Positions 1 through 64,000 of a DNA stretch of 64,000 bases are shown one piece after another. Where the stretch lies: the IMG/VR virus record IMGVR_UViG_3300003316_000080, positions 3,483 to 67,482 of that record; one strand, 5' to 3'. A model generated the notes under the pieces. It made no database searches. It was given only the letters and a program-made list of their open reading frames with translations, and had not been told where the DNA came from. This stretch comes from a virus. Each line of letters opens with the position of its first letter. Position 1 is the stretch's first letter. The position numbers and the translations under genes are program-made.

Positions 1-794
1 TGCACCGCGCTGCAGCAATCCACAAAGACCTTCAGTACGAGGGCACGTACACAGGTGGCCTGTTCGGACTCATGGGCACACTCGCTAAGCAGATACGCGA
101 GATCAACGCGACGCACGTGGTCATGTGCACGGATCAGCCGCCGTATGAGCGCTCGCGCGAGTACCCGCAGTACAAGATGGTTCGCAAGAAGGCGGCCGAT
201 CCTGAACTGAAGGAACGCGTGAGGCTGTCTAAGCCATTGGCTGAGGAGTTCTGCCGGACGGTGGGGATTCCCATCGTGGGTGTGCAGGGCTTTGAAGCTG
301 ACGACTGCTCGGGGATGATCGTCAAGATGCACCGGGCCCGCTTCGACGAAATTTACCTGGGTGCCAAGGACTCTGATCTGTACCAACTGCTTGTGCACTC
401 GAATGTTCGAGTGATGAAGGGTTCTGAGCGTGAAGACATCGTCACGCGTGAAAGCCTCGCTGTGGGCAAGTTGGGCATGACGCCTGATGAATACGTGTTG
501 TCGCAATGCCTTCAGGGCACGCACAACGACGTGGAAGGCATTGATGGTGTTGGACCGGTGTCGGCCTACAAGGCTGTGAAACAGCCGGGCTACATGGCAG
601 CACTACGCGCCAAGCATGCTGACCTGATCGACAGGAACTTGGCTCTGTCAAAGCTGCCACACACCAAGATGCCGTATCTGCCACTCCCTGAGCGCGGCCA
701 CTTCGATGCACGGGCTCTGTATAGATTCGCGGGAGCGCTGGGCATCGAGGTCACGATCTCCGTGCTGGACGCGCTCAAGCAGATCTCGAAATAA
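1..794 (+). CDS. 5'-3' exonuclease / flap endonuclease (FEN-like), 5' end outside window
   Basis: Frame open from position 3 to stop at 794; GFEADD acidic nuclease motif and GIDGVGPVSA helix-hairpin-helix motif typical of Pol I-type 5' nucleases. Confidence 0.75.
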   Translation, partial: HRAAAIHKDLQYEGTYTGGLFGLMGTLAKQIREINATHVVMCTDQPPYERSREYPQYKMVRKKAADPELKERVRLSKPLAEEFCRTVGIPIVGVQGFEADDCSGMIVKMHRARFDEIYLGAKDSDLYQLLVHSNVRVMKGSEREDIVTRESLAVGKLGMTPDEYVLSQCLQGTHNDVEGIDGVGPVSAYKAVKQPGYMAALRAKHADLIDRNLALSKLPHTKMPYLPLPERGHFDARALYRFAGALGIEVTISVLDALKQISK

Positions 795-803
795 GGACAC
801 GTT

Positions 804-2255
804 GTGGAGATTCAAACCACGCTAGACGCAAGTCTGGCTGAGAACCTGTTGACGCTTCTGTGCTTTGACGACGAGCACTGCAAGCTGATCCGGTATGGGC
901 TGACGCCGCAGATGTTTGAATCGGCGGTGCTCAAGCAGATTGCCGGCGTCGCAATCGACTTCATCGATCAGTTTGGTGTCGCGGTCAAGGAGCACTTGCC
1001 CGACCACCTAGAAGACATCCTGAACGGTGAAGACCAGCGCAAGGCGAAGTCGTATCGGATGGTGCTGGAAAAGCTGTATGACTCGAAGGACGCGGTGAAT
1101 GCCGAGTTCGTCATGTCGCAGTTGCATGCATTCGTTCGCGCAGCCACGCTGAAGAGCGGACTGATGGACGCCGTTGCTCACATGGAGTCGGGCCGGATCG
1201 CGGAGTGCGAAACAGCCATGACGACAGCCTTGAGCCGTCAGGTGATTTCGTTCGAAGTGGGCACGCGACTGGACAATGCAGACAGCTTGTCGGAAGCGCT
1301 GACCAATCTGGAAGAACCGGGCTTCAACCTCGACATTGACGCTTTCGATCGCGTTGGTGCGATTCCACGCCGCAAGCAGCTGTCTGTGTTCTTGGCAGCA
1401 CGTGGCCGTGGTAAGTCATGGTGGTCGATCTACATGGGCAAGCAGGCGCTGCTGCAGCGCTGGTCCGTGCTGATTGTCACGTTGGAGTTGTCTGAGGCGT
1501 ACTACACGAAGCGCTTTCTGCAGTCGTTCTTCTCAATCTCGGACCGACAAGCCAAGGTGCTGGTGTCGGAGTTCAAGCGCGGACGTGATGGCTCGATCGT
1601 GGACGTCGTTCAGTCGGAACTGCACCGACGCACACTGCGTGACGATGACTCCTTGGAGTACATCGCAGCGCGAGCACGGCGCGAGTTCAAGCAACGCCCC
1701 CCGCTGATCATCAAGAACTTTCCTACAGCGACACTGACAGCTGAGACGCTGGAAGCGTATCTGGACGGTCTGCAGCGCCATCAGAACTTCACACCGGACC
1801 TGATCCTTGTCGACTATCCAGGCTTGATGAAGCTCGATCCCAAGAACAAGCGCATTGAGCTGGGATCGGCGGTGGAGCGTCTACGCGGCATTGCCGTAGC
1901 CCGCAACGCCCACATGGGGATCATGGCTCAGGGCAATCGTGAGTCGGAGACGGCACACACGGTCACGGCGGACATGACCGCCGAGGACATCTCGCTGTTG
2001 GCTACGGCTGACTTGTTCTTCACCTACAGCCAGACCAAGCTGGAGGAAAAGCTTAACCTCGCCCGCATCTTGTGTGAGAAGAACCGTAATGGTGTGGACG
2101 GCTTCGGGGCTCTGATCACACAAAGCTATGAGATCGGCCAGTTCTGCCTGGACTCCAGTCCGCTAGAAACTTCTTACTGGGAACTGGACGTGCACGAGCA
2201 GGAAGACGAGGACCGGCCGCGCCGCAAGAAGCGTCGCAACGAGGACGAAGAATGA
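804..2255 (+). CDS. DnaB-like replicative DNA helicase
   Basis: GTG start after AAGGA RBS; Walker A RGRGKS, DnaB-like Walker B LILVDYPGLM, MAQGNRE (H3-like). Confidence 0.7.
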   Translation: MEIQTTLDASLAENLLTLLCFDDEHCKLIRYGLTPQMFESAVLKQIAGVAIDFIDQFGVAVKEHLPDHLEDILNGEDQRKAKSYRMVLEKLYDSKDAVNAEFVMSQLHAFVRAATLKSGLMDAVAHMESGRIAECETAMTTALSRQVISFEVGTRLDNADSLSEALTNLEEPGFNLDIDAFDRVGAIPRRKQLSVFLAARGRGKSWWSIYMGKQALLQRWSVLIVTLELSEAYYTKRFLQSFFSISDRQAKVLVSEFKRGRDGSIVDVVQSELHRRTLRDDDSLEYIAARARREFKQRPPLIIKNFPTATLTAETLEAYLDGLQRHQNFTPDLILVDYPGLMKLDPKNKRIELGSAVERLRGIAVARNAHMGIMAQGNRESETAHTVTADMTAEDISLLATADLFFTYSQTKLEEKLNLARILCEKNRNGVDGFGALITQSYEIGQFCLDSSPLETSYWELDVHEQEDEDRPRRKKRRNEDEE

Positions 2256-3832
2256 TTCTGGTGTCGCGCCATGCCATCACACGCTACCTTGACCGAGAGC
2301 TAGAAACACACAAGTGGGTCAAGAAGCTGACAGAGCGTCAGCTGTGGCAGGAACTGAAGCAGCTGCGCACTGTCCCTCAGTTCAAGACTGACCCATGGCT
2401 GCACCAACTGGCGTGCTTCTATCTGGGCCTGCACTACCTGCGCTTCCTGTTCATCCTAGACATGGGGCTGGGCAAGTCGAAGTTGGTGATTGACCTGATC
2501 GAGCACCGTTTTCGGCAGAAGCGTCTCAGCATGCGCCGCGACGGACGCACAGCGCTGGTGATCGTTCCAGGCGTGCTGAATACGGTTGGATGGGGTGAGG
2601 ACATCGAGCGCCATTCACTCATGGAACCGCACCTGATCACGTGCGAGAACATTGAGCAGAAGCGCTATGAACTGCTGCACCCACAAGGTGAAGTGACCGT
2701 GATCGACATGCCGTCGCTTGCCCTAGCACTGTCCACCAAGAAGAAAGGCAAGGGTCGTGGCAAGTTGCTGGCAGACAAGCAGGCGATTGCACGCGCTCAG
2801 CAGTTGTACGGTTTCATTGGCGTTGATGAGACGCACAAGTACAAGAACCACGAAACCCTGTGGTACGACGTGCTCGATCCTCTGTGTGCAGCAGCCGACG
2901 AGGTGAAGGGGCTGACTGGAACCATCTTCAGTGCAAGTCCGATCGAGATGTGGCCGCAGTTTAATCTCGTCGACCGAGGTGAGACGTTCGAGAACCGTGG
3001 ACTCTTCCAGGCGGCCTTCTTCGACTCGAAGTCAGATCATGTGAAGGGGACTGTGTACACCTTCAGGCCTGAGAGGACACGTACTCTCAACAGGATGATG
3101 CAGCACCGCTCGATTCAGTATGACGAATCGGAGGTGCACGAACTTCCAGAGCGCGTCTATCGTCCGATCAGGATGGAACTGGCAGGCGAAGCGGACGAGC
3201 ATTACCGTCGCGCTCTGGAAGGTGTCATTAATGTTGGCGCCGCCGAGAGTAGCAAGCTAGATGGAGGCTGGGTGCGCATGCGCCAGATCTGCGGTGGCTA
3301 CCTGAAGTGGTCTGATGCACACGGAGCGCACAAGCTCATCTTTGCACAGAACCCGAAGTTGGACATGCTGATGCGCCTGCTGGAGGACATCGGAAGTAAG
3401 AAGGCTGTTGTGTGCCATGACTACACCGACAGCGCGGAACTGATCGAAGCGCGGTTTAAGAAGGAGGGCATCAAGTACGCCACGTGCTCAGGGCGGACGA
3501 AGGACAAACCGGCAGAACGCGCTCGCTTTCTCGATGATCCAACCTGCCGCGTCTTCTTGATGCAGAACGCGGCTGGGGGAACAGGCACTGACGGCCTGCA
3601 GAAGGTGTCCAACTACATGATCTTCTTTGAGTCGCCAGCCTCCCCGGGTCTGCGCAAGCAAGTAGAAAAGCGCATACATCGTCCAGGTCAGACACAGAGG
3701 GCGTTCTACTACGATTTGACATATGGGCGCACCGTCGATAGCGGCATCCGTGAAGCACACAAGCAGGGTTTTGACCTATACGAAGCCGTGATGTCTGGAC
3801 GCTCTTCGACCTTGAGAGGGCTCATGAGTTGA
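2252..3832 (+). CDS. SF2 helicase, SNF2/DEAH-like
   Basis: Motif I LDMGLGKS, motif II GVDETHKYKN, C-terminal helicase domain with GGTGTDG and HRPGQTQ. Confidence 0.7.
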   Translation: MILVSRHAITRYLDRELETHKWVKKLTERQLWQELKQLRTVPQFKTDPWLHQLACFYLGLHYLRFLFILDMGLGKSKLVIDLIEHRFRQKRLSMRRDGRTALVIVPGVLNTVGWGEDIERHSLMEPHLITCENIEQKRYELLHPQGEVTVIDMPSLALALSTKKKGKGRGKLLADKQAIARAQQLYGFIGVDETHKYKNHETLWYDVLDPLCAAADEVKGLTGTIFSASPIEMWPQFNLVDRGETFENRGLFQAAFFDSKSDHVKGTVYTFRPERTRTLNRMMQHRSIQYDESEVHELPERVYRPIRMELAGEADEHYRRALEGVINVGAAESSKLDGGWVRMRQICGGYLKWSDAHGAHKLIFAQNPKLDMLMRLLEDIGSKKAVVCHDYTDSAELIEARFKKEGIKYATCSGRTKDKPAERARFLDDPTCRVFLMQNAAGGTGTDGLQKVSNYMIFFESPASPGLRKQVEKRIHRPGQTQRAFYYDLTYGRTVDSGIREAHKQGFDLYEAVMSGRSSTLRGLMS

Positions 3833-3871
3833 TATACAATCTGCTGCAAGATAAACAAGAAGGCGGCAAAC

Positions 3872-4942
3872 ATGACTGGGCGGGTCTTTCGTTGGCGTGA
3901 ACTATTTGACGAACATCACGTTCGTTACATAGAGCGCGGCGCCAACGTGAAGCGCGGGGAGATCAACATCAAGTGTCCGTTCTGTGGCGCAGCTGATCCC
4001 AGCTACCACATGGGCGTCAACCTTGAATCAGGCTTTTGGGCCTGTTGGCGTAATGAGAACCACCGGGGCAAGTCGCCGCTGCGTCTCATCGTCACGCTGC
4101 TCAAGGTGTCGTACTACAGGGCCCGCGAGATCGCTGGCTTTGGTGACGACTACATCGATCCCGAGGGCTTCTCTGCTATGGCTGCACGCGTGCTGGGCCG
4201 CGACGGCCTGCTCGCTGGTGGCCGCACGGTTGACGAGGACCGGCAGCACCTGAAGTTCCCGCGTGACTTCGACACGCCACGCCGTCAGCGTGGATCGCGC
4301 GTGTGGAATTACCTCGCACGTGAACGCGGTTTCGGTGTCTTCACAGATGAGTTGATCGACTACTACAGCATCAAGTGGACTCAAGGCGCTGAAGTCAACG
4401 AGAAAGATCCCGACGCGTGGAAGAAGAAATACGCCTGGACGGATCGCGCCATCATTCCGTATTACCTCGACCACAAGCTGATGACCTGGACAGGCCGCAC
4501 GGTAAACGGTCATGCGATCCGCTACAAGGATCTCTCAGTGGACGAGTCCATCAAGCCCCCCAAACAGACGCTGTTCAACTTTGATCGCACGATCAAGGGC
4601 GGTCGGGTGCTGCTGGCTGTCGAAGGTCCCATTGATGCACTGAAGGTCGATTTCTTCGGTGCAGAGGTCAAAGTGCGCGCTGTGGCGATGAGCACCAACA
4701 GCATGACGGATGAGCAGGTATATATGCTGGCCGACGCTGCCGAACGCTTTGACCGCCTGTTGTTCATGCTCGACAACAAAACGCAATTCGGCATCGTCGA
4801 TTCGATGAAGATCAAAGCCAAGCTGAGCCACATCCCGAACGCGGGTGTGATCAGTGTTCCCTACGGCTTGGGGGATGCTGGGGCGCTCAGTCCCAAACAA
4901 GCAACGGAATGGACGGACAAACTTTCTTCGGGGGAGCTATGA
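3872..4942 (+). CDS. putative DNA primase (zinc-binding N-terminus, TOPRIM-like core)
   Basis: CPFCG...ACWRNENH zinc-binding arrangement; LLAVEGPIDALKV and LFMLDNK acidic motifs; position between helicases and polymerase. Confidence 0.5.
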   Translation: MTGRVFRWRELFDEHHVRYIERGANVKRGEINIKCPFCGAADPSYHMGVNLESGFWACWRNENHRGKSPLRLIVTLLKVSYYRAREIAGFGDDYIDPEGFSAMAARVLGRDGLLAGGRTVDEDRQHLKFPRDFDTPRRQRGSRVWNYLARERGFGVFTDELIDYYSIKWTQGAEVNEKDPDAWKKKYAWTDRAIIPYYLDHKLMTWTGRTVNGHAIRYKDLSVDESIKPPKQTLFNFDRTIKGGRVLLAVEGPIDALKVDFFGAEVKVRAVAMSTNSMTDEQVYMLADAAERFDRLLFMLDNKTQFGIVDSMKIKAKLSHIPNAGVISVPYGLGDAGALSPKQATEWTDKLSSGEL

Positions 4943-5259
4943 GGTTCAATCACGAGATGAACACGCATTTCCGCGACTGCACGTTGATCGCGGAAGCCTA
5001 CGACAGTCACCGCGATCGCCACGTGACGCTGCACATCCTGCCGGGCACTGAAGATTGCGTGGGTGTCACGGACGGCACAGACGCGTGGCTGTGCCCGATC
5101 AGCGTGGATGCGTTCGGCATCAACATCGCCAAGGCGCGCTCAGACGTGCGCGACGGCAAAGACCCCATCCGACGACAGAAACCGGCCGCGCGCCGCAAGC
5201 TGTTGCTGGAGGATCAACCCACCAGCAAGACCCGTCGTGCTTTGCTGGTGGAGGTGTGA
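4939..5259 (+). CDS. hypothetical protein
   Basis: ATG preceded by GGGGAG; overlaps primase stop; stop abuts next start. Confidence 0.35.
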   Translation: MRFNHEMNTHFRDCTLIAEAYDSHRDRHVTLHILPGTEDCVGVTDGTDAWLCPISVDAFGINIAKARSDVRDGKDPIRRQKPAARRKLLLEDQPTSKTRRALLVEV

Positions 5260-5260
5260 A

Positions 5261-5848
5261 ATGCGCAAGCAACTCGTTGCACACAAGGTGGCTCCGTTGC
5301 CGTTCGAGGGCAAGATAGCCGGCTACGTCGTGAACAACCTGGAGATGTGGAAGTACGAACCGCTCTTCACGTACAACGACATGATCCAAGAAGCCACGCT
5401 GGTGTGGCTGAAGTGCGGACAGGAATACCCGCACGTCGTCAGTAAACACTTTATGGCCCTGTTCAAGACGGCGTGGTATCGGCGCTGTGTCGATCTCGCC
5501 TATGAAGCATCGGAGTGCCGCGCACAGATCGCGATCACTTTCGGCGATACATACGGTTCGGATGACGAAACCATTGCGCTGGCTAAAGAACCGATGGGCG
5601 ATGAAGAGAACGCGGGCTACATGCGCACCCTGATCCGTCAGATCACGGAGCAGGCACCGGAAGAAGTCGTCAGCGTGTTCACGCTGATGCTCAATGCGCC
5701 GGTTGAACTGCTTGAACTGGCGTCGAACGCACTGGGACGTCGCAACAAGAACAACTCCAACATGATGGTTGCTCGTTGTCTGGGCCTGCCCGATGACAGC
5801 AAGCCTGTAGACGCAGCAAAAAGTTATGTACGCAGCGCACTGAAATAA
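5261..5848 (+). CDS. hypothetical protein, possible sigma-factor-like regulator
   Basis: ATG with GGAGGTG RBS (track ORF 5063 is an upstream extension); weak resemblance of NDMIQEATLVWLK to sigma region 2. Confidence 0.5.
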   Translation: MRKQLVAHKVAPLPFEGKIAGYVVNNLEMWKYEPLFTYNDMIQEATLVWLKCGQEYPHVVSKHFMALFKTAWYRRCVDLAYEASECRAQIAITFGDTYGSDDETIALAKEPMGDEENAGYMRTLIRQITEQAPEEVVSVFTLMLNAPVELLELASNALGRRNKNNSNMMVARCLGLPDDSKPVDAAKSYVRSALK

Positions 5849-5921
5849 GCAAAGCGCTACGTATACTTGTCCAGCTGCACAGAGCAGCAATTTCCAACCC
5901 CCTCCAAAACAAGGAGTTCCC

Positions 5922-6905
5922 GTGAGCAAGATCCAGAAAGAACTGCAGGACGTGACCGGCGTGAATCCGGCCGAGGACCAGTCGATCATCGACCCGGCCT
6001 ACATGAAGAAGGTCGTCAAGGCCGCTTCGAAGGACATTCCCGAGAAGGACTGGGACAAGCTGTCCGAGGAAGCCAAGGACTGGGTCAACGCGGCTGTGGA
6101 CGCGATGAACGAGCGCGAAGACATCAAGCCGTATCCCGACTACAAGGAACCGGCAAAGGAAGAGAAGAAGTCGACCCGCCGCCGCACCGATGATGACGAA
6201 GGCGACAAGCCGGCCGCTGCCGCCTACGCCGTCGGCGACGAGGTCGAAGTGACCAAGACCAACGGCAAGACCGTGGCCGGCGTCGTCAAGAACCTCGATG
6301 ATGACGGCGACCTCGTCCTCGAAGACGAAGAAGGTGAACTGGCCGTGCAGCTGAGCAAGATCGAGGCGGTCGTCGTGACCAAGGCCGCGAAGCCGGCCAA
6401 GGAGGAGAGCAAGCGTCGCCGCAACGATGACGACGAGGACGATGCGAAGGATGCGGGCCCCGGCGTCGGCGACGAGGTCAAGATCGTCAAGACCAACGAC
6501 CGCACCAACGAGGGTGTGATCACCTCGATCGACGAAGACGACATCGTCATCAAGGACGAAGACGGCGACGAGATCACGATCGCCCGCAGCAAGGTCAAGA
6601 CCGTCGAGATCATCAAGAAGGCGAAGAAGGCGTCTGCCAGCAAGTCCGACGTGAAGGACGACGCCAAGGACGACGAAGGCGACGGCAAGCGCAAGCGCGC
6701 CGGCAAGGGCGAGGATGGCGTGTCCGCCGCGCAGCGCGTCTTCGAGATCATGTGCGAAGACCCGCTGGACCCGCCCTCGCTGGAAGAACTGACCAAGCAG
6801 ATCCAGAAGGAAGGCCGCGACTGCAACGCCAACACGCTGAAGATCAACCACACGACCGCGTCGAAGATCTTCACGCTGCTGAAGGCCGGCAAGCACCTGA
6901 AGTGA
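5922..6905 (+). CDS. highly acidic protein with two tandem KOW-like repeats
   Basis: GTG start after AAGGAG; repeats GDEVEVTKTNGKTVAGVV.. and GDEVKIVKTNDRTNEGVI..; D/E-rich linkers. Confidence 0.6.
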   Translation: MSKIQKELQDVTGVNPAEDQSIIDPAYMKKVVKAASKDIPEKDWDKLSEEAKDWVNAAVDAMNEREDIKPYPDYKEPAKEEKKSTRRRTDDDEGDKPAAAAYAVGDEVEVTKTNGKTVAGVVKNLDDDGDLVLEDEEGELAVQLSKIEAVVVTKAAKPAKEESKRRRNDDDEDDAKDAGPGVGDEVKIVKTNDRTNEGVITSIDEDDIVIKDEDGDEITIARSKVKTVEIIKKAKKASASKSDVKDDAKDDEGDGKRKRAGKGEDGVSAAQRVFEIMCEDPLDPPSLEELTKQIQKEGRDCNANTLKINHTTASKIFTLLKAGKHLK

Positions 6906-6941
6906 TCGCCACACGGCAGCGCCCGCAAGGGCGTTGAACAG

Positions 6942-6977
6942 AGGGGCCCTGTATATTGCGGGGCCCCTTTTCTTTTG
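6942..6977 (+). terminator. rho-independent terminator
   Basis: GGGGCCC/GGGCCCC stem followed by TTTTCTTTT. Confidence 0.6.
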
Positions 6978-6988
6978 TCGGAGAACCC

Positions 6989-8155
6989 ATGACCACAATC
7001 GACAGAAGCTCGATCATGCGAGCGTGCGCCCAGGTGCGCCCCGCAGTGAGCAAACAGCCGTTCATTCCCGCGTTCACGCACTTCTGCTTCAACGAGGGTG
7101 CCGTGTTCGCATACAACGACACGCTGCTGCTCATGATGTCGTTGCCTGACGACGCGGCCGAGATGCCATCTTGCTGCGCGCCTGCCGACGTACTGACAGA
7201 AGCCCTGCGCAGCATGGGCGGCGACACAATGGAGGTGCAGCACGACACTGACTCTCGCGAACTGCACATCAAGGCCGGCCGCTCGAAGTTCAACCTCAAG
7301 ACGCTGCCGACGGAAGACTTCCAGATGCACCTGGAGCTACCCACGGCCGAAGAGAAGAAGCGCGGCTGGAAGTTTGATGCGTCTGCCGACTTCATCGAAG
7401 GCTTGCGGGCCTGCCGTATGGCCGTAGGCAACAACCCCAACCATCCGGCCTCCATGGGCATCACGCTGGGTAGTGTGAGCGGCAATGCGGTGCTGTACGC
7501 AACGGACAACGTGACCATCACGCGCTATGCCGTCGACATGGAACACGATGGAGAAGATGACGCGATCCTGCCCACACCATTCTGCGATGCCCTGCTCAGC
7601 TTCGCAAAGGCCATGCCCAACGACAGGATCGAGATCTCTGTGCTGCGCGGCGTGGTGAGCGCCACATTCCACGATAAGCGGGACAAGCACGGGATCGGCG
7701 GCGTCATCGTCACGAAGACACTGACAGACTTGGCCGCCCTCGACTATGAGCAGATCATGCGCAAGCACGTGGACATGAAGCGCGTGGCGGACATTCTGTC
7801 ACCGCTGCCGGCAGACATGGGTGCTGTGTTCGAGCGTGCCGCCGCAGTCGGCGTGGATGAGCCGCGCACCACACTGCGCCTTGTGTCGGGCTCCGATAAC
7901 GAGGTCAGCGTCAGCGCATCGGGCGTGGGTGCTCAAGCGTCAGACGTGCTCGTGTTCGATGGCAAGCGCTCAGACGAAGCTTTGGCCGCGCTCGACGAAG
8001 AAGCGGAAGACGTCAATGCTGCGCATGTGCTGCGCGCGGTCAAACACACTGACCGACTGGCTTTCGTCAAGAACGCGCTGCTGTTCGGAGACGCTAAAGC
8101 GAAGCTCCTTCACCTCGTGGGGTATATGGCACCCATCAAGAAGTCCAAGAGGTAA
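6989..8155 (+). CDS. DNA polymerase sliding clamp (beta/DnaN-like)
   Basis: ~388 aa; SKFNLKTLPTEDFQ resembles the DnaN RFSLSTLPAADFP segment; adjacent to polymerase and clamp loader. Confidence 0.55.
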   Translation: MTTIDRSSIMRACAQVRPAVSKQPFIPAFTHFCFNEGAVFAYNDTLLLMMSLPDDAAEMPSCCAPADVLTEALRSMGGDTMEVQHDTDSRELHIKAGRSKFNLKTLPTEDFQMHLELPTAEEKKRGWKFDASADFIEGLRACRMAVGNNPNHPASMGITLGSVSGNAVLYATDNVTITRYAVDMEHDGEDDAILPTPFCDALLSFAKAMPNDRIEISVLRGVVSATFHDKRDKHGIGGVIVTKTLTDLAALDYEQIMRKHVDMKRVADILSPLPADMGAVFERAAAVGVDEPRTTLRLVSGSDNEVSVSASGVGAQASDVLVFDGKRSDEALAALDEEAEDVNAAHVLRAVKHTDRLAFVKNALLFGDAKAKLLHLVGYMAPIKKSKR

Positions 8156-8158
8156 GGC

Positions 8159-10792
8159 ATGTCGTTTTTCTTCGCAGAGACAAAGCGCGCCAAGAAGACA
8201 GGCGCTCCGTCGAAGAAGGCCGTGATCCCCATCGCAAGCCTGCAGCGTGCCGGCTGCACTGTATGTCCGCGCAAGGCAGACTGGGACGACGGCATCAAGA
8301 CGCCACAGATGAAACCGGCCGGCCATCAGTCGCCGACGGTGTATCTGCTAGGCACGGCCCCGTCTGAGAAGGAAGACCGACTGGACGAGCCCTTTGTGTC
8401 CACAGCCTATGAAGAGGTGCTGTCGAAGTTGCCGGCGTCTCTGAGGCGGTATAGCCGCGTCGGCTATCTGACGCAGTGCAAGGCCGCCAGTAAAAACTTG
8501 ATGCTGGAGATGTCGCCGGACCACGCGGAGATCGAGTGCTGCCGTCCTCGCGTGATCGCAGACATCGAAGAGACGAAGCCGATTGTCGTGATCGGCATCG
8601 GCGACAAAGCGCTTAATTGGGCCCTCCCCTTCTCATCGGGCGTCACCTCGATCACGCATCGAGGCACCTTGTTTCCGGTGAAGTTCGGGACGCACACGTG
8701 CTGGTTTTACAGCGTCATGTTCCCGGCATATGTGCACCGAGAAAAGCGCAAGTATCCGACTGAGTACGAGATCGCGCTGACGCACGACCTACGCAATCTC
8801 GCTAAGTTGATCAACAACGAAGAGATTGGTGTTCCGAAGATCTACGCAGACAAGTGGGAAGAGGGTATCGAGATCGTGACAGGTCACGATGCCGGAGACT
8901 TCCAGCGTGTGGAGCGCGCACTTGCAGACATGGCAGCGCTGCCCGATGTCGCACTCGACATCGAAACCAATGGCCTGCGGCCCTGGCACTTGAACAAGCC
9001 CAGGTTGTGGACTGCCGCAGTAGGCACATTCGAGCGTGTGATCGCCTTCCCGATTGATCATCCTGACGGCTGGGGCGCTGACGCGCGCATCCGCAAGATG
9101 CACGGTCTGTTCGCTGAGTGGCTGTGGCAATCGCGCCGGAAGTGGGCACATAACCTTGCAATGGAACTGGAGTGGTTTAACTGGTTCTACAGTCCGCACG
9201 CGATCATGGGCAATGAGTGGGGCGACACGATGGCCCTTGCCCATGTACTCGACGAGCGCAAGGGCACGAAGTCATTGGAGGTGCAGACGATCATTGGCGC
9301 CGGCTTCAACCTGAAGTCCATGAGTCCAGTTGATCCGTCGTTGCCTGACTGGATCAGTAAGTACCCGATTAAGACGGTGCTGAAGTACAACGGTGGAGAC
9401 TCGAAATGGACGGACTTCCGTCGCCGCCAGCTGCAGCCGATCGTGGAGGCCGACGAAAAGCTCCATGACGTCTATCAGCACAAGATTCGAATGGCGCCGG
9501 CTTTGATCCTCACAGAGGCCAAGGGCCTACCGGTGTCTGTGCCGCGTGCTGAGAAGATGAATCGCGCACTGACGGAGCAACTGCACAAGATTGAAGACAA
9601 GCTGCGGGCTGATGTGGCTGTGCGCCGCCATACAACGCAGTTCGGCCAGTTCAGCCCGACGAACTCCGATCATGTGCTCGCGCTGATGGAAAAGACCCTC
9701 AAGCGCGATGAGATCTACATCATTGAGAAAGACGGGTCTGAGTCGAAGTCAGTCGCTGAAGAAGTGCTGGCGCTGATGCCTGAAGATGAGGTGCCATCAG
9801 CGAAGTTGATCCTGGAGCACCGGGGCATCTCCAAGCTGAAGTCGACGTATCTGGAGCCAGTGATCAAGGGCACGATGATCAGCGTCGATGGCTATGTGCA
9901 CTCGAAGTACAGCAGTCTGTTCGCCGCGACCCACCGCCTGAACTCTGAAGATCCCAACGCGCAGAACTGGCCTAAGCGCAAGCACAAGGAAGTTCGCTCG
10001 ATCTTCTACGCGGAAGATGATGAAGAGATTCTGGCGTGCGACTACGGCCAGATCGAGTTCCGCGTCGTGGGCATGTGCTCGGAGGACGACAACCTGTGCC
10101 GGGCCGTGTGGACCGGGTACGACGTGCACTTGCACTGGGCAGAGCGGATCGTCGCCCTGTATCCCAAGATCAAGGACTGGATCAGATCAGAGTTCGAGGT
10201 GGACTGGGATGAGAAGGGCATCAAGACGCTGCGCCAGGAGGCCAAGAACAAGTGGGTGTTTCCGCAGTTCTTCGGTGCCTCGATCAAGTCGTGTGCAGCC
10301 TCTCTGCACTTGCCTGAAGAGGTCGCGCAGGATCTGGCTGATGAACTATGGGATGAGTTCCGAGGCGTCAAGCGCTGGCAAGACAAGTTGATGGAGTCGT
10401 TTGCGCGCAAGCTCTACGTGGAGACGCTGGACGGTGCGCGCCGTCGTGGGCCCATGACCAAAAACGAGATCATCAACATGCCGATCCAGGGCACAGCGGC
10501 CCGCATCGTGCAGACCGCGCATGCAGCTTTGGCTGAACGCGGCTTCATCATGGATCGCGGCGTGTATATCCCATCGCTGAACGTACATGATGACCTCTCA
10601 ACCTGGAGCAAGAAGGCAGAGCGGGAGGCCAACGTGAAGATCATCGTCGAAGAGATGTGCAAGCACCGATTTGACTGGATCAACGTGCCGCTGCTGGTGG
10701 AAGTGTCGGCCGGGCCTGACTGGTCCGACCTGACCGAGATCGGCAAGTACAGCAGCCATGAGCTGTTCAACATCAGGAACCCTTACCAATGA
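8159..10792 (+). CDS. DNA polymerase, family A, with N-terminal uracil-DNA glycosylase (family 4-like) domain
   Basis: N-term GTAPSEKEDRLDEPFV (UDG family 4 motif); exo DIETNG; pol motifs DYGQIEFRV, QGTAARIV, NVHDDL. Confidence 0.85.
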   Translation: MSFFFAETKRAKKTGAPSKKAVIPIASLQRAGCTVCPRKADWDDGIKTPQMKPAGHQSPTVYLLGTAPSEKEDRLDEPFVSTAYEEVLSKLPASLRRYSRVGYLTQCKAASKNLMLEMSPDHAEIECCRPRVIADIEETKPIVVIGIGDKALNWALPFSSGVTSITHRGTLFPVKFGTHTCWFYSVMFPAYVHREKRKYPTEYEIALTHDLRNLAKLINNEEIGVPKIYADKWEEGIEIVTGHDAGDFQRVERALADMAALPDVALDIETNGLRPWHLNKPRLWTAAVGTFERVIAFPIDHPDGWGADARIRKMHGLFAEWLWQSRRKWAHNLAMELEWFNWFYSPHAIMGNEWGDTMALAHVLDERKGTKSLEVQTIIGAGFNLKSMSPVDPSLPDWISKYPIKTVLKYNGGDSKWTDFRRRQLQPIVEADEKLHDVYQHKIRMAPALILTEAKGLPVSVPRAEKMNRALTEQLHKIEDKLRADVAVRRHTTQFGQFSPTNSDHVLALMEKTLKRDEIYIIEKDGSESKSVAEEVLALMPEDEVPSAKLILEHRGISKLKSTYLEPVIKGTMISVDGYVHSKYSSLFAATHRLNSEDPNAQNWPKRKHKEVRSIFYAEDDEEILACDYGQIEFRVVGMCSEDDNLCRAVWTGYDVHLHWAERIVALYPKIKDWIRSEFEVDWDEKGIKTLRQEAKNKWVFPQFFGASIKSCAASLHLPEEVAQDLADELWDEFRGVKRWQDKLMESFARKLYVETLDGARRRGPMTKNEIINMPIQGTAARIVQTAHAALAERGFIMDRGVYIPSLNVHDDLSTWSKKAEREANVKIIVEEMCKHRFDWINVPLLVEVSAGPDWSDLTEIGKYSSHELFNIRNPYQ

Positions 10793-11754
10793 CACGACGC
10801 AAACTGGCCGATGAAGTCACGCACGGTAAAGACCTCGCGCAGCGCTGGCGACCTCGCAATCTGGGTGAGGTGGTCGGACAAAGCGCAGTGGTTCGCTCGC
10901 TCGAAGCGATGCTGAAGCGCGAGACGCGTCCGCACTGCTTCATCTTCACTGGACCCTCGGGCGTGGGCAAGACCACACTGGCGCGGATCGTCGCTCAGGA
11001 GTTGGGGGCACAGCACAACATTGTGGAGATCGACGCTGCGACCAACACGGGCGTTGACGCAATGCGTGATGTGCTGGCAGGCACGATCTACAGCGGCTTT
11101 GGCAGCAACTCCAAGTTCTATCTGATCGACGAGGCACACATGCTCTCGAAGGCAGCGTGGAACTCGATGTTGAAGACGCTGGAGGAACCACCCGACCACG
11201 TTTACTTCGCGATCTGCACGACGGAGCCAGAGAAGCTGCCGGCAACGATCAGCACACGCGGTCCTGTCTATGCACTGAAGTCTGTGCCGCGCAAGGACAT
11301 CAGCAACCACCTGATCCTGATTGCTGAAGAAGAGAGCCTGGAAGTCACAGATGAGGGGCTGGATAGGATCGCAGAGGCTGCTGGCGGCTCGCTGCGCGCT
11401 GCGATCAACATGATGGTTGCAGCAGACGGTGTGAGGGGTGATGACCTGGATGACATCATCGAACGTGCAGATGCGGGCGGCAACAAGCAGGTCATTGATC
11501 TGGCCCGCGCATTGGTCAACGACCAACTGACGTGGACGAAGCTGACGGGCATCCTGAAGGATCTGGAGGGCCAGAGCGCGGAGGGCGTCCGCATTGTTGT
11601 GGTCAACTTCACAGCTGCGTGCTTGATGAAGGCCACATCAGACAAGCAGATCGCACGGCTGTTGAACGTGCTGCACGCCTTCTCCACCCCATACACCACA
11701 GCCGACAAGATGGCACCCTTGCTCCTCTCGTTCGGCAACCTTCTGTATAAGTGA
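10789..11754 (+). CDS. AAA+ clamp-loader subunit (DnaX/RFC-like)
   Basis: Walker A GPSGVGKTT, Walker B YLIDEAHML, sensor TRGP. Confidence 0.7.
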   Translation: MTRRKLADEVTHGKDLAQRWRPRNLGEVVGQSAVVRSLEAMLKRETRPHCFIFTGPSGVGKTTLARIVAQELGAQHNIVEIDAATNTGVDAMRDVLAGTIYSGFGSNSKFYLIDEAHMLSKAAWNSMLKTLEEPPDHVYFAICTTEPEKLPATISTRGPVYALKSVPRKDISNHLILIAEEESLEVTDEGLDRIAEAAGGSLRAAINMMVAADGVRGDDLDDIIERADAGGNKQVIDLARALVNDQLTWTKLTGILKDLEGQSAEGVRIVVVNFTAACLMKATSDKQIARLLNVLHAFSTPYTTADKMAPLLLSFGNLLYK

Positions 11755-12257
11755 TCATGGACATCGCCTATTTCCGCTCGCGCATCAAGGTCAGCCAGCA
11801 CACGCTGGCGGAAGATCTGGAGATCCATGCTGACCATATGGAGAAGATCGGCCGTAAGTCAGCAGCAGCAGCCCGGGCAGAGGCCAAGGCCAAGCAGGCG
11901 CGCGACGAGACAGAGGCGAGGTTGATAAAAGATTTACTGGAGGACAACGAGCGCATGGCGCTCAACAAGGCGCAGGCGACTGCCAAGGCGTCGCGCGAGT
12001 ATCAGCAGGCCCAGTCCGTATATCTCGACGCACAGAACGAACTTGCCGAATGGCAAGAGGTGGAGAAGGCGTGGTATCAGCGTGGCTTCGATCTGCGGGC
12101 GCTCGTCGAGTTGTTCTCGGCCCAGTACTTCCAGATCGATCCCACTGCCGGCGCAGGCCGGGCTGAATCGCGCCGCTCCGTGTCTGAATACATGAGCAAT
12201 CGAGACAAGGGCGAAGAGAAGCGCAACCGCCAACGACGGAGCTTGAACGATGAGTGA
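11751..12257 (+). CDS. hypothetical coiled-coil protein
   Basis: Start overlaps clamp-loader stop; charged alpha-helical composition. Confidence 0.45.
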   Translation: MIMDIAYFRSRIKVSQHTLAEDLEIHADHMEKIGRKSAAAARAEAKAKQARDETEARLIKDLLEDNERMALNKAQATAKASREYQQAQSVYLDAQNELAEWQEVEKAWYQRGFDLRALVELFSAQYFQIDPTAGAGRAESRRSVSEYMSNRDKGEEKRNRQRRSLNDE

Positions 12258-12375
12258 ATTTTTGGCATTGGTAGTGGGCGCAGTCGGCGGCGTGCTGGCG
12301 GTCTACATCTGTGTGCGGGTCGCCTCAGCCGCATATTTCAAGTCACTGAGGCAACACAATGAGGAAACCAAATGA
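12250..12375 (+). CDS. small hydrophobic protein (41 aa)
   Basis: ATG..TGA ORF MSEFLALVVGAVGGVLAVYICVRVASAAYFKSLRQHNEETK, one predicted TM helix; too short for the ORF track. Confidence 0.3.
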   Translation: MSEFLALVVGAVGGVLAVYICVRVASAAYFKSLRQHNEETK

Positions 12376-13601
12376 GAAACCGTGACGATGATGACCGTGG
12401 TTCGCGCCGTGGTCGCGATGATGACGATGACCGCCGCAGCAGCCGTGGCCGTGACAGCGGTTCGAGCCGTGGCGGTTTCGTCTACAAGCAGCGCAGCGCC
12501 GAAGAGAACCGCAAGCGCGCCGAGAACACCGGACGAGACTTCGAGTCGATTTACAAGGACGGTGTCAACCTATACAAGGTCAAGGACGGCGACAACAGCG
12601 TCCGTGTGCTGCCGCCGACGTTCAAGGGCGCCCAGCACTACGGACTCGACATCCAGGTCCACTTCGGCATCGGGCCCGACCGCGCGACGTACCTGTGCCT
12701 CAACAAGATGCTGGACAAGCCGTGCCCGATCTGCGAGGCACGCCAAGAAGCGCAGCGTGACGGGGACGACGAACTGGCGAAGGAACTGGCACCCAAGCAG
12801 CGTGTTCTCGTCGCCCTGATCGATCGTGATGATGAGAAGGCCGGTGTGCAGATCTGGGGCATGCCCTGGACCGTCGACCGTGACCTGGCCCAGGTTGCCG
12901 TCGATCGCAAGACCAAGGAAGTGCTGCCGATCGACCATCCTGAAGAAGGGTATGACGTCTTCTTCACGAAGACGGGCAAAGAGCGCAACACGAAGTACGG
13001 CGGCATCTCTGTGGACCGGCAGCCGTCAGAACTCGGCCGGCGCGGCGACGAGTGGCTGGACTGGATTCAGGAACACCCGCTGGACACGCTGCTGAACTAC
13101 GCCAGTTACGATGACATCGCCAAGGCGTTCAACGGCGGCGGCTCTGGTGGCGGTTCGCGTCGTCGCGATCGCAGCGATGACGACGATGACCGCTCTTCGC
13201 GTCGTGGCCGTGATCGTGACGATGACCGCAAGAAGGACGATGTCCTGTCGTGGGATGACGTTCACGGCATGAAGCCGCGCGAACTCGAAGACCTCGCAGC
13301 TGAGCACGGCATTAAGTCGTCCAAGTACGACGATGACGAAGAACTGGCTGACGCGATCTGTGAAAAGCTGGACATCAGCAAGCCCAAGCCGCGACGCTCG
13401 CCTGGACGTGATGGCGATGACGACGATGACCGCTCTTCGCGTCGTGGCCGTGATCGTGATGACGATTCCAATGAGAAGACGGCGCGTCGTCGGTCCAATG
13501 ATGACGACGAGGACGACACCCCGCGCACCCGTCGCCGTGAGGCCAATGACGACGATGACGCGGAAGAAGGTCTGCGCAAGATGCGCCGCCGCGCGGAGTG
13601 A
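12372..13601 (+). CDS. gp32-like single-stranded DNA-binding protein with Arg/Asp-rich repeat termini
   Basis: H-x12-C-x8-C-x2-C (HFGIGPDRATYLCLNKMLDKPCPIC) matches the T4 gp32 zinc-site pattern; located between clamp loader and RecA-like gene. Confidence 0.55.
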   Translation: MRNRDDDDRGSRRGRDDDDDRRSSRGRDSGSSRGGFVYKQRSAEENRKRAENTGRDFESIYKDGVNLYKVKDGDNSVRVLPPTFKGAQHYGLDIQVHFGIGPDRATYLCLNKMLDKPCPICEARQEAQRDGDDELAKELAPKQRVLVALIDRDDEKAGVQIWGMPWTVDRDLAQVAVDRKTKEVLPIDHPEEGYDVFFTKTGKERNTKYGGISVDRQPSELGRRGDEWLDWIQEHPLDTLLNYASYDDIAKAFNGGGSGGGSRRRDRSDDDDDRSSRRGRDRDDDRKKDDVLSWDDVHGMKPRELEDLAAEHGIKSSKYDDDEELADAICEKLDISKPKPRRSPGRDGDDDDDRSSRRGRDRDDDSNEKTARRRSNDDDEDDTPRTRRREANDDDDAEEGLRKMRRRAE

Positions 13602-14707
13602 TCATGGCAGCACGCAAAACGACCAAGCCTGCGGTGAAGCAGGCAGCGCCCAAGTCGGTCGCGGCTCGCAAGCGTGCTGTTCTCCGTGATGTGGATGAGG
13701 GCTCTGACGAGTTCGTCGAGCCCTCCTACTTCTCTGCGGGGGACAGCAAAACCAACATCGAGTTCATCTCAACTGGATGCACGATCCTGGACGAGGCGCT
13801 GGGTGGGGGTGTCGCTGAAGGACGTGTGCTGAATGTCGTCGGTGACTCGTCCACGGGCAAGACACTGCTGGCAATGGAGATCGCGGCCAACTTCGCGCTG
13901 AAGCATGCGGAAGGACTCGTCCGTTACGCTGAAGCAGAACTGGCCTTCGACGATGATTATGCGGAAGCGATGGGCATGGACCTGTCGCGTGTCGAGCGCA
14001 ACAGCGGCTCGCGCCTCGTGGGCACCGTCGAGCAGTGGCACGATGATCTCGTCGACTTCATGAAGAGGCTGAAGGGTCGTCCTGGCCTGTACATCCTCGA
14101 CAGCCTCGACGCGATCTCCGATGACGATGAGGTGAAGGCCGAGTTCGGTGAAGCCAGCTACGGCGGCAAGAAGCCCAAGCTGATCTCCCAGCTGTTCAGG
14201 CGCACGATCAATGATCTGCATGCGGCCAACGTGACGCTGATGATCGTCTCGCAGACGCGAGACAAGATCGGTGTGACCTTCGGGCCGACGAAGACGCGAT
14301 CAGGCGGCAAGGCGCTGGAGTTCTATTCGTCACAGATCGTTTGGCTGGCGCATGTCGGCAAGATGGACAAGACGATCGATGGCATCAAGCGCGTGATCGG
14401 TCATGAGGTCCGCGCCAAGGTCAGCAAGAACAAGTGCGGACTGGCGCACCGGACTGTCGACTATCCCGTGCTGTATGGCTACGGAATCGACGACATGATG
14501 GCGGGCGTGACGTGGCTGATCGAGAACAAGTGCGATGAAGCTCTGGAAGAACTCGAACTGACCAAGGCCGGTGCGAAGACTTCAGTGGCGGCCATGCGCA
14601 ACAAGCCGGAGCGCGCTCGCGAGTTTCGTCCGAAGATGCGCAAGATCGTGCGTAGGGAATGGGCGCGCATCGAAAACCTGTTCTTGCCTAAGGCCCGTAA
14701 ATACTGA
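13598..14707 (+). CDS. RecA/UvsX-like recombinase
   Basis: FISTGCTILDEALGGGVAEGRVLNVVGDSSTGKTLLA matches the RecA N-terminal/Walker A region. Confidence 0.8.
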   Translation: MIMAARKTTKPAVKQAAPKSVAARKRAVLRDVDEGSDEFVEPSYFSAGDSKTNIEFISTGCTILDEALGGGVAEGRVLNVVGDSSTGKTLLAMEIAANFALKHAEGLVRYAEAELAFDDDYAEAMGMDLSRVERNSGSRLVGTVEQWHDDLVDFMKRLKGRPGLYILDSLDAISDDDEVKAEFGEASYGGKKPKLISQLFRRTINDLHAANVTLMIVSQTRDKIGVTFGPTKTRSGGKALEFYSSQIVWLAHVGKMDKTIDGIKRVIGHEVRAKVSKNKCGLAHRTVDYPVLYGYGIDDMMAGVTWLIENKCDEALEELELTKAGAKTSVAAMRNKPERAREFRPKMRKIVRREWARIENLFLPKARKY

Positions 14708-14817
14708 CGATGTGAAACGCCATGCGGTCTTGACCTACAAGACAACGTGGCGTTCACCTACTGTCTGTTACCGCAGGTCGTGGCAAAAGGTCTATACCGT
14801 CGGACAAAGGAGTCTCT

Positions 14818-14988
14818 ATGCAAACCCGTCACGCACACACAAGCCTGTCTCTGAAGGAACTGATTACCAAGCACACCCAGCCTTGCTGGAAGTTTTGGCA
14901 CCCAGGCTCCGGCCTCGTCGGTGGCCTGATCACCTCAGTCCTTCTGCTGGTGATCGTGCCTGCACTGTGGCAAACCTTCTTCAAGTGA
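14818..14988 (+). CDS. small membrane protein (56 aa)
   Basis: AAGGAG RBS then ATG; C-terminal hydrophobic helix LVGGLITSVLLLVIVPAL. Confidence 0.35.
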   Translation: MQTRHAHTSLSLKELITKHTQPCWKFWHPGSGLVGGLITSVLLLVIVPALWQTFFK

Positions 14989-14989
14989 C

Positions 14990-15589
14990 ATGACCAGTAA
15001 AAAGTTACTGTGTGGAATCGATCCGGGCGCCAAGGGCGCCTTGGTCGTTTTGGATGAAGACGGCACGGTGATCGCGTGGTTGCTGATGCCCATGATCAAG
15101 CAGGGAACTCAGGAGCGTGTGAACGCTGCGGCTGTGGCGGCATTCCTGAAGCCCTATGCCGCCAACATCACAGCGAATCTCGAACTGGTCGGAGCAATGC
15201 CGGGTCAGGGCGTCGCCAGCATGTTCAGCTTTGGTCACTCGGCCGGCGTAGTTACTGGGGTACTGGGCGCACTGGAGATCCCTGTCACGCTGATCACGCC
15301 TCAGAAGTGGACGAAGCACTTCAACCTGGGTTCGAAGACAAAGAGCCCAGACCAAGCACGCGGCCTCGCAGCACGCTTCTGGCCCGCGTGGCGTGAACTT
15401 GACTTCAAGGGCAAAGGCGGTGCACTGGCAGACGCGGCGTTGATCGCGCGCTACAGCCTCGGACTCAATCGGGAAGCCATCGCGTATAACTCGGCACCGC
15501 GCAAGACGCGTCATGTGCTGAAAGAACTCGATGAAACTCCCCGCACTGCTGGTCGCCGACCTGCACCTGACGGCAAGCCCAGCCGATGA
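14990..15589 (+). CDS. RuvC-like Holliday junction resolvase
   Basis: N-terminal GIDPG, C-terminal ADAALIARY; RuvC-like size and layout. Confidence 0.7.
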   Translation: MTSKKLLCGIDPGAKGALVVLDEDGTVIAWLLMPMIKQGTQERVNAAAVAAFLKPYAANITANLELVGAMPGQGVASMFSFGHSAGVVTGVLGALEIPVTLITPQKWTKHFNLGSKTKSPDQARGLAARFWPAWRELDFKGKGGALADAALIARYSLGLNREAIAYNSAPRKTRHVLKELDETPRTAGRRPAPDGKPSR

Positions 15590-16526
15590 GTACCGGTGGG
15601 ATCTTTTCCCCTGGCTGCTTCACACGCTGCAGCAAGAGCGTGTAGCAACACTGAACATCCTTGGCGACATCACTGACGCCAAGGACTACCACCCGGCCAA
15701 GTTGGCAAACAGGCTGGTGGGTGAAGTCCAAAAGTTGTCCCAGGTGGTGCCCGATGTGCGCATCCTGATGGGCAATCACGATTACCTGAAGCGCCAGGAG
15801 GCGTACTTTTCTTTCCTGTCCTATCTGCCCGGCGTGCGCTACATCGATACGGCCTGGGAGGACACACTAGACGACGGCCCGTCTGTCTACTACCAGCCCC
15901 ACACGAAAGACCCTGTGAAGGATCTGGCTGGCGACTTCACTCATTACGACTACCTGTTTATGCATCAGACAGTGAAAGGGTCTGTTGCATCGAACGGTCA
16001 GGAGATGCCGGGCTACGGAGACAGTCGCATCAAGGCGCTGAAGATCTACAGTGGTGACATCCACGTGCCCCAGATCATCAATGGCGTCGAGTACGTCGGC
16101 TCGCCCTACCACGTTCACTTCGGCGATGACTTCAAGCCACGTGCAGTGCTGCTCGACAAGAAAGGTCGCGCCCATGATCTGCACTTTGACTCACCACGGC
16201 GCGTGATGCTTAAGGTGGGATCGCTGAAGCAGTTGCGTGCTCTCCAACTGGACAAGGGTGATCACGTCAAGGTCACGTTCAACCTGGAACCGTCTGATGC
16301 GGCGGATTGGTCGCAGATTCGCCGTGCTGCTGCACGCGTGCTGGGCGACAGAGGTGTGATCACGCATGAACTCAAGATGTCCATGAACAAATCGGATCGC
16401 CGTATATCGAGCCAGCAGGCCACGCAGATGGCGCTGCTGCGGCCGGAGGACATCATGACGCGCTGGGTTGAGCGCGAAGAACTGGGCGGCGAGGCCCTTG
16501 AGATCGGATTGGAGCTACTGAAATGA
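15531..16526 (+). CDS. SbcD/Mre11-like nuclease (calcineurin-like phosphoesterase)
   Basis: ADLHL, GDITD, GNHD metallophosphoesterase motifs. Confidence 0.8.
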   Translation: MKLPALLVADLHLTASPADEYRWDLFPWLLHTLQQERVATLNILGDITDAKDYHPAKLANRLVGEVQKLSQVVPDVRILMGNHDYLKRQEAYFSFLSYLPGVRYIDTAWEDTLDDGPSVYYQPHTKDPVKDLAGDFTHYDYLFMHQTVKGSVASNGQEMPGYGDSRIKALKIYSGDIHVPQIINGVEYVGSPYHVHFGDDFKPRAVLLDKKGRAHDLHFDSPRRVMLKVGSLKQLRALQLDKGDHVKVTFNLEPSDAADWSQIRRAAARVLGDRGVITHELKMSMNKSDRRISSQQATQMALLRPEDIMTRWVEREELGGEALEIGLELLK

Positions 16527-16840
16527 GGCAACCGCCGAAGCGCTTCCAGAAGATGGGAGGGGGTCACACGCGCAAGTACGTGGTGCAAGGCGTGTGCGCC
16601 AACGGTGAAACGCACGCTGTAGCTGTCTTCACCTATGCCATCGACGCAGAGGCGTTCTCACTCGTCTGCTATGCCGCCCAGATTGAGGCGCCAGTGCCCA
16701 GTGACAAGCTGCCGGCGAACAGTGATGCATACCGGCGTGCTGTGCAGACGTGGCGAGGAAAGCACCCTCTCGGCCGCACCGCCAACCCTCGACATGACCA
16801 CTTCGAGGTGCATCCAGCGCCTCTGATGATTGGGTACTGA
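16523..16840 (+). CDS. hypothetical protein
   Basis: ATGA overlap with SbcD stop. Confidence 0.4.
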   Translation: MRQPPKRFQKMGGGHTRKYVVQGVCANGETHAVAVFTYAIDAEAFSLVCYAAQIEAPVPSDKLPANSDAYRRAVQTWRGKHPLGRTANPRHDHFEVHPAPLMIGY

Positions 16841-16841
16841 T

Positions 16842-17033
16842 ATGCAAGACTCTCGGCGCCGAATGCCCTCATACATCAAGCCTCACATCTTCCTTCACCA
16901 CAACGGCTTTTGGTACGTGACGAAGTGCCGCACGCCATTTCGGAGGCGCACGGATTCACAAGTGAAGATGTGGGACGCTGCTTATCGTGCCGTGATGGCT
17001 TTGAACGCCGGCAGAAAGATCCCACGAGAATGA
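16842..17033 (+). CDS. hypothetical small protein
   Basis: ATG 2 nt after upstream stop; stop overlaps SbcC start (ATGA). Confidence 0.3.
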   Translation: MQDSRRRMPSYIKPHIFLHHNGFWYVTKCRTPFRRRTDSQVKMWDAAYRAVMALNAGRKIPRE

Positions 17034-18997
17034 TCCCGCTGTCCATCACCATCAAGGATTGGGGCCCGTTCGTGGGCTCCCACACCTTCAAGTTCTCTGA
17101 GGCACCGGGCCTCTATTTCCTGTGGGGAGAGAACCGCGCAGAACCGCGCCTAGGCTCCAACGGCGCCGGCAAATCTCGCCTGTGGCAGGCGCTCACGTGG
17201 GTCTTTCATGGCAAGGATCTCGACGGCAAGAAGGCTGGTGACGTCGCGAACTGGAAGGTGGGTAAAGGCGCCTCCGTCGAGTTCTGCTACAGCATGGGTG
17301 GTGAGCAGTGGGTGATCGTCCGCCGCTGGTCGCCGAACGCATGGGAACTGCTGAGCGAGCACGGAGAGGTGTTTGACCTAGCAAAGGACAACACCAATTT
17401 GGCGCTGGTTCACGTCAAGTTGTCCTTTACGGCTTGGAAGCAGACCGTCATGCTCGGACAGGACCAAGACCTGTTCCTGGATCTCGGCGCTGAGCAGAAG
17501 GCAGCACTCTTCGCCGAGTTGATGAACCTCGATCATTGGCTGGATCTGGCCGCCAAGGCGTCGAAGAAGTCGACGGAAGAGGATGGACGGGCCCGCACGC
17601 TAGAAGCGCACATGGGTCGCTTGGAAGGGCAGTTGCAGCAACTGGATAACGACACGGGCGCGGAAGCCTCGCGTATCTGGGAGGAAGACCGCCAGAAGCG
17701 CCTGGGCGTCTACACACACGAGTTCGAGGCTGGAGCAACACGCCAAGCAAAGATGAAGGACGGTCTGAAGGCTGTGGAGGCCCAGGCAAATGAAATGCGC
17801 GAGCGGGCACGCAAGGCGCGTGAGCAGGAAGACAGCATTAGGCTCATGTACACGGAGTTGGACAAGACAGAGCCTGATGCGCGAGCAGAGGTGACTTTGC
17901 TTCAGTCACAGCTGGATGCGCTGATCAAGCACGAAGCAATGCTGGATGAGATGGACGACTGCCCAACGTGTGGTCAGACGATCGACACCAAGCACAAGCG
18001 CAAGGAACAAGAGGCCGTGTCCAAACAGGTCTTCGCCCTTGATCGTGATTTGGCAGCGGCCAAGCGCCACCACTCTGACGTCAAGGCCAAGGCGCGCGAA
18101 TGGGAAGACGCCTTTAACAAGGCAGTAGAGGAAACAGAGAAGCTAACTCAGCGCGTGCGTGAGCTTGAGCAGGACATCAAGGACCGCACACGCTCGATCA
18201 CACTGATGGATCGGGACCTGGACGATATCGAGATGCGCGTAGAGCGTCTGGAAGCACAGACGAACCCTCACGCTGCCGCAGACACCAAGCGTGCTGAAGA
18301 GCGTGAGCGTTTGACAGAAGCTGTACGAGCGACAAGGCGCCACCTCGACCAAGCCTCGAACCGCGCTGCGTACTTCAGCTACTGGGCACGCTGGTGCAAA
18401 GACATCCGCCTGATGTTGATCTCTGAGGCGCTGGCCCAGCTGGAGATCGAGGTCAATAACGAGTTGCACGCGGCCGGCCTCGATGAGGGGTGGGCCCTGC
18501 AGTTTGCTGTGGATCGCGAGACGAACGCCGGCACGGTGAAGCGCGGGTTCAACGTGCTTGTGCTATCGCCACACAACGATCGTGCAGTGCCCTGGGAGAT
18601 GTGGTCAGGTGGAGAGGCTCAGCGACTGCGTGTTGCAACTCAATGCGGCCTTGCCAACCTCGCCCGGGCACAGACAGGGGCATCCATCAACCTAGAGGTG
18701 TGGGATGAACCCACCAACGGGCTGTCGGAACAGGGCATCAACGATTTACTGACGATGCTCGCGCGTCGGGCAGAAGACGAGCAACGTGCGATCTGGGTTA
18801 TCGACCATCGATCGCACAGCTTCGGCGGTTTCGCCGGATCGTCTGGCGTGATCAAGACAGACGCCAGTTCTTCGTTTGACCAGACCGGTCTGTATAACGG
18901 AGGGGGCAATGTCGAAGTACATGAACAGCCCGTATCTGAGGCAAGCAATCGTGCGGCACATGATGTCCGCCGAATCGGACGCAAGGAACTCACATGA
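17030..18997 (+). CDS. SbcC/Rad50-like ATPase
   Basis: Walker A GSNGAGKS, long coiled coil with CPTCGQ zinc hook, signature SGGE, Walker B WVIDH. Confidence 0.8.
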   Translation: MIPLSITIKDWGPFVGSHTFKFSEAPGLYFLWGENRAEPRLGSNGAGKSRLWQALTWVFHGKDLDGKKAGDVANWKVGKGASVEFCYSMGGEQWVIVRRWSPNAWELLSEHGEVFDLAKDNTNLALVHVKLSFTAWKQTVMLGQDQDLFLDLGAEQKAALFAELMNLDHWLDLAAKASKKSTEEDGRARTLEAHMGRLEGQLQQLDNDTGAEASRIWEEDRQKRLGVYTHEFEAGATRQAKMKDGLKAVEAQANEMRERARKAREQEDSIRLMYTELDKTEPDARAEVTLLQSQLDALIKHEAMLDEMDDCPTCGQTIDTKHKRKEQEAVSKQVFALDRDLAAAKRHHSDVKAKAREWEDAFNKAVEETEKLTQRVRELEQDIKDRTRSITLMDRDLDDIEMRVERLEAQTNPHAAADTKRAEERERLTEAVRATRRHLDQASNRAAYFSYWARWCKDIRLMLISEALAQLEIEVNNELHAAGLDEGWALQFAVDRETNAGTVKRGFNVLVLSPHNDRAVPWEMWSGGEAQRLRVATQCGLANLARAQTGASINLEVWDEPTNGLSEQGINDLLTMLARRAEDEQRAIWVIDHRSHSFGGFAGSSGVIKTDASSSFDQTGLYNGGGNVEVHEQPVSEASNRAAHDVRRIGRKELT

Positions 18998-19347
18998 AAG
19001 ACCAGAAGCAAGAGCCGATGTTTCCGGAGATCGACTTGGAGAACATCGACGCGGGGGATCTGATCGGCGTGACCGATTGGCAGTTTCCACGAGGTGGGGA
19101 GATCCCGACGCAGAACGGTTGGTATGAGGTCAATGACTTCAACAGCGCTGTGGGATCACCTGAAGAGGTGGAGCGGCGCCAACTTGCACAGCGTGCTTTC
19201 TGGTCCGACGGAACCTGGATGTTTCCCAGTGAGAAGTATGCGGTCACCGGTTTTCAACTGCTCCAGGCCGGCCAGCCCTACGGCCACATCACTGTGGCGA
19301 ACATCGTCTGGCGTGGCCTGAAGGCACCGTGGCCGACGCAGGAATGA
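18994..19347 (+). CDS. hypothetical protein (GWYEV-motif family)
   Basis: ATGA overlap with SbcC stop; shares PGWYEV...W..DG.W pattern with the next ORF and with 26718..26960. Confidence 0.45.
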   Translation: MKDQKQEPMFPEIDLENIDAGDLIGVTDWQFPRGGEIPTQNGWYEVNDFNSAVGSPEEVERRQLAQRAFWSDGTWMFPSEKYAVTGFQLLQAGQPYGHITVANIVWRGLKAPWPTQE

Positions 19348-19697
19348 AGCCGCTGCCGGAGGGGATGTCAGACTGGTTCCCCTTCCCTCCTACGCTGCCC
19401 GGTTGGTACGAGGTGCTGCCACTCTTGTCTGTGGGATGGACGCCGGCACACGGCGCTCGCTGGAAGAAGCTCTACGGCTACACGCCAAGGCTGCAGACGA
19501 TCGCACAGCGCCACTGGGATGGGTCAAGCTGGTCAGACCCTGTCGAGCCTGATGCAACGCACCAGCAGCGCGTCCAGGCGTGCCAGCGTCGACGTCTGCC
19601 AAGACAACTGAACACCAGCACGCTATGGCGCGGTCGGTTGCAAGATGGCTGGCCTCCGCGTCCCCTGATCATTAGGGAGGTTCTACGCGATGCGTAG
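19344..19697 (+). CDS. hypothetical protein (GWYEV-motif family)
   Basis: ATGA overlap; paralogous motif to the preceding ORF. Confidence 0.45.
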   Translation: MKPLPEGMSDWFPFPPTLPGWYEVLPLLSVGWTPAHGARWKKLYGYTPRLQTIAQRHWDGSSWSDPVEPDATHQQRVQACQRRRLPRQLNTSTLWRGRLQDGWPPRPLIIREVLRDA

Positions 19698-19709
19698 ACA
19701 ATCCACGTC

Positions 19710-20651
19710 ATGACTGTCTATTACAACGAGTTCAATCTGCACGCAGCCAAGTGGATTAGCAATCTGATCAAGGCAGGTTTGATAGCACCCGGGATTGTCG
19801 ACACAAGGAGCATTGAGGATGTCAGACCGCGAGACTTGCGAGGGTTCAAGCAGTGTCATTTCTTCGCCGGAGTGGGCGTGTGGAGCTATGCACTCCGACA
19901 AGCGGGATGGGCAGATGACAGAGAGGTCTGGACAGGTAGTTGCCCCTGCCAACCTTTCAGCTCGGCAGGCGCAAAAGCTGGGTTTGATGACGAGCGGCAC
20001 TTGTGGCCCCACTTCCACTGGCTCATCGGCGAGTGCCGACCTACAGTCATTTATGGAGAGCAGGTTGCAAGCAAGAACGCGGACCCTTGGATCGACCTTG
20101 TATGTTCTGACCTGGAAGCCTTGGGTTACGCCTTCGGGGCGGTCCCGTTTGCGTCAGCGGGCGTCGGCGCCCCGCACGCGCGAGAGCGTACGTACTGGAT
20201 GGCCCACACCAACAACAAGGGACTGGAAGGACGGCAAGGGTTGCGACAACGTACCGGCGAACGCGCTGCTGGGGCGTGTGGTGTGGCTGGCCGGTTGGGC
20301 AACGCCGACTACGTTGCACAACAAGCGGACGGAGGCTTTCGCGGCGGGCCGCACTCCGACGCCTTCGGAAGTGCTGCCGACCTGCCAGCCGGCCCGACTA
20401 ACGGCTACTGGAAAACTGCTGACTGGCTCTTCTGCCGGGATGAGCAGTGGAGGCCCGTTGAACCCGGCACATTCCCGTTGGCTGATGGCGCTGTTGCCAG
20501 AATGGGACGCGTGCGCGCCTATGGAAACGCTATCAATGCTGAGCAAGCCCGAATCTTTATTGAAGTGGGCATGGAAGCCTTGCACGCCCAGACACAAGCT
20601 GAGAACACCTCGGCATCAACTGCGCGGAAGCAACTGAGAGGCCCTACGTGA
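19710..20651 (+). CDS. DNA (cytosine-5)-methyltransferase
   Basis: Motif I FFAGVGVW, motif IV GSCPCQPFSSAG, ENV-like YGEQV, motif VIII LEALGYAFGAVPFASAGVGAPHARERTYWMA, motif X-like RAYGNAINAEQA. Confidence 0.7.
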   Translation: MTVYYNEFNLHAAKWISNLIKAGLIAPGIVDTRSIEDVRPRDLRGFKQCHFFAGVGVWSYALRQAGWADDREVWTGSCPCQPFSSAGAKAGFDDERHLWPHFHWLIGECRPTVIYGEQVASKNADPWIDLVCSDLEALGYAFGAVPFASAGVGAPHARERTYWMAHTNNKGLEGRQGLRQRTGERAAGACGVAGRLGNADYVAQQADGGFRGGPHSDAFGSAADLPAGPTNGYWKTADWLFCRDEQWRPVEPGTFPLADGAVARMGRVRAYGNAINAEQARIFIEVGMEALHAQTQAENTSASTARKQLRGPT

Positions 20652-20881
20652 AGATCACTGACGTGTCCAACAAGAAGACAGTGGTGTGTGGCTTCACATG
20701 CTGGCATTGCCGCCGCGTGGTGTTATCTGGTGGCGCCGCTGAAGTCGTCGAGATCTCGATCAAGTTGCGGCCGGGCGCTGACAGACGTGAGCGTGCAAAC
20801 CGCCTGAGAATGGCCCGTGCTGAACTGCGCCATGCCCTTGCTATATTCCGCGCCAACAAAGAACTTGAGGACCTCGCATGA
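20648..20881 (+). CDS. small zinc-ribbon protein
   Basis: GTGA overlap upstream, ATGA overlap downstream; CGFTCWHC cysteine cluster. Confidence 0.4.
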   Translation: MKITDVSNKKTVVCGFTCWHCRRVVLSGGAAEVVEISIKLRPGADRRERANRLRMARAELRHALAIFRANKELEDLA

Positions 20882-23370
20882 GTGTGCGTTGTGTTGACTG
20901 CCTTGTGGGCCTGCGCCAGCTTCCAGATGCATCCGTTGATGCCATCGTCACGGATCCGCCCTACGGCCTGAGCGAGCAGAAGCCAGCGGAACTCGCTGCT
21001 TGCATCGCTGCATGGCTGGCCGGCGAGGTCTACCAGCCGAAGGGCAAGGGCTTCATGGGCAAGTCCTGGGACGCCTGGGTGCCTGGGCCCGAAGTCTGGC
21101 GCGAGTGCTTCCGCGTTCTCAAGCCGGGCGGACACATCCTGGCCTTCGCCGGCACGCGCACGCAGCACTTGATGGCGCTGTCGATGGCCCTGGCTGGATT
21201 CGAAATCAGGGACATGATCGCCTGGGTGTATGGCTCCGGGTTTCCGAAGTCGCTGGACGTGTCGAAGGCGGTCGACAAGGCAGGCGGAGCCTCGCCCGTC
21301 GAGCAGGCTGAACTGCTGCGCCGCAAGCGCGTGGCGGCCGGCCTGACGCGAGAGCAGGTCGCGGAACACTGCGGGTGCACTCCATCGAGCGTTCGAGACT
21401 GGGAAGAAGGCCGAGCGCGCGCCGTCGGTGCCGCCGTTGAGTTCATCGTCCCGAGCGACGAGTACCGCACCAAGCTGGCCGACTTGCTCGGTTACAGCGT
21501 GGACGAGCGCAAGCTGATTGGAACCTCGGCTGACCGGCGCGGCGATGGCACCGTCTACGGGGTGGGCCACAGCGGAGAGTTGCGCGCTGGCGGCAACACC
21601 GACGCTGCCCGCCAGTGGGAAGGCTGGGGCACCGCCCTGAAGCCGGCCCTTGAAACGGTTACTTTCGCTTCAAAGCCGTATACCGAAGAGCAGGAACGGA
21701 GTATAATTCAATCGAACCTAATTCGATTGGAGGCCCGTTTATGGTTGCTGTCGTCTGCGAGTGCTGCGGAAAAGAGTTCAACGTCAAGCCAAAGCGAGTA
21801 CGGCGCGGCGTGCGCTATTGCTCAATGGAGTGCCGACGAAATCACCAGTACACGGGCCGCTTTGTGCGGTCAGATGGATACGTCGCTGTTCGAGTGGGCA
21901 GCGACTACCAGCTTGAGCATCGTGTCGTCATGGAGGCGCACATTGGTCGAAAGCTGGAGCGATGGGAGCACGTCCACCACCGAAACGAAGTCAAACACGA
22001 CAACCGACTCGAGAACCTTGAAATTCTCACTGTCGCAGATCACGCCGAGCACCATCATCAAGGCCTGCAGCCTTCCCGGTGGGTTCAATGCGAATGCCTC
22101 CACTGCGGAAAGCCACTTCAACGCCTCGCTGTTGTTGTTGCAAAGCATCCGCACACTTTCTGCGACCGAGCCTGCTATATCGCAGGCGCAGCACGAACAC
22201 CTGGGCGCGGGCGTAAAGCCGAACCTTGATCCATGCATCATGGCGCGCAAGCCGCTGGTCGGAACGGTCGCGGCCAACGTTCTGGAGCACGGGACGGGGG
22301 CGCTGAATATCGACGGGTGCCGCGTGGGCGATGAGGAGCGGGTGAACGGCGCCGGATCTGTGACCTCGCTTCAGCGTCAATCACGGGTCGCGGCGGGATA
22401 CCGCGATGATGCTGGCGTTGGCCCAGGCTCTGACGCGAAGACCGTTGTTGGCCGTTGGCCCGCCAACCTGATCCACGACGGCAGCGACGAGGTGCTGGCG
22501 GCGTTCCCGAACGCGCCTGGTCAACTCGCGACGGCGAGCACCAGCGACACGCAGCGCTCCGGACAGAACACCTACGGTGCGATGACCCGTGGCAGCACGG
22601 GACAAGAACCGCGCGACGAGCTCGACAAGAGCGCCGCCCGATTTTTCAAGGAGTGTGCATGGGACGAACCTCGATCTGTTGCGAGCACTGCCGCGCAGCC
22701 TTTGTGCCTGCAAAACCAAGTCGCCGATTCTGTTCAGAGCGCTGCAGCAACTTGGGCCAGCCTCGCGGGAATACTCTCAAACGATTCGAAGGAACGTTCT
22801 ATGAACGTAACTCCGATCGAGTCAAGAGCGATCGCAGAAACCGTTATCACTGCGACGACGAGTATCGCAAGCGGGTTCTCGCTCGAGTCGCAGCACGAAA
22901 GGCTCACCCCGTGCCGCAGCCTTGTGAAGACTGTGGTGCGCCGAACGCCGATCGGCATCACGACGATTACGACAAGCCTCTCTCGATCCGATGGAAGTGC
23001 CGGAGCTGCCACGTTCACCATCACGCCGACGAGCTTGGATCGTGGGGATCTGGGCTCGCGGTTTGAGTACTGCGCCAAGGCTAGCAAGAAGGATCGCGGC
23101 GAGGGTAACAACCACCCTACTGTCAAGCCGACCGCGCTGATGCGGTATCTCGTCCGCCTTGTTACCCCTCCGGGTGGCACTGTACTTGATCCTTACACGG
23201 GCTCTGGTTCAACAGGAGTGGCCGCGCAAGCGGAAGGCTTCAAGTTCATCGGATTTGAGAATGACCCTGCTTCTTGTGCGATTGCAAACAGGCGAATGGG
23301 ACTCACGGGCCTGCTTGCTGTGAACAAAGAGCGCCGCCAGCTGCGTCTTCGCAAGCAGTTGATTGAGTGA
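20878..23370 (+). CDS. N6-adenine/N4-cytosine DNA methyltransferase (DPPY class), open frame interrupted by two HNH-gene inserts
   Basis: N-term VTDPPYGL; embedded XRE-like HTH; GWGTALKPA../..ARKPLVGTVAANVLEHGTGALNIDGCR; C-term HPTVKP and VLDPYTGSGSTG; 830-aa frame with no stop. Confidence 0.7.
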   Translation: MSVRCVDCLVGLRQLPDASVDAIVTDPPYGLSEQKPAELAACIAAWLAGEVYQPKGKGFMGKSWDAWVPGPEVWRECFRVLKPGGHILAFAGTRTQHLMALSMALAGFEIRDMIAWVYGSGFPKSLDVSKAVDKAGGASPVEQAELLRRKRVAAGLTREQVAEHCGCTPSSVRDWEEGRARAVGAAVEFIVPSDEYRTKLADLLGYSVDERKLIGTSADRRGDGTVYGVGHSGELRAGGNTDAARQWEGWGTALKPALETVTFASKPYTEEQERSIIQSNLIRLEARLWLLSSASAAEKSSTSSQSEYGAACAIAQWSADEITSTRAALCGQMDTSLFEWAATTSLSIVSSWRRTLVESWSDGSTSTTETKSNTTTDSRTLKFSLSQITPSTIIKACSLPGGFNANASTAESHFNASLLLLQSIRTLSATEPAISQAQHEHLGAGVKPNLDPCIMARKPLVGTVAANVLEHGTGALNIDGCRVGDEERVNGAGSVTSLQRQSRVAAGYRDDAGVGPGSDAKTVVGRWPANLIHDGSDEVLAAFPNAPGQLATASTSDTQRSGQNTYGAMTRGSTGQEPRDELDKSAARFFKECAWDEPRSVASTAAQPLCLQNQVADSVQSAAATWASLAGILSNDSKERSMNVTPIESRAIAETVITATTSIASGFSLESQHERLTPCRSLVKTVVRRTPIGITTITTSLSRSDGSAGAATFTITPTSLDRGDLGSRFEYCAKASKKDRGEGNNHPTVKPTALMRYLVRLVTPPGGTVLDPYTGSGSTGVAAQAEGFKFIGFENDPASCAIANRRMGLTGLLAVNKERRQLRLRKQLIE
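21741..22229 (+). CDS. HNH homing endonuclease nested in MTase gene
   Basis: Own GGAGG RBS; CxxC clusters; EHVHHRNEVKHDNRLENLEILTVADHAEHHH; +2 frame relative to MTase. Confidence 0.8.
   Translation: MVAVVCECCGKEFNVKPKRVRRGVRYCSMECRRNHQYTGRFVRSDGYVAVRVGSDYQLEHRVVMEAHIGRKLERWEHVHHRNEVKHDNRLENLEILTVADHAEHHHQGLQPSRWVQCECLHCGKPLQRLAVVVAKHPHTFCDRACYIAGAARTPGRGRKAEP
22659..23066 (+). CDS. HNH homing endonuclease nested in MTase gene
   Basis: AAGGAG RBS; CEDCGAPNADRHHDDYDKPLSIRWKCRSCHVHHH; +2 frame relative to MTase. Confidence 0.75.
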   Translation: MGRTSICCEHCRAAFVPAKPSRRFCSERCSNLGQPRGNTLKRFEGTFYERNSDRVKSDRRNRYHCDDEYRKRVLARVAARKAHPVPQPCEDCGAPNADRHHDDYDKPLSIRWKCRSCHVHHHADELGSWGSGLAV

Positions 23371-23484
23371 CACAATGAACACTCTTTCGTGACCTCTCGA
23401 TGGAACAGATCAACCGACCGGAAAGGATGGGTAGGCGCATGCGTTGAAGCGAACAGGACACGCCCACGTGGGCATTTAGGCAAA

Positions 23485-23520
23485 AGGCCCCTGACTCAAC
23501 ATCAGGGGCCTTTATGCTTT
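23485..23520 (+). terminator. rho-independent terminator hairpin between convergent units
   Basis: AGGCCCCTG...CAGGGGCCT stem followed by TTATGCTTT. Confidence 0.5.
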
Positions 23521-23538
23521 CGAGCGGAGGGGAGGGTG

Positions 23539-23961
23539 TCAGAACGTGACACCCATGCGCTTCAATTTCACCTTGATCTCATCCACCGTGTGGATCACCT
23601 CGGGTCGAGAGAACAAACCCCAGCGATCTTTGTGCACCATGCACGACACGTCGTCGACGATCAGTGACGCATTGGCAACGAGGGCAAACGGCAGGTCCAT
23701 CACCTTGGTGTTGGTTGCGAAGGCTGCTGTCTGTCCGTTGAGGCAGAACAGCAACCGTGTGAGTTGTGGTTGCTCAGAGCGACGCTTGCGCTCGTCCACA
23801 TCACGCTTGACCGCGCGCAGCAGATGGTGGACGACGGCCACAGCACGGCGCTGATCAGGTGTGCTCTGGCGAGCCACCATACAGTCAAGCTCATGCACCC
23901 ACCACTGGCCCTCTTGGAAGTCCTCCAGTGGACTTGTCCCGTCACACTTGTCATTGCTCAT
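23539..23961 (-). CDS. hypothetical protein
   Basis: Last gene of leftward operon; start overlaps upstream gene stop. Confidence 0.45.
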   Translation of the reverse strand: MSNDKCDGTSPLEDFQEGQWWVHELDCMVARQSTPDQRRAVAVVHHLLRAVKRDVDERKRRSEQPQLTRLLFCLNGQTAAFATNTKVMDLPFALVANASLIVDDVSCMVHKDRWGLFSRPEVIHTVDEIKVKLKRMGVTF

Positions 23962-24151
23962 CGCTTTTCTCCTTTGATGCTGCGAAGCTCTTGGTGTCCG
24001 CAGGAATGTCGTCCATGAGTGGACCCAGACCGAATGCGTCTGCTATCACCCGAGTGAATGGCTGAACCGGGCAGTGCACGTACCAGTGACCGCGCTGGCC
24101 GCAAGTGACGCACTCGCGCTCCGGGTTGAGTTGTTGTGGATCAGCTGGCAT
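23951..24151 (-). CDS. CCHC zinc-knuckle protein
   Basis: GGAGG RBS then ATG (MPADPQQ); C-x2-C-x4-H-x4-C in CVTCGQRGHWYVHC. Confidence 0.45.
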   Translation of the reverse strand: MPADPQQLNPERECVTCGQRGHWYVHCPVQPFTRVIADAFGLGPLMDDIPADTKSFAASKEKSDEQ

Positions 24152-24290
24152 TGGTGCCTCCGATGAAGTCCGCTGGATCAGGCCGGCGCTCGTCGAACTC
24201 ACGGCCGTCGCGGGCGGCTGCGAACATGCGCGCGTACCATGACTCCAGCGCTGCTCGATAGCGCATCAGCGCGCGGAACTCGGCGCTCAC
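24141..24290 (-). CDS. hypothetical small protein (49 aa)
   Basis: GGAGG RBS then GTG; overlaps neighbours by 4-11 nt. Confidence 0.3.
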   Translation of the reverse strand: MSAEFRALMRYRAALESWYARMFAAARDGREFDERRPDPADFIGGTNAS

Positions 24291-24409
24291 GATCCGCCTC
24301 CCTGGGACAGCGCGGCACTATCGGTTTCAGCCATGTAGCGATGCGCTGCGGATTGCGCTTTCAAGCGTTCGATCAGCGCTTCCAGCGCCTGGGTGCGTGA
24401 GGTGGTCAT
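24287..24409 (-). CDS. hypothetical small protein (40 aa)
   Basis: AAGGA RBS then ATG; translationally coupled to next gene. Confidence 0.3.
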   Translation of the reverse strand: MTTSRTQALEALIERLKAQSAAHRYMAETDSAALSQGGGS

Positions 24410-24458
24410 GGGTGTCCTTGGTGCGGGAATGTGGAATGTGGATAGGACTTAAGCCGTG

Positions 24459-24746
24459 TCAGGCGGGTCGAACAGCGTCAGGTGACACCGTGGCGAAGCG
24501 GCTCCGAGGGCTTTTGTAGTAGTCCATTTCAACGCGAAGTTGAATGCTGGCAGTCGTGCCGCTGCCAAAGTTCCAAGTGTGTACGGTGCAGCCCCAGATA
24601 GTGGCCGGTGACGGATTGACTTGGCGGCTGCTGAGTAGCACCCCGACACGTGTTCCAACTGGATAGAGGTCTGCGGCCAGGGCGAGTGCGTCGTCATGGG
24701 CTTTACCAACGGCGCCCAGTAGTTGGTTCAGGGCCTTTTCGTTCAT
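24459..24746 (-). CDS. hypothetical protein
   Basis: AAGGAGA RBS lying inside the C-terminus of the upstream gene. Confidence 0.5.
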   Translation of the reverse strand: MNEKALNQLLGAVGKAHDDALALAADLYPVGTRVGVLLSSRQVNPSPATIWGCTVHTWNFGSGTTASIQLRVEMDYYKSPRSRFATVSPDAVRPA

Positions 24747-24747
24747 G

Positions 24748-24981
24748 TCAGTTCTCCTTCACGATAGATTGCTTCAGTTGGGGATACTTTTCCTCCAAGT
24801 CGTCCAGCTGCTCGCGGGCGTGTTCACGTGTTTTCTCAAACACGGAGGTGAGCATGCTGGTCCATAGTGCATGACGCCGGCACGCCGACTCCCACATGCG
24901 CTGGTCGAAGGATTGGGCGAAGTCTTTGGGCACGGTGGTCCTGTCAGCGCGCTCTGATGCGCACCAGTATTCCCAAGCCAC
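24748..24981 (-). CDS. hypothetical protein, start uncertain
   Basis: C-terminal part looks coding and carries the RBS for the next gene; N-terminal limit unresolved (possible GTG at 24981). Confidence 0.3.
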   Translation of the reverse strand: MAWEYWCASERADRTTVPKDFAQSFDQRMWESACRRHALWTSMLTSVFEKTREHAREQLDDLEEKYPQLKQSIVKEN

Positions 24982-25270
24982 TGCCGCAGTACGTTGCGTG
25001 CACGCGGCATGCCTCTTCCAACGAGGCGCATTGCTGCAGGCGCGACCACGGGTGAAACCTGGACACACGCACTTGGACCTCCCAAGGAAACTGAAAGATG
25101 TGTTGCCGCTTGCGTTCAGCTTCACGATGCAATCGCTCCACAGCCTCAGTGGAGGATGGAAACCAGTCCTCCCACGAGGTGGGCTTGTGTGACGTGCCCC
25201 ATGCACCAGAGATCAGTGTCTGGATGTCCGCCAGGATTTGGTCACGCGATTTTTCGTCCCAGGTGGTCAT
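24944..25270 (-). CDS. hypothetical protein
   Basis: First gene downstream of the leftward promoter element at ~25300. Confidence 0.4.
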   Translation of the reverse strand: MTTWDEKSRDQILADIQTLISGAWGTSHKPTSWEDWFPSSTEAVERLHREAERKRQHIFQFPWEVQVRVSRFHPWSRLQQCASLEEACRVHATYCGSGLGILVRIRAR

Positions 25271-25296
25271 GTCTTGTTTCAGTGCGCTGTAGATGT

Positions 25297-25356
25297 GGAG
25301 ATTGTATATAAACTTCAAGCCAGAACGCAAGCACTTTCTTAGAAACTTTTTACTGC
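25297..25356 (-). promoter_or_regulatory. conserved ~60-bp leftward promoter element (copy 1 of 3)
   Basis: Minus strand reads CAGTAAAAAGTTTCT, then TTGCGT-N18-TACAAT; near-identical elements at 59170-59217 and 62156-62213. Confidence 0.5.
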
Positions 25357-25526
25357 CCTCTACAATGAGCCACCTGACCTGCTGCGCGTGGCGGTCTGGG
25401 GTGGAAGGTGATCCAGCATCAGGCTGGTGACTACAGGGGCGCCAGCTTCTAACGAACTTCCACGCTCACGTGTGCCCGGCGGTGGGTTGCCGTCGGGCTC
25501 TTTTACACAGAATCGTTGGGGGTTGT

Positions 25527-25940
25527 ATGCACCACATCAAGGGGAACTTGTACGCGGCGCGTCTCAACGAACGAGGCGACGTCCGCTTGGTCAAACTGAC
25601 CAGTCAGGCGGGTACGCGGGAGGTGGACTTTGACAAGCCCCTGCCTCCGCAGATCGTCGCGGTAGACACCATCCTAGACGCTGGCACATTCGCGGCCTTG
25701 GTAGTTGCTGTCAGCGCCCGTGGTGATGATTACAAACATACGCACTACCATCAGGTTCTTGCGAACCACCAGAAGCCGCAGTCAGCCGCTAGGCGCTACC
25801 TTGATGCCATCGTGTCGGCGTATAACGTAGCGGGTGAGTACGCTAAGGCGCGCGCAGTGGAGAGCATGGGAGAAGGTGATCTGCACCGTGCGATCGACAT
25901 GCTGCTTGCTGACTATGTGAACCGCCAGGAGTCAACATGA
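25527..25940 (+). CDS. hypothetical protein
   Basis: ATG MHHIKG; divergent from the leftward operon. Confidence 0.5.
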   Translation: MHHIKGNLYAARLNERGDVRLVKLTSQAGTREVDFDKPLPPQIVAVDTILDAGTFAALVVAVSARGDDYKHTHYHQVLANHQKPQSAARRYLDAIVSAYNVAGEYAKARAVESMGEGDLHRAIDMLLADYVNRQEST

Positions 25941-26149
25941 ACGAATACAACGCACTGGAGCGCCGGTGCCGCGAGGTGAACCAGTTGCCGGCATCGCCGG
26001 AGCGGGACAGGCTGGCGCGCGAACTCCAGATTGATCTGGGCGCAGCTTACTGCGAGATGGAAGCGCGACGCATCCGCACGACGAATCGAGTGCTCGTTCT
26101 GATCATCGCTGCTGTGATGGCAGCGGTGTACATCCTCCTGGAGGGCTGA
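25937..26149 (+). CDS. small membrane protein
   Basis: ATGA overlap; C-terminal TM helix VLVLIIAAVMAAVYILL. Confidence 0.45.
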   Translation: MNEYNALERRCREVNQLPASPERDRLARELQIDLGAAYCEMEARRIRTTNRVLVLIIAAVMAAVYILLEG

Positions 26150-26150
26150 C

Positions 26151-26297
26151 ATGCTTCTACGCCACTACACCAAGGTGTCTGACAACCCGGAGCGCTGGGA
26201 ATACCAGTGGATCACGCTGGAGGAATTCCAGCAGCGTGTGCAGCAACGAGTGGAGCAATCTGTACAGGAGGTGCCAAATGATCAAGTGGATCGGTGA
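26151..26297 (+). CDS. hypothetical small protein (48 aa)
   Basis: ATG 1 nt after upstream stop. Confidence 0.3.
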   Translation: MLLRHYTKVSDNPERWEYQWITLEEFQQRVQQRVEQSVQEVPNDQVDR

Positions 26298-26385
26298 CGT
26301 GTTCGAACTCGTGTGCACCTTCCTGATGGCAGTCGTCACTGTCTGCATCGGTGGAGACGAATATGACGACGAAGAGGATCTGTGA
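26278..26385 (+). CDS. small membrane peptide (35 aa)
   Basis: AGGAGG RBS; hydrophobic core then acidic tail. Confidence 0.25.
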   Translation: MIKWIGDVFELVCTFLMAVVTVCIGGDEYDDEEDL

Positions 26386-26563
26386 GTGCGCGGTGTGCAT
26401 TGCAGTGGACCTGCAGTACCAGCGCGAATGTGCACGCAACGAAGCGCGCCCGGCCGCCGTGCTGACTGATGCTGAGCGTGAACACGTCAGCTTCGAGGGC
26501 ATGGACGACATGGCTGAGTACCAGCGTCTGGAACTGCAGATCAAGAAAGAACTGGGGTGGTGA
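26363..26563 (+). CDS. hypothetical cysteine-containing small protein
   Basis: GGTGGAG RBS then ATG; CECAVC cluster. Confidence 0.4.
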   Translation: MTTKRICECAVCIAVDLQYQRECARNEARPAAVLTDAEREHVSFEGMDDMAEYQRLELQIKKELGW

Positions 26564-26721
26564 CCAGAACCAAGAGAACACCAAAGTCACCTCACACAGG
26601 GTGGCCGCCTGGACTTCTGCAAGACGATTGCCGCGAACTCTCGATCTGGTTCGCAAGCAAACCTGAAGCCCGCTACCTAGTTAGACAGGTCGCAGCAGAG
26701 ATCAAACGGAGCAAACAATGA
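26560..26721 (+). CDS. hypothetical small protein (53 aa)
   Basis: GTGA overlap upstream, ATGA overlap downstream. Confidence 0.3.
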   Translation: MTRTKRTPKSPHTGWPPGLLQDDCRELSIWFASKPEARYLVRQVAAEIKRSKQ

Positions 26722-26960
26722 GCAAGAAGGCAAAGAAGTTCAAGGCCAAAGAGTCGAAGTTGACACCTTGGTTTTCCGCACACGAATTCCCCAGCCGTCC
26801 TGGGTACTACCAGCGTGAGTACGAAAGCGGGCGGCACACGGAAGAGGCACCAGACTACTGGGACGGTCAGTGCTGGATCCTGTGCGACTTCTTTGGAAAC
26901 TTCTTGCATGAGTCTAGTGTCTGGCGCCGTTGGCGCGGCTACACCACACGTCAGGAGTGA
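26718..26960 (+). CDS. hypothetical protein (distant GWYEV-family paralog)
   Basis: PGYYQREY...YWDGQCW resembles the 18994 and 19344 proteins. Confidence 0.5.
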   Translation: MSKKAKKFKAKESKLTPWFSAHEFPSRPGYYQREYESGRHTEEAPDYWDGQCWILCDFFGNFLHESSVWRRWRGYTTRQE

Positions 26961-26962
26961 AC

Positions 26963-27181
26963 ATGATCGACAGACGCACGCTGAGGCAAAGTGACCCCAA
27001 CAGTCTGGCGTCGCGTATCTGTGCCTTCTTCTCCAACAATCCCGACGAGATGCTCACGTACAGCGACATTGCTGTGAAGTTTGACTGTACGGTTGAACAA
27101 GCTCGCAATGCTGTGAATGATCTACGCAAGAGGAAGAAGGGCGTAGACACCAGTCACATCGTACACAGAGCGGGTCAGTAA
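26963..27181 (+). CDS. hypothetical protein, possible winged-helix DNA-binding
   Basis: AGGAGTG RBS; helix-turn-helix-like LTYSDIAVKFDCTVEQARNAVNDL. Confidence 0.4.
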   Translation: MIDRRTLRQSDPNSLASRICAFFSNNPDEMLTYSDIAVKFDCTVEQARNAVNDLRKRKKGVDTSHIVHRAGQ

Positions 27182-27192
27182 AAACTTTCTGG
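27176..27192 (+). promoter_or_regulatory. palindromic CAGTAAA..TTTCTG motif
   Basis: CAGTAAAAACTTTCTGG overlapping the stop of 26963..27181. Confidence 0.4.
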
Positions 27193-27199
27193 AGCAGAC

Positions 27200-27409
27200 A
27201 TGGCAGAACAACTCACACACGAGCAGTTGGAGCAACTGGCAGACAAGATCACAGCACTGAGCGAGCAGCGTCTAGTTGCAGTCCGTGAACGTAACTGGAA
27301 GGCAGCACGCGATATGACAGAGCAGATGAAGGACTTGCACAAGCAGTATCTGGAGCAGTTTGACATGCTGTCTGCACAGGCACGTGTACTGCGTGTACTG
27401 AACAAGTAG
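27200..27409 (+). CDS. hypothetical protein
   Basis: Helical, charged; RBS GGAGCA. Confidence 0.5.
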   Translation: MAEQLTHEQLEQLADKITALSEQRLVAVRERNWKAARDMTEQMKDLHKQYLEQFDMLSAQARVLRVLNK

Positions 27410-27501
27410 CAAGACACTCGCACTGAACAACAAGTAAAAACCCAACAGACAAACACCACACTGATCAGGAGGCCCCTAGCAAACCTACATGAGATTTTGA
27501 T

Positions 27502-27921
27502 ATGGACGAAAAACGCAAACGTGGTCGGCCGGCTGGAGCAATGAACAAGCTCAGTCAGGAGGCTGTCAACCTCGCAAAGCAGACAGGTAAGTTGCCCCAT
27601 GAGATCTTGCTAGAGATCGCACGGGGCAATCCCATTTGTGTGCTGAGTATGGAAGAAGGCGTTCTGAAGCCTGTCTATGTCATGACAGATCCTGCACAGG
27701 TGCTTGATGCAGCAAAGGCAGCAGCACCGTACTTCGCGCCGAAGATTTCTACAGTTGAAGTGATTGCAGGGGTATCTGACCATGAACTTGATCGCATCAT
27801 TGCGCTCGCTGCCGCCGAAGCAGGCATTAGCCTTGGCGCTAGCGGAGAAGGCGAAGAGACAGAGGAAGAGGAACCAACTGAGCGAAGCAGCCGAAAGGGC
27901 CGTAGACAGCTACGCGAGTGA
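27502..27921 (+). CDS. terminase small subunit
   Basis: N-terminal KRKRGRPAG DNA-binding-type motif, PYFAPK motif, acidic tail; directly upstream of large terminase. Confidence 0.6.
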   Translation: MDEKRKRGRPAGAMNKLSQEAVNLAKQTGKLPHEILLEIARGNPICVLSMEEGVLKPVYVMTDPAQVLDAAKAAAPYFAPKISTVEVIAGVSDHELDRIIALAAAEAGISLGASGEGEETEEEEPTERSSRKGRRQLRE

Positions 27922-29629
27922 AGCAGAGGGGCCTCCTGTCCCTCTGCAGGTTTCCTCAGTCGTACTAGACGACACGCACGTAATCAGCCAACTGCTTACA
28001 ACAGGCAAGTTGTGTGCGGGTCCGTCTGCACAGCACATCCGCTACAAGATCTACTGGGGCGGTCGTGGTGCTGTGAAGTCGTGGGGCATGGCAGAAGCAC
28101 TAGTACGTCTGGCAGCTGCCAAGCCTCTACGCATACTGTGCTGCCGTGAGTTTCAGAACTCGATCAAGGACAGTGCACACAAACTGCTGAAAGACACGAT
28201 CGAGAGACTTGGTCTGTCTACGTGGTTCACTGTCACTGCCGACAGCATCAAGTCTCGTGTCGGTGCAGAGTTCATGTTCAAAGGCCTGCACAACAACGAG
28301 AACGGCATCAGGTCGACTGAAGGCGTAGATATCTGCTGGGTGGAAGAAGCACACAGCGTTACTGCACTTAGCTGGCAGAGCCTACTGCCCACGATCCGTG
28401 GTGACGAGTCAGAGATCTGGATCTCGTTCAACATGGTCGAAGAGAGTGATGCTACGTACCAGATGTTCGTAGCAAATGAACGCCCTCACTCGATCGTTCA
28501 CCACATCAATTACGACAGCAATCCGTTCCTACCGAAAGTGCTCCGTGATGAAATGGAGCACGACAAGAAGACGGACTACGCGCTGTACGAGCACATCTGG
28601 CTGGGCAAGCCTCGCAAGCGTAGTAACGCAATCGTCCTCAACGGCAAGTACCGCATTGAGGAATTCCCAGATGATCTGTACGAACACGCAGATAGGTTGT
28701 TCTTCGGTGCTGACTGGGGCTATGCAGAAGATCCGTCCACGCTGGTGCGTTGCTTCATCCTGAACAACAAGCTGTACATCGAGTACGAGGCATACGGCAA
28801 GCACATCGAACTGAACGACTACGCTGCGTTCTATGACCAAGTGCCCGGGTCACGTGACTGGCCTATCTATGCCGACAGCGCGTTGCCAGCAACGATCTCG
28901 CATGTGCGCGGTCTGGGCTTTGCGATCGATGCGGCAGAGAAGTGGCCGGGCAGTGTCGAAGACGGCATCAAGCATCTGCGGGGGTACGACGAGATCATCA
29001 TTCACCCGCGCTGCAAGATGGCGGCCGACGAGGCTTACAAGTGGCGGTACAAGGTCGACAAGAAGGTGCTGGATGCCAACATGCAGCCACTCGTACTGCC
29101 CACGCTGGTAGACGCACACAATCACTGCATTCCGGCTGGCGTGCTTGTGTCTACTGCGTGTGGCGATGTGCCTATTGAGCAAGTACAAGTAGGCGACCTC
29201 GTGTGGACGCGTGTTGGTCTGCGTCCTGTGTTGTGGGCAGGTGCCACAGACACGAACCGTGAAGTGCTGGAGATCACGTTGTCATCTGGTCATGTAGTGC
29301 GCTGCACTCCTGACCACGAAGTCTTCGTGAATGGTGAGTTCATTCGTGCAGACGCTGCTCAGGTGTCTGACAACATGAACACACTCGACAGCACGGCACA
29401 TGGCAGGCGAATTGGCACTGCGTCTGTAGTCTCTATCACTCGCATCGCGGAAAAGGCTGATGTTGTCTATGACGTAACGGTCGATGGACAACACGAGTTC
29501 TTCGCGAATGGTGTGCTGGTTCACAACTGCTGGGACGCGGTCCGGTACGCCCTACATGGCTACATCCCCAGATCGGGTGAGATGGGCGTGTGGAACAGAC
29601 TAGGCGCCCAAGCTCTGGGACAATCCTGA
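27782..29629 (+). CDS. terminase large subunit, intein-containing
   Basis: Walker A-like YWGGRGAVKS, C-terminal nuclease domain; start uncertain (first in-frame ATG overlaps TerS by ~140 nt). Confidence 0.8.
   Translation: MNLIASLRSLPPKQALALALAEKAKRQRKRNQLSEAAERAVDSYASEAEGPPVPLQVSSVVLDDTHVISQLLTTGKLCAGPSAQHIRYKIYWGGRGAVKSWGMAEALVRLAAAKPLRILCCREFQNSIKDSAHKLLKDTIERLGLSTWFTVTADSIKSRVGAEFMFKGLHNNENGIRSTEGVDICWVEEAHSVTALSWQSLLPTIRGDESEIWISFNMVEESDATYQMFVANERPHSIVHHINYDSNPFLPKVLRDEMEHDKKTDYALYEHIWLGKPRKRSNAIVLNGKYRIEEFPDDLYEHADRLFFGADWGYAEDPSTLVRCFILNNKLYIEYEAYGKHIELNDYAAFYDQVPGSRDWPIYADSALPATISHVRGLGFAIDAAEKWPGSVEDGIKHLRGYDEIIIHPRCKMAADEAYKWRYKVDKKVLDANMQPLVLPTLVDAHNHCIPAGVLVSTACGDVPIEQVQVGDLVWTRVGLRPVLWAGATDTNREVLEITLSSGHVVRCTPDHEVFVNGEFIRADAAQVSDNMNTLDSTAHGRRIGTASVVSITRIAEKADVVYDVTVDGQHEFFANGVLVHNCWDAVRYALHGYIPRSGEMGVWNRLGAQALGQS
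29126..29527 (+). mobile_element. mini-intein within terminase large subunit (134 aa)
   Basis: Begins CIPAGVLV (block A), TPDH (block B), ends GVLVHN followed by +1 Cys; no endonuclease domain. Confidence 0.7.
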
Positions 29630-29654
29630 ATGTTTTCAACGAAGGGGAACTGAA

Positions 29655-31892
29655 ATGCCACGTGTCTTGACACCATCGCCTCTCACCGCCGAACTGCGTG
29701 CGGCAGGGTTTCCATGGGCAGATGATTCCGGTGTACTGCGCGCTGCCGATGGCACTGTCATCAGTAGCGGTGGGGGTGCGTCGACCTTCACTGCGCTGAC
29801 GGATAGTGCGAGTGCAGACATTCCTGCCACCAATGCACCGACAGCAGCAGCACTCGCTCTGAAGGCTAGTCTGGTGAATGGCGGTGTACCGACATCGCAA
29901 CTGCCGCGATCCACTGCAGCCGTGACGCTCTCTGCAACGACGAGTGCAACTCCCACAGACGGCACCTTTGCTGCGCTGCCGGCGCAGGCGTGTACGGAAC
30001 TGGAGGTATTCAACGACAGCCAAGTGCCCGTCGAGTACCGCCGTAATGGCGCCGGCAACGTCGTCACACTCCTGGCGAATCAGCGTCGCCGCATCCTCGG
30101 CATCACCGACGCCAGCCAGATCGCATTCCGGCGCTCTGACTACGCAGTGGCCGGCCGGACGCAGCCGACGACGATCTCTGTCCGTGCTCGCACGAACACG
30201 GACACGTACACGCTTGCCGGCACGCTGTCGATGGTGCTCAGTGGTGGTTCGTACACGGCGTTTAGCAGCCTCGCGTGTACGTCCATGGAGATCTTCAACA
30301 ACTGCAACCACGACATCCTCTTCACGATCGACAGCGGCACGGCGTACAAGCTGCGTCACGGTGAGTCGGCTGTGATTCTGGGCATCGCCAACGCCAACCA
30401 AGTGCGTGTCAAGACCTATGATTCGATCGCTCGTCAATCTCGCAATCTCGAGGCCGAGTGCTGGACGGTAGGTCTGGGTCGGGAGACGCTGAGTCCGTAC
30501 CGTGCAGACGCCATCACGGCTGAAGCCGACATTCTCAACGGCGAGCCCAACTATCCGAACCTTCAGCCAATCGGCGCGGTCCTGACGCTGGGCAACCTGC
30601 GTCCTGTGCCGCGTCTGCGCAAGAAGCCGGTGGAGTTGGCGAAGTGGGATCTGGCGGCCAATGTGGTCACCAACCGTGCGGCTGACTTCGCTGACATCAC
30701 ACCGGCCGCTGTGGGCAAGGACGAGATTACCTTCGGCACCACGATCGTCGAGTACACGCAGTCTCAGACGGCGGAAGTACTGATCGCTCCTGCTGGTGTG
30801 CAGTCCACACCGGTCGACGTCTCCAATGGCTCGATCCACTTCACGCATGTGTGGCCGGACAACGCCGGCAACAACTACGGCGTGAACGGGCCTTCCAGCT
30901 TCATCATCGAACTGCACAGCGCGGGCTCGCCGTCAGCGCCCACGGCCAACTACCACACCAGTGGCGTACTGAACTCGCTGAATGCGGGCTTCATGGGCGC
31001 GTCCACGCTGGGCTATAACCTGCAGCGCTGCTTCTCTCTGCCGATCAACGCATTCACTGCGGCTGGCACGGGTGCTACGCTGACGGCGATCACCTGGGCC
31101 CGCATTCGCATCACGGGCCCGTCGGCGTCCAACGGCTGCAAGTTGCGCCCTGTCCGCCTCGACTTCGTGCCCAACGCGTTGACGAAGGGGACGGTGATCT
31201 TCACCTTCGACGACCTGCACGCGGGCGCCTGGACCAACGCGCTGCCGATCATGTCGAAGTACTCGTACCCGGGCGTCCTGTGCATGGACACCACGGTCAA
31301 GATGGGCCAGTCAGGCTTCCTGACACCCGAGCAGATCATTCAGATGCACCAGACGTACGGCTGGGAGGTCGGCTATCAGGTCTATCAGAACGAAACGGGG
31401 TTCAACCTCAACTCCGAATCCTGGATGCGCCAGGTCGGCAAGTGGGTGCTGGAGATGAACCGTCTGGGCATCCACGAGACGTACAACGGCTCGTACGGCT
31501 CGGGCACTGTGACGAACGTCGACGAAGAACGGCTGATGGCTGCTCGCCGTGCACTGTCGACGATGCGTCGCTTCACCAGTGGCACGAACACGTCCCCGCC
31601 CTTCAAGAACCCGGAGACGGTGCCCTACGGCGACCCGTACAACCTGCGGTGCCTCAACATGAGCAGTGGCTTCACGGCCGGCACGATCTACGATCGCTGG
31701 AAGGATCACGTCGATCAGGCCGTTGCTGCAAAGGGCGTGGCGATCTTCGCGTGTCACAGTGAATTCAACGGCGCCGGTGAAGCGCTGACGGCACTCGGTA
31801 CGCTCTGCGCGTACATCCGCACGCTGGAACTGGCCGGCAACTGCCAAGTGACCACCTTCGCCGGTCTGAACAAGCAGGCTTACGGGGTCTGA
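29655..31892 (+). CDS. large protein with C-terminal polysaccharide deacetylase (CE4/NodB-like) domain
   Basis: AAGGGGA RBS; C-terminal VIFTFDDLHAGAWTNALPIMSKYSYPGVLCMDTTV matches the NodB motif-1 region; N-terminal ~450 aa Ser/Thr/Ala-rich. Confidence 0.55.
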   Translation: MPRVLTPSPLTAELRAAGFPWADDSGVLRAADGTVISSGGGASTFTALTDSASADIPATNAPTAAALALKASLVNGGVPTSQLPRSTAAVTLSATTSATPTDGTFAALPAQACTELEVFNDSQVPVEYRRNGAGNVVTLLANQRRRILGITDASQIAFRRSDYAVAGRTQPTTISVRARTNTDTYTLAGTLSMVLSGGSYTAFSSLACTSMEIFNNCNHDILFTIDSGTAYKLRHGESAVILGIANANQVRVKTYDSIARQSRNLEAECWTVGLGRETLSPYRADAITAEADILNGEPNYPNLQPIGAVLTLGNLRPVPRLRKKPVELAKWDLAANVVTNRAADFADITPAAVGKDEITFGTTIVEYTQSQTAEVLIAPAGVQSTPVDVSNGSIHFTHVWPDNAGNNYGVNGPSSFIIELHSAGSPSAPTANYHTSGVLNSLNAGFMGASTLGYNLQRCFSLPINAFTAAGTGATLTAITWARIRITGPSASNGCKLRPVRLDFVPNALTKGTVIFTFDDLHAGAWTNALPIMSKYSYPGVLCMDTTVKMGQSGFLTPEQIIQMHQTYGWEVGYQVYQNETGFNLNSESWMRQVGKWVLEMNRLGIHETYNGSYGSGTVTNVDEERLMAARRALSTMRRFTSGTNTSPPFKNPETVPYGDPYNLRCLNMSSGFTAGTIYDRWKDHVDQAVAAKGVAIFACHSEFNGAGEALTALGTLCAYIRTLELAGNCQVTTFAGLNKQAYGV

Positions 31893-31897
31893 TCGCC

Positions 31898-32239
31898 ATG
31901 GCAACAACACCCACTCCAGCAGCACGCACTCTTGTGGTGGGCCCGAGTGCTTTCCGCGTCATCGACTTCGGCAAGCAGGCTCAACTCGATCTGTGCTTTG
32001 ACTGGTCGCAGACGACGTGGCTGACTGCGATCACGTCGTACACGCTGTCAGTTCCTTCTGGGCTCACCATCGAAGCAGAGAGCTTTGCCGACAAGAAGGT
32101 GACGGTCACACTGAAGTTCACTGATCCCACTGCGCTGTACGAAGGGCAGCTGTTCGATGTGGAGTGCGAGGTGATCACGAACGACACCCCTCCCCTGTCT
32201 GACACACGCAGCATCACCGTGCGTGCAGTCAGTCGCTAG
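31898..32239 (+). CDS. hypothetical protein
   Basis: Immediately follows the 745-aa gene. Confidence 0.45.
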   Translation: MATTPTPAARTLVVGPSAFRVIDFGKQAQLDLCFDWSQTTWLTAITSYTLSVPSGLTIEAESFADKKVTVTLKFTDPTALYEGQLFDVECEVITNDTPPLSDTRSITVRAVSR

Positions 32240-32461
32240 CGTGCGTATACTGGGAGCGGGCGGACCGGAACGCCGCCCCTCCTAGTCTTGTCTCCTCCTG
32301 CGATATAGAGCAAAGGGCTCCTCCTCACGGTGGGGCCCTTTCAATTTGTGCGTCTGACAGTTCGCCACTCCCCCAAAAGGGGGATGTAATGTCTTACAGG
32401 TTGACGCCGGACAATTCTCACGTTCCTTCAACGAACGTGCTCTATGAACAGGAGAACTGCC

Positions 32462-32572
32462 ATGAAATGGATGTACCGCTTCGGCCTCGCGGCCGTGCTC
32501 GCCTTCGTCTCTTCCCTCGGGCATGTCCAGGCCACGGACGCACACCCACAAGCACAGACAGCGCGGCAGTAA
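32462..32572 (+). CDS. small secreted peptide (36 aa) with signal peptide
   Basis: AGGAGA RBS; MKWMYRFGLAAVLAFVSSLGHVQA then TDAHPQAQTARQ; too short for the ORF track. Confidence 0.35.
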   Translation: MKWMYRFGLAAVLAFVSSLGHVQATDAHPQAQTARQ

Positions 32573-32584
32573 ACAGTTTCTGCC
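32565..32584 (+). promoter_or_regulatory. palindromic CAGTAAA..TTTCTG motif
   Basis: GGCAGTAAACAGTTTCTGCC followed by TATATAGGG. Confidence 0.4.
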
Positions 32585-32633
32585 GTATATAGGGCGCGGG
32601 AGCGATCTTGCGCCCTTTCCTTTTGGAGAACTC

Positions 32634-33239
32634 ATGAGCTACTCATTCACCAAGCGTGCTGCGACACGCTCAGCCTTGCTGGCGCTGGTCTGCCGTGAAC
32701 TCGATGTGATCGCGAAGCAGCAACCCCTGCATGAACACGATTTCGACCAGATCCTGAGCAACTTCGCCAATGCCGCGTCACTGGTGGCGCCGGACAAGGA
32801 TCGTCCCTACTCCGGCCACATGCTGCAAGCCGCGCTGAACGGATATGTGTCGTGGCGCAGCCGCAAGCATGAAGGTATCGAAGAGCCCGAGATCGTCGGC
32901 GTCAACATCTCGTGCAGCGTGTCGTGGTGCCAGATGACGCAAGCCGAACTGGCGGACGAGGCTGCGACGCGTGTGAGCGACCCCAGCGTGTACGGCTCCG
33001 GCGAGGGTGCGAATCCCCAAGTGGGCAATCCGCCTTACGGACAGGAAGAAGGCAGCGCTTACACGCCGCCGATCAACACGCAGATGTCGGCCATGGAAGC
33101 TGCCATCACCCGTTCTGGCCCGGCGCACCAGCCCCGTGATGAAGGCCCCTGCGGCATCACGAACTGCGATGCTTCGTGTGACAACCACAAGGGCTGCAGT
33201 GGCCTGACTGACACCGGCACCGGCCTGGGCACGGACTGA
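32634..33239 (+). CDS. hypothetical protein
   Basis: TGGAGA RBS then ATG (MSYSFTKRAA). Confidence 0.5.
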   Translation: MSYSFTKRAATRSALLALVCRELDVIAKQQPLHEHDFDQILSNFANAASLVAPDKDRPYSGHMLQAALNGYVSWRSRKHEGIEEPEIVGVNISCSVSWCQMTQAELADEAATRVSDPSVYGSGEGANPQVGNPPYGQEEGSAYTPPINTQMSAMEAAITRSGPAHQPRDEGPCGITNCDASCDNHKGCSGLTDTGTGLGTD

Positions 33240-33241
33240 CC

Positions 33242-33625
33242 ATGGTCACTGGTGAGTACCCAGTGCCTGGGACGGGCACCAAGGCGGCTGGTGTGGACGT
33301 CGGCGCCATCGTGCAGTCGCGTGACGCTCAGTACGGCGGCTTCGCGAACGTGGCGCGTGTCACGCAGACGATCAAGCACATCATTCGCGAGGAAGCGGAA
33401 GGCAGTCGTTTCCGTGCGATGACTGCCGACCAGCAAGAAGCCCTCGATATGATCGCTCACAAGATGGCGCGGATCATCTGTGGTGACGCTAACTGCATCG
33501 ACTCGTGGGCTGACATCGCCGGCTATGCGAAGCTGGTGGCTGATCGTCTGCAGTCAAGCGACAAGCCGGCCTGCGGCAGCGCAAGGCCGATGACGCGTCC
33601 TCACGACATCGGCACCGACCACTGA
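33242..33625 (+). CDS. hypothetical protein
   Basis: ATG 3 nt after upstream stop. Confidence 0.5.
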   Translation: MVTGEYPVPGTGTKAAGVDVGAIVQSRDAQYGGFANVARVTQTIKHIIREEAEGSRFRAMTADQQEALDMIAHKMARIICGDANCIDSWADIAGYAKLVADRLQSSDKPACGSARPMTRPHDIGTDH

Positions 33626-33642
33626 TCGACACTTGACCACCG

Positions 33643-33672
33643 AGGGCCCGTATACCTGCGGGCCCTTTTCAT
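33643..33672 (+). terminator. rho-independent terminator
   Basis: GGGCCCG...CGGGCCC stem followed by TTTTCATTT; same hairpin family as 6942-6977. Confidence 0.6.
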
Positions 33673-33685
33673 TTGGAGAAACAAG

Positions 33686-33889
33686 ATGAACGAGAGGCTC
33701 ACGGGACGGATACGACATCGACTCGGGTATGAAAGTGCCGGAGGGTTTCGGCCGCCACGCGCTGTGTTGGTCCTGCAAGTTGAAGTGTCACGTGAGGACG
33801 GGCCGCCCGATGGACAGGGCATGCCTGCATATCTGGCTGCTGTCTATTGGCGTGATGCCCGTGTCGAAGACATGCACCTGATCACATGA
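33686..33889 (+). CDS. hypothetical small protein
   Basis: GGAGA RBS. Confidence 0.4.
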   Translation: MNERLTGRIRHRLGYESAGGFRPPRAVLVLQVEVSREDGPPDGQGMPAYLAAVYWRDARVEDMHLIT

Positions 33890-34177
33890 ACATGCCAACC
33901 TGGGCTGACGTGGCGACCCTCGTCGCCTTCATCATTGCGGTTGCTGTCGTGGACCGCTTACTAGACTGGATGGACGAATGAACACACATGCTGCGGAAGG
34001 GCGCGCTCTTCAGTTGCGCTGCGCGTGTGAAGGCTGCGCAGAGGTTGCTGCCACACGGCGCCAACTGACTGCATATCATAACGACGATAGCAACTGGAAC
34101 TAGTTGTGCTTGTGGCACCAAGCTGAAGCCGATGCGTACTGGCAGGAACGCTGGGCTGACTACTATGGAGGTCTGCT

Positions 34178-34372
34178 ATGACTGAACTGACACGTGTCCG
34201 CAACGAAGAACGATGCAAGGCTGTGCCGGGCGCGTACATCACTGATGACGGACACGTGCTTGTGGACAGCACCAACGCAACGTCACCACTTGAAGTGCTG
34301 TGCGCGATCGCAGTGCTGGTGACTGCAAGGACAATGCGTCGGATGAAACACCCGCCCGTGCCGACACGATGA
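34178..34372 (+). CDS. hypothetical small protein
   Basis: GGAGG RBS; ATGA overlap with downstream HNH gene. Confidence 0.35.
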   Translation: MTELTRVRNEERCKAVPGAYITDDGHVLVDSTNATSPLEVLCAIAVLVTARTMRRMKHPPVPTR

Positions 34373-34824
34373 AGCTCACCAAGAAACAACGTGAAGCCCT
34401 TAAACAGAAGTTCGGGGGCTTTTGTGCATATTGCGGCTGCAAACTTGGTGAGCGCTGGCAGGCGGATCACATACAGGCCGTTCAGCGCAGTGTGCAGGGA
34501 CATTGGGTGCGCCAAGACCCTAGCAAGCGCTGGTCGCCGATGGTGTTCAAGCGCACCGGCGTCACTGTGGGTCGGCCGGAACTGGACATCCTTGACAATC
34601 TTGCACCAGCGTGCGGACCTTGCAACGGCGATAAGTCCGATATGGACCTAGAGACGTGGCGCCATCGCCTCTCTCAAACATTGACCGTGCTGGGCAACAA
34701 CTACGGTCGGTACAAAGACGCCCTGCGCTTCGGGTTGATCGTCGAAACCCCCAAGCCCATAGAATTCCACTTCGAGCGGTGGCAACGGACCCCGCGCCGC
34801 CAACTGAAAGAGGACACCCTATGA
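34369..34824 (+). CDS. HNH endonuclease (packaging-associated position)
   Basis: CAYCGCKLGERWQADHIQAV...NLAPACGPCNGDK; immediately upstream of portal. Confidence 0.75.
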   Translation: MKLTKKQREALKQKFGGFCAYCGCKLGERWQADHIQAVQRSVQGHWVRQDPSKRWSPMVFKRTGVTVGRPELDILDNLAPACGPCNGDKSDMDLETWRHRLSQTLTVLGNNYGRYKDALRFGLIVETPKPIEFHFERWQRTPRRQLKEDTL

Positions 34825-36383
34825 GCAACAAGGTATCCGTGCGCGCTGCCAAGCAAGCTGCCGTCCGGGAGGACACGCGGGCCCGTAAACAACTTACTGG
34901 TGATGCTCAGCCACAGCTAGGTGCAGTCACCACGATCGACAGCTTCCAGAACCTCGCTCATCGTCTGGGCGTCGGTGCGGATAACGTGCTGTCCTACGGC
35001 TCATATGCCTTCAACCCCCTCACACGCAACCGCGTGCTGCTGGAGTGGATCCACCGGGGCTCGTGGATCGGCGGGCAGGCGATCGACATCATCCCGGAGG
35101 ACATGACGAAGAACGGGATTGAGATCGAAGGCGAGATGGACCCGGCTGATGTGCAGCACATCGAGCGCATCGCCACTGCAACTGATGTGTGGGGGCAGAT
35201 CAACGAAACGCTGCAGTGGGGACGCCTGTACGGTGGCGCTATCTGTGTGGCGCTGATCGACGGACAGGATCTGCGCACGCCCCTCAATCTCGATACCGTC
35301 GGCACTGGGCAGTTCAAGGGCCTGCTGACGCTGGACCGGTGGATGGTGGAACCTACACTGGAAGACCTCGTGACGGAGATGGGCCCTCATCTGGGTCTGC
35401 CGAAGTACTACCGCGTCAACGACAGTGCCCCGGCCCTGCGTGGCCGTGTCGTGCACTACACGCGTGTGATGGTGCGGCATACGGGCATCAAGTTGCCGTA
35501 CCAGCAGCGCCTGCAAGAGAACCTGTGGGGCATCTCGGAACTGGAGCGCCTGTATGACCGCATGCTGGCCTTCGACACAGCCACCATGGGCGCAGCACAA
35601 CTCGTGTCCAAGGCGTTCTTGCGCACGCTGTCGGTGGAGAACCTGCGCGATGTGGTCGCTGCTGGTGGCAAGCCTCAAGCAGGTCTGTACAGCTACGTCG
35701 AGATGATGAGGCGCTTCCAGGGCGTAGAAGGCATCACGCTGATCGACGCCAAAGACAAGTTCGAGGCACAGGCAGGCGCCCTCACCGGCATGACGGGCAT
35801 CAAGGAAGTGCTGCTGAGCCTTGCTGAGCAACTCGGCGGCGCGCTGCAGATGCCACTGACGCGATTGCTGGGCCAGTCGCCTGGTGGCCTGAACAGTGAC
35901 GGCGACGGCGAGATGCAGACGTACTACAGCGGCATCAAGCGGCGCCAGGAAAGAGATCTGCGCTTCGGCGTCAACACGATTTATCACCTGATCGCACGCT
36001 CGATCGGCATCAAGATTTCTGACGACGTCAACATCAGTTTCTGCGATCTGTTCGAGCAGTCTGACGACAAGAAGTCGGATATCGCCACGAAGACGGCGAC
36101 GGCAGTCACGGAAGCCTATGACGCCGGCTTGATCAATCAGCAGGTCGCTATGAAGGAACTGCGTCAGTCCTCGCGCCGTACTGGTCTCTTCTCCAATATC
36201 ACCGCCGAGATGATCGAGAACGCAGACGAAGAGATCCAGGCGCCCGGCATCGAGGAACTGCAAGCGGCCATGAAGGCTGGAGGTACGGAAGATGGCAACA
36301 ACACCCCGCCGAATGGGCAGCAGCAAGAGAAGCCGGTGGGAGCCGAAAAGACACCTCGCAAACAGCTACTACAAGCAACTTGA
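34821..36383 (+). CDS. portal protein
   Basis: AAGAGGA RBS; ~520 aa acidic protein between packaging and head-morphogenesis genes. Confidence 0.65.
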   Translation: MSNKVSVRAAKQAAVREDTRARKQLTGDAQPQLGAVTTIDSFQNLAHRLGVGADNVLSYGSYAFNPLTRNRVLLEWIHRGSWIGGQAIDIIPEDMTKNGIEIEGEMDPADVQHIERIATATDVWGQINETLQWGRLYGGAICVALIDGQDLRTPLNLDTVGTGQFKGLLTLDRWMVEPTLEDLVTEMGPHLGLPKYYRVNDSAPALRGRVVHYTRVMVRHTGIKLPYQQRLQENLWGISELERLYDRMLAFDTATMGAAQLVSKAFLRTLSVENLRDVVAAGGKPQAGLYSYVEMMRRFQGVEGITLIDAKDKFEAQAGALTGMTGIKEVLLSLAEQLGGALQMPLTRLLGQSPGGLNSDGDGEMQTYYSGIKRRQERDLRFGVNTIYHLIARSIGIKISDDVNISFCDLFEQSDDKKSDIATKTATAVTEAYDAGLINQQVAMKELRQSSRRTGLFSNITAEMIENADEEIQAPGIEELQAAMKAGGTEDGNNTPPNGQQQEKPVGAEKTPRKQLLQAT

Positions 36384-37065
36384 GCAGATCGTCAGGGTCG
36401 TGCGCCAGTTGATCACTGGCATCGATCCTGACGGCGATCTGAGGCTTGCTGGTGAGGTGTCGCGGGCGCTGACCACCTACGCTCAGGTGCTCACGCCCTG
36501 GGCAGAGGCTGTGGCCGGCCAGATGATTGCTCAGGTCGCACAGTCCAACTGGAACCAATGGGACCAGTGGATGAACCACAGTCGTGACATCAGCCGGGCC
36601 CTGAAGCACGAAATCGAGTTCGCTCCTACGGGTGTCACGCTGCGTGCGCTGCAGGCTGAGCAGGTCAAACTGATCAAGTCCCTGCCCCTCGATGCAGCAG
36701 AGCGTGTACAGGATCTCGCACTGGGCAATCTGTACTCTGGTGAGCGCGCAGACGTGCTGCGTAAGCATTTACTGGAGACATCAGAGATCACAGAGAACCG
36801 GGCCAAGTTGATCGCTCGCACGGAGACATCTCGTGTGCACACCAATCTGATCAAGGCACGTGCTGAATACGCGGGGTCAGTGGGCTTTATCTGGCGCACC
36901 AGTCGTGACGGCGATGTGAGGCACTCTCACAAGGAGCAAGAAGGCAAGTTCTTCCAGTGGGATAACCCGCCCAAAACCGATGCTGGATTGGCCCCATACG
37001 TTGCAGGCGCAGGTCCGAACTGCAGATGCTGGCCTCAGCCAGTGTGGCCTGACGACGATGACTGA
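36292..37065 (+). CDS. head morphogenesis protein (Mu gpF / SPP1 gp7-like)
   Basis: C-terminal RTETSR...GFIWRTSRDGDVRHSH...PNCRCW motif; start uncertain. Confidence 0.65.
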   Translation: MATTPRRMGSSKRSRWEPKRHLANSYYKQLEQIVRVVRQLITGIDPDGDLRLAGEVSRALTTYAQVLTPWAEAVAGQMIAQVAQSNWNQWDQWMNHSRDISRALKHEIEFAPTGVTLRALQAEQVKLIKSLPLDAAERVQDLALGNLYSGERADVLRKHLLETSEITENRAKLIARTETSRVHTNLIKARAEYAGSVGFIWRTSRDGDVRHSHKEQEGKFFQWDNPPKTDAGLAPYVAGAGPNCRCWPQPVWPDDDD

Positions 37066-37139
37066 TACACTGGCGGCGCCTGCGGTGGTCTGAACAGCGC
37101 CGCAGGCTGTTTGTCTCCAATGTGGCTAATCACCACTTC

Positions 37140-37170
37140 AGCCCGGTGCAACACACCGGGCTTTTTCTTT
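37140..37170 (+). terminator. rho-independent terminator
   Basis: AGCCCGGTG...CACCGGGCT stem followed by TTTTTCTTT. Confidence 0.5.
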
Positions 37171-37255
37171 GCTACGATGCTTACGCTTTCACGAGCAGAC
37201 TCCGAGAGAAGGGGAATAGACGTGAACCGGGGCCGATACCGGTGATCGTCGGCTA

Positions 37256-37342
37256 GGGCCGGTTGACACGTGGGGTCACCGGCCCTTGTTTTATGTTCTC
37301 GCGGGATATCTATAATCCCTGCCACCAGTAAAAAGATTCAGG
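37256..37342 (+). promoter_or_regulatory. hairpin plus promoter-like region upstream of head genes
   Basis: GGGCCGGT/ACCGGCCC hairpin containing TTGACA, then TATAAT (37311-37316), then CCAGTAAAAAGATTCAGG (37325-37342). Confidence 0.4.
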
Positions 37343-37353
37343 AAGCTCCCTAC

Positions 37354-38853
37354 ATGAAGCTCTTGGTCAAATCCTCTTGGTGGAGGTCACTTGTGACACG
37401 AAAACGAGTTCGCACCATTGACCGCGCTGCCGGGGATTTCCACACTCCCCTGCAACTAGGCCCGAAGCGCCGTATGACGCCGGAAGGCTTCCTACTCTGT
37501 GAAGACGTCCCCATTGGACGCACAGGTGAACTGCTCTATGCAGCTGGTGAAGTTCCGGTGGAACCTGACCGGCGCGGTCTCATCACCATCACCCGGGATG
37601 CCGCCGCCCTCTTCCACCCCGACACGATCGCCAGTTTCAACGGCAAGCCGGTTACCGACAATCACCCGCCCGGTATGGAGGTAAGCCCGGACAACTACCT
37701 GATGTACGGCAAAGGCTTCACGGTGAATGCCCGCCGTGGTGAAGGTGAGTACAGCGACTGCATCGTGGCAGACCTACTCATCATGGATAAGCACACCATC
37801 GCGAAGATCATCGCGGGGAAGGTCGAAGTCTCGTCGGGATACAAGGCAGACTACGAAGACAACGGCGGCGGCTTCGGCCGTCAAATCGCCATCCTGGGCA
37901 ATCATGTAGCGCTGGTCGATAAAGGTCGCTGTGGCCCGCGCTGTGCTATCGGCGACCATGACACCACTGAAGGAGAAGAGGAAATGCCAACACCGAACGC
38001 CAAACCGGCGAACAAGGGTCAGCGTGCGCAACTGCTCGCACACGCGCTCAAGGCTGCTCTGACCGCCGACGAGGCGGGCGAGTTGGCCGATCAACTGGCC
38101 GGCGACAACGCGGGTGATCCCGTCGACGGCGCCACCCACATCCATTTCCACAGCAGCGGCGCCACGCTGAGCCCCACGGGCGCTGACGGCGGCGCTGCCT
38201 CGAAGACCGGCACCACGACCGGCGACGAGCGCATGGACAAGCTGGAGAAGATCGTCGGCGACATGGGCACCACGCTCAAGACTGTCGGCGATTCCGTCGC
38301 TGAACTCATGAAGAAGTTCGGCGGCCCCGGTGGCGACAGCGCCGCGACGACCGAAGAAGACGGCAAGAAGACGGGCGACGAAGGCTCCGGCGAGGATGAC
38401 AAGTCCAAGACGGGCGATTCCGCCGCTCTGGCGACCAGCTATGCCAAGCTGGCCCAGGACTGCGAGATTCTCGTGCCGGGCTTCAAGCCGCCGACGCTGG
38501 ACACCAAGGCCAAGCGCAGCGCTACCGTGGACAGCATGTGCGCGATCCGTCGCAACGCGCTGGGCCACTTCGCGATGGCTCCCGGTGCCGCCCAGGTGAT
38601 CCAGGCCGCGTCGGGTGATGCCCAGTTCAACGTGGCAACCGCCGACTGCGCCACCGTCGCTGAGGTGTTCAGCGCCTCGGTGATGGCGAAGCGGATGGCG
38701 AACAACCAAGCCGCCACCGGTGACGCTGCCAAGATCCCGGCGCTGCTCAAGCCTGTCGGTGTCTCGTCGTCTGGCGCTCCGGCGTCCCTGAGCCCTGCTG
38801 ACCTCAACAAGCAGTACTCGGACTTCTGGGCCAAGCAGAACCGCATGAACTGA
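37354..38853 (+). CDS. prohead protease / scaffold-like protein
   Basis: AGGAAG RBS; N-terminal EGFLLCEDVPIGRTGELLY resembles phage prohead protease (XkdF/DUF2213-like); Gly/Asp/Thr-rich C-terminus. Confidence 0.5.
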   Translation: MKLLVKSSWWRSLVTRKRVRTIDRAAGDFHTPLQLGPKRRMTPEGFLLCEDVPIGRTGELLYAAGEVPVEPDRRGLITITRDAAALFHPDTIASFNGKPVTDNHPPGMEVSPDNYLMYGKGFTVNARRGEGEYSDCIVADLLIMDKHTIAKIIAGKVEVSSGYKADYEDNGGGFGRQIAILGNHVALVDKGRCGPRCAIGDHDTTEGEEEMPTPNAKPANKGQRAQLLAHALKAALTADEAGELADQLAGDNAGDPVDGATHIHFHSSGATLSPTGADGGAASKTGTTTGDERMDKLEKIVGDMGTTLKTVGDSVAELMKKFGGPGGDSAATTEEDGKKTGDEGSGEDDKSKTGDSAALATSYAKLAQDCEILVPGFKPPTLDTKAKRSATVDSMCAIRRNALGHFAMAPGAAQVIQAASGDAQFNVATADCATVAEVFSASVMAKRMANNQAATGDAAKIPALLKPVGVSSSGAPASLSPADLNKQYSDFWAKQNRMN

Positions 38854-38854
38854 A

Positions 38855-38872
38855 GCAGTAAACAGTTACTGC
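38855..38872 (+). promoter_or_regulatory. perfect palindrome GCAGTAAACAGTTACTGC
   Basis: Sits 1 nt after the protease/scaffold stop and upstream of 38899. Confidence 0.45.
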
Positions 38873-38898
38873 AACACCTTCAACTCCAAGGAACCGAA

Positions 38899-39594
38899 AT
38901 GAAAAACGTGCTCAAGCGCTTCGACGCGATCCTGCTGGTGGGTCTGGCCGCCGTCGTTGCGACCATTTCCACCGTTGTGCAGACGGTGGCCGGCTTCGCT
39001 GCCTACGTCGTCCACACCCTGAAGGAAACCGGCCTGCGCATCGTGTGCGGCCCGCAAGTCTCCCTGACCCCGACTGGCGATGTCGCCATCACCTACCGCA
39101 TGGGTGGCGGCACCCCCGGTGACGTGAACCGCACTCATCCGTTCTCTGTGCTGCCCTGCCTGATGGACGCGGCCAACCCGGTGCTGTTCTACGGTGATGC
39201 TGTCTTCGTCGGCACTGCCTCGAACGTGCGTCGTGTGGCGACCACCGACGGTTCTGCGACGGCTGGTCCGCTGTACGGTGTGGCGGCCCGTCCGTACCCG
39301 ATCCAGCAGACCAGCGGCGGCATGTCGTCGTCGTTTGGCGTGGCCCCTGTGTCGTCCAATCAACCGCTCGACGTGGTGCGCCAAGGCTTCGTGATCGTGA
39401 AGCTGCCTGCTGGCGCTGTCGTCAAGAAGGGTGATCCGGTGCAAGTGTGGGCGGCTGCTTCGGCGGGTGCCAACGTGCAAGGTCAGTTCGTCGCTGCGGC
39501 GTCGGGCACCAACACTTTCACCGCGACCAACGCGAAGTACAACGGCCCGGCCGATGCCGACGGCAACGTCGAAATCGAAATCTGGGCCGCCTGA
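38899..39594 (+). CDS. hypothetical head protein
   Basis: AAGGAA RBS; between protease/scaffold and major capsid. Confidence 0.45.
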   Translation: MKNVLKRFDAILLVGLAAVVATISTVVQTVAGFAAYVVHTLKETGLRIVCGPQVSLTPTGDVAITYRMGGGTPGDVNRTHPFSVLPCLMDAANPVLFYGDAVFVGTASNVRRVATTDGSATAGPLYGVAARPYPIQQTSGGMSSSFGVAPVSSNQPLDVVRQGFVIVKLPAGAVVKKGDPVQVWAAASAGANVQGQFVAAASGTNTFTATNAKYNGPADADGNVEIEIWAA

Positions 39595-39635
39595 TCCGCC
39601 TCGGCGTCACCTCAGCAACTACCAAGGAATCCATC

Positions 39636-40856
39636 ATGAAATTCCCGAAGATCTTCACGCCGAAGCGCTCCATCGTGCGCGTGGTGCGTGGTCACATGAC
39701 TGGCGACAACGGCAGCGCCCTTGCGGCACTGCTGGCCGGCGCCGGTCACAACACCTTCGACGCCAACGCGGTCGGCGCGCTGCTGGCCGCTCCGACGGCC
39801 TCGATCGATCTGTACGGCAACCAGCGCGGCCACACCCTGCAACACCCGGTGCAGATCAAGACCGCTGACGGCCAGATGCGCACGGTCGACTCGACCGGCG
39901 CCTTCATGGTCGGTGAGCTGGAGCGCCTCGACCCGACCATGAACATGCCGCTGGTCGACGTGTCATGGTCGCGTGACATCGACCTGCGCGAAGACGTGTC
40001 GCTGGCCGACGAACTGTCGTCGTACACGCTGAGCCAGATCGCGGCGGCTGGTGGCCTCGCTGCCGGCGCCGGCATCCGCAACGGTAAGGCGTGGATCGGT
40101 AAGGTGTCCAACCAGATCGGCGGCGTGTCCGTCGACATCTCGAAGATCACCAACCCGCTGACGCTCTGGGGCATGGAAGTCAAGTACTCCATCCCGGAAC
40201 TGGAGAGCGCCGCGCGCGCCGGTCGTCCGATCGATGAACAGAAGCTGGAGGGCCTGCGCCTGAAGCAGCAGATGGACGTCGACGAGCAGGTCTACGTGGG
40301 TGACGCCCAGATCAACGTGGGCGGCCTGTGCAACCACTCGCTGGTCACCAACGTCGCCAACCTGCCCAACGGTGCGGGCGGCTCGCCGCGCTGGTCCCTG
40401 AAGACGGCCGATGAGATCCTGACGGACGTCAACGCGATCCTGACCTCCGCGTGGCGCGCGTCAGGCTACGCGCAGATCCCCAACCGCCTGCTGCTGCCGC
40501 CCACCGTGTTCGGCATGCTGACGACCCGGATCGTGTCGTCTGCCGGCTCCGTCTCGATCCTGCGGTACCTGCTGGAGAACAACATTCTTACCAAGCAGGG
40601 CAAGGGTGATCTGGAGATCTTCCCGGTCAAGTGGCTGGTCGGCTGCGGCGTCGGCGGCACCATCGGCACGGAAGGCGGTGTCGACCGCATGGTGGCGTAC
40701 CGCAAGGACAAGCGTCTGGTGCGCTTCCCCATGACCGGCCTGCAGCGCACCCCGGTGCAGTTCTCGTCGATCTACCACAGCACGACGTACTTCAACCGCC
40801 TCGGCGTCGTCGAGTTCGTCTACCCGGAGACGGCGGCCTACAGAGACGGTCTCTAA
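39636..40856 (+). CDS. major capsid protein
   Basis: AAGGAA RBS; ~406 aa; follows protease/scaffold as in XkdF/XkdG-type head modules. Confidence 0.6.
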   Translation: MKFPKIFTPKRSIVRVVRGHMTGDNGSALAALLAGAGHNTFDANAVGALLAAPTASIDLYGNQRGHTLQHPVQIKTADGQMRTVDSTGAFMVGELERLDPTMNMPLVDVSWSRDIDLREDVSLADELSSYTLSQIAAAGGLAAGAGIRNGKAWIGKVSNQIGGVSVDISKITNPLTLWGMEVKYSIPELESAARAGRPIDEQKLEGLRLKQQMDVDEQVYVGDAQINVGGLCNHSLVTNVANLPNGAGGSPRWSLKTADEILTDVNAILTSAWRASGYAQIPNRLLLPPTVFGMLTTRIVSSAGSVSILRYLLENNILTKQGKGDLEIFPVKWLVGCGVGGTIGTEGGVDRMVAYRKDKRLVRFPMTGLQRTPVQFSSIYHSTTYFNRLGVVEFVYPETAAYRDGL

Positions 40857-40877
40857 TGTGAATTCATAGTGTACCAT

Positions 40878-40903
40878 GGGGACCTTTTCACAAGGAGGTC
40901 CCC
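40878..40903 (+). promoter_or_regulatory. hairpin sequestering the RBS of the GIY-YIG gene
   Basis: GGGGACC...GGTCCCC stem; 3' arm contains the AAGGAGG RBS, ends at the ATG. Confidence 0.45.
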
Positions 40904-41569
40904 ATGGACACAAGAGTTCGCAAGGTTTACGCGTTGATGGACCCACGTGGGGCTGTAACCAGCGTCCGATATGTCGGGTGCACGCTTCAGAAGATTCTGA
41001 ACAGGTTGCAGTCCCACATTTACGAAGCAGAGACGAGTCCTGATGTCACACCAAAGCTTGTGTGGTTGCGAGCGCTGGCCGACGCGGGTTTAAAGCCTCT
41101 GATCGTGCACTTGGAAACAGTGGCACCTGAAGACGACTGGCAAGAGCGTGAGAAGTACTGGATCGCGAAATACAGCGGACCTGAATTGCTCAACACAACG
41201 ACAGGTGGTATCGGGGCACAGGGTTTAGCCCAAGATGTTCGTGATCGAATTTCGGAAGCGCTGCGCGGTCGTAGCCTGAGTGAAGAGCACAAAGCAAAGC
41301 TACGGAAGAACGCAGCAGAGAACCCATACAAGCACACAGAAGAAGCGAAGCGCGCTATCTCGGAGTCCAAGAAAGGTCTGAAGTTAGGACCCTTGTCCAA
41401 CGAAGCCAAGCAGAAACTGCGTGATGCCATGGGCTCTCTGGTGTGGATCACCAACGGGCGGGAAAACCGACGTGTGAAAGCAGATGCCATTCCGGCTGGG
41501 TGGCAGAAGGGGCGAGCCCCAAAGGACCAGCCAAAGCAATCACGCCGCGTACTTCGCGACGACCTTTAA
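40904..41569 (+). CDS. GIY-YIG homing endonuclease with NUMOD3-like repeats
   Basis: KVYALMDPRGAVTSVRYVGCT (GIY-YIG); C-terminal repeats HKAKLRK, EEAKRAISESKKG, NEAKQKLRDAMG. Confidence 0.8.
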   Translation: MDTRVRKVYALMDPRGAVTSVRYVGCTLQKILNRLQSHIYEAETSPDVTPKLVWLRALADAGLKPLIVHLETVAPEDDWQEREKYWIAKYSGPELLNTTTGGIGAQGLAQDVRDRISEALRGRSLSEEHKAKLRKNAAENPYKHTEEAKRAISESKKGLKLGPLSNEAKQKLRDAMGSLVWITNGRENRRVKADAIPAGWQKGRAPKDQPKQSRRVLRDDL

Positions 41570-41585
41570 CCCAAGGAGAGCCGAA

Positions 41586-41873
41586 ATGGCAAAAGCCCCG
41601 ACGAACACCAACAAGTCGACGAAGTCCACGGCGCGCAACACGCTGCTGACCACGGACAAGTCGCCGATTCCGCAGCCGGAAGGCCATGGCCCGACGGAGA
41701 CGGAGAAGCTGGCCGCTGAAGACAAGGTGCGTGTCTTCGTGCCCAAGGCGTTCAAGATCACGCTGGACGATGGCGACATGGTCGACATCGCGGCCGGTGA
41801 ACAGAAGATGCCCAAGTCGCTCGCCGAGCACTGGTACTCCAAGGTCAACGGCGTCGAGATCGCTGAAGACTGA
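41586..41873 (+). CDS. hypothetical head protein
   Basis: AAGGAGA RBS. Confidence 0.45.
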   Translation: MAKAPTNTNKSTKSTARNTLLTTDKSPIPQPEGHGPTETEKLAAEDKVRVFVPKAFKITLDDGDMVDIAAGEQKMPKSLAEHWYSKVNGVEIAED

Positions 41874-41902
41874 GGACACGTCGCACTGCTGCAGGAGATC
41901 GT

Positions 41903-42373
41903 ATGGACTGCTCTACCTCGGATGTGGTTGTCACGGTGACGGGCTTTCGGGAGACGTTTCCCGAGTTCGTCAACGACGTGGCGTACCCGGCGTACATGAT
42001 CGAGCCGCTGCTGACACTGAACAAGCAGCTGGTGAACCAAGCGCGCTTCGGGGATCTGACGGCCTACATGATCTACCTGCGCACTGCGCACATGCTGGTG
42101 ATCCAGAAGCAAAGCATGAACGCGGCGGCACGCGGGGGTGTGCCGGGGATGTCGGTCGGACCCATGAGCAGCAAAGGCGCTGAAGGCATGTCGGCTTCGT
42201 ATGAGGTCGGTGCCGTCATGGAAGACGGTGCGGGATGGTGGAATGGCACCGTCTACGGCCGTATGTGGTGGTCGTACAAGAACCTGTTTGGCGCAGGTCC
42301 CATGCAGGTCGGTGGCCCCGGTCCTGCTGTGCTGACGGCGTGGCCGGGCCCAGGTGGTTTCTTCCCTGTGTGA
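41903..42373 (+). CDS. hypothetical head-tail joining protein
   Basis: GCAGGAG RBS; position between capsid and tail genes. Confidence 0.45.
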   Translation: MDCSTSDVVVTVTGFRETFPEFVNDVAYPAYMIEPLLTLNKQLVNQARFGDLTAYMIYLRTAHMLVIQKQSMNAAARGGVPGMSVGPMSSKGAEGMSASYEVGAVMEDGAGWWNGTVYGRMWWSYKNLFGAGPMQVGGPGPAVLTAWPGPGGFFPV

Positions 42374-42379
42374 GGCCAC

Positions 42380-42979
42380 ATGGCAAACAGCAAACGCGAT
42401 GTGCCCAAGGAGTTACCCTCGTCCCTGAGTGTCACCAAAGACAACATGGCGGCGCTCTTCAGTGGACTCTCGCGTCTGGTGAGCCGTGAGGTGCTGGTGG
42501 GCTTTCCCGAGGGGGAAGACAACGAGCGCAAGCCTGAGCCTGGTGAGCCCGAAGGTCTGACCAACGCGGCACTGGGCTACATCCACGACAACGGATCTGA
42601 AGACGCACATATCCCTGCGCGTCCGTTCATGGTGCCCGGTCTGGAGTCTGTGAAGGAAGAGACTTCCAGCGCACTGGGCGGCGCTGCACGTGTAGCTCTG
42701 TCGGCGCGCGGGGGTGATGCTGTCGAGCAGCGTCTGCACCGTGCCGGCAGCATCGCAGCCAACGGTATCAAGGCCAAGGTCAATGAAGGTGTGCCCCCTC
42801 CACTTGCAGACGCCACCGTGCGTGCACGTGCTCGTCGCGGCCGCAAGGGCGCCAAGGAGGAATTGGAGCGCCGCAGTCAAGGTGAAGCCCCCGGCACTGA
42901 TCTCGCGAAGCCCTTGGTCGACACAGCCCAGATGCGCAACGCGATCACCTACGCAATCCGCAACAGGGAGGCCGAATAA
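42380..42979 (+). CDS. hypothetical neck protein
   Basis: Tightly packed, position. Confidence 0.45.
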   Translation: MANSKRDVPKELPSSLSVTKDNMAALFSGLSRLVSREVLVGFPEGEDNERKPEPGEPEGLTNAALGYIHDNGSEDAHIPARPFMVPGLESVKEETSSALGGAARVALSARGGDAVEQRLHRAGSIAANGIKAKVNEGVPPPLADATVRARARRGRKGAKEELERRSQGEAPGTDLAKPLVDTAQMRNAITYAIRNREAE

Positions 42980-43389
42980 TGGGCACCTTGGACATGACCG
43001 ACGTGTTTATGTCGGAAGAGTTCTGCGATGACGCGGGCTTCTACGTCATTCAGCGCTTCGAGACGATCAACGACAAGGGACGCAGTGTCGTCAACGAAGT
43101 GCGCACGGGGCCTCACTTCGGAACGTGTGTCTACGGCAAGATGCCAACCAGCCGGGCTGAAGATCACCAATCGACGTGGGCACCTCTGATCATCATCACG
43201 CAGTTCCAGCTGAATGGCGCGTCTGAGGGCCGCCAGCCTGATCAAGTCGAATACAACGGGCGTCTGCACACGCTGATCGAGGTCAAGCCCTACGACCGCT
43301 TCGGGCAGGGCTTCTGCCGCGCAATCTTGGTGGTGCAGCAGTCCAACACACCGCCCACACAACAGCCAGGGGAAGATGATGGCGAGTGA
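42979..43389 (+). CDS. hypothetical neck protein
   Basis: ATG overlaps upstream stop. Confidence 0.45.
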   Translation: MGTLDMTDVFMSEEFCDDAGFYVIQRFETINDKGRSVVNEVRTGPHFGTCVYGKMPTSRAEDHQSTWAPLIIITQFQLNGASEGRQPDQVEYNGRLHTLIEVKPYDRFGQGFCRAILVVQQSNTPPTQQPGEDDGE

Positions 43390-43966
43390 TTCGTCAGTGG
43401 CCGGCTACCTGCCGTTTACGACCGACAACGGTCTGTATGACGACGCGCTGGAGGACTTCTATCACGACGTGCTGGTGGGGCTAACTGGTCTGCCCAACAA
43501 CCTCGTGCGTCCGAAGTTCATTCAGGAGCCCTCGCAGCAACCTGGGTTCGAGGTCAACTGGATGACGTTCTCCTTGCTGCAGACGTCCGCAGACTCGCAG
43601 CATTACGAGGGTCATGATCCTGAAGACGAGGGCACCACCACGATCGAGCGCGATCGCATCATCACGGCGCGGCACACCTTCTACGGGCCCAACATGACGC
43701 AGTACGCAGAGCGCCTGCGCACGATGCTCAGCCTGAGCCAAAATCGCGACCAACTGATTGGCGCGGGCTTCGGCTGGATCTCGACAGGTGACCTGATCCC
43801 ACTGCCGGCGCTGATCAAGGAACGCTGGGTACACAAGTGCGAGATCCTTGTGCGCTACCGGTTCCGTGCCGCTACTCTCTTCCGTGTTCTCAACCTTCTG
43901 TCGGCACAAGCGACAATCAACACAGACGAGCCGCCGCGCTCAGTCAGCATCGAAGTCAACCCGTAA
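43376..43966 (+). CDS. hypothetical tail completion protein
   Basis: Position upstream of sheath. Confidence 0.45.
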   Translation: MMASDSSVAGYLPFTTDNGLYDDALEDFYHDVLVGLTGLPNNLVRPKFIQEPSQQPGFEVNWMTFSLLQTSADSQHYEGHDPEDEGTTTIERDRIITARHTFYGPNMTQYAERLRTMLSLSQNRDQLIGAGFGWISTGDLIPLPALIKERWVHKCEILVRYRFRAATLFRVLNLLSAQATINTDEPPRSVSIEVNP

Positions 43967-43975
43967 GGAGCCAAC

Positions 43976-45481
43976 ATGGCAACCACGCCCGTTCAATTAC
44001 CGCTGTCTCGTCTGATCAACGTCGCTGTTGTTCTGACCGCAGCAGCTGCTCAAGCGCAGAACCTGTCGACCCTGCTCATCCTGGGCACGTCATCTGTGAT
44101 CGACACCGTGACGCGCCAGCGCGATTACGAATCCCTCACCGATGTCGGCGCCGATTTCGGCAGCAGCGCACCTGAATATCTGGCCGCCCAGATCTACTTC
44201 GCGCAGTCGCCTCAGCCCACCACGCTGAAGATCGGCCGCTGGTTCCTGACGGCCGCTGCGGGCTCGCTGGTGGGTAAGACACTGAGCGCGGCTGAACAGA
44301 CACTGGCGAACTTCACTGCCGTGACCTCGGGTGGTTTCACCTACACCAAGAACGGCGGCGCTCCGACCAACGTGACGGGCATCAATCTGTCCACGGCAAC
44401 CAACCTCAACGCGGTTGCCTCGCTGATCACGGCGGCGCTCACGGGTGCCACGATGGTCTGGAATGCGCAGTACCAGCGCTTCGAACTGACTTCGGCCGCC
44501 ACCGGCGCGACTTCAGCGATCAGCTTTCTGACGGCGCCGGGCTCTGGCACCGACATCAGTGCACTGCTGGGCATGACGGCCGCATCGTCGGGTGCCTACC
44601 AAGCGCCCGGTGCTGACGCAGAAACGCCGATCGCCGCAGTAACGTTGTTCGAGCAGAACTGGGGCCAGACGTGGTACGGCCTGCAGATGCTGGGTATCAG
44701 CGGTGGCGGCGCAACTGCTGACCATCTCGCTGTCGCTCAGTTCATCGAAGGCACGAACACGAAGCACGTGTACGGCATCACGACTCAGGATGCAGCGGCC
44801 CTCGTGCAGGGCAACACCACCAACGTCGGTGCGGTCATGAAGGCCAACGGCCTAGACAAGACGATGGTGCGCTATTCGTCGAAGTCGCCGTATGCGGTCG
44901 CAACTGACTTCGGCCGCATGCTGACGGTGAATTACAACGGCGAAAACACCGTCATCACGATGATGTACAAGCAGACGCCGGGGCTGGAGGCTGAGGCCAT
45001 CAACAGCACGCAGGCGAACGCGCTGCAGTCCAACAACATCAACGTGTCGGCGGGCTACTCGAACGGCACCGCAATCACGCAGTACGGCGTCATGTCGTCG
45101 GGTGAATACATCGACACGATCTTTGGCATCGACTGGCTCGCGGTGACCGTGCAGACGAATCTGTACAACGCCCTGTACACGACGACCACGAAGATCCCCC
45201 AGACCGACGCCGGTCAGAACCTCCTGAACACCAAGGTGGAAGAGGTCTGCCAACAGGGTGTGACCAACGGTCTGCTGGCACCGGGCGTGTGGAACGCAAC
45301 AGGCTTCGGCACGCTGAAGCAAGGCGACTACATGGAGAAGGGCTACTACGTGTACAGCGCTCCGATGCGCACGCAGAACCAGTCCGATAGGCAAGCACGC
45401 AAGTCGATGCCGATCCAGGCCGCTGCCAAGCTCGCTGGTGCGATCCACACGGTGCAACTGACCGTTACCGTCAACCAGTAA
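43976..45481 (+). CDS. tail sheath protein
   Basis: ~500 aa Thr/Ala/Gly-rich protein immediately upstream of tube and chaperone genes. Confidence 0.6.
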   Translation: MATTPVQLPLSRLINVAVVLTAAAAQAQNLSTLLILGTSSVIDTVTRQRDYESLTDVGADFGSSAPEYLAAQIYFAQSPQPTTLKIGRWFLTAAAGSLVGKTLSAAEQTLANFTAVTSGGFTYTKNGGAPTNVTGINLSTATNLNAVASLITAALTGATMVWNAQYQRFELTSAATGATSAISFLTAPGSGTDISALLGMTAASSGAYQAPGADAETPIAAVTLFEQNWGQTWYGLQMLGISGGGATADHLAVAQFIEGTNTKHVYGITTQDAAALVQGNTTNVGAVMKANGLDKTMVRYSSKSPYAVATDFGRMLTVNYNGENTVITMMYKQTPGLEAEAINSTQANALQSNNINVSAGYSNGTAITQYGVMSSGEYIDTIFGIDWLAVTVQTNLYNALYTTTTKIPQTDAGQNLLNTKVEEVCQQGVTNGLLAPGVWNATGFGTLKQGDYMEKGYYVYSAPMRTQNQSDRQARKSMPIQAAAKLAGAIHTVQLTVTVNQ

Positions 45482-45507
45482 GAACTTTCATCTGAAGGAG
45501 AGCCACC

Positions 45508-45951
45508 ATGGCTGCAAAAACCTACTCGTTCGCGGATGTGGTTGCCGCGCTGTCGGGCCCCGGTGGCTTGATCAACGTCGGCGCCGGCGCGGGCCCGTCG
45601 AAGGAAGGTGTGACCGTCACCCCGGGCGCGGACGCCAACATCATGCAGATCGGCGCTGACGGCGGCGGCCAGCACAGCATGACGTCCGATTTCTCCGGCA
45701 CGATCACGATCCGTCTTCTGAAGACGTCGCCTACTAACGCACTGCTGGCGGCGATGCTGAGCTTCCAGCGCGCGTCGGCGGCCAACTGGGGTCAGAACAC
45801 CTTCAGCCTCGCGGACAAGAACCGCAACGACATCGTGACGGCCTCGCAAGTCGCTTTCAAGAAGTGGCCTGACCTGACCTTCGCGGAAGAAGCCGGCGTC
45901 AACGAATGGGTGTTCGACGCCGTGCGTATCTCGATGGCACTCGGCGCCTGA
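45508..45951 (+). CDS. tail tube protein
   Basis: 147 aa; between sheath and chaperone. Confidence 0.55.
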   Translation: MAAKTYSFADVVAALSGPGGLINVGAGAGPSKEGVTVTPGADANIMQIGADGGGQHSMTSDFSGTITIRLLKTSPTNALLAAMLSFQRASAANWGQNTFSLADKNRNDIVTASQVAFKKWPDLTFAEEAGVNEWVFDAVRISMALGA

Positions 45952-45986
45952 TCCACCTCCCCTTCTCTCCCTGTCAAAGCAAAATC

Positions 45987-46472
45987 ATGAGCAACATCGT
46001 AGAAGTCCAAGGTCAGAGGTACTCCATCGGAAGACTCGACGTGTTTGTGCAGATGCACATTGCACGTCGAGTCGGTACCGTCATCAACGAGATCGAAGCG
46101 GCCAAGTACGAGATGTACCAAGACGGCACGCTGGCAGAACTGATCGAAGGCGAAGATCCGGTGCTGAGGGCCTCGCGAATCATGCATGGCATGGTAAAGG
46201 CAGGCTGGCGCGCAATGGGCGCCATGGCACAAGATGACGCCGACTACGTGATGTTCGAGTGCCTGAAGGTCGTCCAGCGCGAGCAGCAAGGTGGCGACTG
46301 GGCCAAGGTCGTCACGGGCAAGCAAGCACTTTTCGCGGACATGACGGGACAGGTGCTGATGCGTCTGGTCGTCGAAGTCTGCAAGGAGAATCTGGCCGAT
46401 TTTTTTCCTTTGCTGAGCGGCATGCAAGATTCCTCGGAGAGTGCCGACACATCGTCGGCGACGGGGGCGTGA
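45987..46472 (+). CDS. tail assembly chaperone (zero-frame product)
   Basis: Between tube and tape measure; contains T7 slippery run near its 3' end. Confidence 0.55.
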   Translation: MSNIVEVQGQRYSIGRLDVFVQMHIARRVGTVINEIEAAKYEMYQDGTLAELIEGEDPVLRASRIMHGMVKAGWRAMGAMAQDDADYVMFECLKVVQREQQGGDWAKVVTGKQALFADMTGQVLMRLVVEVCKENLADFFPLLSGMQDSSESADTSSATGA

Positions 46473-46657
46473 CGCTCATAGGGCTGGAAGGAGGTGAGCA
46501 GTTCCTTCTCCAGCCCGTGCACGCAGGGATGTGCACATATCTGGATCTGAAGAACGGTTCTCTGTCCCTCTATGACGTGGCTCTGCTCAATGAGTACCTG
46601 GAAATGGAGGCAGAGAACAGAGCCCGCCTAGAAGCGGCACGACCAACAAGGAGTTGA
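46400..46657 (+). CDS. tail assembly chaperone -1 frameshift extension
   Basis: Heptamer T-TTT-TTT at 46400-46406 (codons gat ttt ttt); -1 frame stays open to 46657, 1 nt before tape-measure start. Confidence 0.5.
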   Translation, partial: FFSFAERHARFLGECRHIVGDGGVTLIGLEGGEQFLLQPVHAGMCTYLDLKNGSLSLYDVALLNEYLEMEAENRARLEAARPTRS

Positions 46658-46658
46658 C

Positions 46659-48104
46659 ATGGCAGCTGGTTCCTCTGAAGTCCTGCGCGAGTATCTGATT
46701 CGTCTGGGCTTCCAGATCGACCAGCGCGGCCAACGCAACTTCGACACGGCAACGGTCAACATCCAGAAACGCGTGATGGGAATCGCGCAGGCTGTGACCG
46801 CCGTGACGGGTGCTGCAACCGCAATGGTTGTCTCGTACACCCGCGACATGGAGAAGATGTATTACGCCTCCCGTAAAGCGGAGGCGCCTGTCGCAGCGCT
46901 GAACAACCTCGCATACGGATACCGTCAGATCGGACTGGATGGTAAACAGGCGATTGCCACAGTCGAAGGCATTGCACGCAGCATGCGCAGCAACCCGGGC
47001 TTGACGGCATTGCTGAAGGACCTGGGAGTGCCCGTGCAGGGCCGCACCAAAGATCAGGTACTGCTGGACCTCGTCGGTGCCTTGCGCAAGATGCCTGAGC
47101 ACATCGCCATCCAGTACGGCAACCTGTTTGGGATCGACCCTGATCAGCTGAAACTTCTTACTGAAGGCTATGACAAGTTGCTGGCTGCTGAGAAGCAGCG
47201 CCAGATGATGACGCAGGGTCTGAACATCGATACAGAGGCAGCGGCAAAGGCTGCTGTCGAATATGCGAATGCACTCGACAAGGTGACGGAGCGCGCCAAG
47301 ATCCTGTTTAGCGTCATTTCCGTTGGCATGCTGCCTTACTTCAAGCAGATGACGTCCAATCTGGACGAGATGCTGAAGAGCATGACACGCGTCGCTGCTT
47401 TTGCTCAAAAGGCCACGCCTGCTGAATTCTGGGCAGAGACGAAGAATCAGGCCCGGCTGCTGTGGGAGACGCTGTCGGGCAGTCGCGGCAGTGTGACGCT
47501 GAGCCCGCGAGCCCAGGCGCAGAAGGACACAGCAGGCTTGTCGGGCCTCCCCGCCCTCCCACCAGGGCCGCCAGCGCCAGCTGGCAATTTGCCCCTAGGC
47601 CTGCGGAACAACAATCCTGGCAACTTGCGCGCCGGCTTGGGTCAGACGGGCATGAACCGGGGGTTCGCAACTTTCGACACGCCGGAGCAGGGCCTTGCTG
47701 CAATGGCGCGGCAGCTACTGCTGTACCAGAACCGCGACGGCCTCAAGAACATCTCGCAGATCATCAAGAAGTACGCACCGGCCAGCGAGAACAACACACA
47801 GGCATACATCGACGCAGTAACGAAGGCGACAGGCTTCAACTCTCAGGAGTACATTGACCTCAACGCGACAGGCAATCTGGCCGCGATCATGGAGGCCATG
47901 GTCAAGCACGAGAATGGGCGCAATCCGTTCTCGTCTGCCCAGTTTGAGACAGCGGCACGTCAGGGTGCCGCCTTCCAGCAGCAGACCAATATCACCGTCT
48001 ATGGCGCCACAGACCCCACAGCAACGGCAAATGCCATCGGCGGTCAGCAGCGCTCTGTCAACTCCGATCTGATGCGTCAGATGGGCACACGCAAGGTGGA
48101 ATAA
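46659..48104 (+). CDS. tail tape measure protein
   Basis: AAGGAG RBS; long helical protein following chaperone pair. Confidence 0.55.
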   Translation: MAAGSSEVLREYLIRLGFQIDQRGQRNFDTATVNIQKRVMGIAQAVTAVTGAATAMVVSYTRDMEKMYYASRKAEAPVAALNNLAYGYRQIGLDGKQAIATVEGIARSMRSNPGLTALLKDLGVPVQGRTKDQVLLDLVGALRKMPEHIAIQYGNLFGIDPDQLKLLTEGYDKLLAAEKQRQMMTQGLNIDTEAAAKAAVEYANALDKVTERAKILFSVISVGMLPYFKQMTSNLDEMLKSMTRVAAFAQKATPAEFWAETKNQARLLWETLSGSRGSVTLSPRAQAQKDTAGLSGLPALPPGPPAPAGNLPLGLRNNNPGNLRAGLGQTGMNRGFATFDTPEQGLAAMARQLLLYQNRDGLKNISQIIKKYAPASENNTQAYIDAVTKATGFNSQEYIDLNATGNLAAIMEAMVKHENGRNPFSSAQFETAARQGAAFQQQTNITVYGATDPTATANAIGGQQRSVNSDLMRQMGTRKVE

Positions 48105-48740
48105 ATGTCAGGTGTCGGCATCATCGCAGCGGGGGCCCAACTGGGCCTCCAGTCCATTGTGGTTAAGCCCCGCCGCTCCATCGGCACACTAAGTCCACAG
48201 GTGACGATCTCTGAACTGCACACGGATGAACTCGACATCACGGACCATCCTGTCGAGCGTGGTTCTGTGATCACCGATCATTCGTACAAGCGACCGGCCG
48301 AGGTGGTCATTGAGTGCGGGTGGAGCAACTCGCCGTCGGAAACGGGCTACTTCAATGGGCTGCTCTCGGGCCTTGCCGGCACTGTGACTGGCGTTCAGTC
48401 ACTGCTGTCAGGCAACTCGGCGAGTCAGGTGCGCGAGTGGTACACGAAGTTGCTCAAACTGCAGGCCGATCGCGAGCCCTTCGATGTGTACACGGGCAAG
48501 CGCGTGTACAAGAACATGCTGATTCGTCAGATCATCACCCGCACCGATAAGAACACAGAAAACGTGTTGATGGTCACGGTGACTCTGCGTGAGGTGCTGC
48601 TGGTCAGCACCAAGGTGGTCACGCTGGCTGCTGACAAGAGCGCACAGAAGACACCGGACAAGACGCAGCCCACATCTGATCGCGGCACACAGGCCCTGGG
48701 TCCCGGATCGAGCTACACGACCCCAGGCCCGTCTAACTGA
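48105..48740 (+). CDS. tail/baseplate protein
   Basis: Position after tape measure. Confidence 0.45.
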   Translation: MSGVGIIAAGAQLGLQSIVVKPRRSIGTLSPQVTISELHTDELDITDHPVERGSVITDHSYKRPAEVVIECGWSNSPSETGYFNGLLSGLAGTVTGVQSLLSGNSASQVREWYTKLLKLQADREPFDVYTGKRVYKNMLIRQIITRTDKNTENVLMVTVTLREVLLVSTKVVTLAADKSAQKTPDKTQPTSDRGTQALGPGSSYTTPGPSN

Positions 48741-48747
48741 GGTGGCT

Positions 48748-49056
48748 ATGACTCCCTACGAAATTCCGTTGGTCAACGATCCGCAGACGCTGCAGATCCC
48801 GCTGGGCGGCGTCGTGTACACGCTCACGGTGCAATTCAACAGCATTGCCGGTTCGTGGACCCTCGACATCGCTGATGCGCAGCGCGTTCCTATCGTGTCT
48901 GGAATTCCACTGGTCACAGGTGTGGATCTGCTGGAACAGTACGAGTACCTGGGCATCGGCGGCCGGCTGGAGGTGCAGTCGGACGGTGATGTGACGGCTG
49001 TGCCCCAGTTCAACGACCTGGGAGTCACCGGTCGCCTCTTCTTCGTGGTGGAGTGA
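48748..49056 (+). CDS. small tail protein
   Basis: GAGGTGG RBS. Confidence 0.45.
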   Translation: MTPYEIPLVNDPQTLQIPLGGVVYTLTVQFNSIAGSWTLDIADAQRVPIVSGIPLVTGVDLLEQYEYLGIGGRLEVQSDGDVTAVPQFNDLGVTGRLFFVVE

Positions 49057-49997
49057 TGGCGAACTCTGATCTTCAGTACAAGCGCAAGTGCACCTTGGTC
49101 GTGACCGAGGGTGAGAAAGGTCTGGACCTTTCTGAACTGCGCATTACCTTCGCCACGCAGCAGCAGGACGTGGAAAGCCCTTCCAATGTGCTGATCCGCG
49201 TGTACAACCTCGCAGACGACACGGAGAAGCGCATCCGGGGCGAGTTCTCACGTGTGACGCTACAAGCTGGCTATGACGCTGCGTTTGGCGTCATCTTCCA
49301 AGGCCAGATCAAGCAATTTGGCATGGGCCGTGTCGATGCCAAGAACAAGTATCTGGACCTGCTTTGCGCGGATGGCGATGAGGCATACAACTTCGCTTAC
49401 GTCAACAAGACGTTGGCGGCAGGATCGAATGCGCGCGATGAGGTCAACGCGGCAGGTGCTGCCATGAAGCCCCACGGCATTGATATGGGCTACATCGCTG
49501 ATGCGACGGGCGGTGTGCTGCCGCGCGGCAAAGTGCTGTTCGGCCTCGCACGTGCGTCCATGCGCCGGGCAGCGCGCAACATGGGCACAAGCTGGACGAT
49601 CAATAACGGTCAGGTGAACGTGGTGCCGCTTGACGGCTACCTGCCTGGGGAAGCTGTCGCACTGAACTCGCAGACCGGCATGATCGGTGTGCCCCAGCAG
49701 ACGGAAAACGGACTGATCGTCACGTGCCTACTGAACCCAAAGATTGTGGTGGGTGGCCTCATCCAGATCAACGAGCGGGACATCAATCGCGTGATTGGTG
49801 CTCCTGGCAACACGGCTAACGTCGCTTACAACACGTACACAGGCGTGCAGCGCTTTGCGACCACGACCTTCGACGGCTTCTATCGTGTGATCGTTGCGGA
49901 ACACCGAGGCGACACGCGCGGCCAAGAGTGGTACACGACAATGACCTGCCTCGCAGTCAACCGTGACACGCTGAAGATTGCACCGGAGACGACATGA
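49053..49997 (+). CDS. baseplate hub-like protein
   Basis: ATGA overlap; position. Confidence 0.45.
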   Translation: MMANSDLQYKRKCTLVVTEGEKGLDLSELRITFATQQQDVESPSNVLIRVYNLADDTEKRIRGEFSRVTLQAGYDAAFGVIFQGQIKQFGMGRVDAKNKYLDLLCADGDEAYNFAYVNKTLAAGSNARDEVNAAGAAMKPHGIDMGYIADATGGVLPRGKVLFGLARASMRRAARNMGTSWTINNGQVNVVPLDGYLPGEAVALNSQTGMIGVPQQTENGLIVTCLLNPKIVVGGLIQINERDINRVIGAPGNTANVAYNTYTGVQRFATTTFDGFYRVIVAEHRGDTRGQEWYTTMTCLAVNRDTLKIAPETT

Positions 49998-50734
49998 GCG
50001 ACCGCCGCGAACGCATTGACGATCTGCCCACTGTCATGCAGGGCATGCTGGAGCAGTTCCAGTCCACCCTGTGGACGGCCATGCCGGCGCGGATCGTCAG
50101 CATCACCTCGATGCGAGACAAGATCATCGTGGATTGCCAGCCAACCCTGCGCTGCAAGTTCAACAACAAGGATGGTGGCTTTGAGTGGGTCGACATGCCA
50201 GTGCTCGCAGACGTGCCAGTTGTCTTTCCGTCAGGTGGTGGCTTCATGCTGGCCTTTCCACTGAAGATCGACGATGAGGTGCTGGTTGTCTTCGCCAATC
50301 GATGCATTGATGCTTGGTGGCAGAGCGGTGGTGTTCAGAACCAGATCGAGTTCCGTACCCACGACCTTTCTGATGGCTTCGCACTGCCGGGTCCTTTCTC
50401 ACAGCCACGTGTGCCCCCTCAACCACTGAACAGCAACAATGTGCAGTTGAGGAACATGGAAGGTGACACTTTCGTGGAGATCACACCAAGCGGAACGGTG
50501 CGCATCAAGGCGACAGAGAGCTTGGAAGTACAGACACCGGTGGTGACTATCGCTGCTACTGACCATATCCTTCTGAGCGCGCCGACGATCCAGATCAGCG
50601 GCGACGTCCAACAACTTGGCGGTGATGTGTCCTTCGCTGGCGGCACCCTCACCCACCAAGGTGTCAATGTGGGCAGTACCCACAAGCACAGTGGTGTGGC
50701 GCCGGGCAGCAGCAACACAGGAAACCCAGTATGA
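49994..50734 (+). CDS. baseplate spike protein (gpV-like)
   Basis: C-terminal GVNVGSTHKHSGVAPGSSNTGNP resembles the gpV/gp5-type spike tip. Confidence 0.6.
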   Translation: MSDRRERIDDLPTVMQGMLEQFQSTLWTAMPARIVSITSMRDKIIVDCQPTLRCKFNNKDGGFEWVDMPVLADVPVVFPSGGGFMLAFPLKIDDEVLVVFANRCIDAWWQSGGVQNQIEFRTHDLSDGFALPGPFSQPRVPPQPLNSNNVQLRNMEGDTFVEITPSGTVRIKATESLEVQTPVVTIAATDHILLSAPTIQISGDVQQLGGDVSFAGGTLTHQGVNVGSTHKHSGVAPGSSNTGNPV

Positions 50735-51087
50735 AGTACCGCAAACAAGATGCTGACGGCGACTACATCTTTGGGCGTGGTGACGCCCAGTTGTTTGTCG
50801 ATTCACCTGAAGGCGTTGCCCAGGCCATCAAGACGCGGCTACTGCTCGCCACTGGTGAGTGGTTCTTGGACGTCGACGCTGGCACGCCCTACAAGGAAAG
50901 CATTCTGGGCTACGGCACGCAGGGTTCGCGGGATCTCGCCGTCAAGGCGCGCATCCTCGAAACACCCGGAGTGTCTGAGATCCTAGAATACTCATCGGAC
51001 GTGACGAACCGTCAATTCACTGTGTCTGCCCGGGTGCAGACGATCTACAGCACCACGGTTCTGCCCACGATCAACGTGACCTTTTAA
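50731..51087 (+). CDS. baseplate protein W (gp25-like)
   Basis: 118 aa, GxW-type composition, between V-like and J-like genes. Confidence 0.55.
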   Translation: MKYRKQDADGDYIFGRGDAQLFVDSPEGVAQAIKTRLLLATGEWFLDVDAGTPYKESILGYGTQGSRDLAVKARILETPGVSEILEYSSDVTNRQFTVSARVQTIYSTTVLPTINVTF

Positions 51088-51096
51088 GAGGGCCGC

Positions 51097-52287
51097 ATGG
51101 CAACCTACCCGCTTTCCACGCTCGCCGCACAGGTCACAGCGACCGGCATCTCCGCTCCGTCCTATGCCGACATCTTCGAGTCGCTGAAGGCGTCGGCGCG
51201 CAACATCTTCGGACCGGATCTGTATCTCGAAGAGGACAGCCAGGACGGCCAACTGCTGGCTGTGTTTGCCTTGGCGATTCACGATGCCAACCAGACGGCG
51301 ATCAAGGTGTACAACGGCTTTAGTCCGCAGACGGCCCAGGGTGTGGGCCTGTCCAACGTGGTCAAGATCAATCACATCAAGCGAGCCCCTGCCTCAAATT
51401 CACAAGTTCTGCTAGAACTGACAGGCGTCGCCGGCACGACTATCAACACTGGTGTGGTGTCGGATGTCTTCGGCAATAAGTGGAACCTGCCAGGGGTTGT
51501 GGTGATTCCACCAGCCGGCACTATCACCGTGACGGCCGCGGCACAAGAGGTCGGCGCACTCAGTACCGGAATCGGCACGATTACTCAGATCGTCACTCCC
51601 GTCGCTGGCTGGCAGACAGTGACGAACCCAGCAGTACCCTCGCCGGGTCAGGCTGTCGAGTCTGATGCCGAGTTGCGCGCCCGTCAAGAGATCGCACCGG
51701 CACTGAACTCGTACACAGTATTGGATGGCCTTACCTCCAACCTGGAGGCGCTCACTGGTGTTGACTACGTGCGTGTGTACGAGAACGACACCAACGCGAC
51801 CGATTCCATGGGACTGCCAGCACACTCGATCGCTGCCGTGGTGCGCGGTGGTGACCTGCAAGACATTGTGGAGACGATCTACAAGTTGAAGGGACCCGGC
51901 GTCTATACGCATGGCACTACCAGTGGCACCGTGACTGACGTGAGCGGCACCGTCCACACGATCAGATACTTCGAGCCCACTGAAGAACCAATCAAGGCGG
52001 TGATCAACATCACGGCACTGACCAACTACACCAGTGTGACGGGCGACCGCATCAAGCAGGCGTTGGTTGACTATGTGAACGGCATGGACGTGGGTGAAGA
52101 CCTCGTGGTTAACCGCCTGTACACGCCAGCACTCCTGAATGGCGACCAGATCAACGAGACGTACAAGATCACGTCTCTGACAGCCTCGTTGTCTTCTGGA
52201 ACGCCTGGTACTGCCGACGTGCCCATCGCCTTCAATGAAAAGGCCATCTCTGATCTGTCTCAGATCACCCTTAACGTGACGGTCTGA
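51097..52287 (+). CDS. baseplate protein J-like
   Basis: ~396 aa following W-like gene. Confidence 0.55.
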   Translation: MATYPLSTLAAQVTATGISAPSYADIFESLKASARNIFGPDLYLEEDSQDGQLLAVFALAIHDANQTAIKVYNGFSPQTAQGVGLSNVVKINHIKRAPASNSQVLLELTGVAGTTINTGVVSDVFGNKWNLPGVVVIPPAGTITVTAAAQEVGALSTGIGTITQIVTPVAGWQTVTNPAVPSPGQAVESDAELRARQEIAPALNSYTVLDGLTSNLEALTGVDYVRVYENDTNATDSMGLPAHSIAAVVRGGDLQDIVETIYKLKGPGVYTHGTTSGTVTDVSGTVHTIRYFEPTEEPIKAVINITALTNYTSVTGDRIKQALVDYVNGMDVGEDLVVNRLYTPALLNGDQINETYKITSLTASLSSGTPGTADVPIAFNEKAISDLSQITLNVTV

Positions 52288-52289
52288 TC

Positions 52290-52931
52290 ATGTTCAATTA
52301 CACGAGTCTGATCACGAGCGAGCACCAGAAGCCGAAATTTACGGCGTGGGTGGAGGCGCTGACACAGCCATTCAACGACATCAACACCACGCAGGAAAAG
52401 ATTCAGGCCGGCTTTGACGTTGACGTGGCTGTGGGCGAACAACTGGACATGGTCGGCCTCTGGGTGGGCCTCAGCCGCGTTCAACAGGTGCCAATCGACG
52501 GCGTCTTCTTCACCTGGGACGATGCAGACCTGGGCTGGAACTTTGCTGTGTGGAAAGGCCCATTTGAGCCGACTCAAGGTGTTGTGTCGCTCGATGATGA
52601 GTCCTACCGCGCCGCAATTCTGGGCAAGATCGCCAGTAACTATTTTCTGGGCACCATCCAATCTGCAAACGAAATCGCGATGAACAGCTTCACGCTTTTT
52701 GGCGTGAATTACTTTTTCATCGATCACCAAGACATGAGCATTGACATCTACATCGCTGGTGGTGCATCGGCGGTGTTGATTGAAATGATCAGGCGTGGTG
52801 ACATCATCCCTAAGACGGCTGGTGTGCGCATCAATAGCATCACAGTTGCTCCGGGCCCGTTCTTTGCCCTCGATGCGCCCACAACACCTTTCAGCGCTGG
52901 CCTCGACGTTGGCGTCTTCAGCACCACCTAA
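52290..52931 (+). CDS. tail protein I-like
   Basis: Position between J-like gene and tail fibre. Confidence 0.5.
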   Translation: MFNYTSLITSEHQKPKFTAWVEALTQPFNDINTTQEKIQAGFDVDVAVGEQLDMVGLWVGLSRVQQVPIDGVFFTWDDADLGWNFAVWKGPFEPTQGVVSLDDESYRAAILGKIASNYFLGTIQSANEIAMNSFTLFGVNYFFIDHQDMSIDIYIAGGASAVLIEMIRRGDIIPKTAGVRINSITVAPGPFFALDAPTTPFSAGLDVGVFSTT

Positions 52932-52940
52932 GAGGAAACT

Positions 52941-53651
52941 ATGGCTACCACTGAGTATGTACCTTTCGCTAATGATCCGGCCGCGAATACACAGACGCCG
53001 GCTACATACACCGCAGACAGTCAGCGCACGATCGGCAACCAGCCCGGTATTGCTCGCAGTGAGTTCGTCAATACATCCTTGCGACAAGCATGCACAGGTG
53101 TGGCTGGCGTGGCTCAGTTTGCCGTCACAGAAGGCACGTTGGATCTGCCAGATGACGGTGATCCTGCCACTTTTGCGGCGGCGCTGAAGAATGCTATTCA
53201 GGCCCTCATCACCGGTGCGCAGTTCTGGAAGCCCGGTGATGTGAAAGCCACGATGGATTCAGGTGCGCAAACTGGTTGGCTCGAACTGAACGGCCAATTC
53301 ATCTTGCAAACGTCCTATCCAGCGCTGTATGCCATTGGTGTTGCGAATGGTTGGGCCACTACCGGCACTGGCCCGACAGCTGCTGTGCAGCTTCCTGATG
53401 GCCGCGCTGAATTCCTGCGTGGTGCTGATCTAGGTCGTAATGTGGATCCTGGGAGAACGTTGGGCAGTGCTCAAGGCTTTGCTATCCAGTCGCATACCCA
53501 CCAGATCATCGGTCTGCGTGATGCTGGGTCGGGTGGCCTTGACATCAACGGAGGCACTGGCCCTGTTGACGCTACTGGCAACACACAGGCCACTGGTGGC
53601 AGCGAAACGCGCCCCCGCAACATCACCGTCCGTTATCTGATCAAGACTTAA
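52941..53651 (+). CDS. tail fibre protein with collar domain
   Basis: AEFLRGADLGRNVDPGRTLGSAQGFAIQSHTHQ...ETRPRNI matches tail-collar motif; N-terminus similar to the next gene. Confidence 0.6.
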   Translation: MATTEYVPFANDPAANTQTPATYTADSQRTIGNQPGIARSEFVNTSLRQACTGVAGVAQFAVTEGTLDLPDDGDPATFAAALKNAIQALITGAQFWKPGDVKATMDSGAQTGWLELNGQFILQTSYPALYAIGVANGWATTGTGPTAAVQLPDGRAEFLRGADLGRNVDPGRTLGSAQGFAIQSHTHQIIGLRDAGSGGLDINGGTGPVDATGNTQATGGSETRPRNITVRYLIKT

Positions 53652-53660
53652 GGAGCCGTT

Positions 53661-55745
53661 ATGGCGACCAATGAATTTCTGCCCTTTGCCACAGACGCTG
53701 GCGCCGAGGTTGATACTCAGGCTGTGTGGGCTTCTCCTAGTGGTTACCGCCCGGTAGGTTATGGACCTGGGATTCTGACGAAAGAAAAGCTGAACAAGGC
53801 TCTTCGTCAGAGCACCTCTATCGCCTCTGCCGTCGCTCAATTGATGGCAGAGAACCTGCCCAGTGAAGACATCCTGGATAACGGTGACATCAACACGTTG
53901 GTGGACCAACTCTCGCGGGCTGTGATCACCGGTACATTCCTGAGTGGCACTGCCAGCACGCAGGGCTCGAACGCCGTTGGCACGCGTCAGAACTTGGCAG
54001 GGGCTGTCGATCGCACACAACATGAAAAGAACGCCGACTTCATCAGCGTGAAGGATTTCGGTGCTGTTGGTGACGGTGTGCACGATGACACGACGGCTTG
54101 CGTGGCCGCAGCCACGGCCGCTCTTGCAGTTGGAGCGGGTCTGTATTTTCCAGACGGCCGCTATTACATCAACGGACTTTTCAGTGTCCCGAACAAAGTA
54201 TCTTTGTATGGGTCTGGTAAGACTACCAGCGAGATCCAGTTCGGTTCCTCTGGAAGCCTTCGTGTGGTCGGCACATCACCCAGCTACGTGGGGCGTTTGT
54301 CTATCAGTCGACTAGGCTTGACCAATCAGGGCGCGGGTTCCCCCTTCGGCATTCAGTTCACGTATGCGACTCGCATCACGATGTACGACTGTGTCGTCTA
54401 TAACACCAGCATTCAACTGTCTGCGTTCTCGTACATCACCTTTGAAAACTGTGACCTGTTTGGTGGCAGCATTCAAGGCGACCACCCCACAGTCAACGAG
54501 ATCAGTGAAGCACTGAAGATCATCGGCTGCAACGGCAGCAACTTTGCGATTAACGTGAAGGACACTGCCGACGTTCTCGTGTCACGTACACATCTGCTTG
54601 GGCCCACCTCACAGATCATGATCCAGCGTGGCGAGCAAAACAGCGCGTTTTACCCACCTGTACAGATTGCCAATTGCATTGTGGATTCTGGTGATGATGA
54701 AGGCATTTATCTGATTGGCGTTGCGCCAAGAATTTCGGATACCTTCGTCAGCAGTGGTCGCACCAACCTGAAGTCAGGTGTGCGCTTGAATGATTGCATT
54801 GAAGGCAGCTTGATCGGTGTTACGGCGCGCTTTTGCGGCAATCATGGTCTGCATGTTGGCTTCAGCAAGCAGATCAAGGTTTTGGGGGGCCATTTTGACG
54901 ACAACAAGGTGTCGGGTGTGCGTATCGGTGATTCGTCAGATCTGACTTTCATCGGCAATACGATGATGAACCAGCCATCGTGGTTCGGTGGTAGCTACCC
55001 ACAGGTAAACGGCATCACGGATGAGCCCTCGAACTGCACGAACATCACATGCATCGGAAATCAGACGGTGGGCAACACGAGTGCTCAGGTGTACCTGCCG
55101 TCTGCTACCAACATCATCCACAGCAACGTCGGATACAACGAAGGTCGCCTGACCTGTGATAGCTGGCGCAACAACACGGACAATGCGGCGTCTCTTGGGA
55201 CTGCCGGCGCTAGATACACCGTGGTGCATGCGGTCAGTGGCACCATCAACACGTCAGATGCCAATGAAAAGCAGGATATCGAAGATATTCCTGTGGAGTG
55301 GTTAGAGGCATGGTCCTCCGTAAGGCGTGTGCGCTTCAAATGGAAGGACGCTGTGCAGAAGAAAGGCACCGGTGCCCGTTGGCACATCGGTCTGATTGCA
55401 CAAGAGATCTGGGAGGCTTTCGCCGCTCGCGGTATCGACGCGTTCGAGATTGGTCTTCTGTGTTATGACGCGTTCGAAGAAGTACCAGAGCGCACGGTGG
55501 AAGTGCCTGAAATCCCGGCACTCGTCATCGAGCACCCAGAAGTTCCTGAAGTGCTGGATGAAGACGGCCGTGTCATACAAGAATACAAGCCAGGATGGCA
55601 CGAAGTGGTCGAAGAAGCGCAGCCAAGCCGTGTAGTAGTCGTCCAGGAGTACAAGCCTGCTGGTGGTCGCTATGGTGTGCGTTACGAAGAGGCTGAGGCA
55701 CTAGAGGCCGCTTGGGTTCGCTGGAAATTGGAATCTCTTCAGTAA
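53661..55745 (+). CDS. tailspike: pectate-lyase-like beta-helix with C-terminal S74-type intramolecular chaperone
   Basis: KDFGAVGDGVHDDTTA (pectate-lyase-superfamily start), repetitive beta-helix region, C-terminal SDANEKQDIEDI...WHIGLIAQEI. Confidence 0.65.
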   Translation: MATNEFLPFATDAGAEVDTQAVWASPSGYRPVGYGPGILTKEKLNKALRQSTSIASAVAQLMAENLPSEDILDNGDINTLVDQLSRAVITGTFLSGTASTQGSNAVGTRQNLAGAVDRTQHEKNADFISVKDFGAVGDGVHDDTTACVAAATAALAVGAGLYFPDGRYYINGLFSVPNKVSLYGSGKTTSEIQFGSSGSLRVVGTSPSYVGRLSISRLGLTNQGAGSPFGIQFTYATRITMYDCVVYNTSIQLSAFSYITFENCDLFGGSIQGDHPTVNEISEALKIIGCNGSNFAINVKDTADVLVSRTHLLGPTSQIMIQRGEQNSAFYPPVQIANCIVDSGDDEGIYLIGVAPRISDTFVSSGRTNLKSGVRLNDCIEGSLIGVTARFCGNHGLHVGFSKQIKVLGGHFDDNKVSGVRIGDSSDLTFIGNTMMNQPSWFGGSYPQVNGITDEPSNCTNITCIGNQTVGNTSAQVYLPSATNIIHSNVGYNEGRLTCDSWRNNTDNAASLGTAGARYTVVHAVSGTINTSDANEKQDIEDIPVEWLEAWSSVRRVRFKWKDAVQKKGTGARWHIGLIAQEIWEAFAARGIDAFEIGLLCYDAFEEVPERTVEVPEIPALVIEHPEVPEVLDEDGRVIQEYKPGWHEVVEEAQPSRVVVVQEYKPAGGRYGVRYEEAEALEAAWVRWKLESLQ

Positions 55746-55782
55746 ACTTCTTACTGGGCCGCTGAAGTGGCGGCCTTTACAC
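55740..55782 (+). terminator. palindromic motif plus terminator hairpin after late operon
   Basis: CAGTAAACTTCTTACTG overlapping stop codon, then GGCCGC...GCGGCC hairpin and TTTACAC. Confidence 0.45.
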
Positions 55783-55793
55783 AAAGGGCGGAC

Positions 55794-56153
55794 ATGAGCC
55801 ATAACAGCTTGGAGGAGCCTTTCCGTTTGGGCAATGTGCCTGACGGACTGGCTTCTGGGGAGGCCAAGATCCTTGCGCAGATGATCATTGCCGTTGATCG
55901 TCGGTGCGAGCAGACGCACGAGGATCTGCCCGACATGATCTCAACCGCAGTGGCACGGCACCTGGAGGAGCGTGCATTGACGCCGGAGCAGCGGCAGTTC
56001 CTGCTGATGCTGATCAAGCGTGAAGAGCGACGCGATGCCCTGCGCAAGGCAGTGATCGAAAAGACGGTGACGGGTCTAATGTGGTCCCTCGTCGTGGCTG
56101 CAGGCGTCATCCTGCGGGAGTGGTTTCAATCTCACATGGGGAAGACGCCGTGA
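55794..56153 (+). CDS. putative holin
   Basis: Small protein with C-terminal TM helix, directly upstream of lysozyme. Confidence 0.4.
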   Translation: MSHNSLEEPFRLGNVPDGLASGEAKILAQMIIAVDRRCEQTHEDLPDMISTAVARHLEERALTPEQRQFLLMLIKREERRDALRKAVIEKTVTGLMWSLVVAAGVILREWFQSHMGKTP

Positions 56154-56938
56154 GCAAACTCGACGATGCCATCGCGCGACTGAATGCGCGGAACTTCAAC
56201 TGGCCCATTCCCTGGGAGGTCGTCGAGACGATGGCCCGCAAGGAGAACTGCTTTCTGGTCGCGTATCTGTGCCCTGCCGGCGTGTGGACGTGCGGCTGGG
56301 GCGAGACAGAAGGTGTGACGGCTTCGACGCGCTGGACGGCTGATCAAGCTGACCAGCGCTTCTTCGATTCCGTCAGCAAGTTCGCGGCCAAGGTGGAAGC
56401 GCTGTGTGCCGACGCACCTACCACACCGAACCAGCTGGGCGCCATGACCTCACTAGCGTACAACATTGGACTGGCCGGCTTCAGCACCTCGTCTGTGCTG
56501 AAGGCCCACAAGCGTGGAGAGAGTGCTGCTGCGGCCCGCGCCTTCTCCCTGTGGAACAAGATGCGTGTGGGCGGCAAGGGTCCGCTGGTGGAAGCTCGGG
56601 GCCTGACGGCCCGGCGCGCCATGGAAGCGGCGTTGTACCTCAAGCCCGAAGATGAAGCACCGGCCGAACTGACCAGTCAAGCCGTTGCTGACGAGAGCAA
56701 GCTGACAGCCTCGCCGATCAGCCAAGCCGGTGCTGCCACGGCGGCCACAGGTGTCGCGGCGACGCTGGCCTCCGTGAACGATCAGGCATCGACGGTGCAG
56801 ACGCTGACGTCGACGGTTGCCGGTATCGCGACGTCGATCGGTGTCCAGCCTGGGGTGCTGCTGGGCGCGGTGCTGGTGGGTGCCGGCGCTGTCACGTTGT
56901 ACTGGCGCTACCAGCAGCGCAAGGGTGGCTGGGCGTGA
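56150..56938 (+). CDS. endolysin, lysozyme-like with C-terminal membrane anchor
   Basis: GTGA overlap; GVWTCGWGETEGVT lysozyme catalytic motif; C-terminal hydrophobic helix. Confidence 0.7.
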   Translation: MSKLDDAIARLNARNFNWPIPWEVVETMARKENCFLVAYLCPAGVWTCGWGETEGVTASTRWTADQADQRFFDSVSKFAAKVEALCADAPTTPNQLGAMTSLAYNIGLAGFSTSSVLKAHKRGESAAAARAFSLWNKMRVGGKGPLVEARGLTARRAMEAALYLKPEDEAPAELTSQAVADESKLTASPISQAGAATAATGVAATLASVNDQASTVQTLTSTVAGIATSIGVQPGVLLGAVLVGAGAVTLYWRYQQRKGGWA

Positions 56939-57450
56939 TCTCAGCGCTTCTTTGGCTTGGCGGCCGTGCACTGAAGGTGTTGGGAAGCATCCCTGTGTGG
57001 GCGTACGCTGCGGCGGCACTCTTTGCCTGGGGTGCTTACGGCCACCACAAGGCTACGAGCGCCAAGCTGGAGGCCGTTCAGCAGGAAGCGCGGGCCGAAG
57101 CCAAGTTGCGTGAGCAGCAGGAGAGCAACAGAAATGACGAGTGGACACGGAACGAATCGAATCGACTCATCGCTGCCAGTCTGGCAAAAGCAAGGGAGCA
57201 TAGTCGGGCTGTTGAGCGTGATGCTGCTGGCCGGATGCGGGCACTTGCCGCAGCCTGGGCAGCAAGTGCAGCCAGTGCGGGTGCCGCCTCCTGCGCCGCA
57301 GCTGATGGAACCCCCGCCGTCGCAGTCCTTCGTGACGACGTTAGAGAAGTGCTTGTCAGCAACGCGGCCGTCGCGGACGGATTGCGAGATCAAGTGAAGG
57401 GTCTGCAGGACTACGTCACCAACGTATGCCGGCCCGCCAGCGCTCCTTAG
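56935..57450 (+). CDS. i-spanin (Rz-like)
   Basis: N-terminal TM, Ala/Glu/Arg-rich coiled coil; after endolysin. Confidence 0.55.
   Translation: MISALLWLGGRALKVLGSIPVWAYAAAALFAWGAYGHHKATSAKLEAVQQEARAEAKLREQQESNRNDEWTRNESNRLIAASLAKAREHSRAVERDAAGRMRALAAAWAASAASAGAASCAAADGTPAVAVLRDDVREVLVSNAAVADGLRDQVKGLQDYVTNVCRPASAP
57134..57397 (+). CDS. o-spanin (Rz1-like lipoprotein) embedded in i-spanin gene, +1 frame
   Basis: Lipobox LLAGC after hydrophobic segment; Pro-rich mature region; entirely within 56935..57450. Confidence 0.45.
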   Translation: MTSGHGTNRIDSSLPVWQKQGSIVGLLSVMLLAGCGHLPQPGQQVQPVRVPPPAPQLMEPPPSQSFVTTLEKCLSATRPSRTDCEIK

Positions 57451-58061
57451 TACCAGCCCTCCAGGCCGAGTCGAGTTCGCTGCTCACTCGGTAGACGCGC
57501 CTGCCCATCGGTGTAGTCGCGCAGCAGCTCCCGGGCCCGCGACAGATCGACCAGATCCTTTTCCGTGCTCAGGATCTCAGTCTGCTTGCCTTCAATCTTC
57601 TGTTGTATCAGGCCGCCGATCACGTTCTCGCCTGTCTCCTTGAGAAACCGCACAGACGACGCCTTGCGTGTCAGAAACGCGAGATCTTGTTGCAGATGCC
57701 TGATGGCTCGCTGGACCTGCGTGATGCGGTCAGCGATCACGATGTCCGTTGACTCGATCACGTCCATCAGGCCGGGCGCGTTCATGTTGGCCGTCAGCAC
57801 AGCACTGACAGCGTTCAGCATCACCTCGCGAGCATCAGTGTCCTTGTCGACCTGCTCGATGCGCTTTTCTTCATCCCATAGTCGGCGCTTCTCCGCGTCG
57901 AGCAGGATGCGCGCTGCCTCGTTGATCTGAACCATCACGGCCGGGTCGCCGCCGCGATCCGGGTGATTGTCCCAAGCGAACTTGCGCCGGGCCTTCTTGA
58001 TGTCGTCCAGGCTGCAATTCTTGTCGAGTTGCAGGATGCGATAAGGGTCGAAGTTGTCCAT
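57447..58061 (-). CDS. J-domain (DnaJ-like) protein
   Basis: DPYRILQL...ARRKFAWDNHPDRGGD with HPD tripeptide. Confidence 0.75.
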   Translation of the reverse strand: MDNFDPYRILQLDKNCSLDDIKKARRKFAWDNHPDRGGDPAVMVQINEAARILLDAEKRRLWDEEKRIEQVDKDTDAREVMLNAVSAVLTANMNAPGLMDVIESTDIVIADRITQVQRAIRHLQQDLAFLTRKASSVRFLKETGENVIGGLIQQKIEGKQTEILSTEKDLVDLSRARELLRDYTDGQARLPSEQRTRLGLEGWY

Positions 58062-58063
58062 GT

Positions 58064-58480
58064 TCAGCTTCCGTAGTTCTTGATCAGATAGTCACGCAGC
58101 GCTTCATAGCCGGCCATCCACTGGCCGTCCGCGCATGCATCCCGATTGCTCTTCAGGAATTCTTGTGCCGTGGGGATGTGTGCTGGGATCGTCATGGTGC
58201 GCGGCATGTTCTGGGAATAGCCCGTGCCGGACACAGACCCTAGGCCAACTACGGCCTTGCGCATAGGCACGCCCTTGGAGTCTTTGCTGGAGGACCCGTC
58301 TTCGATCATCCAGTGTCCCGTTGCTTTGGGCACGTTGTCGCGGGCCCATTTCCAGCCGTTAAGCCAGGATTGGCGTTGCCCGTCAAAGAAACGATCAAAT
58401 CTTGACGGTGGTGCCTCATGAATGCCCTTGCCAGCCCGATAGGCGTCCACGCCCTGCTGCCACAAACTGATGCTGTTCAT
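58064..58480 (-). CDS. hypothetical protein (paralog pair, long member)
   Basis: Shares WQ.G.DA.R.G.G..AP...W.NGW.WA N-terminal pattern with 58477..58677. Confidence 0.5.
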   Translation of the reverse strand: MNSISLWQQGVDAYRAGKGIHEAPPSRFDRFFDGQRQSWLNGWKWARDNVPKATGHWMIEDGSSSKDSKGVPMRKAVVGLGSVSGTGYSQNMPRTMTIPAHIPTAQEFLKSNRDACADGQWMAGYEALRDYLIKNYGS

Positions 58481-58677
58481 GTCTCTTCCCTCAGTTGCCG
58501 CCGCTCACGCAGTTGATGCCGGCGCTTGCGTGCTTGTTGTGATTCCGCCCACAGCCAGCCGTTGGTCCACGACCAGCTAGGTCGTCCGTCTTGCTCCCGT
58601 GGGGCATCACCACGCCCTTCCCCACGCCGGAAGGCATCACAGCCCTCCTGCCAACGAGAGACGAAACGATTCACCAT
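58477..58677 (-). CDS. hypothetical protein (paralog pair, short member)
   Basis: ATGA overlap; paralogous N-terminal motif. Confidence 0.45.
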   Translation of the reverse strand: MVNRFVSRWQEGCDAFRRGEGRGDAPREQDGRPSWSWTNGWLWAESQQARKRRHQLRERRQLREET

Positions 58678-59141
58678 GACTTCGGCGGCGGGATAGGGGT
58701 GTCGTCGTCCAAGGGCACAAAGAACCTGACCGCCGCTGGATTCGTTGCTTTGTGGAAAGCTGCTGACATTTCTTTCTGAAGTTGATGCTCGAAGTTCTTG
58801 ACCTCGTCATTCGCTTCCCGCGCCACGCTCTCAGGATCGAGCAGCATGCGAAGTTGTTGGTAGTGGCTGGAGTGGCGGATCACAGACGAGTCGTACATCA
58901 GGTCACGGGCACGGTTCAGGCGCGCTTGCAGTTCCACGTTGGCGTGGCGCAGCTTGCCTGATTCATGTGCTTCCGCCAGCCGCAGAGAGCGGCACTCAGC
59001 GTGGTGCGTGCGCTCCGTGTCCAGATCCGCCTGCACGATCGCGACTTGATCCTTCGCACACATCCAGCCTATGAACAGACCCACGATTGCCCCGAAAAGC
59101 ATGAGGGTCACCATCGCTCCACCGATCATCCAGTCCGACAT
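58671..59141 (-). CDS. membrane-anchored coiled-coil protein
   Basis: GGAGCAA RBS; N-terminal TM IGGAMVTLMLFGAIVGLFIGWM then helical region. Confidence 0.5.
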   Translation of the reverse strand: MSDWMIGGAMVTLMLFGAIVGLFIGWMCAKDQVAIVQADLDTERTHHAECRSLRLAEAHESGKLRHANVELQARLNRARDLMYDSSVIRHSSHYQQLRMLLDPESVAREANDEVKNFEHQLQKEMSAAFHKATNPAAVRFFVPLDDDTPIPPPKSW

Positions 59142-59169
59142 GTTGTTGCTCCAATGAGAAAGGGTGCAG

Positions 59170-59217
59170 AGATTATATACAAACCTCTGCACCCTCTACA
59201 AGAAACTTTTTACTGGT
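59170..59217 (-). promoter_or_regulatory. conserved leftward promoter element (copy 2 of 3)
   Basis: Minus strand: CAGTAAAAAGTTTCT, then TTGTAG-N18-TATAAT; overlaps the stop of 59217..59666. Confidence 0.5.
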
Positions 59218-59666
59218 CAGCGCAGGAACAGCACATCTCGTAGATACCTCATGACGTGTTCCTGTATCACATCGTTGTAGCAGTCCAGCACCACGTGTGA
59301 AAAGCGCAGGCCACGCAGCATGGCGAGATCTTCCAGGCGATCGAAGGCGAAGGCCATCATGACGTTGGTCAGGTCGCTCTTCCGAGTCACGATGATCGGG
59401 TTGCTGTTGCGGTTGAAGCTAAAGCCCTCCCCGGCCAGTAGTCCCGTCGCGACCATACGACGCAGGTGCTGCTTGCCTTGGATCAGGAGCAGCATTTGCT
59501 CAGGCTCCGCGTGCCTCTTGGTCTGTTGCTCCAGAGCCTTCGCCGCCCTTTCCAGCGCCTGGGCGGCTGCTTCCTTGTTGCCGACGGCGAGGTCATCGGA
59601 AAGGATGCCGACGGCCAGTGCTCGAACGAGTTCCGCGTCGGTCACTTGGTTCTTCGCTTCAGTCAT
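59217..59666 (-). CDS. hypothetical protein
   Basis: Leftward gene. Confidence 0.5.
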   Translation of the reverse strand: MTEAKNQVTDAELVRALAVGILSDDLAVGNKEAAAQALERAAKALEQQTKRHAEPEQMLLLIQGKQHLRRMVATGLLAGEGFSFNRNSNPIIVTRKSDLTNVMMAFAFDRLEDLAMLRGLRFSHVVLDCYNDVIQEHVMRYLRDVLFLR

Positions 59667-59893
59667 GTCTTGATCTCCATATGATGCAGTTGGTTGTTGA
59701 TGTCCTGAAGCTCTTGCTTGATGCGAGCGATCTTCTCTCTGGTGCGCGTGGCTTCATCAGTAGACCACCCGAGGGTGCGCATGCGATCACACGCCTTCTG
59801 CAGGGCCTGGAGATCCAAGGCCCGGTGAATGTCCGATCGGATGGACGCGTGGCGCTGTAGTTCAAGCGCACTCAGTTGCTGGATCTTGCTCAT
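59663..59893 (-). CDS. hypothetical protein
   Basis: GGAAGGAAA RBS; ATGA overlap downstream. Confidence 0.45.
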   Translation of the reverse strand: MSKIQQLSALELQRHASIRSDIHRALDLQALQKACDRMRTLGWSTDEATRTREKIARIKQELQDINNQLHHMEIKT

Positions 59894-60011
59894 TGCTTTC
59901 CTTCCGATTTGATGATGACCCACAGCACAACGATGCTGCCCAACAGAATCACCCACGACATATAGCTCTCCAGGCGTATGCGAAAGGAGGCGCACAGACC
60001 TCCTTGATGCA

Positions 60012-60812
60012 TCAGCCCATGAACGGCTCCGGCTGCGACATCACCTCCCGATGACGACGCACGTGCTCTTCCAGGACCGCCAGCATGTTGGGAGCGATGT
60101 AGTTCACACCCTTGATCCACTTGCCGTCAGGTGTCTTGTCGATCTTGCCGGTCGCCGGGTTCGCCTTGGAGGCGTTTCCGCGATTGGCTTCGACGAAGGC
60201 TTCGCGCCCAGGCACACCGGCCGCGAGAGAGAAGCCAGCTGTGACCACGGCAACGTCAGCGGCGCCGTCGATGATCTCTTTGAACATGGACAGAGGCGGG
60301 ACCGTACTCCAATGGTCGGACACGCTTTCCAGCAGTTTGCGGATCTTCTTGGATTGATAGCCCATGTTCGATCGAACTTGCTCAATCGAGATCACTGCAT
60401 CTCGCAGGGCCGGTGCTTCGTTTCCACACCTCGACGCCAGGATTGCCACCAGCGCTTCACCCAGTTCACTGGCTTCTTCCAGGATCAGTGCGTAGTACAT
60501 CAGCGCACCCTTGTTGATCTCCGGCAGGTACGGCAGCTTCTGATCGGACGCAGCCATCAGGTGGCGCTGCAGAGCCCAGATGTCGACGCAGCCCAGCTTG
60601 TCGGCCGCCTTGCGCTCTTCCGGCTGCATAGTCTTCTTGGCTTCGTGCCACCAGTAGGCCAGCAGCGCCGTTGCGAACACACTCGCAATCAGAAGCACGG
60701 TCAATTCCGTGTTCCAGCCGTTGGCGTAGGCAGCGTCTAGTCCACGCACGATCTGCGTGACGCTGAACACGATGAGGACCAAGAACAGGTCCGCGAGGTT
60801 GAATCGTTTCAT
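60012..60812 (-). CDS. membrane-anchored protein, possible MazG-like NTP pyrophosphohydrolase domain
   Basis: GGAG RBS; two N-terminal TM helices; YYALILEEASELGEALVAI weakly MazG-like. Confidence 0.4.
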   Translation of the reverse strand: MKRFNLADLFLVLIVFSVTQIVRGLDAAYANGWNTELTVLLIASVFATALLAYWWHEAKKTMQPEERKAADKLGCVDIWALQRHLMAASDQKLPYLPEINKGALMYYALILEEASELGEALVAILASRCGNEAPALRDAVISIEQVRSNMGYQSKKIRKLLESVSDHWSTVPPLSMFKEIIDGAADVAVVTAGFSLAAGVPGREAFVEANRGNASKANPATGKIDKTPDGKWIKGVNYIAPNMLAVLEEHVRRHREVMSQPEPFMG

Positions 60813-60841
60813 GTTTTCTCCAGTGTGGTTCGTGTGGTGGC

Positions 60842-60958
60842 TCAGGTCGGCTGCGTGTGCTTGTACAGCGTCAGTCCGAAGACCTTGACGCGAGTCACGA
60901 GCAGATTCATGTGTGTGGCCGTTGCCGTGCGCTCGTAGGTGGTGACGACGTGGATCAT
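60842..60958 (-). CDS. hypothetical small protein (38 aa)
   Basis: GGAG RBS then ATG. Confidence 0.25.
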   Translation of the reverse strand: MIHVVTTYERTATATHMNLLVTRVKVFGLTLYKHTQPT

Positions 60959-60999
60959 GGAAAACTCCAAAGTGGTTGGGGTGGCGGGAAGATATACAG

Positions 61000-61347
61000 T
61001 CAGCGACGACCAAACGGATTGCGCTCGCGCTTCCACTGGGCCTTCTGTTTGCGCGGCTTGGCAGGTCCGTGGTTGTCCAGTTCTTCCGTATAACCTACGG
61101 ACACAGGCATGGTTTCCATTTGCGCCAGCAGGTGTCTCTCTATGTCGGAATAGTCCACCTCCCCCAATTGAGTTCGCTGCTGTTCACGCGAGGACTCTTG
61201 CCGGCTGCGCATGATCGCGTCCAGAGTGGTGACGACCCGTCCTGTGACCGTCCTCACTACTAGTGTGATTGCTTTTCCTGTTGGAGGCGGTATGTCTCGC
61301 CCAAGGCCAACCGGCGCGTTTCGGCCCTTGTCGTCTTCAGTGTTCAT
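61000..61347 (-). CDS. hypothetical protein
   Basis: Leftward operon member. Confidence 0.4.
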   Translation of the reverse strand: MNTEDDKGRNAPVGLGRDIPPPTGKAITLVVRTVTGRVVTTLDAIMRSRQESSREQQRTQLGEVDYSDIERHLLAQMETMPVSVGYTEELDNHGPAKPRKQKAQWKRERNPFGRR

Positions 61348-61348
61348 G

Positions 61349-61618
61349 TCAGATCCCGTATGCACGCCGGAAGTGCTCCAGGTCCTGGAACTTCTCCCGC
61401 AGGCTGTAGCAGTCGCGCAGATAGGGATCCGGTCCAGCCGATTCCATCGGAACCATGATGTGCACACGAATACGCCCGGAAGAAGACACGCGCACTTCAG
61501 GGCTCAGATAAGCATGCACACAGGGACGTATCACTTCCAGGCTTGCCGGCTCGTAGGGAGCGCCTGAGATGGACTCCGAAATGTCCAGAGCTTCTTCTGC
61601 GGTCAGGATACGTTCCAT
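61349..61618 (-). CDS. hypothetical protein
   Basis: AGAGGA RBS. Confidence 0.4.
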   Translation of the reverse strand: MERILTAEEALDISESISGAPYEPASLEVIRPCVHAYLSPEVRVSSSGRIRVHIMVPMESAGPDPYLRDCYSLREKFQDLEHFRRAYGI

Positions 61619-61677
61619 GTTGTCCTCTTTTGGTAACTCCACTCGCCAGCGCCTCGCGAGGCGCTGCGCGGCTGGGG

Positions 61678-61911
61678 TCAGGCGGCCCGGATGAGGCGGT
61701 AGGCTCGCGCGAAGTCGCCTAGGGTCTCGTATTCCTCGACCGTTCGACCATTGATGCTCACGCCGTAGGTGCCGCCGTCATATGCGGTAAACGACTGGTT
61801 GCCCGGCAGATGGATGGCGTGGTGCAGCCTCGCCTCAACGGCGGCCAGTGCCACCATGGCCTTGTAGATGGCTCGTGCGTCAGACTTTGCTAATGCGGCG
61901 GGCTTGCTCAT
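61678..61911 (-). CDS. hypothetical protein
   Basis: Leftward operon member. Confidence 0.45.
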   Translation of the reverse strand: MSKPAALAKSDARAIYKAMVALAAVEARLHHAIHLPGNQSFTAYDGGTYGVSINGRTVEEYETLGDFARAYRLIRAA

Positions 61912-62114
61912 GCTGCGCGCTCCACGTTGGCATAGCCGCAGGCCTGACGAATCCCGCGAGCGATGGCGCAGGCTTCGCGATAGGTCATGGGGCTTGAAGG
62001 CTTTAGCTCTTCACCGCGATTCCAGGCAGACATGACAACCCAGGAGCGGGGCTTTCCGGTCGAAGCTGCAACAGCGTTGATGAACTGCTGCGCCGTCTTG
62101 TTGGTCTTGCTCAT
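61908..62114 (-). CDS. hypothetical protein
   Basis: AGGAGCAG RBS; first gene after promoter element. Confidence 0.45.
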   Translation of the reverse strand: MSKTNKTAQQFINAVAASTGKPRSWVVMSAWNRGEELKPSSPMTYREACAIARGIRQACGYANVERAA

Positions 62115-62155
62115 GTCGTCTGCTCCTGTTGCTGCGCCGGGGTGGCGCGTCGATG

Positions 62156-62213
62156 CGGAGATTGTATATAAACTCTGCACCGTTGCAAGCACTTTCCAGA
62201 AACTTTTTACTGG
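62156..62213 (-). promoter_or_regulatory. conserved leftward promoter element (copy 3 of 3)
   Basis: Minus strand: CAGTAAAAAGTTTCT, then TTGCAA-N16-TACAAT. Confidence 0.5.
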
Positions 62214-62230
62214 TGAAAACGCACAGACAG

Positions 62231-62270
62231 AAAAAAGCCCCGTGGCGTTGCGGGCACCACGGGGCAAAAC
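62231..62270 (-). terminator. rho-independent terminator for ParB-like gene
   Basis: Minus strand: GCCCCGTGG...CCACGGGGC hairpin followed by TTTTTT. Confidence 0.55.
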
Positions 62271-62312
62271 GACGGGCCAGTGACGGAGGGGAGGTGGGGC
62301 CCGTCGGTCGGA

Positions 62313-63284
62313 TCAAACCGTCAGGGACACTTCATTGCCGGCCGCCCGCTGCAGGCCGGCCAGGGTGCCGAAGGTGAAGGCCAGCGCCATGTCCTCATCG
62401 CCCCGGATGCGGCGCATCAGGTCAGCACCGGGCTTGATGCCCTGCTCTTCCATCAGCTTCGCGAGCGCCTCAGACACTTCCAGGCCCAGCTTGTTCAGTT
62501 CGGCGTCGGTCAGGGCACGCATCTTGGCGACACGGCCGCGCTTGGCTTCCTTCTCCACGCGCTTGCGCTCGACGTCGCGCTTGACCTCGGCCAGTTCGCC
62601 TTTGTCCTTGGCGCTGACGGCGCGGCGCGTCAGTTCCTTCTGGGCTTCCTTGTCGCCCTTGGCCGCCGTGGCGATCTCCTTGGCGAGGGTGGCGCCCATC
62701 TTGCCCTTCTTGACGGCATCCTTGACCTCGTCGTCGGCCGAGATCAGGTTGAGCGTCTTGATGACGTGGGGGCCCGACCGCGACACGACAGCCTTGATGC
62801 CTTCGATCGTCAGGCCCTCTGCTCGCATGTCGGCGTAGAACGCAGCTTCTTCGAGAGGCTCCATGTTCTTGGCGGCGTTGGCCTCAGCCATCTCGATCAG
62901 TTCTTCCAGGCGCGTCATCGGCGGCGACACCAGAGCGCCGATGCCCTCGGGGAAGTTATACGCCAGTTCGTGCTTGGGGTCTTTGGCGTAGTGCTCCAGC
63001 ATCAGGTCGATCGCGGCCATGCGGCGCTTGCCGTCCTTCAGACGGTACTTCTTGCCGTCGATGGGCTCCTTCAGTTCGATCAGGTGCACGTCATGCAGCA
63101 GGCCACCGGCGCGGCCGACGTCGACCGCTTGGTGCTTGATGGAGCGCGCGAGGCCCTCCAGGTCACCGAGGTCGTACCGCTTGTTGTTGGCGTTGTCGGT
63201 GGTGATCTGGTCACGCTTGACCATCATCCGTTCCACCGGATGCACCGGCTTGCTGCTGTCCTTCAGGGTGGCTCGTTTCGTCAT
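62313..63284 (-). CDS. ParB-like protein (partition or nuclease-type)
   Basis: ParB N-terminal-type motifs KRYDLGDLEGLARSIKHQ and YRLKDGKRRMAAIDL; Lys/Glu-rich C-terminus. Confidence 0.6.
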   Translation of the reverse strand: MTKRATLKDSSKPVHPVERMMVKRDQITTDNANNKRYDLGDLEGLARSIKHQAVDVGRAGGLLHDVHLIELKEPIDGKKYRLKDGKRRMAAIDLMLEHYAKDPKHELAYNFPEGIGALVSPPMTRLEELIEMAEANAAKNMEPLEEAAFYADMRAEGLTIEGIKAVVSRSGPHVIKTLNLISADDEVKDAVKKGKMGATLAKEIATAAKGDKEAQKELTRRAVSAKDKGELAEVKRDVERKRVEKEAKRGRVAKMRALTDAELNKLGLEVSEALAKLMEEQGIKPGADLMRRIRGDEDMALAFTFGTLAGLQRAAGNEVSLTV

Positions 63285-63333
63285 GATTTTCTCCAGGGAA
63301 TGTGGTGATGTTGAACAGGGGACCGCGTTTATA

Positions 63334-63669
63334 TCAGCAGAGGTAGAACGCGGAGTAACCGGAAATGGTGTTGGCGTGAAGTGCGACCGTGAGTTGGACG
63401 GTCGGCCCACCACGCATGCGCGCCGCCATGTCCGTCAGCATCTCGATCAGAGAGGTCCGCGTGACCTGCACCGCACATTCGTAGTGCTGCGACTGTTGGC
63501 GCGGCGGCTGGTGGGGAGTGTTCGCTTCCTGACGCACCTTCGCATACACGAAGAACTCCGTCTTCGAGCGCTGCGACCGCACCAGATCAAGGGTCTGGCT
63601 GATCGTCAACGTGTGCGTCTGCTCGCGCTCGATCTTGTCGATCGTCTTGTCCGTGGTTTCAGTGTTCAC
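63334..63669 (-). CDS. hypothetical protein
   Basis: GAGAGGAAG RBS then GTG. Confidence 0.4.
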   Translation of the reverse strand: MNTETTDKTIDKIEREQTHTLTISQTLDLVRSQRSKTEFFVYAKVRQEANTPHQPPRQQSQHYECAVQVTRTSLIEMLTDMAARMRGGPTVQLTVALHANTISGYSAFYLC

Positions 63670-63680
63670 GTGTCTTCCTC

Positions 63681-63911
63681 TCACCTGTGAATTTCGGTAA
63701 CGGTCCACCCGAAAGAGCGCCAGCGCTCCTTGTTGGGCTCTTGATGGGCAGGCATGTCCGCGCCCAGTTGAACTTCACGCTTGCGCCAAGCCGCGTCGCC
63801 ATCTGCGGCGATCTCCCACACGTCTTCGGAACGCATCGGAAAGGATTGGTCAGAACGCAGCATGTCCAAAGGGAATGGCGAGTTTCCAGTGACGGTGTAG
63901 ATGACTCTCAT
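63681..63911 (-). CDS. hypothetical protein
   Basis: AGGAAG RBS then ATG. Confidence 0.4.
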   Translation of the reverse strand: MRVIYTVTGNSPFPLDMLRSDQSFPMRSEDVWEIAADGDAAWRKREVQLGADMPAHQEPNKERWRSFGWTVTEIHR

Positions 63912-64000
63912 GTGTTTGTCTTCCTGTGAACTAACTCTATGCACAAGCGCCCAGCAGGCGCTGTGTGGCTAGGGTCAGCCGGAGCCGTCGCCGTCGCCGT

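Follow-up and report, generated by a model that had tools for sequence, protein, structure and literature searches.

Within the 64,000-nucleotide stretch of viral DNA analysed here (the window), a phage gene for a DNA cytosine methyltransferase was found to enclose a second, conserved gene in its +1 frame. By analogy with M.EcoHK31I, the nested gene product is most likely a second subunit of the methyltransferase, and we consider it probable that the locus encodes an alpha chain together with a nested beta chain, forming a two-polypeptide C5-methyltransferase of the M.EcoHK31I type. Conservation, maintained openness and purifying selection are seen in each of the two frames, and the selected frame switches along the gene.

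The methyltransferase gene and its nested reading frame

The alpha gene (19710..20651, + strand, frame 0) runs from an ATG at 19710 to a stop at 20651 and encodes 313 aa, as read from the window sequence. Frame +1 is open from 19786, with a listed ORF of 280 aa (19795..20637); counted from the ATG at 19819, the beta gene (19819..20637, + strand, frame +1, 272 aa) lies wholly inside alpha. Re-reading of the sequence located both ORFs and every motif quoted in the first-pass annotation at the positions given there.

Frame 0 carries motif I, FFAGVGVW (19860-19883), PCQ of motif IV (19944-19952), GEQV (20055-20066), GAPHARER of motif VIII (20166-20189) and YGNAI of motif X (20520-20534), the latter within YGNAINAEQA, which begins at 20520; all are on the + strand. 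The proposal that frame 0 is a C5-methyltransferase was borne out by Pfam PF00145 (53 bits, cut-off 22), by phrog_363, which matches alpha residues 1-298 (E 4e-84), and by hhalign, which aligned alpha to the M.HhaI family with 98% probability over motifs I-VIII. The HMM search of PDB sequences matched alpha to M.HhaI (E 5e-14), and Foldseek with the AlphaFold2 (AF2) model returned M.HaeIII and M.HhaI as top matches (probability 1.0). As the probable large subunit of a DNA cytosine-5 methyltransferase, alpha has motifs I, IV, VI and VIII for AdoMet binding and catalysis. The catalytic core, in which motifs I and IV-VIII align, is shared with M.HhaI and M.HaeIII, but those enzymes are single chains with the target-recognition domain (TRD) and motif IX in frame. 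In addition, alpha lacks a counterpart of M.HhaI residues 33-70 between motifs I and IV, and its motif II- and III-like sequences are located N-terminal to motif I.

The Pfam and hhalign alignments of frame 0 end at motif VIII, and neither a TRD nor motif IX was found in the alpha chain. Motif VIII is followed by an unconstrained Gly/Arg-rich linker, a short conserved segment and then motif X. The AF2 model of alpha is confident at residues 1-167 and 273-305, with residues 170-227 modelled as disordered (pLDDT 31-45) and a C-terminal helix at residues 277-309 (pLDDT >90). Motif X was called from the invariant G272-N273 of YGNAI together with this confident helix, not from an HMM alignment.

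In beta, residues 1-44 form an unconserved leader, and the conserved core spans 19950-20520, about 190 aa. The N-terminal part of the core carries ANLSARQA, GLMTSGT, GSTLYxLTWKxWxTPSGR and RLRAS, and residues 70-120 were modelled by AF2 as a helix and a beta-hairpin (pLDDT 83-91). The WxTP module GWPTPTTRDWKDG begins at 20197, WPTPTTRDWKDGKG is encoded from 20200 and GWATPTT from 20293, followed by a motif IX-like segment at 20458-20508. The number of WxTP modules differs among relatives, from two to five. The Gly of M-G-x-P, present in at least 90% of relatives, is replaced by Ala in the window's beta, a point against the two-subunit reading.

Conservation of the layout and selection in the two frames

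The layout, in which frame 0 holds motifs I-VIII and then, after the WxTP modules and the IX-like motif in frame +1, YGNAI (motif X), was kept in 79 of the 80 viral loci (IMG/VR) and in all 80 bacterial loci, which were picked by frame-0 motif patterns alone. Beta accompanies alpha in 160/160 loci examined, always in the same register, and frame 0 is a single continuous ORF in 77/79 viral and 80/80 bacterial related loci. The same two-frame layout was detected in E. coli, Salmonella, Bordetella, Erythrobacter, EBPR and cyanobacterial phages, including the distant members EBPR podovirus 2, Bordetella PHB09, Erythrobacter ZS04 and Cr-LKS3. On this comparison of sequences the frame 0 / +1 / 0 layout is ancestral. 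The family comprises at least 8,000 alpha proteins, and the beta profile search retrieved 14,840 protein clusters at 50% identity. The C-terminal 145 aa of beta matched 800 database proteins and, by tblastn, 214 phage records (best E 1e-35); by megablast, the 20400-20520 stretch is 85-88% identical in Rhodobacter and Pseudomonas phages.

It had been suggested that a 4-nt duplication or a sequencing error at a tandem CGTACGTAC repeat broke a single-frame gene, leaving a frameshift private to this phage. The repeat does exist (20187-20195, + strand) and a 4-nt duplication there would give a +1 shift, but the layout is present in 159/160 related loci across many hosts, and in none of them is the repeat required. 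The codons spanned by CGTACGTAC vary freely (third-position diversity 0.69-0.72), relatives without the repeat keep the layout, and the 313-aa frame-0 protein can be aligned to its family along its whole length. The loci read and the ten longest of the 150 beta-profile matches listed included no single-frame relative; in those ten no in-frame PF00145 domain was found, and three of them are read-throughs into downstream genes. A broken gene therefore has a negligible probability, and the repeat is incidental, not a frameshift scar. The first-pass annotation had expected that, if the gene were intact, frame 0 would align at full length and no homologue would match the frame +1 segment. The first part held, yet homologues match the frame +1 segment too, and the combined result therefore fits the prediction of a nested second gene.

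Openness of the frames was analysed by synonymous resampling of frame-0 codons in 69 relatives. Over frame-0 codons 39-163, frame +1 contains 0 stops, and 32 + 112 (~144) were expected; the same resampling of the control frame gave 340 stops seen versus 293 expected. Frame 0 in turn has 0 stops across the linker versus ~197 expected.

Selection could be followed along the gene by the diversity of codon positions, with all zones read on the + strand. Up to ~19950 selection acts in frame 0 only. In the first dual-constraint zone (19950..20165), where alpha motifs IV-VII lie over the beta N-terminal core, selection acts in both frames; the frame-0 four-fold third-position diversity falls from 0.64 (19710-19950) to 0.27, and is near zero at 20091-20117 and 20154-20165. 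The next zone (20196..20400) is under selection in frame +1 only, with the WxTP modules of beta over the Gly/Arg-rich linker, and frame 0 need only stay open. Variability here is highest (0.5-0.7) at the frame-0 first positions, equivalent to the third positions of frame +1, and the frame +1 four-fold-site diversity is 0.53. In the second dual-constraint zone (20400..20520), where the motif IX-like segment of beta overlies alpha NGYWKTADWLFCRDEQWRPVEPGTFPLADGAVARMGR, all three codon positions are conserved, with four-fold diversity of 0.15 (frame 0) and 0.26 (frame +1). Finally, over alpha motif X (YGNAINAEQARIFIE) and the C-terminal helix (20520..20600), only frame 0 is selected, its third-position diversity is back to 0.5-0.7 and the beta tail is unconstrained. 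Altogether, about 340 nt are under double purifying selection.

These profiles bear on the possibility, raised previously, that the second ORF is due to chance, and on its reading as a by-product of GC-rich DNA with conservation induced by frame-0 selection. The gene is GC-rich, long alternative ORFs are common in such DNA, and the conservation of part of the beta tail (CAPTxTxS) does stem from YGNAI of frame 0. Induced conservation is at odds with 20196-20400, where the frame +1 third position varies and frame 0 is unconstrained, and with the frame-0 four-fold sites, which are frozen where beta is conserved (0.15-0.27 versus 0.64). The absence of the ~144 expected stops and the switch of both phase and four-fold diversity between frames argue against chance, and E. 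coli and Salmonella phage members at 54-57% GC retain the +1 ORF. We give the by-product explanation almost no weight.

Start of the nested gene and the possibility of recoding

A Shine-Dalgarno-like (SD-like) AAGGAG (19805..19810, + strand) was read from the window sequence 8 nt before the frame +1 ATG at 19819; further ATGs in the beta frame follow at 19888, 19915 and 19987. In 64/69 relatives the first frame +1 ATG is located at frame-0 codons 26-40, and an SD-like tetramer is present at -15..-5 of this ATG in 44/69, versus 12% at control positions. The frame-0 codon choice follows the same signal: the Arg33 codon is AGR in 26/69 relatives versus 0/69 at Arg63, and Asp37 prefers GAT (51:14), making the ATG, whereas other conserved Asp codons prefer GAC (48:10, 59:10, 66:3). 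By these sequence data the start signal for frame +1 is maintained through frame-0 codon bias, and beta is probably translated from its own SD and ATG.

The alternative is programmed frameshifting, in which a +1 shift near 20196, possibly followed by a shift back before motif X, rebuilds a canonical single-chain enzyme. The parts follow the canonical order of motifs, I-VIII (frame 0), IX-like (frame +1) and X (frame 0), and in the viral locus L034 the N-domain and the frame +1 part are fused in one frame. The long ORF of L034 is without motif X, however, and mutation or a sequencing error seems to account for this locus. Frame +1 is open and selected from 19950, about 80-125 codons upstream of the junction, which is needless for a shift product, as is the openness of frame 0 through the linker for a double shift. 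Neither junction has a conserved heptamer or shift-prone codon, and the RNA at the two junctions folds no better than its shuffles (z +0.36 and +1.37). Recoding, which the first-pass annotation had also mentioned, is thus very unlikely, because frame +1 is selected far upstream of the shift point, has a maintained SD and ATG of its own and shows neither a conserved slippery site nor a conserved RNA structure.

A putative two-subunit enzyme

Beta gave zero matches to Pfam and NCBIfam, and its profile gave zero matches to PDB sequences at E up to 10. When the beta profile was compared by hhalign with M.HhaI and its family, a single alignment was obtained, to M.HhaI 273-291 (KLHPRECARVMGYPDSYKV), which is motif IX; it is weak (E 0.35, probability 0.17). 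The suggestion that the +1 frame encodes methyltransferase-type sequence agrees with the position of this sole alignment, exactly on motif IX, though the score is weak. phrog_1008, which aligns with beta residues 10-237 (E 8.5e-28), and phrog_31772, matched by the C-terminal 145 aa (E 9e-24), were dropped as independent evidence of methyltransferase homology because both are collections of annotated frame +1 ORFs.

The lack of a domain-database or structural match and the statistically weak motif IX link would agree with a real frame +1 protein that acts outside the methyltransferase, for instance a regulator or another phage function sharing the DNA. We regard this as unlikely. Beta is paired with alpha in every locus examined and in constant register, the best and only M.HhaI alignment is motif IX, and M.EcoHK31I is a precedent that splits the labour alike. 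Moreover, alpha is without constrained sequence from motif VIII to its last 80 residues, and therefore another source must supply the small domain.

M.EcoHK31I, from E. coli HK31 and part of a restriction-modification system, is described as a two-polypeptide C5-methyltransferase with beta inside the alpha gene in another frame (PMC2836561, PMC3404938). According to the same articles, its alpha has motifs I-VIII and X with the TRD assigned to it, beta has motif IX, both are needed, and internal Met codons of beta are usable as starts (PMC2836561, PMC3404938). The likeness drawn from these published descriptions includes a beta ORF nested in the alpha gene in a different frame, here 19819..20637 within 19710..20651, and an alpha chain holding motifs I-VIII and X. 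The sizes of the alpha chains are similar, 313 aa here and reportedly 309 aa in the original M.EcoHK31I paper of Lee, Kam & Shaw (1995). The beta of M.EcoHK31I is said to have 176 aa, whereas beta here has 272 aa (core about 190 aa) and overlaps alpha motifs IV-VII; no 176-aa beta with Met at 17 and 26, the features reported for M.EcoHK31I, was among the loci pattern-searched. A further difference, which counts against the two-subunit reading, is that the TRD is assigned to alpha in M.EcoHK31I, whereas here the inter-motif region of alpha forms an unconstrained linker and it is beta that carries the variable WxTP modules. The genomic context differs as well: in place of a restriction-modification system, the gene here belongs to a phage module for replication and recombination, beside an amino-methyltransferase, and no nuclease gene was seen.

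M.AquI of Agmenellum quadruplicatum is another natural C5-methyltransferase of two polypeptides that must associate (PMC3404938). It is split linearly in the variable region, and its small subunit has the distal TRD and motifs IX and X, whereas here motif X is in alpha and the small ORF is nested, not downstream. Among embedded phage genes, Rz1 of phage lambda lies in the +1 frame of Rz, and the two products cooperate in lysis. The +1-frame embedding is alike, but Rz1 has about 60 codons and the ORF nested here has 272.

By analogy with M.EcoHK31I, alpha and beta would assemble into the active enzyme, beta binding alpha and being required for activity. Motif IX and probably the greater part of the target-recognition surface would come from beta. 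The phage DNA would be the substrate of the enzyme, its methylation probably serving to evade host restriction. A bolder version, to which we give slightly less than an even chance, is that beta is the whole specificity module, made of variable WxTP modules, and that the variable region of alpha is a mere open spacer. If so, specificity would evolve by gain and loss of WxTP modules in one frame, the other frame merely tolerating it, and the family would rank among the largest and longest cases, in phages and bacteria, of one gene nested in another on the same strand. The family may also show the detachment of a target-recognition module from a catalytic chain.

For a single E. coli enzyme, M.EcoHK31I, this layout is already known, but it is routinely overlooked in thousands of phage and prophage genomes, where thousands of 'DNA cytosine methyltransferase' genes probably encode two proteins. 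A codon-optimised synthetic copy or 'silent' mutagenesis would destroy the nested gene and probably yield an inactive enzyme. In phages and bacteria, long overlaps on one strand remain a matter of debate, and this family provides a case that is deep, diverse and clean in its statistics. Selection in it visibly alternates between frames, and M.EcoHK31I is a precedent validated by experiment.

Beta was overlooked by the domain libraries, by PGAP and by most of the phage annotations checked. A literature search returned no relevant account of 'Mte8' or of this phage family as dual-coding. In the records checked PGAP annotates frame 0 only, and some phage records annotate frame +1 only, as 'Mte8-like protein' or 'methyltransferase'. 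At the protein level, DWKDGK and VVWLAGWATPTTLHNK are peptides specific to frame +1.

Two reading frames and their relatives

Reading the sequence directly confirmed both ORFs reported in the first-pass annotation, together with their motifs. On the plus strand, alpha (frame 0) begins at ATG 19710, ends with the stop at 20651 (313 aa) and carries FFAGVGVW (motif I), PCQ (IV), GEQV (VI), GAPHARER (VIII) and YGNAINAEQA (X). Frame +1 of the same strand, holding beta, the proposed second subunit, opens at 19786 and continues to a stop at 20637, and from 20200 it encodes WPTPTTRDWKDGKG, then GWATPTT and an 18-residue IX-like stretch. The repeat CGTACGTAC between the motif VIII end and the WPTP start was also found, at 20187-20195. 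In the window, beta reads WLMALLPEW at 20485..20499, with Ala in place of the near-invariant Gly of M-G-x-P (WLMGLPPEW in at least 90% of relatives).

The N-terminal part of alpha matches PF00145, its whole length (residues 1-298) matches phrog_363 (E 4e-84), and at least 8,000 similar database proteins are named 'DNA cytosine methyltransferase'. For the C-terminal 145 aa of frame +1, phrog_31772 was hit at E 9e-24, and tblastn found 214 phage records, led by Burkholderia phage BcepC6B (62% identity, E 1e-35). A further match is to 800 database proteins, 136-254 aa long, of which most carry the name 'hypothetical protein' and have no Pfam domain. These relatives look like genuine proteins and have a strong common consensus: LSARQAKALGLMTSGT, GSTLYxLTWKxWxTPSGR and RLRAS in the N-terminal part, followed by GWPTPTTRDWKDG.ECxNVPLNALLGRVxWLAGWPTP, more AGWPTP modules in varying number and a final 42-residue segment. 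The profile built from this family hits 14,840 clusters at 50% identity, and Pfam, NCBIfam and PDB sequence searches with beta gave no match. phrog_1008 and phrog_31772 give no independent evidence, being themselves sets of annotated frame +1 ORFs.

Frames were followed in 80 IMG/VR loci, each containing all three of the pieces used as tblastn queries, and 79 showed motifs I-VIII in frame 0, WxTP and the IX-like motif in frame +1, and motif X in frame 0; the frame +1 piece and the motif X piece overlap by ~140 nt. Because frame +1 patterns had been used to retrieve these loci, the test was repeated in bacterial genomes, on 80 loci from as many species picked by frame-0 patterns alone (SCPCQPFS, FFAG[IV]GVW), and the same layout with continuous frame 0 and open frame +1 was found in 80/80. 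The layout recurs in family members from E. coli, Salmonella, Bordetella, Erythrobacter, an EBPR podovirus and a cyanophage, among them genes at only 54-57% GC. The annotated frame differs by record: it is frame 0 in E. coli phage ZCEC5 and of frame-0 type in BcepC6B gp33 and RcGingersnap gp22, where the +1 frame is also open and encodes the same motifs, and it is frame +1 in Salmonella phage W5_chr3 ('Mte8-like protein') and Cylindrospermopsis phage Cr-LKS3 ('methyltransferase'). The few exceptions (a 1-nt shift in L034, a nonsense codon in frame +1 of L017, degraded copies in L015 and PACT201) look like mutants or errors. The two-frame layout thus belongs to the family as a whole; a private frameshift or sequencing error at the repeat, as had been proposed, is refuted by its presence in 79/80 and 80/80 loci.

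In an E. coli ECCTRSRTH03 prophage (L087, 2378-3547), PGAP calls a family member as two partial pseudogenes, both labelled 'DNA cytosine methyltransferase, incomplete'; its neighbour in a lambda-like bet/exo region is an MT-A70 methyltransferase. Related DNA occurs in 67 of 5,426 complete E. coli genomes, the matches often being split between the N-domain and the dual-coded stretch. In database proteins P0307, P0253 and P0325 and at loci L041 and L060, the frame +1 ORF meets no stop and continues into the gene that follows, which encodes a Dam methyltransferase (PF05869), HNH nuclease or DUF2800/PD-(D/E)XK protein; these are either true fusions or gene-caller artefacts.

Openness and selection in both frames

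Frame 0 is uninterrupted between motifs I and X in 77/79 and 80/80 loci, and in both sets the open stretch of frame +1 starts no later than frame-0 codon 38 and extends nearly to the frame-0 stop. When synonymous codons were resampled in 69 loci, frame +1 was expected to hold 32 stops in frame-0 codons 39-80 and 112 in codons 81-163, with none observed in either; in the linker, conditional on the frame +1 protein, frame 0 had 0 stops against 197 expected. Third-frame controls gave 108, 232 and 216 stops observed vs 93, 200 and 145 expected. Selection on these sequences holds both frames open.

Diversity per codon position was mapped to window coordinates, and four-fold degenerate sites were also scored. 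Before the beta core (19710-19950) the pattern is that of classic frame 0, with third positions at 0.5-0.7 and four-fold diversity of 0.64. From 19950, just 3' of PCQ, many frame-0 third positions are frozen, with almost no diversity left at 20091-20117 (beta GSTLYxLTWK) and 20154-20165 (beta RLRAS); in this first overlap zone (19950-20166) four-fold diversity falls to 0.27. Frame 0 alone is selected at motif VIII (GAPHxRxR, 20166-20196; 0.55), frame 0 is free in the alpha linker (20196-20400), where the variable position is the frame +1 third, all three codon positions are conserved in the second overlap zone (20400-20520; 0.15), and from 20520 (YGNAI) through motif X (20520-20600; 0.60) frame 0 again stands alone. 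Frame +1 four-fold diversity is 0.53 in the linker stretch and drops to 0.26-0.28 in both overlap zones. The four-fold sites agree with the codon-position diversity that selection changes frame along the gene. Given the low four-fold diversity of the overlap zones, ~340 nt are under double purifying selection, which also explains why megablast matches to the otherwise too-diverged Rhodobacter and Pseudomonas phages (85-88% identity over ~100-125 nt) lie only at 20389-20542. The absence of frame +1 stops against 32 and 112 expected, with the frame-switching selection, speaks against a second ORF open by chance, and frame +1 is almost certainly real, selected coding sequence.

Expression and predicted products

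The first frame +1 ATG lies at frame-0 codon 36.3, 30.3, 40.3, 28.3 or 26.3 in 64 of the 69 loci, usually with AGGAG, GGAG or GGGG upstream; 44/69 loci have an SD-like tetramer at -15..-5, vs 12% at control positions. In the window, AAGGAG (19805-19810, plus strand) stands 8 nt before ATG 19819, with a predicted 272-aa product. The alpha Asp37 codon is GAT rather than GAC by 51:14, making the ATG, while three other conserved alpha Asp codons favour GAC (48:10, 59:10 and 66:3); likewise Arg33 is AGR in 26/69 loci, making the SD, and Arg63 in 0/69. Beta residues 1-44 (19819-19950) show no frame +1 selection, evolution following frame 0 only. Recoding, another possibility raised in the first-pass annotation, would join the frames by a shift at the junctions; at the two junctions we found no conserved slippery sequence, RNA folding was no better than in shuffled sequence (z +0.36 and +1.37), and frame +1 is maintained far upstream, so this option was rejected.

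The AF2 model of alpha is confident at residues 1-167 and 273-305, with M.HaeIII, M.HhaI and DNMT2 as best PDB matches; linker 170-227 has pLDDT 31-45 and residues 228-272 pLDDT 44-54. The beta profile was compared by hhalign with M.HhaI (query sequence identical to 10mh_A) and with an M.HhaI-family alignment; the sole alignment placed the 18-residue stretch of beta on KLHPRECARVMGYPDSYKV, M.HhaI 273-291 (motif IX), the correct position for such a motif but with a weak, non-significant score (E 0.35).

In alpha residues 1-82 (19710..19955), motif II-like YYNEF..AAKW and III-like VDTRSIEDV precede motif I (FFAGVG), which is only ~25 residues from PCQ. Profile alignments to M.HhaI leave out M.HhaI residues 33-70, and the AF2 model places strand-helix-strand ahead of the motif I strand, which suggests that the motifs of the AdoMet-binding half are permuted, in the order II-III-I-IV.

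Comparison with M.EcoHK31I, and neighbouring genes

The locus is best explained as a two-chain (alpha/beta) C5-methyltransferase whose beta gene lies inside the alpha gene, in its +1 frame, and the frame +1 product is probably the second subunit; frameshift, error, recoding and chance were rejected. The literature reports the same gene architecture for E. coli M.EcoHK31I, with alpha and beta chains whose association is required (PMC2836561, PMC3404938), contrasted with the linear split of M.AquI (PMC3404938). Silent removal of its beta start codon left residual activity, because beta Met17 and Met26 served as starts (PMC2836561). The window gene agrees with that description on each point: a nested other-frame beta with several candidate ATGs, an alpha of ~310 aa with I-VIII and X, and, as a putative motif IX, the IX-like stretch of beta. 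Unlike M.EcoHK31I, the window gene is a phage gene beside an N6/N4 methyltransferase, no nuclease gene being seen, and its beta is longer and also overlaps the alpha catalytic motifs; the literature places the M.EcoHK31I TRD in alpha, whereas the window alpha is unconstrained in its inter-motif region and beta carries the variable modules. The literature searched gave no description of the phage/prophage family as dual-coding. The window gene would join a known but obscure gene type, of interest as a large family with a clean evolutionary signal; in practice, the nested gene risks being overlooked in annotation and gene synthesis.

The reference collection held no close phage at the DNA level (top megablast coverage 5%). 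Upstream of alpha, a plus-strand recombination/repair module (13598..18997) encodes RecA-like (PF00154), calcineurin-like phosphoesterase (SbcD-like) and 695-aa AAA ATPase (SbcC-like) proteins. Between the two methyltransferase genes, a 77-aa ORF (20648..20881, plus strand), its start overlapping the alpha stop, carries a CxxxCxxC cluster (VVCGFTCWHCRR) and had no match in the Pfam search. The amino-methyltransferase (N6/N4) ORF (20878..23370, plus strand, 830 aa) has a split Pfam match, in its N-terminal part (DPPY) and at 732-804, with an HTH at 144-211; its Ser/Thr-rich middle looks like out-of-frame translation. Exactly there, two plus-strand ORFs are nested in other frames (21741..22229, 22455..23066), one an HNH endonuclease (PF13392, E 3e-9) and the other Cys/His-rich, making this the second methyltransferase ORF in the window that is open across nested genes; possible explanations are that homing endonucleases have inserted and are read through, that introns are present, or that the frames are open by chance.

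Follow-up and report, generated by a model that had tools for sequence, protein, structure and literature searches.

A DNA methyltransferase gene in the 64,000-nucleotide viral stretch analysed here (the window) appears to harbour two independent hidden HNH elements, each carrying an endonuclease gene read out of frame within a methylase frame that stays open from end to end. At a probability of about 0.8, we favour a read-through methylase combined with internally initiated homing endonucleases. A preliminary description had put this reading first among its options, and the comparative evidence presented below favours it.

Results

An open methylase frame with two insertions

The gene encodes a predicted product of 830 aa that contains, as the preliminary description had stated, all the parts of a methyltransferase. 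It matches PF01555 (N6_N4_Mtase; E 3.5e-31, in two stretches) in Pfam and phrog_67 (E 2.8e-65) in PHROG, and it displays DPPY at residues 26-29, HPTVKP at residues 746-751 and the AdoMet motif VLDPYTGSGSTG close to the C-terminus. The claim that this frame runs open through two out-of-frame HNH genes was confirmed by the ORF list together with the domain matches (Table 1). Moreover, comparison with insert-free methyltransferases gave a consistent picture, the empty-site homologue P0096 (469 aa) being uninterrupted at both sites and aligning end to end with the methylase except for the two inserts. No exact copy of the 830-aa protein was found in the contig index.

The insert boundaries were refined against empty-site homologues (P0096 and Cylindrospermopsis phage Cr-LKS3) and 11 related loci. 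The spans first proposed (525 and 393 nt) proved somewhat too short, the refined lengths being 576 and 420 bp; both remain multiples of three with a continuous, stop-free host ORF, as had been noted. The GC content drops from about 67% to 54-58% within both inserts, and their host-frame translation is a Ser/Thr/Ala-rich out-of-frame sequence that includes the peptide LEARLWLLSSASAAEK. In a PDB sequence search, the methylase aligned with CcrM, M.RsrI and others over its N- and C-terminal parts only. An AlphaFold2 model of the 830-aa protein (119-sequence alignment) reached a mean pLDDT of 64.7, with confident N- and C-terminal Rossmann parts. Within the host-frame insert peptide, it predicts a strand at residues 257-265, which correspond to the left mimic of element 1, and helices at residues 270-360 (pLDDT 73-90). 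Residues 441-611 fall below a pLDDT of 50, and so does the same middle region (229-370) of the insert-free P0096; the two models therefore bear neither on the choice between the motif copies nor on the placement of the loops. The in-frame HTH_31/HTH_3 domain (residues 144-211) is a feature of the host methylase and lies outside the mobile elements; the insert-free P0096 and P0076 have it too, whereas Cr-LKS3 does not.

Table 1. Features of the methyltransferase gene and its two insertions (window coordinates)
Feature	Position	Strand	Basis or remark
Host gene, beta-class N6/N4 DNA methyltransferase ORF, 830 aa	20878..23370	+	ORF list; frame open through both inserts
HTH_31/HTH_3 domain, in frame, aa 144-211	21308..21511	+	Pfam HTH_31, 1.1e-9
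Element 1, ShiLan-type insertion, 576 bp, 192 host-frame codons	21654..22229	+	Comparison with empty-site homologues and DNA alignment
Left-end mimic LETVTFASKP (host frame)	21649..21678	+	Imitates native downstream half-motif LEPITVARKP
Right-end mimic GAGVKPNL (host frame)	22204..22227	+	Imitates native upstream half-motif GWGTALKPAL
Shine-Dalgarno GGAGG, 7 nt upstream of HNH1 ATG	21729..21733	+	Read from sequence
HNH1, zinc-ribbon HNH endonuclease ORF, 162 aa	21741..22229	+	PF13392 HNH_3, 3.3e-9; PHROG HNH families to 1e-17
Element 2, 420-bp insertion, 140 codons	22648..23067	+	Protein alignment with empty-site homologues and 9 element-2 loci
Shine-Dalgarno AAGGAG, 5 nt upstream of HNH2 ATG	22648..22653	+	First six bases of element 2; read from sequence
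HNH2, CxxC...HH...CxxCH..HH endonuclease ORF, 135 aa	22659..23066	+	phrog_2340 'endonuclease', 1e-10

Element 1 is of the ShiLan type

P0096, P0076 and similar homologues lack element 1, and in them the uninterrupted native motif reads GWGTALKPALEPITVARKP. A CTTGA repeat at the two edges of the element (21649-21653 and 22225-22229) leaves an uncertainty of 5 bp in where it begins and ends. The left junction reads GWGTALKPA followed by LETVTFASKP and the right junction GAGVKPNL followed by DPCIMARKP; since the ends of the element encode imitations of the motif halves, both junctions are near-native. The wobble positions of the left mimic are invariant among element 1 copies in divergent hosts, indicating that the mimic travels with the element. 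The right mimic overlaps the C-terminal tail of HNH1 (GRGRKAEP followed by the stop). The duplication of host motifs noticed earlier is thus clear for element 1; the left end of element 2 gives it little support.

Relative to HNH1, the host methylase is read one base further downstream, and the HNH1 stop (TGA, 22227-22229) forms the last three nucleotides of the insert, inside the right CTTGA repeat. As described previously, both +2-frame HNH genes have their own ribosome-binding site, with a Shine-Dalgarno sequence and an ATG for each, and profile searches identified HNH1 through PF13392 and HNH2 through phrog_2340. Upstream of both ATGs, the Shine-Dalgarno sequence is for the most part conserved among relatives. 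Of 12 close loci, counting the window, eight share the HNH1 Shine-Dalgarno sequence unchanged, and in three (L002, L008 and L011) it is degraded. Variable sites rank codon position 3 over 1 over 2 (32, 14 and 62 of 162 at positions 1, 2 and 3), pointing to purifying selection in the HNH1 frame.

HNH1 is 93% identical to the HNH inside Cr-LKS3 g59, and a tblastn search aligned it at 48% identity (E 2e-35, 97% coverage) with the hidden HNH of ShiLan gp65, Bipolar, Mantra and others, the ShiLan-type HNHs of mycobacteriophage methylases ranging from 47 to 50% identity. By this alignment, element 1 is a homologue of the ShiLan-domain hidden HNH, inserted at the same site between KPA and xEP. The ShiLan domain, or hidden HNH, of actinobacteriophage DNA methylases has been characterized by Gosselin et al. 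(2023, PMC9957025) and by Arsenault, Gosselin and Gogarten (2025, PMC11855218). The out-of-frame arrangement, first described in 2025, is therefore not the 'undescribed homing arrangement' that had been considered, and element 1, which occupies the same site, is of that published type on sequence criteria. The shared features are a PF01555 methylase host interrupted between GWGTALKP(A/S) and xEPxxxARKP, a stop-free host frame offset by one base downstream from that of the HNH, an HNH stop at the end of the insert, a disjunct distribution, and the lack of any intron or intein signature. In the ShiLan insert, the first 11 aa imitate the downstream host residues, and the insert was inferred to be kept in the methylase without RNA or protein splicing (PMC11855218).

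Several differences distinguish the window element. ShiLan is an actinobacteriophage; the setting here is a different one, with Cylindrospermopsis phage Cr-LKS3 as the closest isolated relative and metagenomic sequences as the others. Compared with ShiLan, the insert (192 versus 202 aa) and the HNH (162 versus 195 aa) are shorter, and HNH1 starts with an ATG behind a canonical GGAGG, whereas a GTG with leaderless initiation was proposed for ShiLan (PMC11855218). Unlike ShiLan, the right end of element 1 also imitates the upstream half-motif, and the window gene holds a second, unrelated element.

Element 2 represents a different family of hidden HNH

Element 2 lies exactly between host codons F590 and Y731, that is between ARFF and YCAKAS, and nearly all of it is taken up by the Shine-Dalgarno sequence and the HNH2 gene. 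ARFFYCAKAS is uninterrupted in P0096 and Cr-LKS3. The HNH2 frame is one base upstream of the host frame, its TGA stop stands 1 nt before the right junction, and it is open for 68 codons upstream of the ATG (ORF 22455..23066). Concerning the proposed copies ARFFKECAW and SRFEYCAKAS, the right-end xRFx does recur, and it alone does so across the element 2 family; the left KECAW is the Shine-Dalgarno sequence and ATG read in the host frame and is not conserved. Another candidate left mimic of YCAKAS, FCRAKA in element 2 relatives, was rejected: the window lacks it, and in the relatives it coincides with a promoter-like stretch. That stretch, a TTG(C/T)TT-N17-TATAAT box read at the left end of several relatives, is a weak lead: the promoter scan did not call it in L037 and L035, the −35 hexamer matching 3 of 6 positions, and returned no sigma-70-like site in 20600-23600 of the window.

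HNH2 matched no Pfam HNH model, gave no meaningful PDB sequence match, and displayed no BLAST similarity to the hidden ORFs of ShiLan and Pacc40. In Pacc40 gp60, an out-of-frame HNH/AP2-like ORF resides inside an open methylase frame (PMC11855218, section 3.6); the concept is the same as in element 2, while the methylase family and the site differ. Identity of HNH2 with this published ORF (L121 3866-4345) was ruled out by the BLAST comparison. By sequence comparison, HNH2 is also unrelated to HNH1, so that element 2 shares the ShiLan architecture and not the ShiLan lineage. Its relatives were found in 18 IMG/VR contigs at 57-70% identity, all nested in PF01555 methyltransferase ORFs, and the family was not found in isolated-phage records or in the literature searched. 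Within that scope, element 2 defines a family of hidden HNH elements that has not yet been reported. A search of genome contigs returned only distant free-standing relatives (at most 38% identity over most of their length) from Alphaproteobacteria and other MAGs, none of them nested in an open frame; they served as a negative control.

Distribution indicates mobility

Both insertions sit within conserved PF01555 methylase residues, and alleles with uninterrupted sites exist (P0096 and P0076, and Cr-LKS3 for site 2). An alignment of 13 loci gave pairwise DNA identities of 0.92-0.96 inside element 1 and 0.35-0.54 in the outer flanks, the host protein parts of the element 1 methylases being 34-71% identical. 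An identity of 92-96% inside the element, against about 35-54% in the flanks of the methylases that carry it, shows that the elements are mobile; from this distribution we also infer their cleavage specificity and homing. A disjunct distribution and an element more conserved than its host gene are likewise the marks of the ShiLan type. Identity was higher for the HNH than for the overlapping host-frame peptide, at 90-95% versus 82-88% for element 1 and 57-70% versus 35-51% for element 2, a further sign of protein-level selection on the HNH frame.

In the wider set of loci, HNH ORFs are associated with methylase genes at no fewer than four sites of one methylase family, and a second such family is affected as well. 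Hidden HNH insertions in related loci use both alternative frames.

The host frame is kept free of stops

The host frame is open in 10 of 11 element 1 loci and in all 18 element 2 loci. An insert length divisible by three with a stop-free host frame is kept in 28 of the 29 related loci, as are intact host parts; the host frame is lost in L009. The open frame persists at 37-49% GC (L012, L030, L037 and L042) and across 30-40% HNH amino-acid divergence, and the third frame is closed everywhere. Indeed, L012 (62% identical, 37% GC) has an open host frame with P = 0.001-0.002, and in L008 and L011 the host frame is still open despite a premature stop in the HNH. For the window alone, a GC3-matched synonymous null gave P = 0.0003 and 0.05, and permutation of the gene's own codons, the most conservative null, gave the weakly unusual and non-significant values of 0.16 and 0.54. 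GC3-matched synonymous resampling predicts about 2-10 host-frame stops per gene where none is observed, and under own-codon permutation the expected stops sum to about 14 over 13 element 2 genes, again with none observed. Free-standing relatives contain 5-17 stops in the corresponding frame, with open stretches of about 190 aa at most, never joined to a methyltransferase ORF. Judged by these counts, the host frame is open far beyond chance across related loci and is kept so by selection.

Discussion

How, then, would such elements persist and spread? In the read-through reading, each element consists of an HNH gene and the ribosome-binding site that serves it, in a length that is a multiple of three, and the codon and amino-acid choice of the HNH leaves the host frame, one base downstream, without stops. 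The methylase would be translated through both elements and keep the 192- and 140-aa peptides as extra loops, neither insert being spliced at the RNA or protein level, and each HNH would be made apart from the same mRNA, by initiation at its own Shine-Dalgarno sequence and ATG. The endonuclease may then cut insert-free methylase alleles at the sequence coding for the conserved motif, and recombinational repair would copy the element in. As the ends of element 1 imitate both halves of the interrupted motif, each junction would re-create a near-native GWGTALKPAxEPIxxARKP; these end mimics probably help the methylase to tolerate the insert.

Splicing has to be weighed against this scheme. Group I introns of phages commonly carry HNH genes, and the inserts could in principle be unrecognised self-splicing introns, group I-like or of a new ribozyme class, with an uninterrupted mature mRNA. 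We consider this very improbable. A cmscan search over 20000-24500 gave no Rfam match at E<=5, and outside the ORF element 1 has only 87 nt and element 2 only 12 nt (11 before the ATG and 1 after the stop). The 5' exon of a group I intron ends in U and the intron in G; wherever the ends of element 1 are placed inside its CTTGA repeat, this rule is violated. The left end of element 1 does resemble the 3' exon, recalling an internal-guide-sequence relation (Arsenault et al., PMC11855218), but the resemblance is at the protein level and not at the DNA level (PMC11855218 and alignment of the loci). Moreover, a spliced insert needs no stop-free host frame divisible by three, yet this is what 28 of 29 loci conserve. 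As to protein splicing, no intein Pfam model matched the 830-aa product, and the inserts are followed at +1 by D451 (or P452) and Y731, not by C, S or T. The earlier rejection of a classical intein and of a group I intron therefore stands.

A second set of alternatives bears on the function of the two partners. The methylase might be dead or dying, the open frame being a by-product of high GC. The window is indeed GC-rich and abounds in long spurious ORFs (for instance 20644..21570 on the minus strand, and 19795..20637), the within-gene codon permutation is non-significant in the window, and the methylase is dispensable in some mycobacteriophages (PMC11855218). Nevertheless, the open frame at low GC and across HNH divergence, the closed third frame, the intact catalytic motifs of the window (DPPY, HPTVKP and an FxGxG-type motif) and the intact host parts of the other loci make this explanation hard to sustain. 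A split or inactivated methyltransferase, suggested initially, is disfavoured, since its parts have no stop between them and even divergent copies keep the frame open; what was found is a single 830-aa ORF, and not the split host gene of the free-standing homing endonuclease type. Only slightly less unlikely is a domestication of the HNH genes, which might pair a nuclease with a protective methylase against competing phages or host DNA, or a methyltransferase-HNH fusion made by ribosomal frameshifting. The recurrent HNH-methylase association and the open HNH2 frame upstream of its ATG would fit. However, the elements are patchy among close methylase alleles and their identity far exceeds that of the hosts, as expected from selfish spread, truncated HNH copies are tolerated (L008 and L011), and both ORFs have their own Shine-Dalgarno sequence, the HNH1 frame having a stop 5 codons upstream of the ATG in related loci.

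Homing endonuclease genes devoid of intron or intein are known from other conserved phage genes. In Aeromonas phage Aeh1, the free-standing homing endonuclease gene mobE splits nrdA, and the two ORF products reassemble. The nrdA gene is thus broken in two with its function retained, whereas in the window there is no stop and a single polypeptide is predicted. The cyanobacterial dnaX intein has its homing endonuclease in an alternative frame with the host frame open (bioRxiv 10.64898/2026.09.14.751524). Such out-of-frame inteins are removed by protein splicing, whereas the window elements lack a splicing domain, and the residue that follows them is D or Y. Among our loci, L026 is a TerL intein with a homing endonuclease in an alternative frame and an open host frame.

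More tentatively, and at less than even odds, HNH insertions that are out of frame and free of stops may constitute, beside introns and inteins, a third vehicle of general use to homing endonucleases, built for tolerance, with element 2 as a new family. Their coding would be constrained to keep the host frame open, and their ends would copy both motif halves, allowing the host fold to be completed at each flank of the insert. This general reading fits the use of at least four sites and of both alternative frames, the occurrence in a second methylase family and in an intein, and the at least two HNH lineages without detectable similarity.

The window offers a Shine-Dalgarno-led pair of elements suited to a conventional Shine-Dalgarno-dependent host, whereas for the mycobacteriophage cases leaderless initiation had to be proposed. 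Gene callers overlook hidden HNH genes; for Cr-LKS3, as for the methylase homologues that the protein search returned, the long ORF is the only one annotated. For the evolution of overlapping genes, the comparative data offer a clean example in which stop avoidance alone is selected. Finally, if the methylase works with 332 extra wrong-frame residues, homing endonucleases would be able to colonise coding genes without splicing machinery, by evolving an overlapping coding that the host protein tolerates.

Host methylase and inserts

The preliminary description proposed a methylase ORF containing two out-of-frame HNH ORFs, and our domain searches bore this out (table). The PF01555 match of the 830-aa product is divided between its N- and C-terminal stretches (Pfam), and both HNH genes, carried by elements 1 and 2, are read one base upstream of the methylase (host) frame. 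GC content is about 67% outside and 54-58% across both HNH ORFs. The window is part of a phage genome, with genes for a DNA polymerase, a clamp loader, SSB, a UvsX-like recombinase and SbcCD upstream of the methylase, and terminase and portal genes downstream. An upstream gene (19710-20651) encodes a phrog_363 / PF00145-like C5 DNA methyltransferase, in a gene order as in phage Cr-LKS3; a 280-aa ORF (19795-20637) overlapping it in another frame is probably a chance ORF of GC-rich DNA.

Features of the invaded methylase gene in the window
Feature	Position	Strand	Size	Evidence
Methylase ORF	20878..23370	+	830 aa	PF01555 N6_N4_Mtase, E 3.5e-31; phrog_67 'DNA methyltransferase', 2.8e-65
HTH_31 domain	aa 144-211 of methylase			in host frame
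Element 1	21654-22229		576 bp = 192 codons	DNA alignment of window, Cr-LKS3 and 11 IMG/VR loci
HNH1 ORF	21741..22229		162 aa	PF13392 HNH_3, 3.3e-9; several PHROG HNH families, down to 1e-17
Element 2	22648-23067		420 bp = 140 codons	exactly between codons F590 and Y731
HNH2 ORF	22659..23066		135 aa	phrog_2340 'endonuclease', 1e-10

P0096, a 469-aa metagenomic homologue whose HTH region is as in the window methylase, has GWGTALKPALEPITVARKP and GSAARFFYCAKASKKDRGEGNAHPTVKP uninterrupted and is therefore an empty-site allele for both inserts. In g59 of Cylindrospermopsis phage Cr-LKS3, insert 1 is present and insert 2 is absent. The GenBank record of this phage annotates only the 616-aa 'DNA methylase' (g59), leaving unannotated a nested 162-aa HNH ORF (L001 4422-4910; OM373202 39565-40053) that is 93% identical to HNH1.

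The view that the inserts are not classical inteins or group I introns agrees with our searches. Rfam gave no match at E<=5 for the inserts, and the sequence outside the HNH ORF amounts to 87 nt in element 1, where it forms the leader, and 12 nt in element 2. A group I intron was rejected for element 1 because the U...G junction rule cannot be met, and an intein because no intein domain was found and the post-insert residues are D/P and Y. Judged from their sequence, the inserts are neither intron nor intein.

Element 1 and the ShiLan domain

Element 1 is mobile. It is bordered on both sides by CTTGA (21649-53 and 22225-29), and among the window, Cr-LKS3 and the 11 IMG/VR loci mean pairwise identity is 0.92-0.96 inside, as against 0.35-0.54 past the conserved motif codons. 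A GGAGG SD lies 7 nt ahead of the HNH1 ATG (identical in 8/12 close loci, degraded in L002, L008 and L011), and the HNH1 stop TGA is the final three bases of the element. At the left junction host GWGTALKPA is followed by element-supplied LETVTFASKP, and at the right junction element-supplied GAGVKPNL is followed by host DPCIMARKP, so that a near-native 19-aa motif is re-created at both junctions. The mimic codons are part of the mobile unit, since they are without wobble variation among copies in divergent hosts. Variable columns of the HNH1 family at HNH codon positions 1/2/3 number 32/14/62 (of 162 each), which at the sequence level is a signature of purifying selection on HNH1. These changes land mostly on host-frame position 2, which leaves the host-frame peptide free to vary except for stop avoidance. 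In two copies of element 1 (L008 ~3444, L011 ~655) an early TGA lies in the HNH frame and the methylase frame is still open; in L009 (~2975) a stop at the left edge closes the methylase frame. These copies may represent different decay stages.

The arrangement had been thought possibly undescribed, but it has a published precedent. In mycobacteriophage methylases the ShiLan domain inserts 202 aa without a stop and hides a 195-aa out-of-frame HNH; it ends with the HNH stop, its first 11 residues resemble downstream host residues, and its distribution is disjunct, without intron or intein features (Arsenault, Gosselin & Gogarten 2025, PMC11855218; related earlier paper, Gosselin et al. 2023, PMC9957025). 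The term is also used in a 2025 genome announcement. The hidden HNHs of ShiLan, Mantra, Bipolar and others are 47-50% identical to HNH1 (E ~1e-35), and the insertion site in Mantra gp64 is as in element 1 (GWGTALKPS/HEPVVVARKPH...SSAF/EPIVVARKPL, slashes marking the junctions). This homology and the common site place element 1 among the ShiLan-type elements, here in another phage lineage. It departs from the published picture in that both its ends mimic the host motif; moreover, both HNHs of the window start behind a canonical SD, so that leaderless initiation is not required.

Element 2

Element 2 opens with the SD AAGGAG as its first six bases, the ATG follows 5 nt later, and the HNH2 stop ends 1 nt short of the right junction. 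The duplication of host motifs claimed for the inserts holds at both ends of element 1 but only at the right end of element 2, where 'xRFx' ahead of YCAKAS is all that recurs in the family; the supposed left copy, 'KECAW', is the SD and ATG as read in the host frame. The HNH2 ORF gave no HNH match in Pfam and no match within any methylase among 50,697 isolated-phage records, and has no similarity to the hidden ORF of Pacc40, a second published case. By these comparisons HNH2 represents an additional family, at another site.

In five relatives (L032, L033, L035, L037 and L041) a conserved TTG(C/T)TT-N17-TATAAT/CATACT box, followed by GGAGG and ATG, is located at the left end of element 2, ~40-80 nt past ARFF, and reads 'L(L/F)FCRAKAI' in the host frame. 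Such a sequence may be an internal promoter that serves the HNH. A promoter scan does not call the box, whose -35 hexamer has 3/6 matches, and the window copy is without it.

Maintenance of the open host frame

We then asked whether the open host frame exceeds chance. Taken by itself the window gives modest evidence: P = 0.16 and 0.54 when synonymous codons are permuted within each HNH gene, and P = 0.0003 and 0.05 when they are resampled to third-position composition. The comparison of loci is decisive, and the open frame is under selection. Eleven IMG/VR relatives of HNH1 (62-95% identity, one at 37% GC) are nested in methylase ORFs, and in 10 of them the frame one base downstream is open across the entire HNH and joined to the methylase N- and C-terminal parts. 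The same continuity was found for 18/18 HNH2 relatives (57-70% identity, GC 44-61%); across 13 element-2 genes the expected stops sum to ~14 by within-gene permutation and ~40 under a GC3-matched null, and none was observed. In more distant free-standing relatives, the corresponding frame is closed by 5-17 stops per gene; later samples of these had open stretches of at most about 190 aa, never joined to a methylase ORF.

Further hidden HNH ORFs

Two genes that also carry element 1 have an additional hidden HNH ORF with the host frame open: L111 (2943-3389, frame +2), between KADRxxG and HPTVKP of the same PF01555 methylase family, and L112 (880-1635, frame +1, the other alternative frame), past ~aa 93 of a PF01555 methylase. 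In L013 (IMGVR_UViG_3300037322_000293) an HNH_3 ORF (2869-3420, frame +2) lies in a 575-aa phrog_1008 methyltransferase ORF (1821-3545), differing from the window elements in methylase family as well as in relative frame, with 0 stops observed against 8.2 expected (0/3000 permutations). Finally, a TerL ORF (L026 1439-3724; IMGVR_UViG_3300045988_149849) contains a class-1 intein (...HL/CFTGDT ... LVSN/CDAGG) whose middle holds an HNH_3 ORF (2944-3585, Pfam 1.6e-17) in a different frame; the terminase/intein frame is open (within-gene permutation P = 0.03). This intein is of the same kind as the dnaX intein with an out-of-frame homing endonuclease in a 2026 preprint.

Proposed mechanism

These results support the reading preferred from the outset, a read-through methylase with HNHs made from internal starts. 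Read-through translation would yield a methylase that tolerates the two inserts as loops; the HNHs would be produced by internal initiation and would cleave empty alleles, and recombinational repair would then complete homing. The motif mimics of element 1 may have a structural role. AlphaFold2 modelled the middle of both the invaded and the empty methylase without confidence. Host-frame aa 268-360 (window 21679-21960, the first ~95 residues of the element-1 translation), encoded by the 'wrong' frame of the HNH1 gene, were modelled as long helices (pLDDT 73-88), and either an actual fold or an artefact of the alignment could account for this; Arsenault et al. mention a small helical bundle (PMC11855218).

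Altogether, element 1 is an addition to a recently described kind of insertion, and element 2 brings to that kind a new family and a new site. The comparisons add to the published picture quantitative evidence that stop avoidance is under selection, and show that hidden HNH ORFs recur.

Follow-up and report, generated by a model that had tools for sequence, protein, structure and literature searches.

The element at positions 25297-25356 lies on the minus strand, between a small leftward operon (23.5-25.3 kb) and a long rightward block (25.5-57.4 kb) of an uncultured phage genome. The window, by which we mean the whole stretch analysed, covers 64 kb of the 67,482-bp genome, with the remaining ~3.4 kb falling outside it; its G+C content is ~59% and ~90% of it is coding. 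A replication module, transcribed rightward, encodes an exonuclease, DnaB, SNF2, a primase, a clamp, PolA with a UDG domain and a clamp loader, as well as SSB, RecA-like, RuvC-like, SbcCD and HTH-methylase proteins. The rightward block carries the genes for the terminase (with an intein inside), portal, DUF2213 protein, sheath, baseplate, tailspike and lysis, of which sheath and baseplate, together with the tube, were assigned by matching positions to the annotation of Edwardsiella phage vB_EpM_ZHS and not by direct search. A leftward block of ORFans runs from 64 down to 57.4 kb and includes orphan ParB-like, MazG-like and DnaJ-domain proteins; nearly all of the small proteins scanned are ORFans. 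In relatives, the first early gene encodes an HTH protein, and the corresponding part of the present genome falls outside the window.

No phage in GenBank is close at the DNA level, the nearest isolate being vB_EpM_ZHS (71 kb; hereafter ZHS), with a portal that is 54% identical, a shared gene order and an orphan parB of its own. A query with the ParB-like protein retrieved a single locus from IMG/VR, at 36% identity; in genome_contigs, the MazG-like protein gave no match and the DUF2213 protein matched only Burkholderiales prophage-type loci (34-50% identity), and a concatenated ORFan query gave no match in the protein database. We observe neither tRNAs nor matches to Rfam families in the window. 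Among the ~70 window proteins scanned, which do not comprise every ORF, there is no phage RNA polymerase or sigma factor, and no RNA polymerase is annotated in ZHS either. Likewise, the proteins scanned in 64 of the 67.5 kb include no integrase or repressor, and a methylase is the only modification gene found. The phage looks virulent and belongs to a Gram-negative-type group of large, mostly uncultured myoviruses of 57-72 kb, with relatives from soil and freshwater and of the Burkholderiales prophage type, in which an RNA polymerase of their own is absent.

The earlier note described three near-identical elements at the heads of leftward operons, and these can indeed be aligned, sharing two exact modules on the minus strand. 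The sequence CAGTAAAAAGTTTCT is found at 25341-25355 (element A), 59201-59215 (B) and 62198-62212 (C), and the -10 module GTTTRTATAYAATCTC at 25298-25313, 59169-59184 and 62158-62173; a search for the latter allowing up to 3 mismatches returned 7 matches in the face of 0.22 expected. Promoter core A (25301-25330) consists of TTGCGT (25330-25325), an 18-nt spacer and TACAAT (25306-25301), and heads a leftward ORFan operon running from 25270 to 23539. Core B (59172-59201) consists of TTGTAG (59201-59196), again 18 nt, and TATAAT (59177-59172), with the inverted repeats GGTGCAGAG / CTCTGCACC flanking its -10, and core C (62161-62188) of TTGCAA (62188-62183), 16 nt and TACAAT (62166-62161), matching the consensus at 9/12 positions. 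The -10 hexamers are therefore near TATAAT in all three elements (TACAAT in A and C, TATAAT in B). The reading of the upstream hexamers as -35 boxes stands as far as the TTG and the 16-18-nt spacers are concerned, but A and B match TTGACA at only 3/6 positions (C, 4/6), so that a consensus scan demanding at least 4/6 at the -35 lists only C of the three.

Behind each core comes the first gene of a leftward block, as had been proposed, its ATG preceded by a Shine-Dalgarno sequence (SD), with start codons at 25270 (A), 59141 (B) and 62114 (C). These minus-strand genes encode a 108-aa ORFan (24944-25270), a 156-aa ORFan with an N-terminal hydrophobic segment (58671-59141) and a 68-aa ORFan (61908-62114), respectively. 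The terminator claimed to precede the site at 62.2 kb is also present: it is the intrinsic terminator of the ParB-like gene (62237-62265, minus strand, read from 62265 to 62237), with an 11-bp stem followed by TTTTTT, and lies 18 nt upstream of the box of element C; its stem pairing is kept in a relative via compensatory changes. A and C are ~80% identical over ~75 nt, spacer and early transcribed region included, and B aligns without ~11 nt between box and core.

The upstream part of each element is a copy of a 16-bp box, CAGTAA-N4-TTwCTG, located on the minus strand at 25340-25355 in A (CAGTAAAAAGTTTCTA; 27.9 bits by position weight matrix), at 59200-59215 in B (CAGTAAAAAGTTTCTT; 34.0 bits), where it begins 1 nt past the TGA stop of gene 59217-59666, and at 62197-62212 in C (CAGTAAAAAGTTTCTG; 35.0 bits). 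The gap between box and -35, given earlier as ~20 nt, is in fact 10 nt wide in A and 9 nt wide in C, whereas B has no gap at all, its box and -35 sharing 1 nt. Measured from the start of the box to the start of the -35, the distances are 25 (A), 24 (C) and 14 nt (B), which places the copies one helical turn apart, with the box centre near -52 in A and C and near -42 in B.

That these elements are promoters is supported by their near-consensus -10, the TTG at the -35 and the intergenic position before SD and ATG, as well as by the duplication of the same promoter type in the early region of ZHS. In that genome (OM621816), two identical elements of ~57 bp (58543-58600 and 61247-61304) flank parB, each after a terminator, and read ATTTTTGGCAACAAAGGTG-TTGCGC-17-TAGAAT followed by CGCAT; the core pattern that matches them in the window is gAAAGTGC-TTGCrn...TAyAAT-CTCCGCAT. 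The two phages are alike in genome architecture, in the orphan parB of the early region, in the AAAG(G)TGyTTGC context of the -35, in an A/T-rich palindromic spacer and -10 region and in the CGCAT past the -10. They differ in that the CAGTAA box is absent from the whole ZHS genome and that the upstream A/T tract of ZHS, ATTTTTGGCAAC, is not dispersed. This match indicates that the promoter type is conserved across the group and that its occurrence in multiple copies is not unique to the present phage. Judging from the sequence, we consider it very probable that the three elements are real and non-random and that they are paralogous sigma-70-type early promoters; the ORFans in the leftward operons behind A, B and C are probably early genes. 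A fourth copy of the core, on the plus strand before the primase gene (3812-3840; TTGAGA-17-TACAAT, GTTGATATACAATCTG; 10/12), has no box, and core and box are therefore separable modules.

With respect to the upstream part, UP elements have A/T tracts at about -57 to -47 and -46 to -38 relative to the transcription start. In A and C, AAAAAGTTT is found at -55 to -47, with GAAAG at -43 to -39. Read from the sequence, the A5-tract of the box lies at about -55 to -51 in A and C and at -45 to -41 in B, that is, on the distal (A, C) or the proximal (B) subsite positions of the UP consensus. The elements thus resemble the UP elements of strong sigma-70 promoters in having A/T tracts whose centres, near -52 and -42, differ by one helical turn, and are unlike them in the invariant CAGTAA, the dyad and the copies at gene junctions that have no promoter. 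The proposal of a common regulator or UP-like element holds for the position of the A-tract, but not for a box specific to promoters, since the box turns out to be a pseudo-palindrome distributed genome-wide.

Far from being confined to three copies, the box is present in at least 12. A search allowing up to 3 mismatches gave 16 matches against 0.47 expected, with CAGTAA kept in all of them, and a search for CAGTAA-N4-TTACTG with up to 2 mismatches gave 14 against 0.57. The position weight matrix separates 12 sites scoring at least 25 bits from the next best at 20.7 bits (strong copies expected in the window, ~0.5), and words belonging to the box are the most over-represented 10-mers of the window when judged against a third-order Markov background (5 copies versus 0.03 expected, p ~1e-10). 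A repeat finder run on L075 and on the window detected no families other than low-complexity ones in coding sequence. Across the copies, little or no variation is seen in CAGTAA, A9 and TTTC, and the right half has the consensus TTTCTG, not TTACTG; perfect half-sites are found in three copies, at 14995 and 38856 (4-nt spacer) and at 55740-55756 (5-nt spacer). Gene boundaries host 10 of the 12 strong sites, for which the binomial probability is ~1e-7 given 90% coding content. All of the asymmetric boundary sites, which number only seven, point with local transcription and have CAGTAA on the upstream side; the remaining strong sites comprise two that are intragenic and antisense and three that are symmetric. 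Three to four strong copies adjoin promoters, and at least seven to nine, mostly on the plus strand and at middle or late gene boundaries, have no recognisable sigma-70 core downstream, so that the box neither defines the three promoters nor is only an UP element.

The boundary copies outside the three promoters are placed closely with respect to genes, all on the plus strand but for the one at 55740-55756, to which no strand is assigned. At 14995-15010 (CAGTAAAAAGTTACTG, CAGTAA-AAAG-TTACTG) the box spans codons 2-7 of the RuvC-like gene, the start of which is confirmed by an independent gene call. At 27176-27191 gene 26963-27181 takes its stop codon from the TAA of the box, the 3' end of which abuts the SD of gene 27200, and at 45476-45491 the TAA is again a stop codon, that of ORF 43976-45481 (tail sheath by position matching ZHS_19), with the tube gene, likewise assigned by position match to ZHS, following at 45508. 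The copy at 32567-32582 is followed after 3 nt by TATATA, then by a terminator-like hairpin and by SD and ATG at 32634. Two copies border the DUF2213 head gene: one at 37326-37341 before it, which begins 8 nt past a perfect TATAAT (37311-37316) and would therefore cover about +1 to +16, and one at 38856-38871 (CAGTAAACAGTTACTG, CAGTAA-ACAG-TTACTG) between it and the cement-protein gene. A copy with a 5-nt spacer, CAGTAA-N5-TTACTG, at 55740-55756 provides the tailspike stop codon with its TAA and adjoins a hairpin. No core promoter is visible at the 14995, 27176, 38856, 45476 and 55740-55756 copies. On the plus strand of site A, TACAAT is found 5 nt past the box, and ~110 nt beyond it a terminator-like hairpin (25474-25498) precedes the first gene of the late block. 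The two antisense copies, both on the minus strand, lie within the DnaB-like gene (2164-2179) and within gene 46659-48104 (47148-47163).

A relative from another sample, with 78% (DUF2213) and 86% (ParB) amino-acid identity, allows the conservation of the box to be followed. In the related locus L159, the 37326 site is base-for-base identical, deviations included, and its TATAAT and upstream terminator are kept as well, while the DNA between box, TATAAT and terminator has diverged; the inverted repeat that surrounds the -10 of the 37311 promoter has not been preserved there, and we regard it as incidental. At the 38856 site, L159 has kept both half-sites and changed the N4, as would be expected for a dimer-type operator; the TAA at this site is a stop codon. 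In L160, a short contig that extends 380 nt downstream of parB, homology (87.8%) stops at 62231, just past the T-run of the ParB terminator, and another gene stands in place of box C, promoter C and the two ORFans of 68 and 77 aa. Because boxes are conserved while their flanks diverge, we conclude that the box family is under selection, and replacement past the parB terminator indicates that individual promoter cassettes are gained and lost at this terminator boundary. Farther away the box is not recovered: 44 IMG/VR and 80 metagenome loci around homologous portals contain none, and scanning IMG/VR for the exact 16-mer yielded no more than 29 matches, all single and chance-like. Distant relatives showed no analogous dispersed motif by 10-mer counts, Markov-corrected 10-mers or scans for palindromes by half-site and spacer, and those that keep the ParB-like gene have no comparable dispersed motif.

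We propose, with a probability of roughly 45%, that the box serves as an operator, coinciding with UP positions in A, B and C, and that the DNA-binding protein acting on it is sequence-specific and probably encoded by the phage. The reading is drawn from the invariant half-site, the dyad symmetry, the free spacer, the intergenic placement, the polarity and the variable position relative to promoters. Under this proposal, the core would be a promoter for the host RNA polymerase (sigma-70 type) heading the leftward ORFan operons, and the box centres near -52 and -42 would lie where the C-terminal domains of the alpha subunit (alpha-CTD) contact UP elements. When the protein is absent, the A-tract of the box would act as an UP-like element; when it is bound, alpha-CTD would be either displaced, giving early shut-off, or recruited. 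Elsewhere this protein would occupy or adjoin weaker promoters, covering about +1 to +16 at 37326 and lying between -35 and -10 both at 32567 and, for the plus strand, at 25340-25355. At gene junctions that have no promoter, the bound protein may form a polar roadblock or mark a loading site, in the manner of stoperators or KorB operators. The sequences themselves show the copies, with their statistics, positions, orientation and conservation; binding by a protein, the direction of regulation and the identity of the binder we infer. The box suggests a previously undescribed, phage-wide DNA-binding regulator, and a phage-specific transcription programme, as put forward in the earlier note, may exist. 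As regards host factors, none of the consensus sequences for IHF, Fis, CRP/FNR, LexA and TyrR fits the invariant CAGTAA by eye.

Several observations stand as counterpoints to an operator. Repressors do not classically bind at sites centred at -52, and it is difficult to see why a virulent-looking phage would place a roadblock in a late operon of its own. The copies that have no promoter (at least seven), the two antisense intragenic copies and the absence of box C downstream of parB in the close relative belong here as well, as do the small number of sites (seven) behind the orientation statistic and the lack of a comparable dispersed motif in distant relatives with the ParB-like gene.

The nearest parallels to an operator of this kind are the OB operators of KorB, described below, and the stoperators of Cluster A mycobacteriophages, where one short site recurs in many copies at the early promoter and in short intergenic gaps, with an orientation tied to transcription (PMC9283540). 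Stoperators, however, are 13-bp, fully asymmetric sites for a monomeric immunity repressor of temperate actinophages, whereas the box is a 16-bp pseudo-palindrome in a virulent-looking phage and, at A and C, lies upstream of the -35 and not on it. A single conserved site at early promoters and a dozen junctions would in any case give a concrete handle on temporal transcription control in this group, and also points to a possible function for the orphan ParB-like genes that are common in virulent phages. Should the box indeed serve as a polar roadblock or as an operator for clamp loading, lytic phages would gain two mechanisms that are otherwise known from temperate actinophages and a single plasmid family alone.

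The same placement of the box can be read at the level of the transcript or the elongation complex: the box might direct RNA processing, bind a translational regulator or, as a pause or antitermination signal of the ops or nut kind, be read on the non-template strand or the nascent RNA, with the boxes at A, B and C being secondary and belonging to the end of the preceding cistron. We consider this unlikely. It would account for the co-orientation of the box with genes in tiny gaps between cistrons, 9-28 nt before the next ATG, for the stop codon that it often spans (27176, 45476, 55740 and position 2293 of L159), for its position at 37326, where it would be the extreme 5' end of an mRNA from the conserved TATAAT, and for box B, which lies within the operon transcribed from C. 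RNase E prefers RN|WUU, which AAG|UUU fits. Nevertheless, box A is in a divergent intergenic region with no minus-strand gene upstream and box C stands behind a strong terminator, so that both would be poorly transcribed, and the two strong antisense copies within genes and the lack of an Rfam match in the window also speak against a signal in RNA. Folding points the same way, since most copies, A, B and C included, have minimum free energies of about 0 to -3.7 kcal/mol, a range that shuffled sequences reach as well, and a hairpin is formed only by the folded perfect palindromes (14995, 38856); the two halves of the box show no co-variation or compensatory change. An RNA hairpin is thus an unlikely basis for the box, the left half being invariant and the right half degenerate, and palindromic half-sites together with an invariant CAGTAA would rather be expected of a site in duplex DNA.

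If the box is an operator, the ParB-like protein encoded at 62313-63284 (minus strand), ~100 nt upstream of box C, is a weak candidate for its binder. Its sequence contains a GKRR motif (DGKRRMAAI) and HTH_ParB (1.4e-7) and aligns to the DNA-binding domain of Caulobacter ParB; its homologues carry PF02195, and the relative in which boxes are kept has an almost unchanged HTH region. An unlikely binder is the 68-aa protein encoded behind promoter C, as in that same relative it is missing from this locus together with the cassette. No ParA is found in the window, no ParA-like ATPase stands beside parB and a KorA-like partner was not found. A bolder extension of the operator proposal, which we regard as distinctly unlikely, is that this orphan HTH protein, which resembles ParB CTPases, or another conserved early protein, loads at the at least 12 polar sites and controls transcription genome-wide, turning UP-dependent early promoters off and gating read-through at junctions. 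Its model would be KorB of plasmid RK2, a ParB-family CTPase whose palindromic OB operators lie at variable distances from promoters and sometimes have no promoter nearby (PMC11790492). Both systems would combine a protein with a ParB-fold HTH and a scattered palindromic candidate target at variable promoter distances on the same element; here, however, the KorA-like partner and ParA were not found, the consensus box is asymmetric and the pairing of ParB with the box is only putative, and KorB belongs to a system for plasmid partition and regulation, not to a phage. If such global control by a ParB-like or other early protein were true, a KorB-like or stoperator-like system would exist in a lytic-type phage outside the actinophages.

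The protein also lends itself to a role outside transcription, in which the boxes would be dispersed parS-like loading sites, serving to condense, position or protect the phage DNA, or else targets of site-specific nicking or base modification. The proximity of the gene to box C, the GKRR motif and HTH_ParB, the near-unchanged HTH in the relative with boxes and the fact that the usual targets of ParB are 16-bp palindromes fit such a role, but the missing ParA, the intergenic placement and the co-orientation with genes, which would not be expected for centromere or modification sites, and the lack of a dispersed palindrome in ParB-bearing relatives render it improbable. A connection to DNA modification is reported for phage proteins with a ParB fold, but those proteins lack the DNA-binding domain (PMC13229309) that is present here, which also makes a link of the ParB-like protein to thymine-dioxygenase activation unlikely; modification genes beyond a methylase were not found.

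Alternatively, the box itself could be a compact promoter or specificity element, to which a phage factor redirects the host RNA polymerase for middle and late transcription, so that each of the three leftward elements would combine a phage-specific promoter and one of the sigma-70 type in tandem. The box is the most over-represented oriented word and directly precedes middle and late genes, namely the small gene ahead of the terminase and those for DUF2213, the cement protein and the putative tube, and short conserved promoters with short leaders are known from T4 late and T7-like systems. Yet no phage polymerase or sigma factor is present among the window proteins scanned or in the annotated ZHS genome, the leader at 27176 would be only ~9 nt, and a transcript starting at the 14995 box, which lies in the initial codons of the RuvC-like gene, would be devoid of the ATG. 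In addition, neither the major capsid gene nor the putative sheath gene has a box, and dyad symmetry is unusual for a promoter; we therefore find this explanation quite improbable. That no specific factor is involved, the box being the A/T-rich, UP-like module of a duplicated cassette and its other copies decayed remnants or chance, is highly improbable, for although AAAAAGTTT, GAAAG and the A-tract of B occupy UP-subsite positions and ZHS has a T-tract at the same place in the absence of CAGTAA, the other copies are far beyond chance, are conserved in the relative while flanks diverge, keep a CAGTAA that alpha-CTD does not need and in at least seven to nine cases have no core promoter.

The promoter cassettes themselves are ordinary, yet they can serve to mark early operons and indel hot spots. 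They recall the PeSL cassettes of T4-like phages, in which near-identical early promoter cassettes are repeated among ORFans (PMC2839356, PMC4122927), and at C the promoter stands behind a terminator stem-loop, exactly at the indel boundary with the close relative. The phage group is a different one, however, A and B have no stem-loop, PeSLs have no dispersed box apart from promoters, and recombination at the cassette is inferred here from this single boundary. The close relative also carries one extra, weaker copy of the box, which is absent from the window.

With respect to the plus strand at box A (a copy of the 16-bp CAGTAA-N4-TTwCTG site, window 25340-25355), we observe a promoter-like TTAGAA-16-TACAAT, with TACAAT at 25361-25366 and box A within the spacer. 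A strong terminator-like hairpin (25474-25498) lies about 110 nt 3' of this TACAAT and directly precedes the first gene of the rightward late block (25527), and the layout of this stretch (25356-25526) is reminiscent of lambda PR'-tR'. In the nearest isolate, Edwardsiella phage vB_EpM_ZHS (OM621816), parB is flanked by a pair of identical promoter elements, each about 57 bp long (58543-58600 and 61247-61304) and each with a perfect 10-bp palindrome, CTTTATAAAG, in its -35/-10 spacer.

Three intergenic modules on the plus strand of the window are alike, each with a G+C-rich hairpin followed by a T-run, GGAGAA and ATG. TATAyy falls inside the hairpin loop in the modules at 6940-6970 (TATAyy at 6952) and 33642-33667 (33651), and immediately 5' of the hairpin in that at 32591-32616 (32586). 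There are just 42 TATA sites in the window, about 16 of which are intergenic, with intergenic DNA making up 10% of the sequence; the three modules may be terminator/-10 overlaps belonging to additional promoters. The word CAGATACGCGA has four exact copies in the window (90, 17669, 27011 and 56259), with near-copies at 27907 and 57672 (six at no more than one mismatch, versus 1.08 expected); the copies are found on both strands and most are intragenic.

Within the gene encoding an 830-aa HTH and N6/N4 methylase protein (20878-23370), 759 bp (21597-22355) share 90.9% DNA identity with a methylase of Cylindrospermopsis phage Cr-LKS3, and no other match to GenBank phages in the 12 kb of the window searched was as good, which suggests that this stretch was probably acquired by recent horizontal transfer. 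The large terminase ORF (27764-29629, plus strand) matches Pfam Intein_splicing (1.4e-12), Hint_2 and PT-HINT C-terminal to its Terminase_3 domain, indicating that the gene is probably interrupted by an intein. A 221-aa gene of low coding score (40904-41569; region 40858-41563) lies 3' of ORF 39636-40856, the predicted major capsid gene by synteny with a close relative (locus L159); the relative lacks the 221-aa gene, having 57 nt instead, and the gene looks like a moron-like insertion.

In the replication module, a 327-aa protein (5922-6905, plus strand) bears highly charged repeats as well as weak, sub-threshold KOW/SH3-like matches (KOW7_SPT5, 1.5e-4), and could serve to bind nucleic acid or polymerase. 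The SSB-like gene (12379-13559, plus strand) contains several imperfect direct repeats coding for Arg/Asp-rich low-complexity segments (repeat family D1, with 52-nt units of up to 96% identity).
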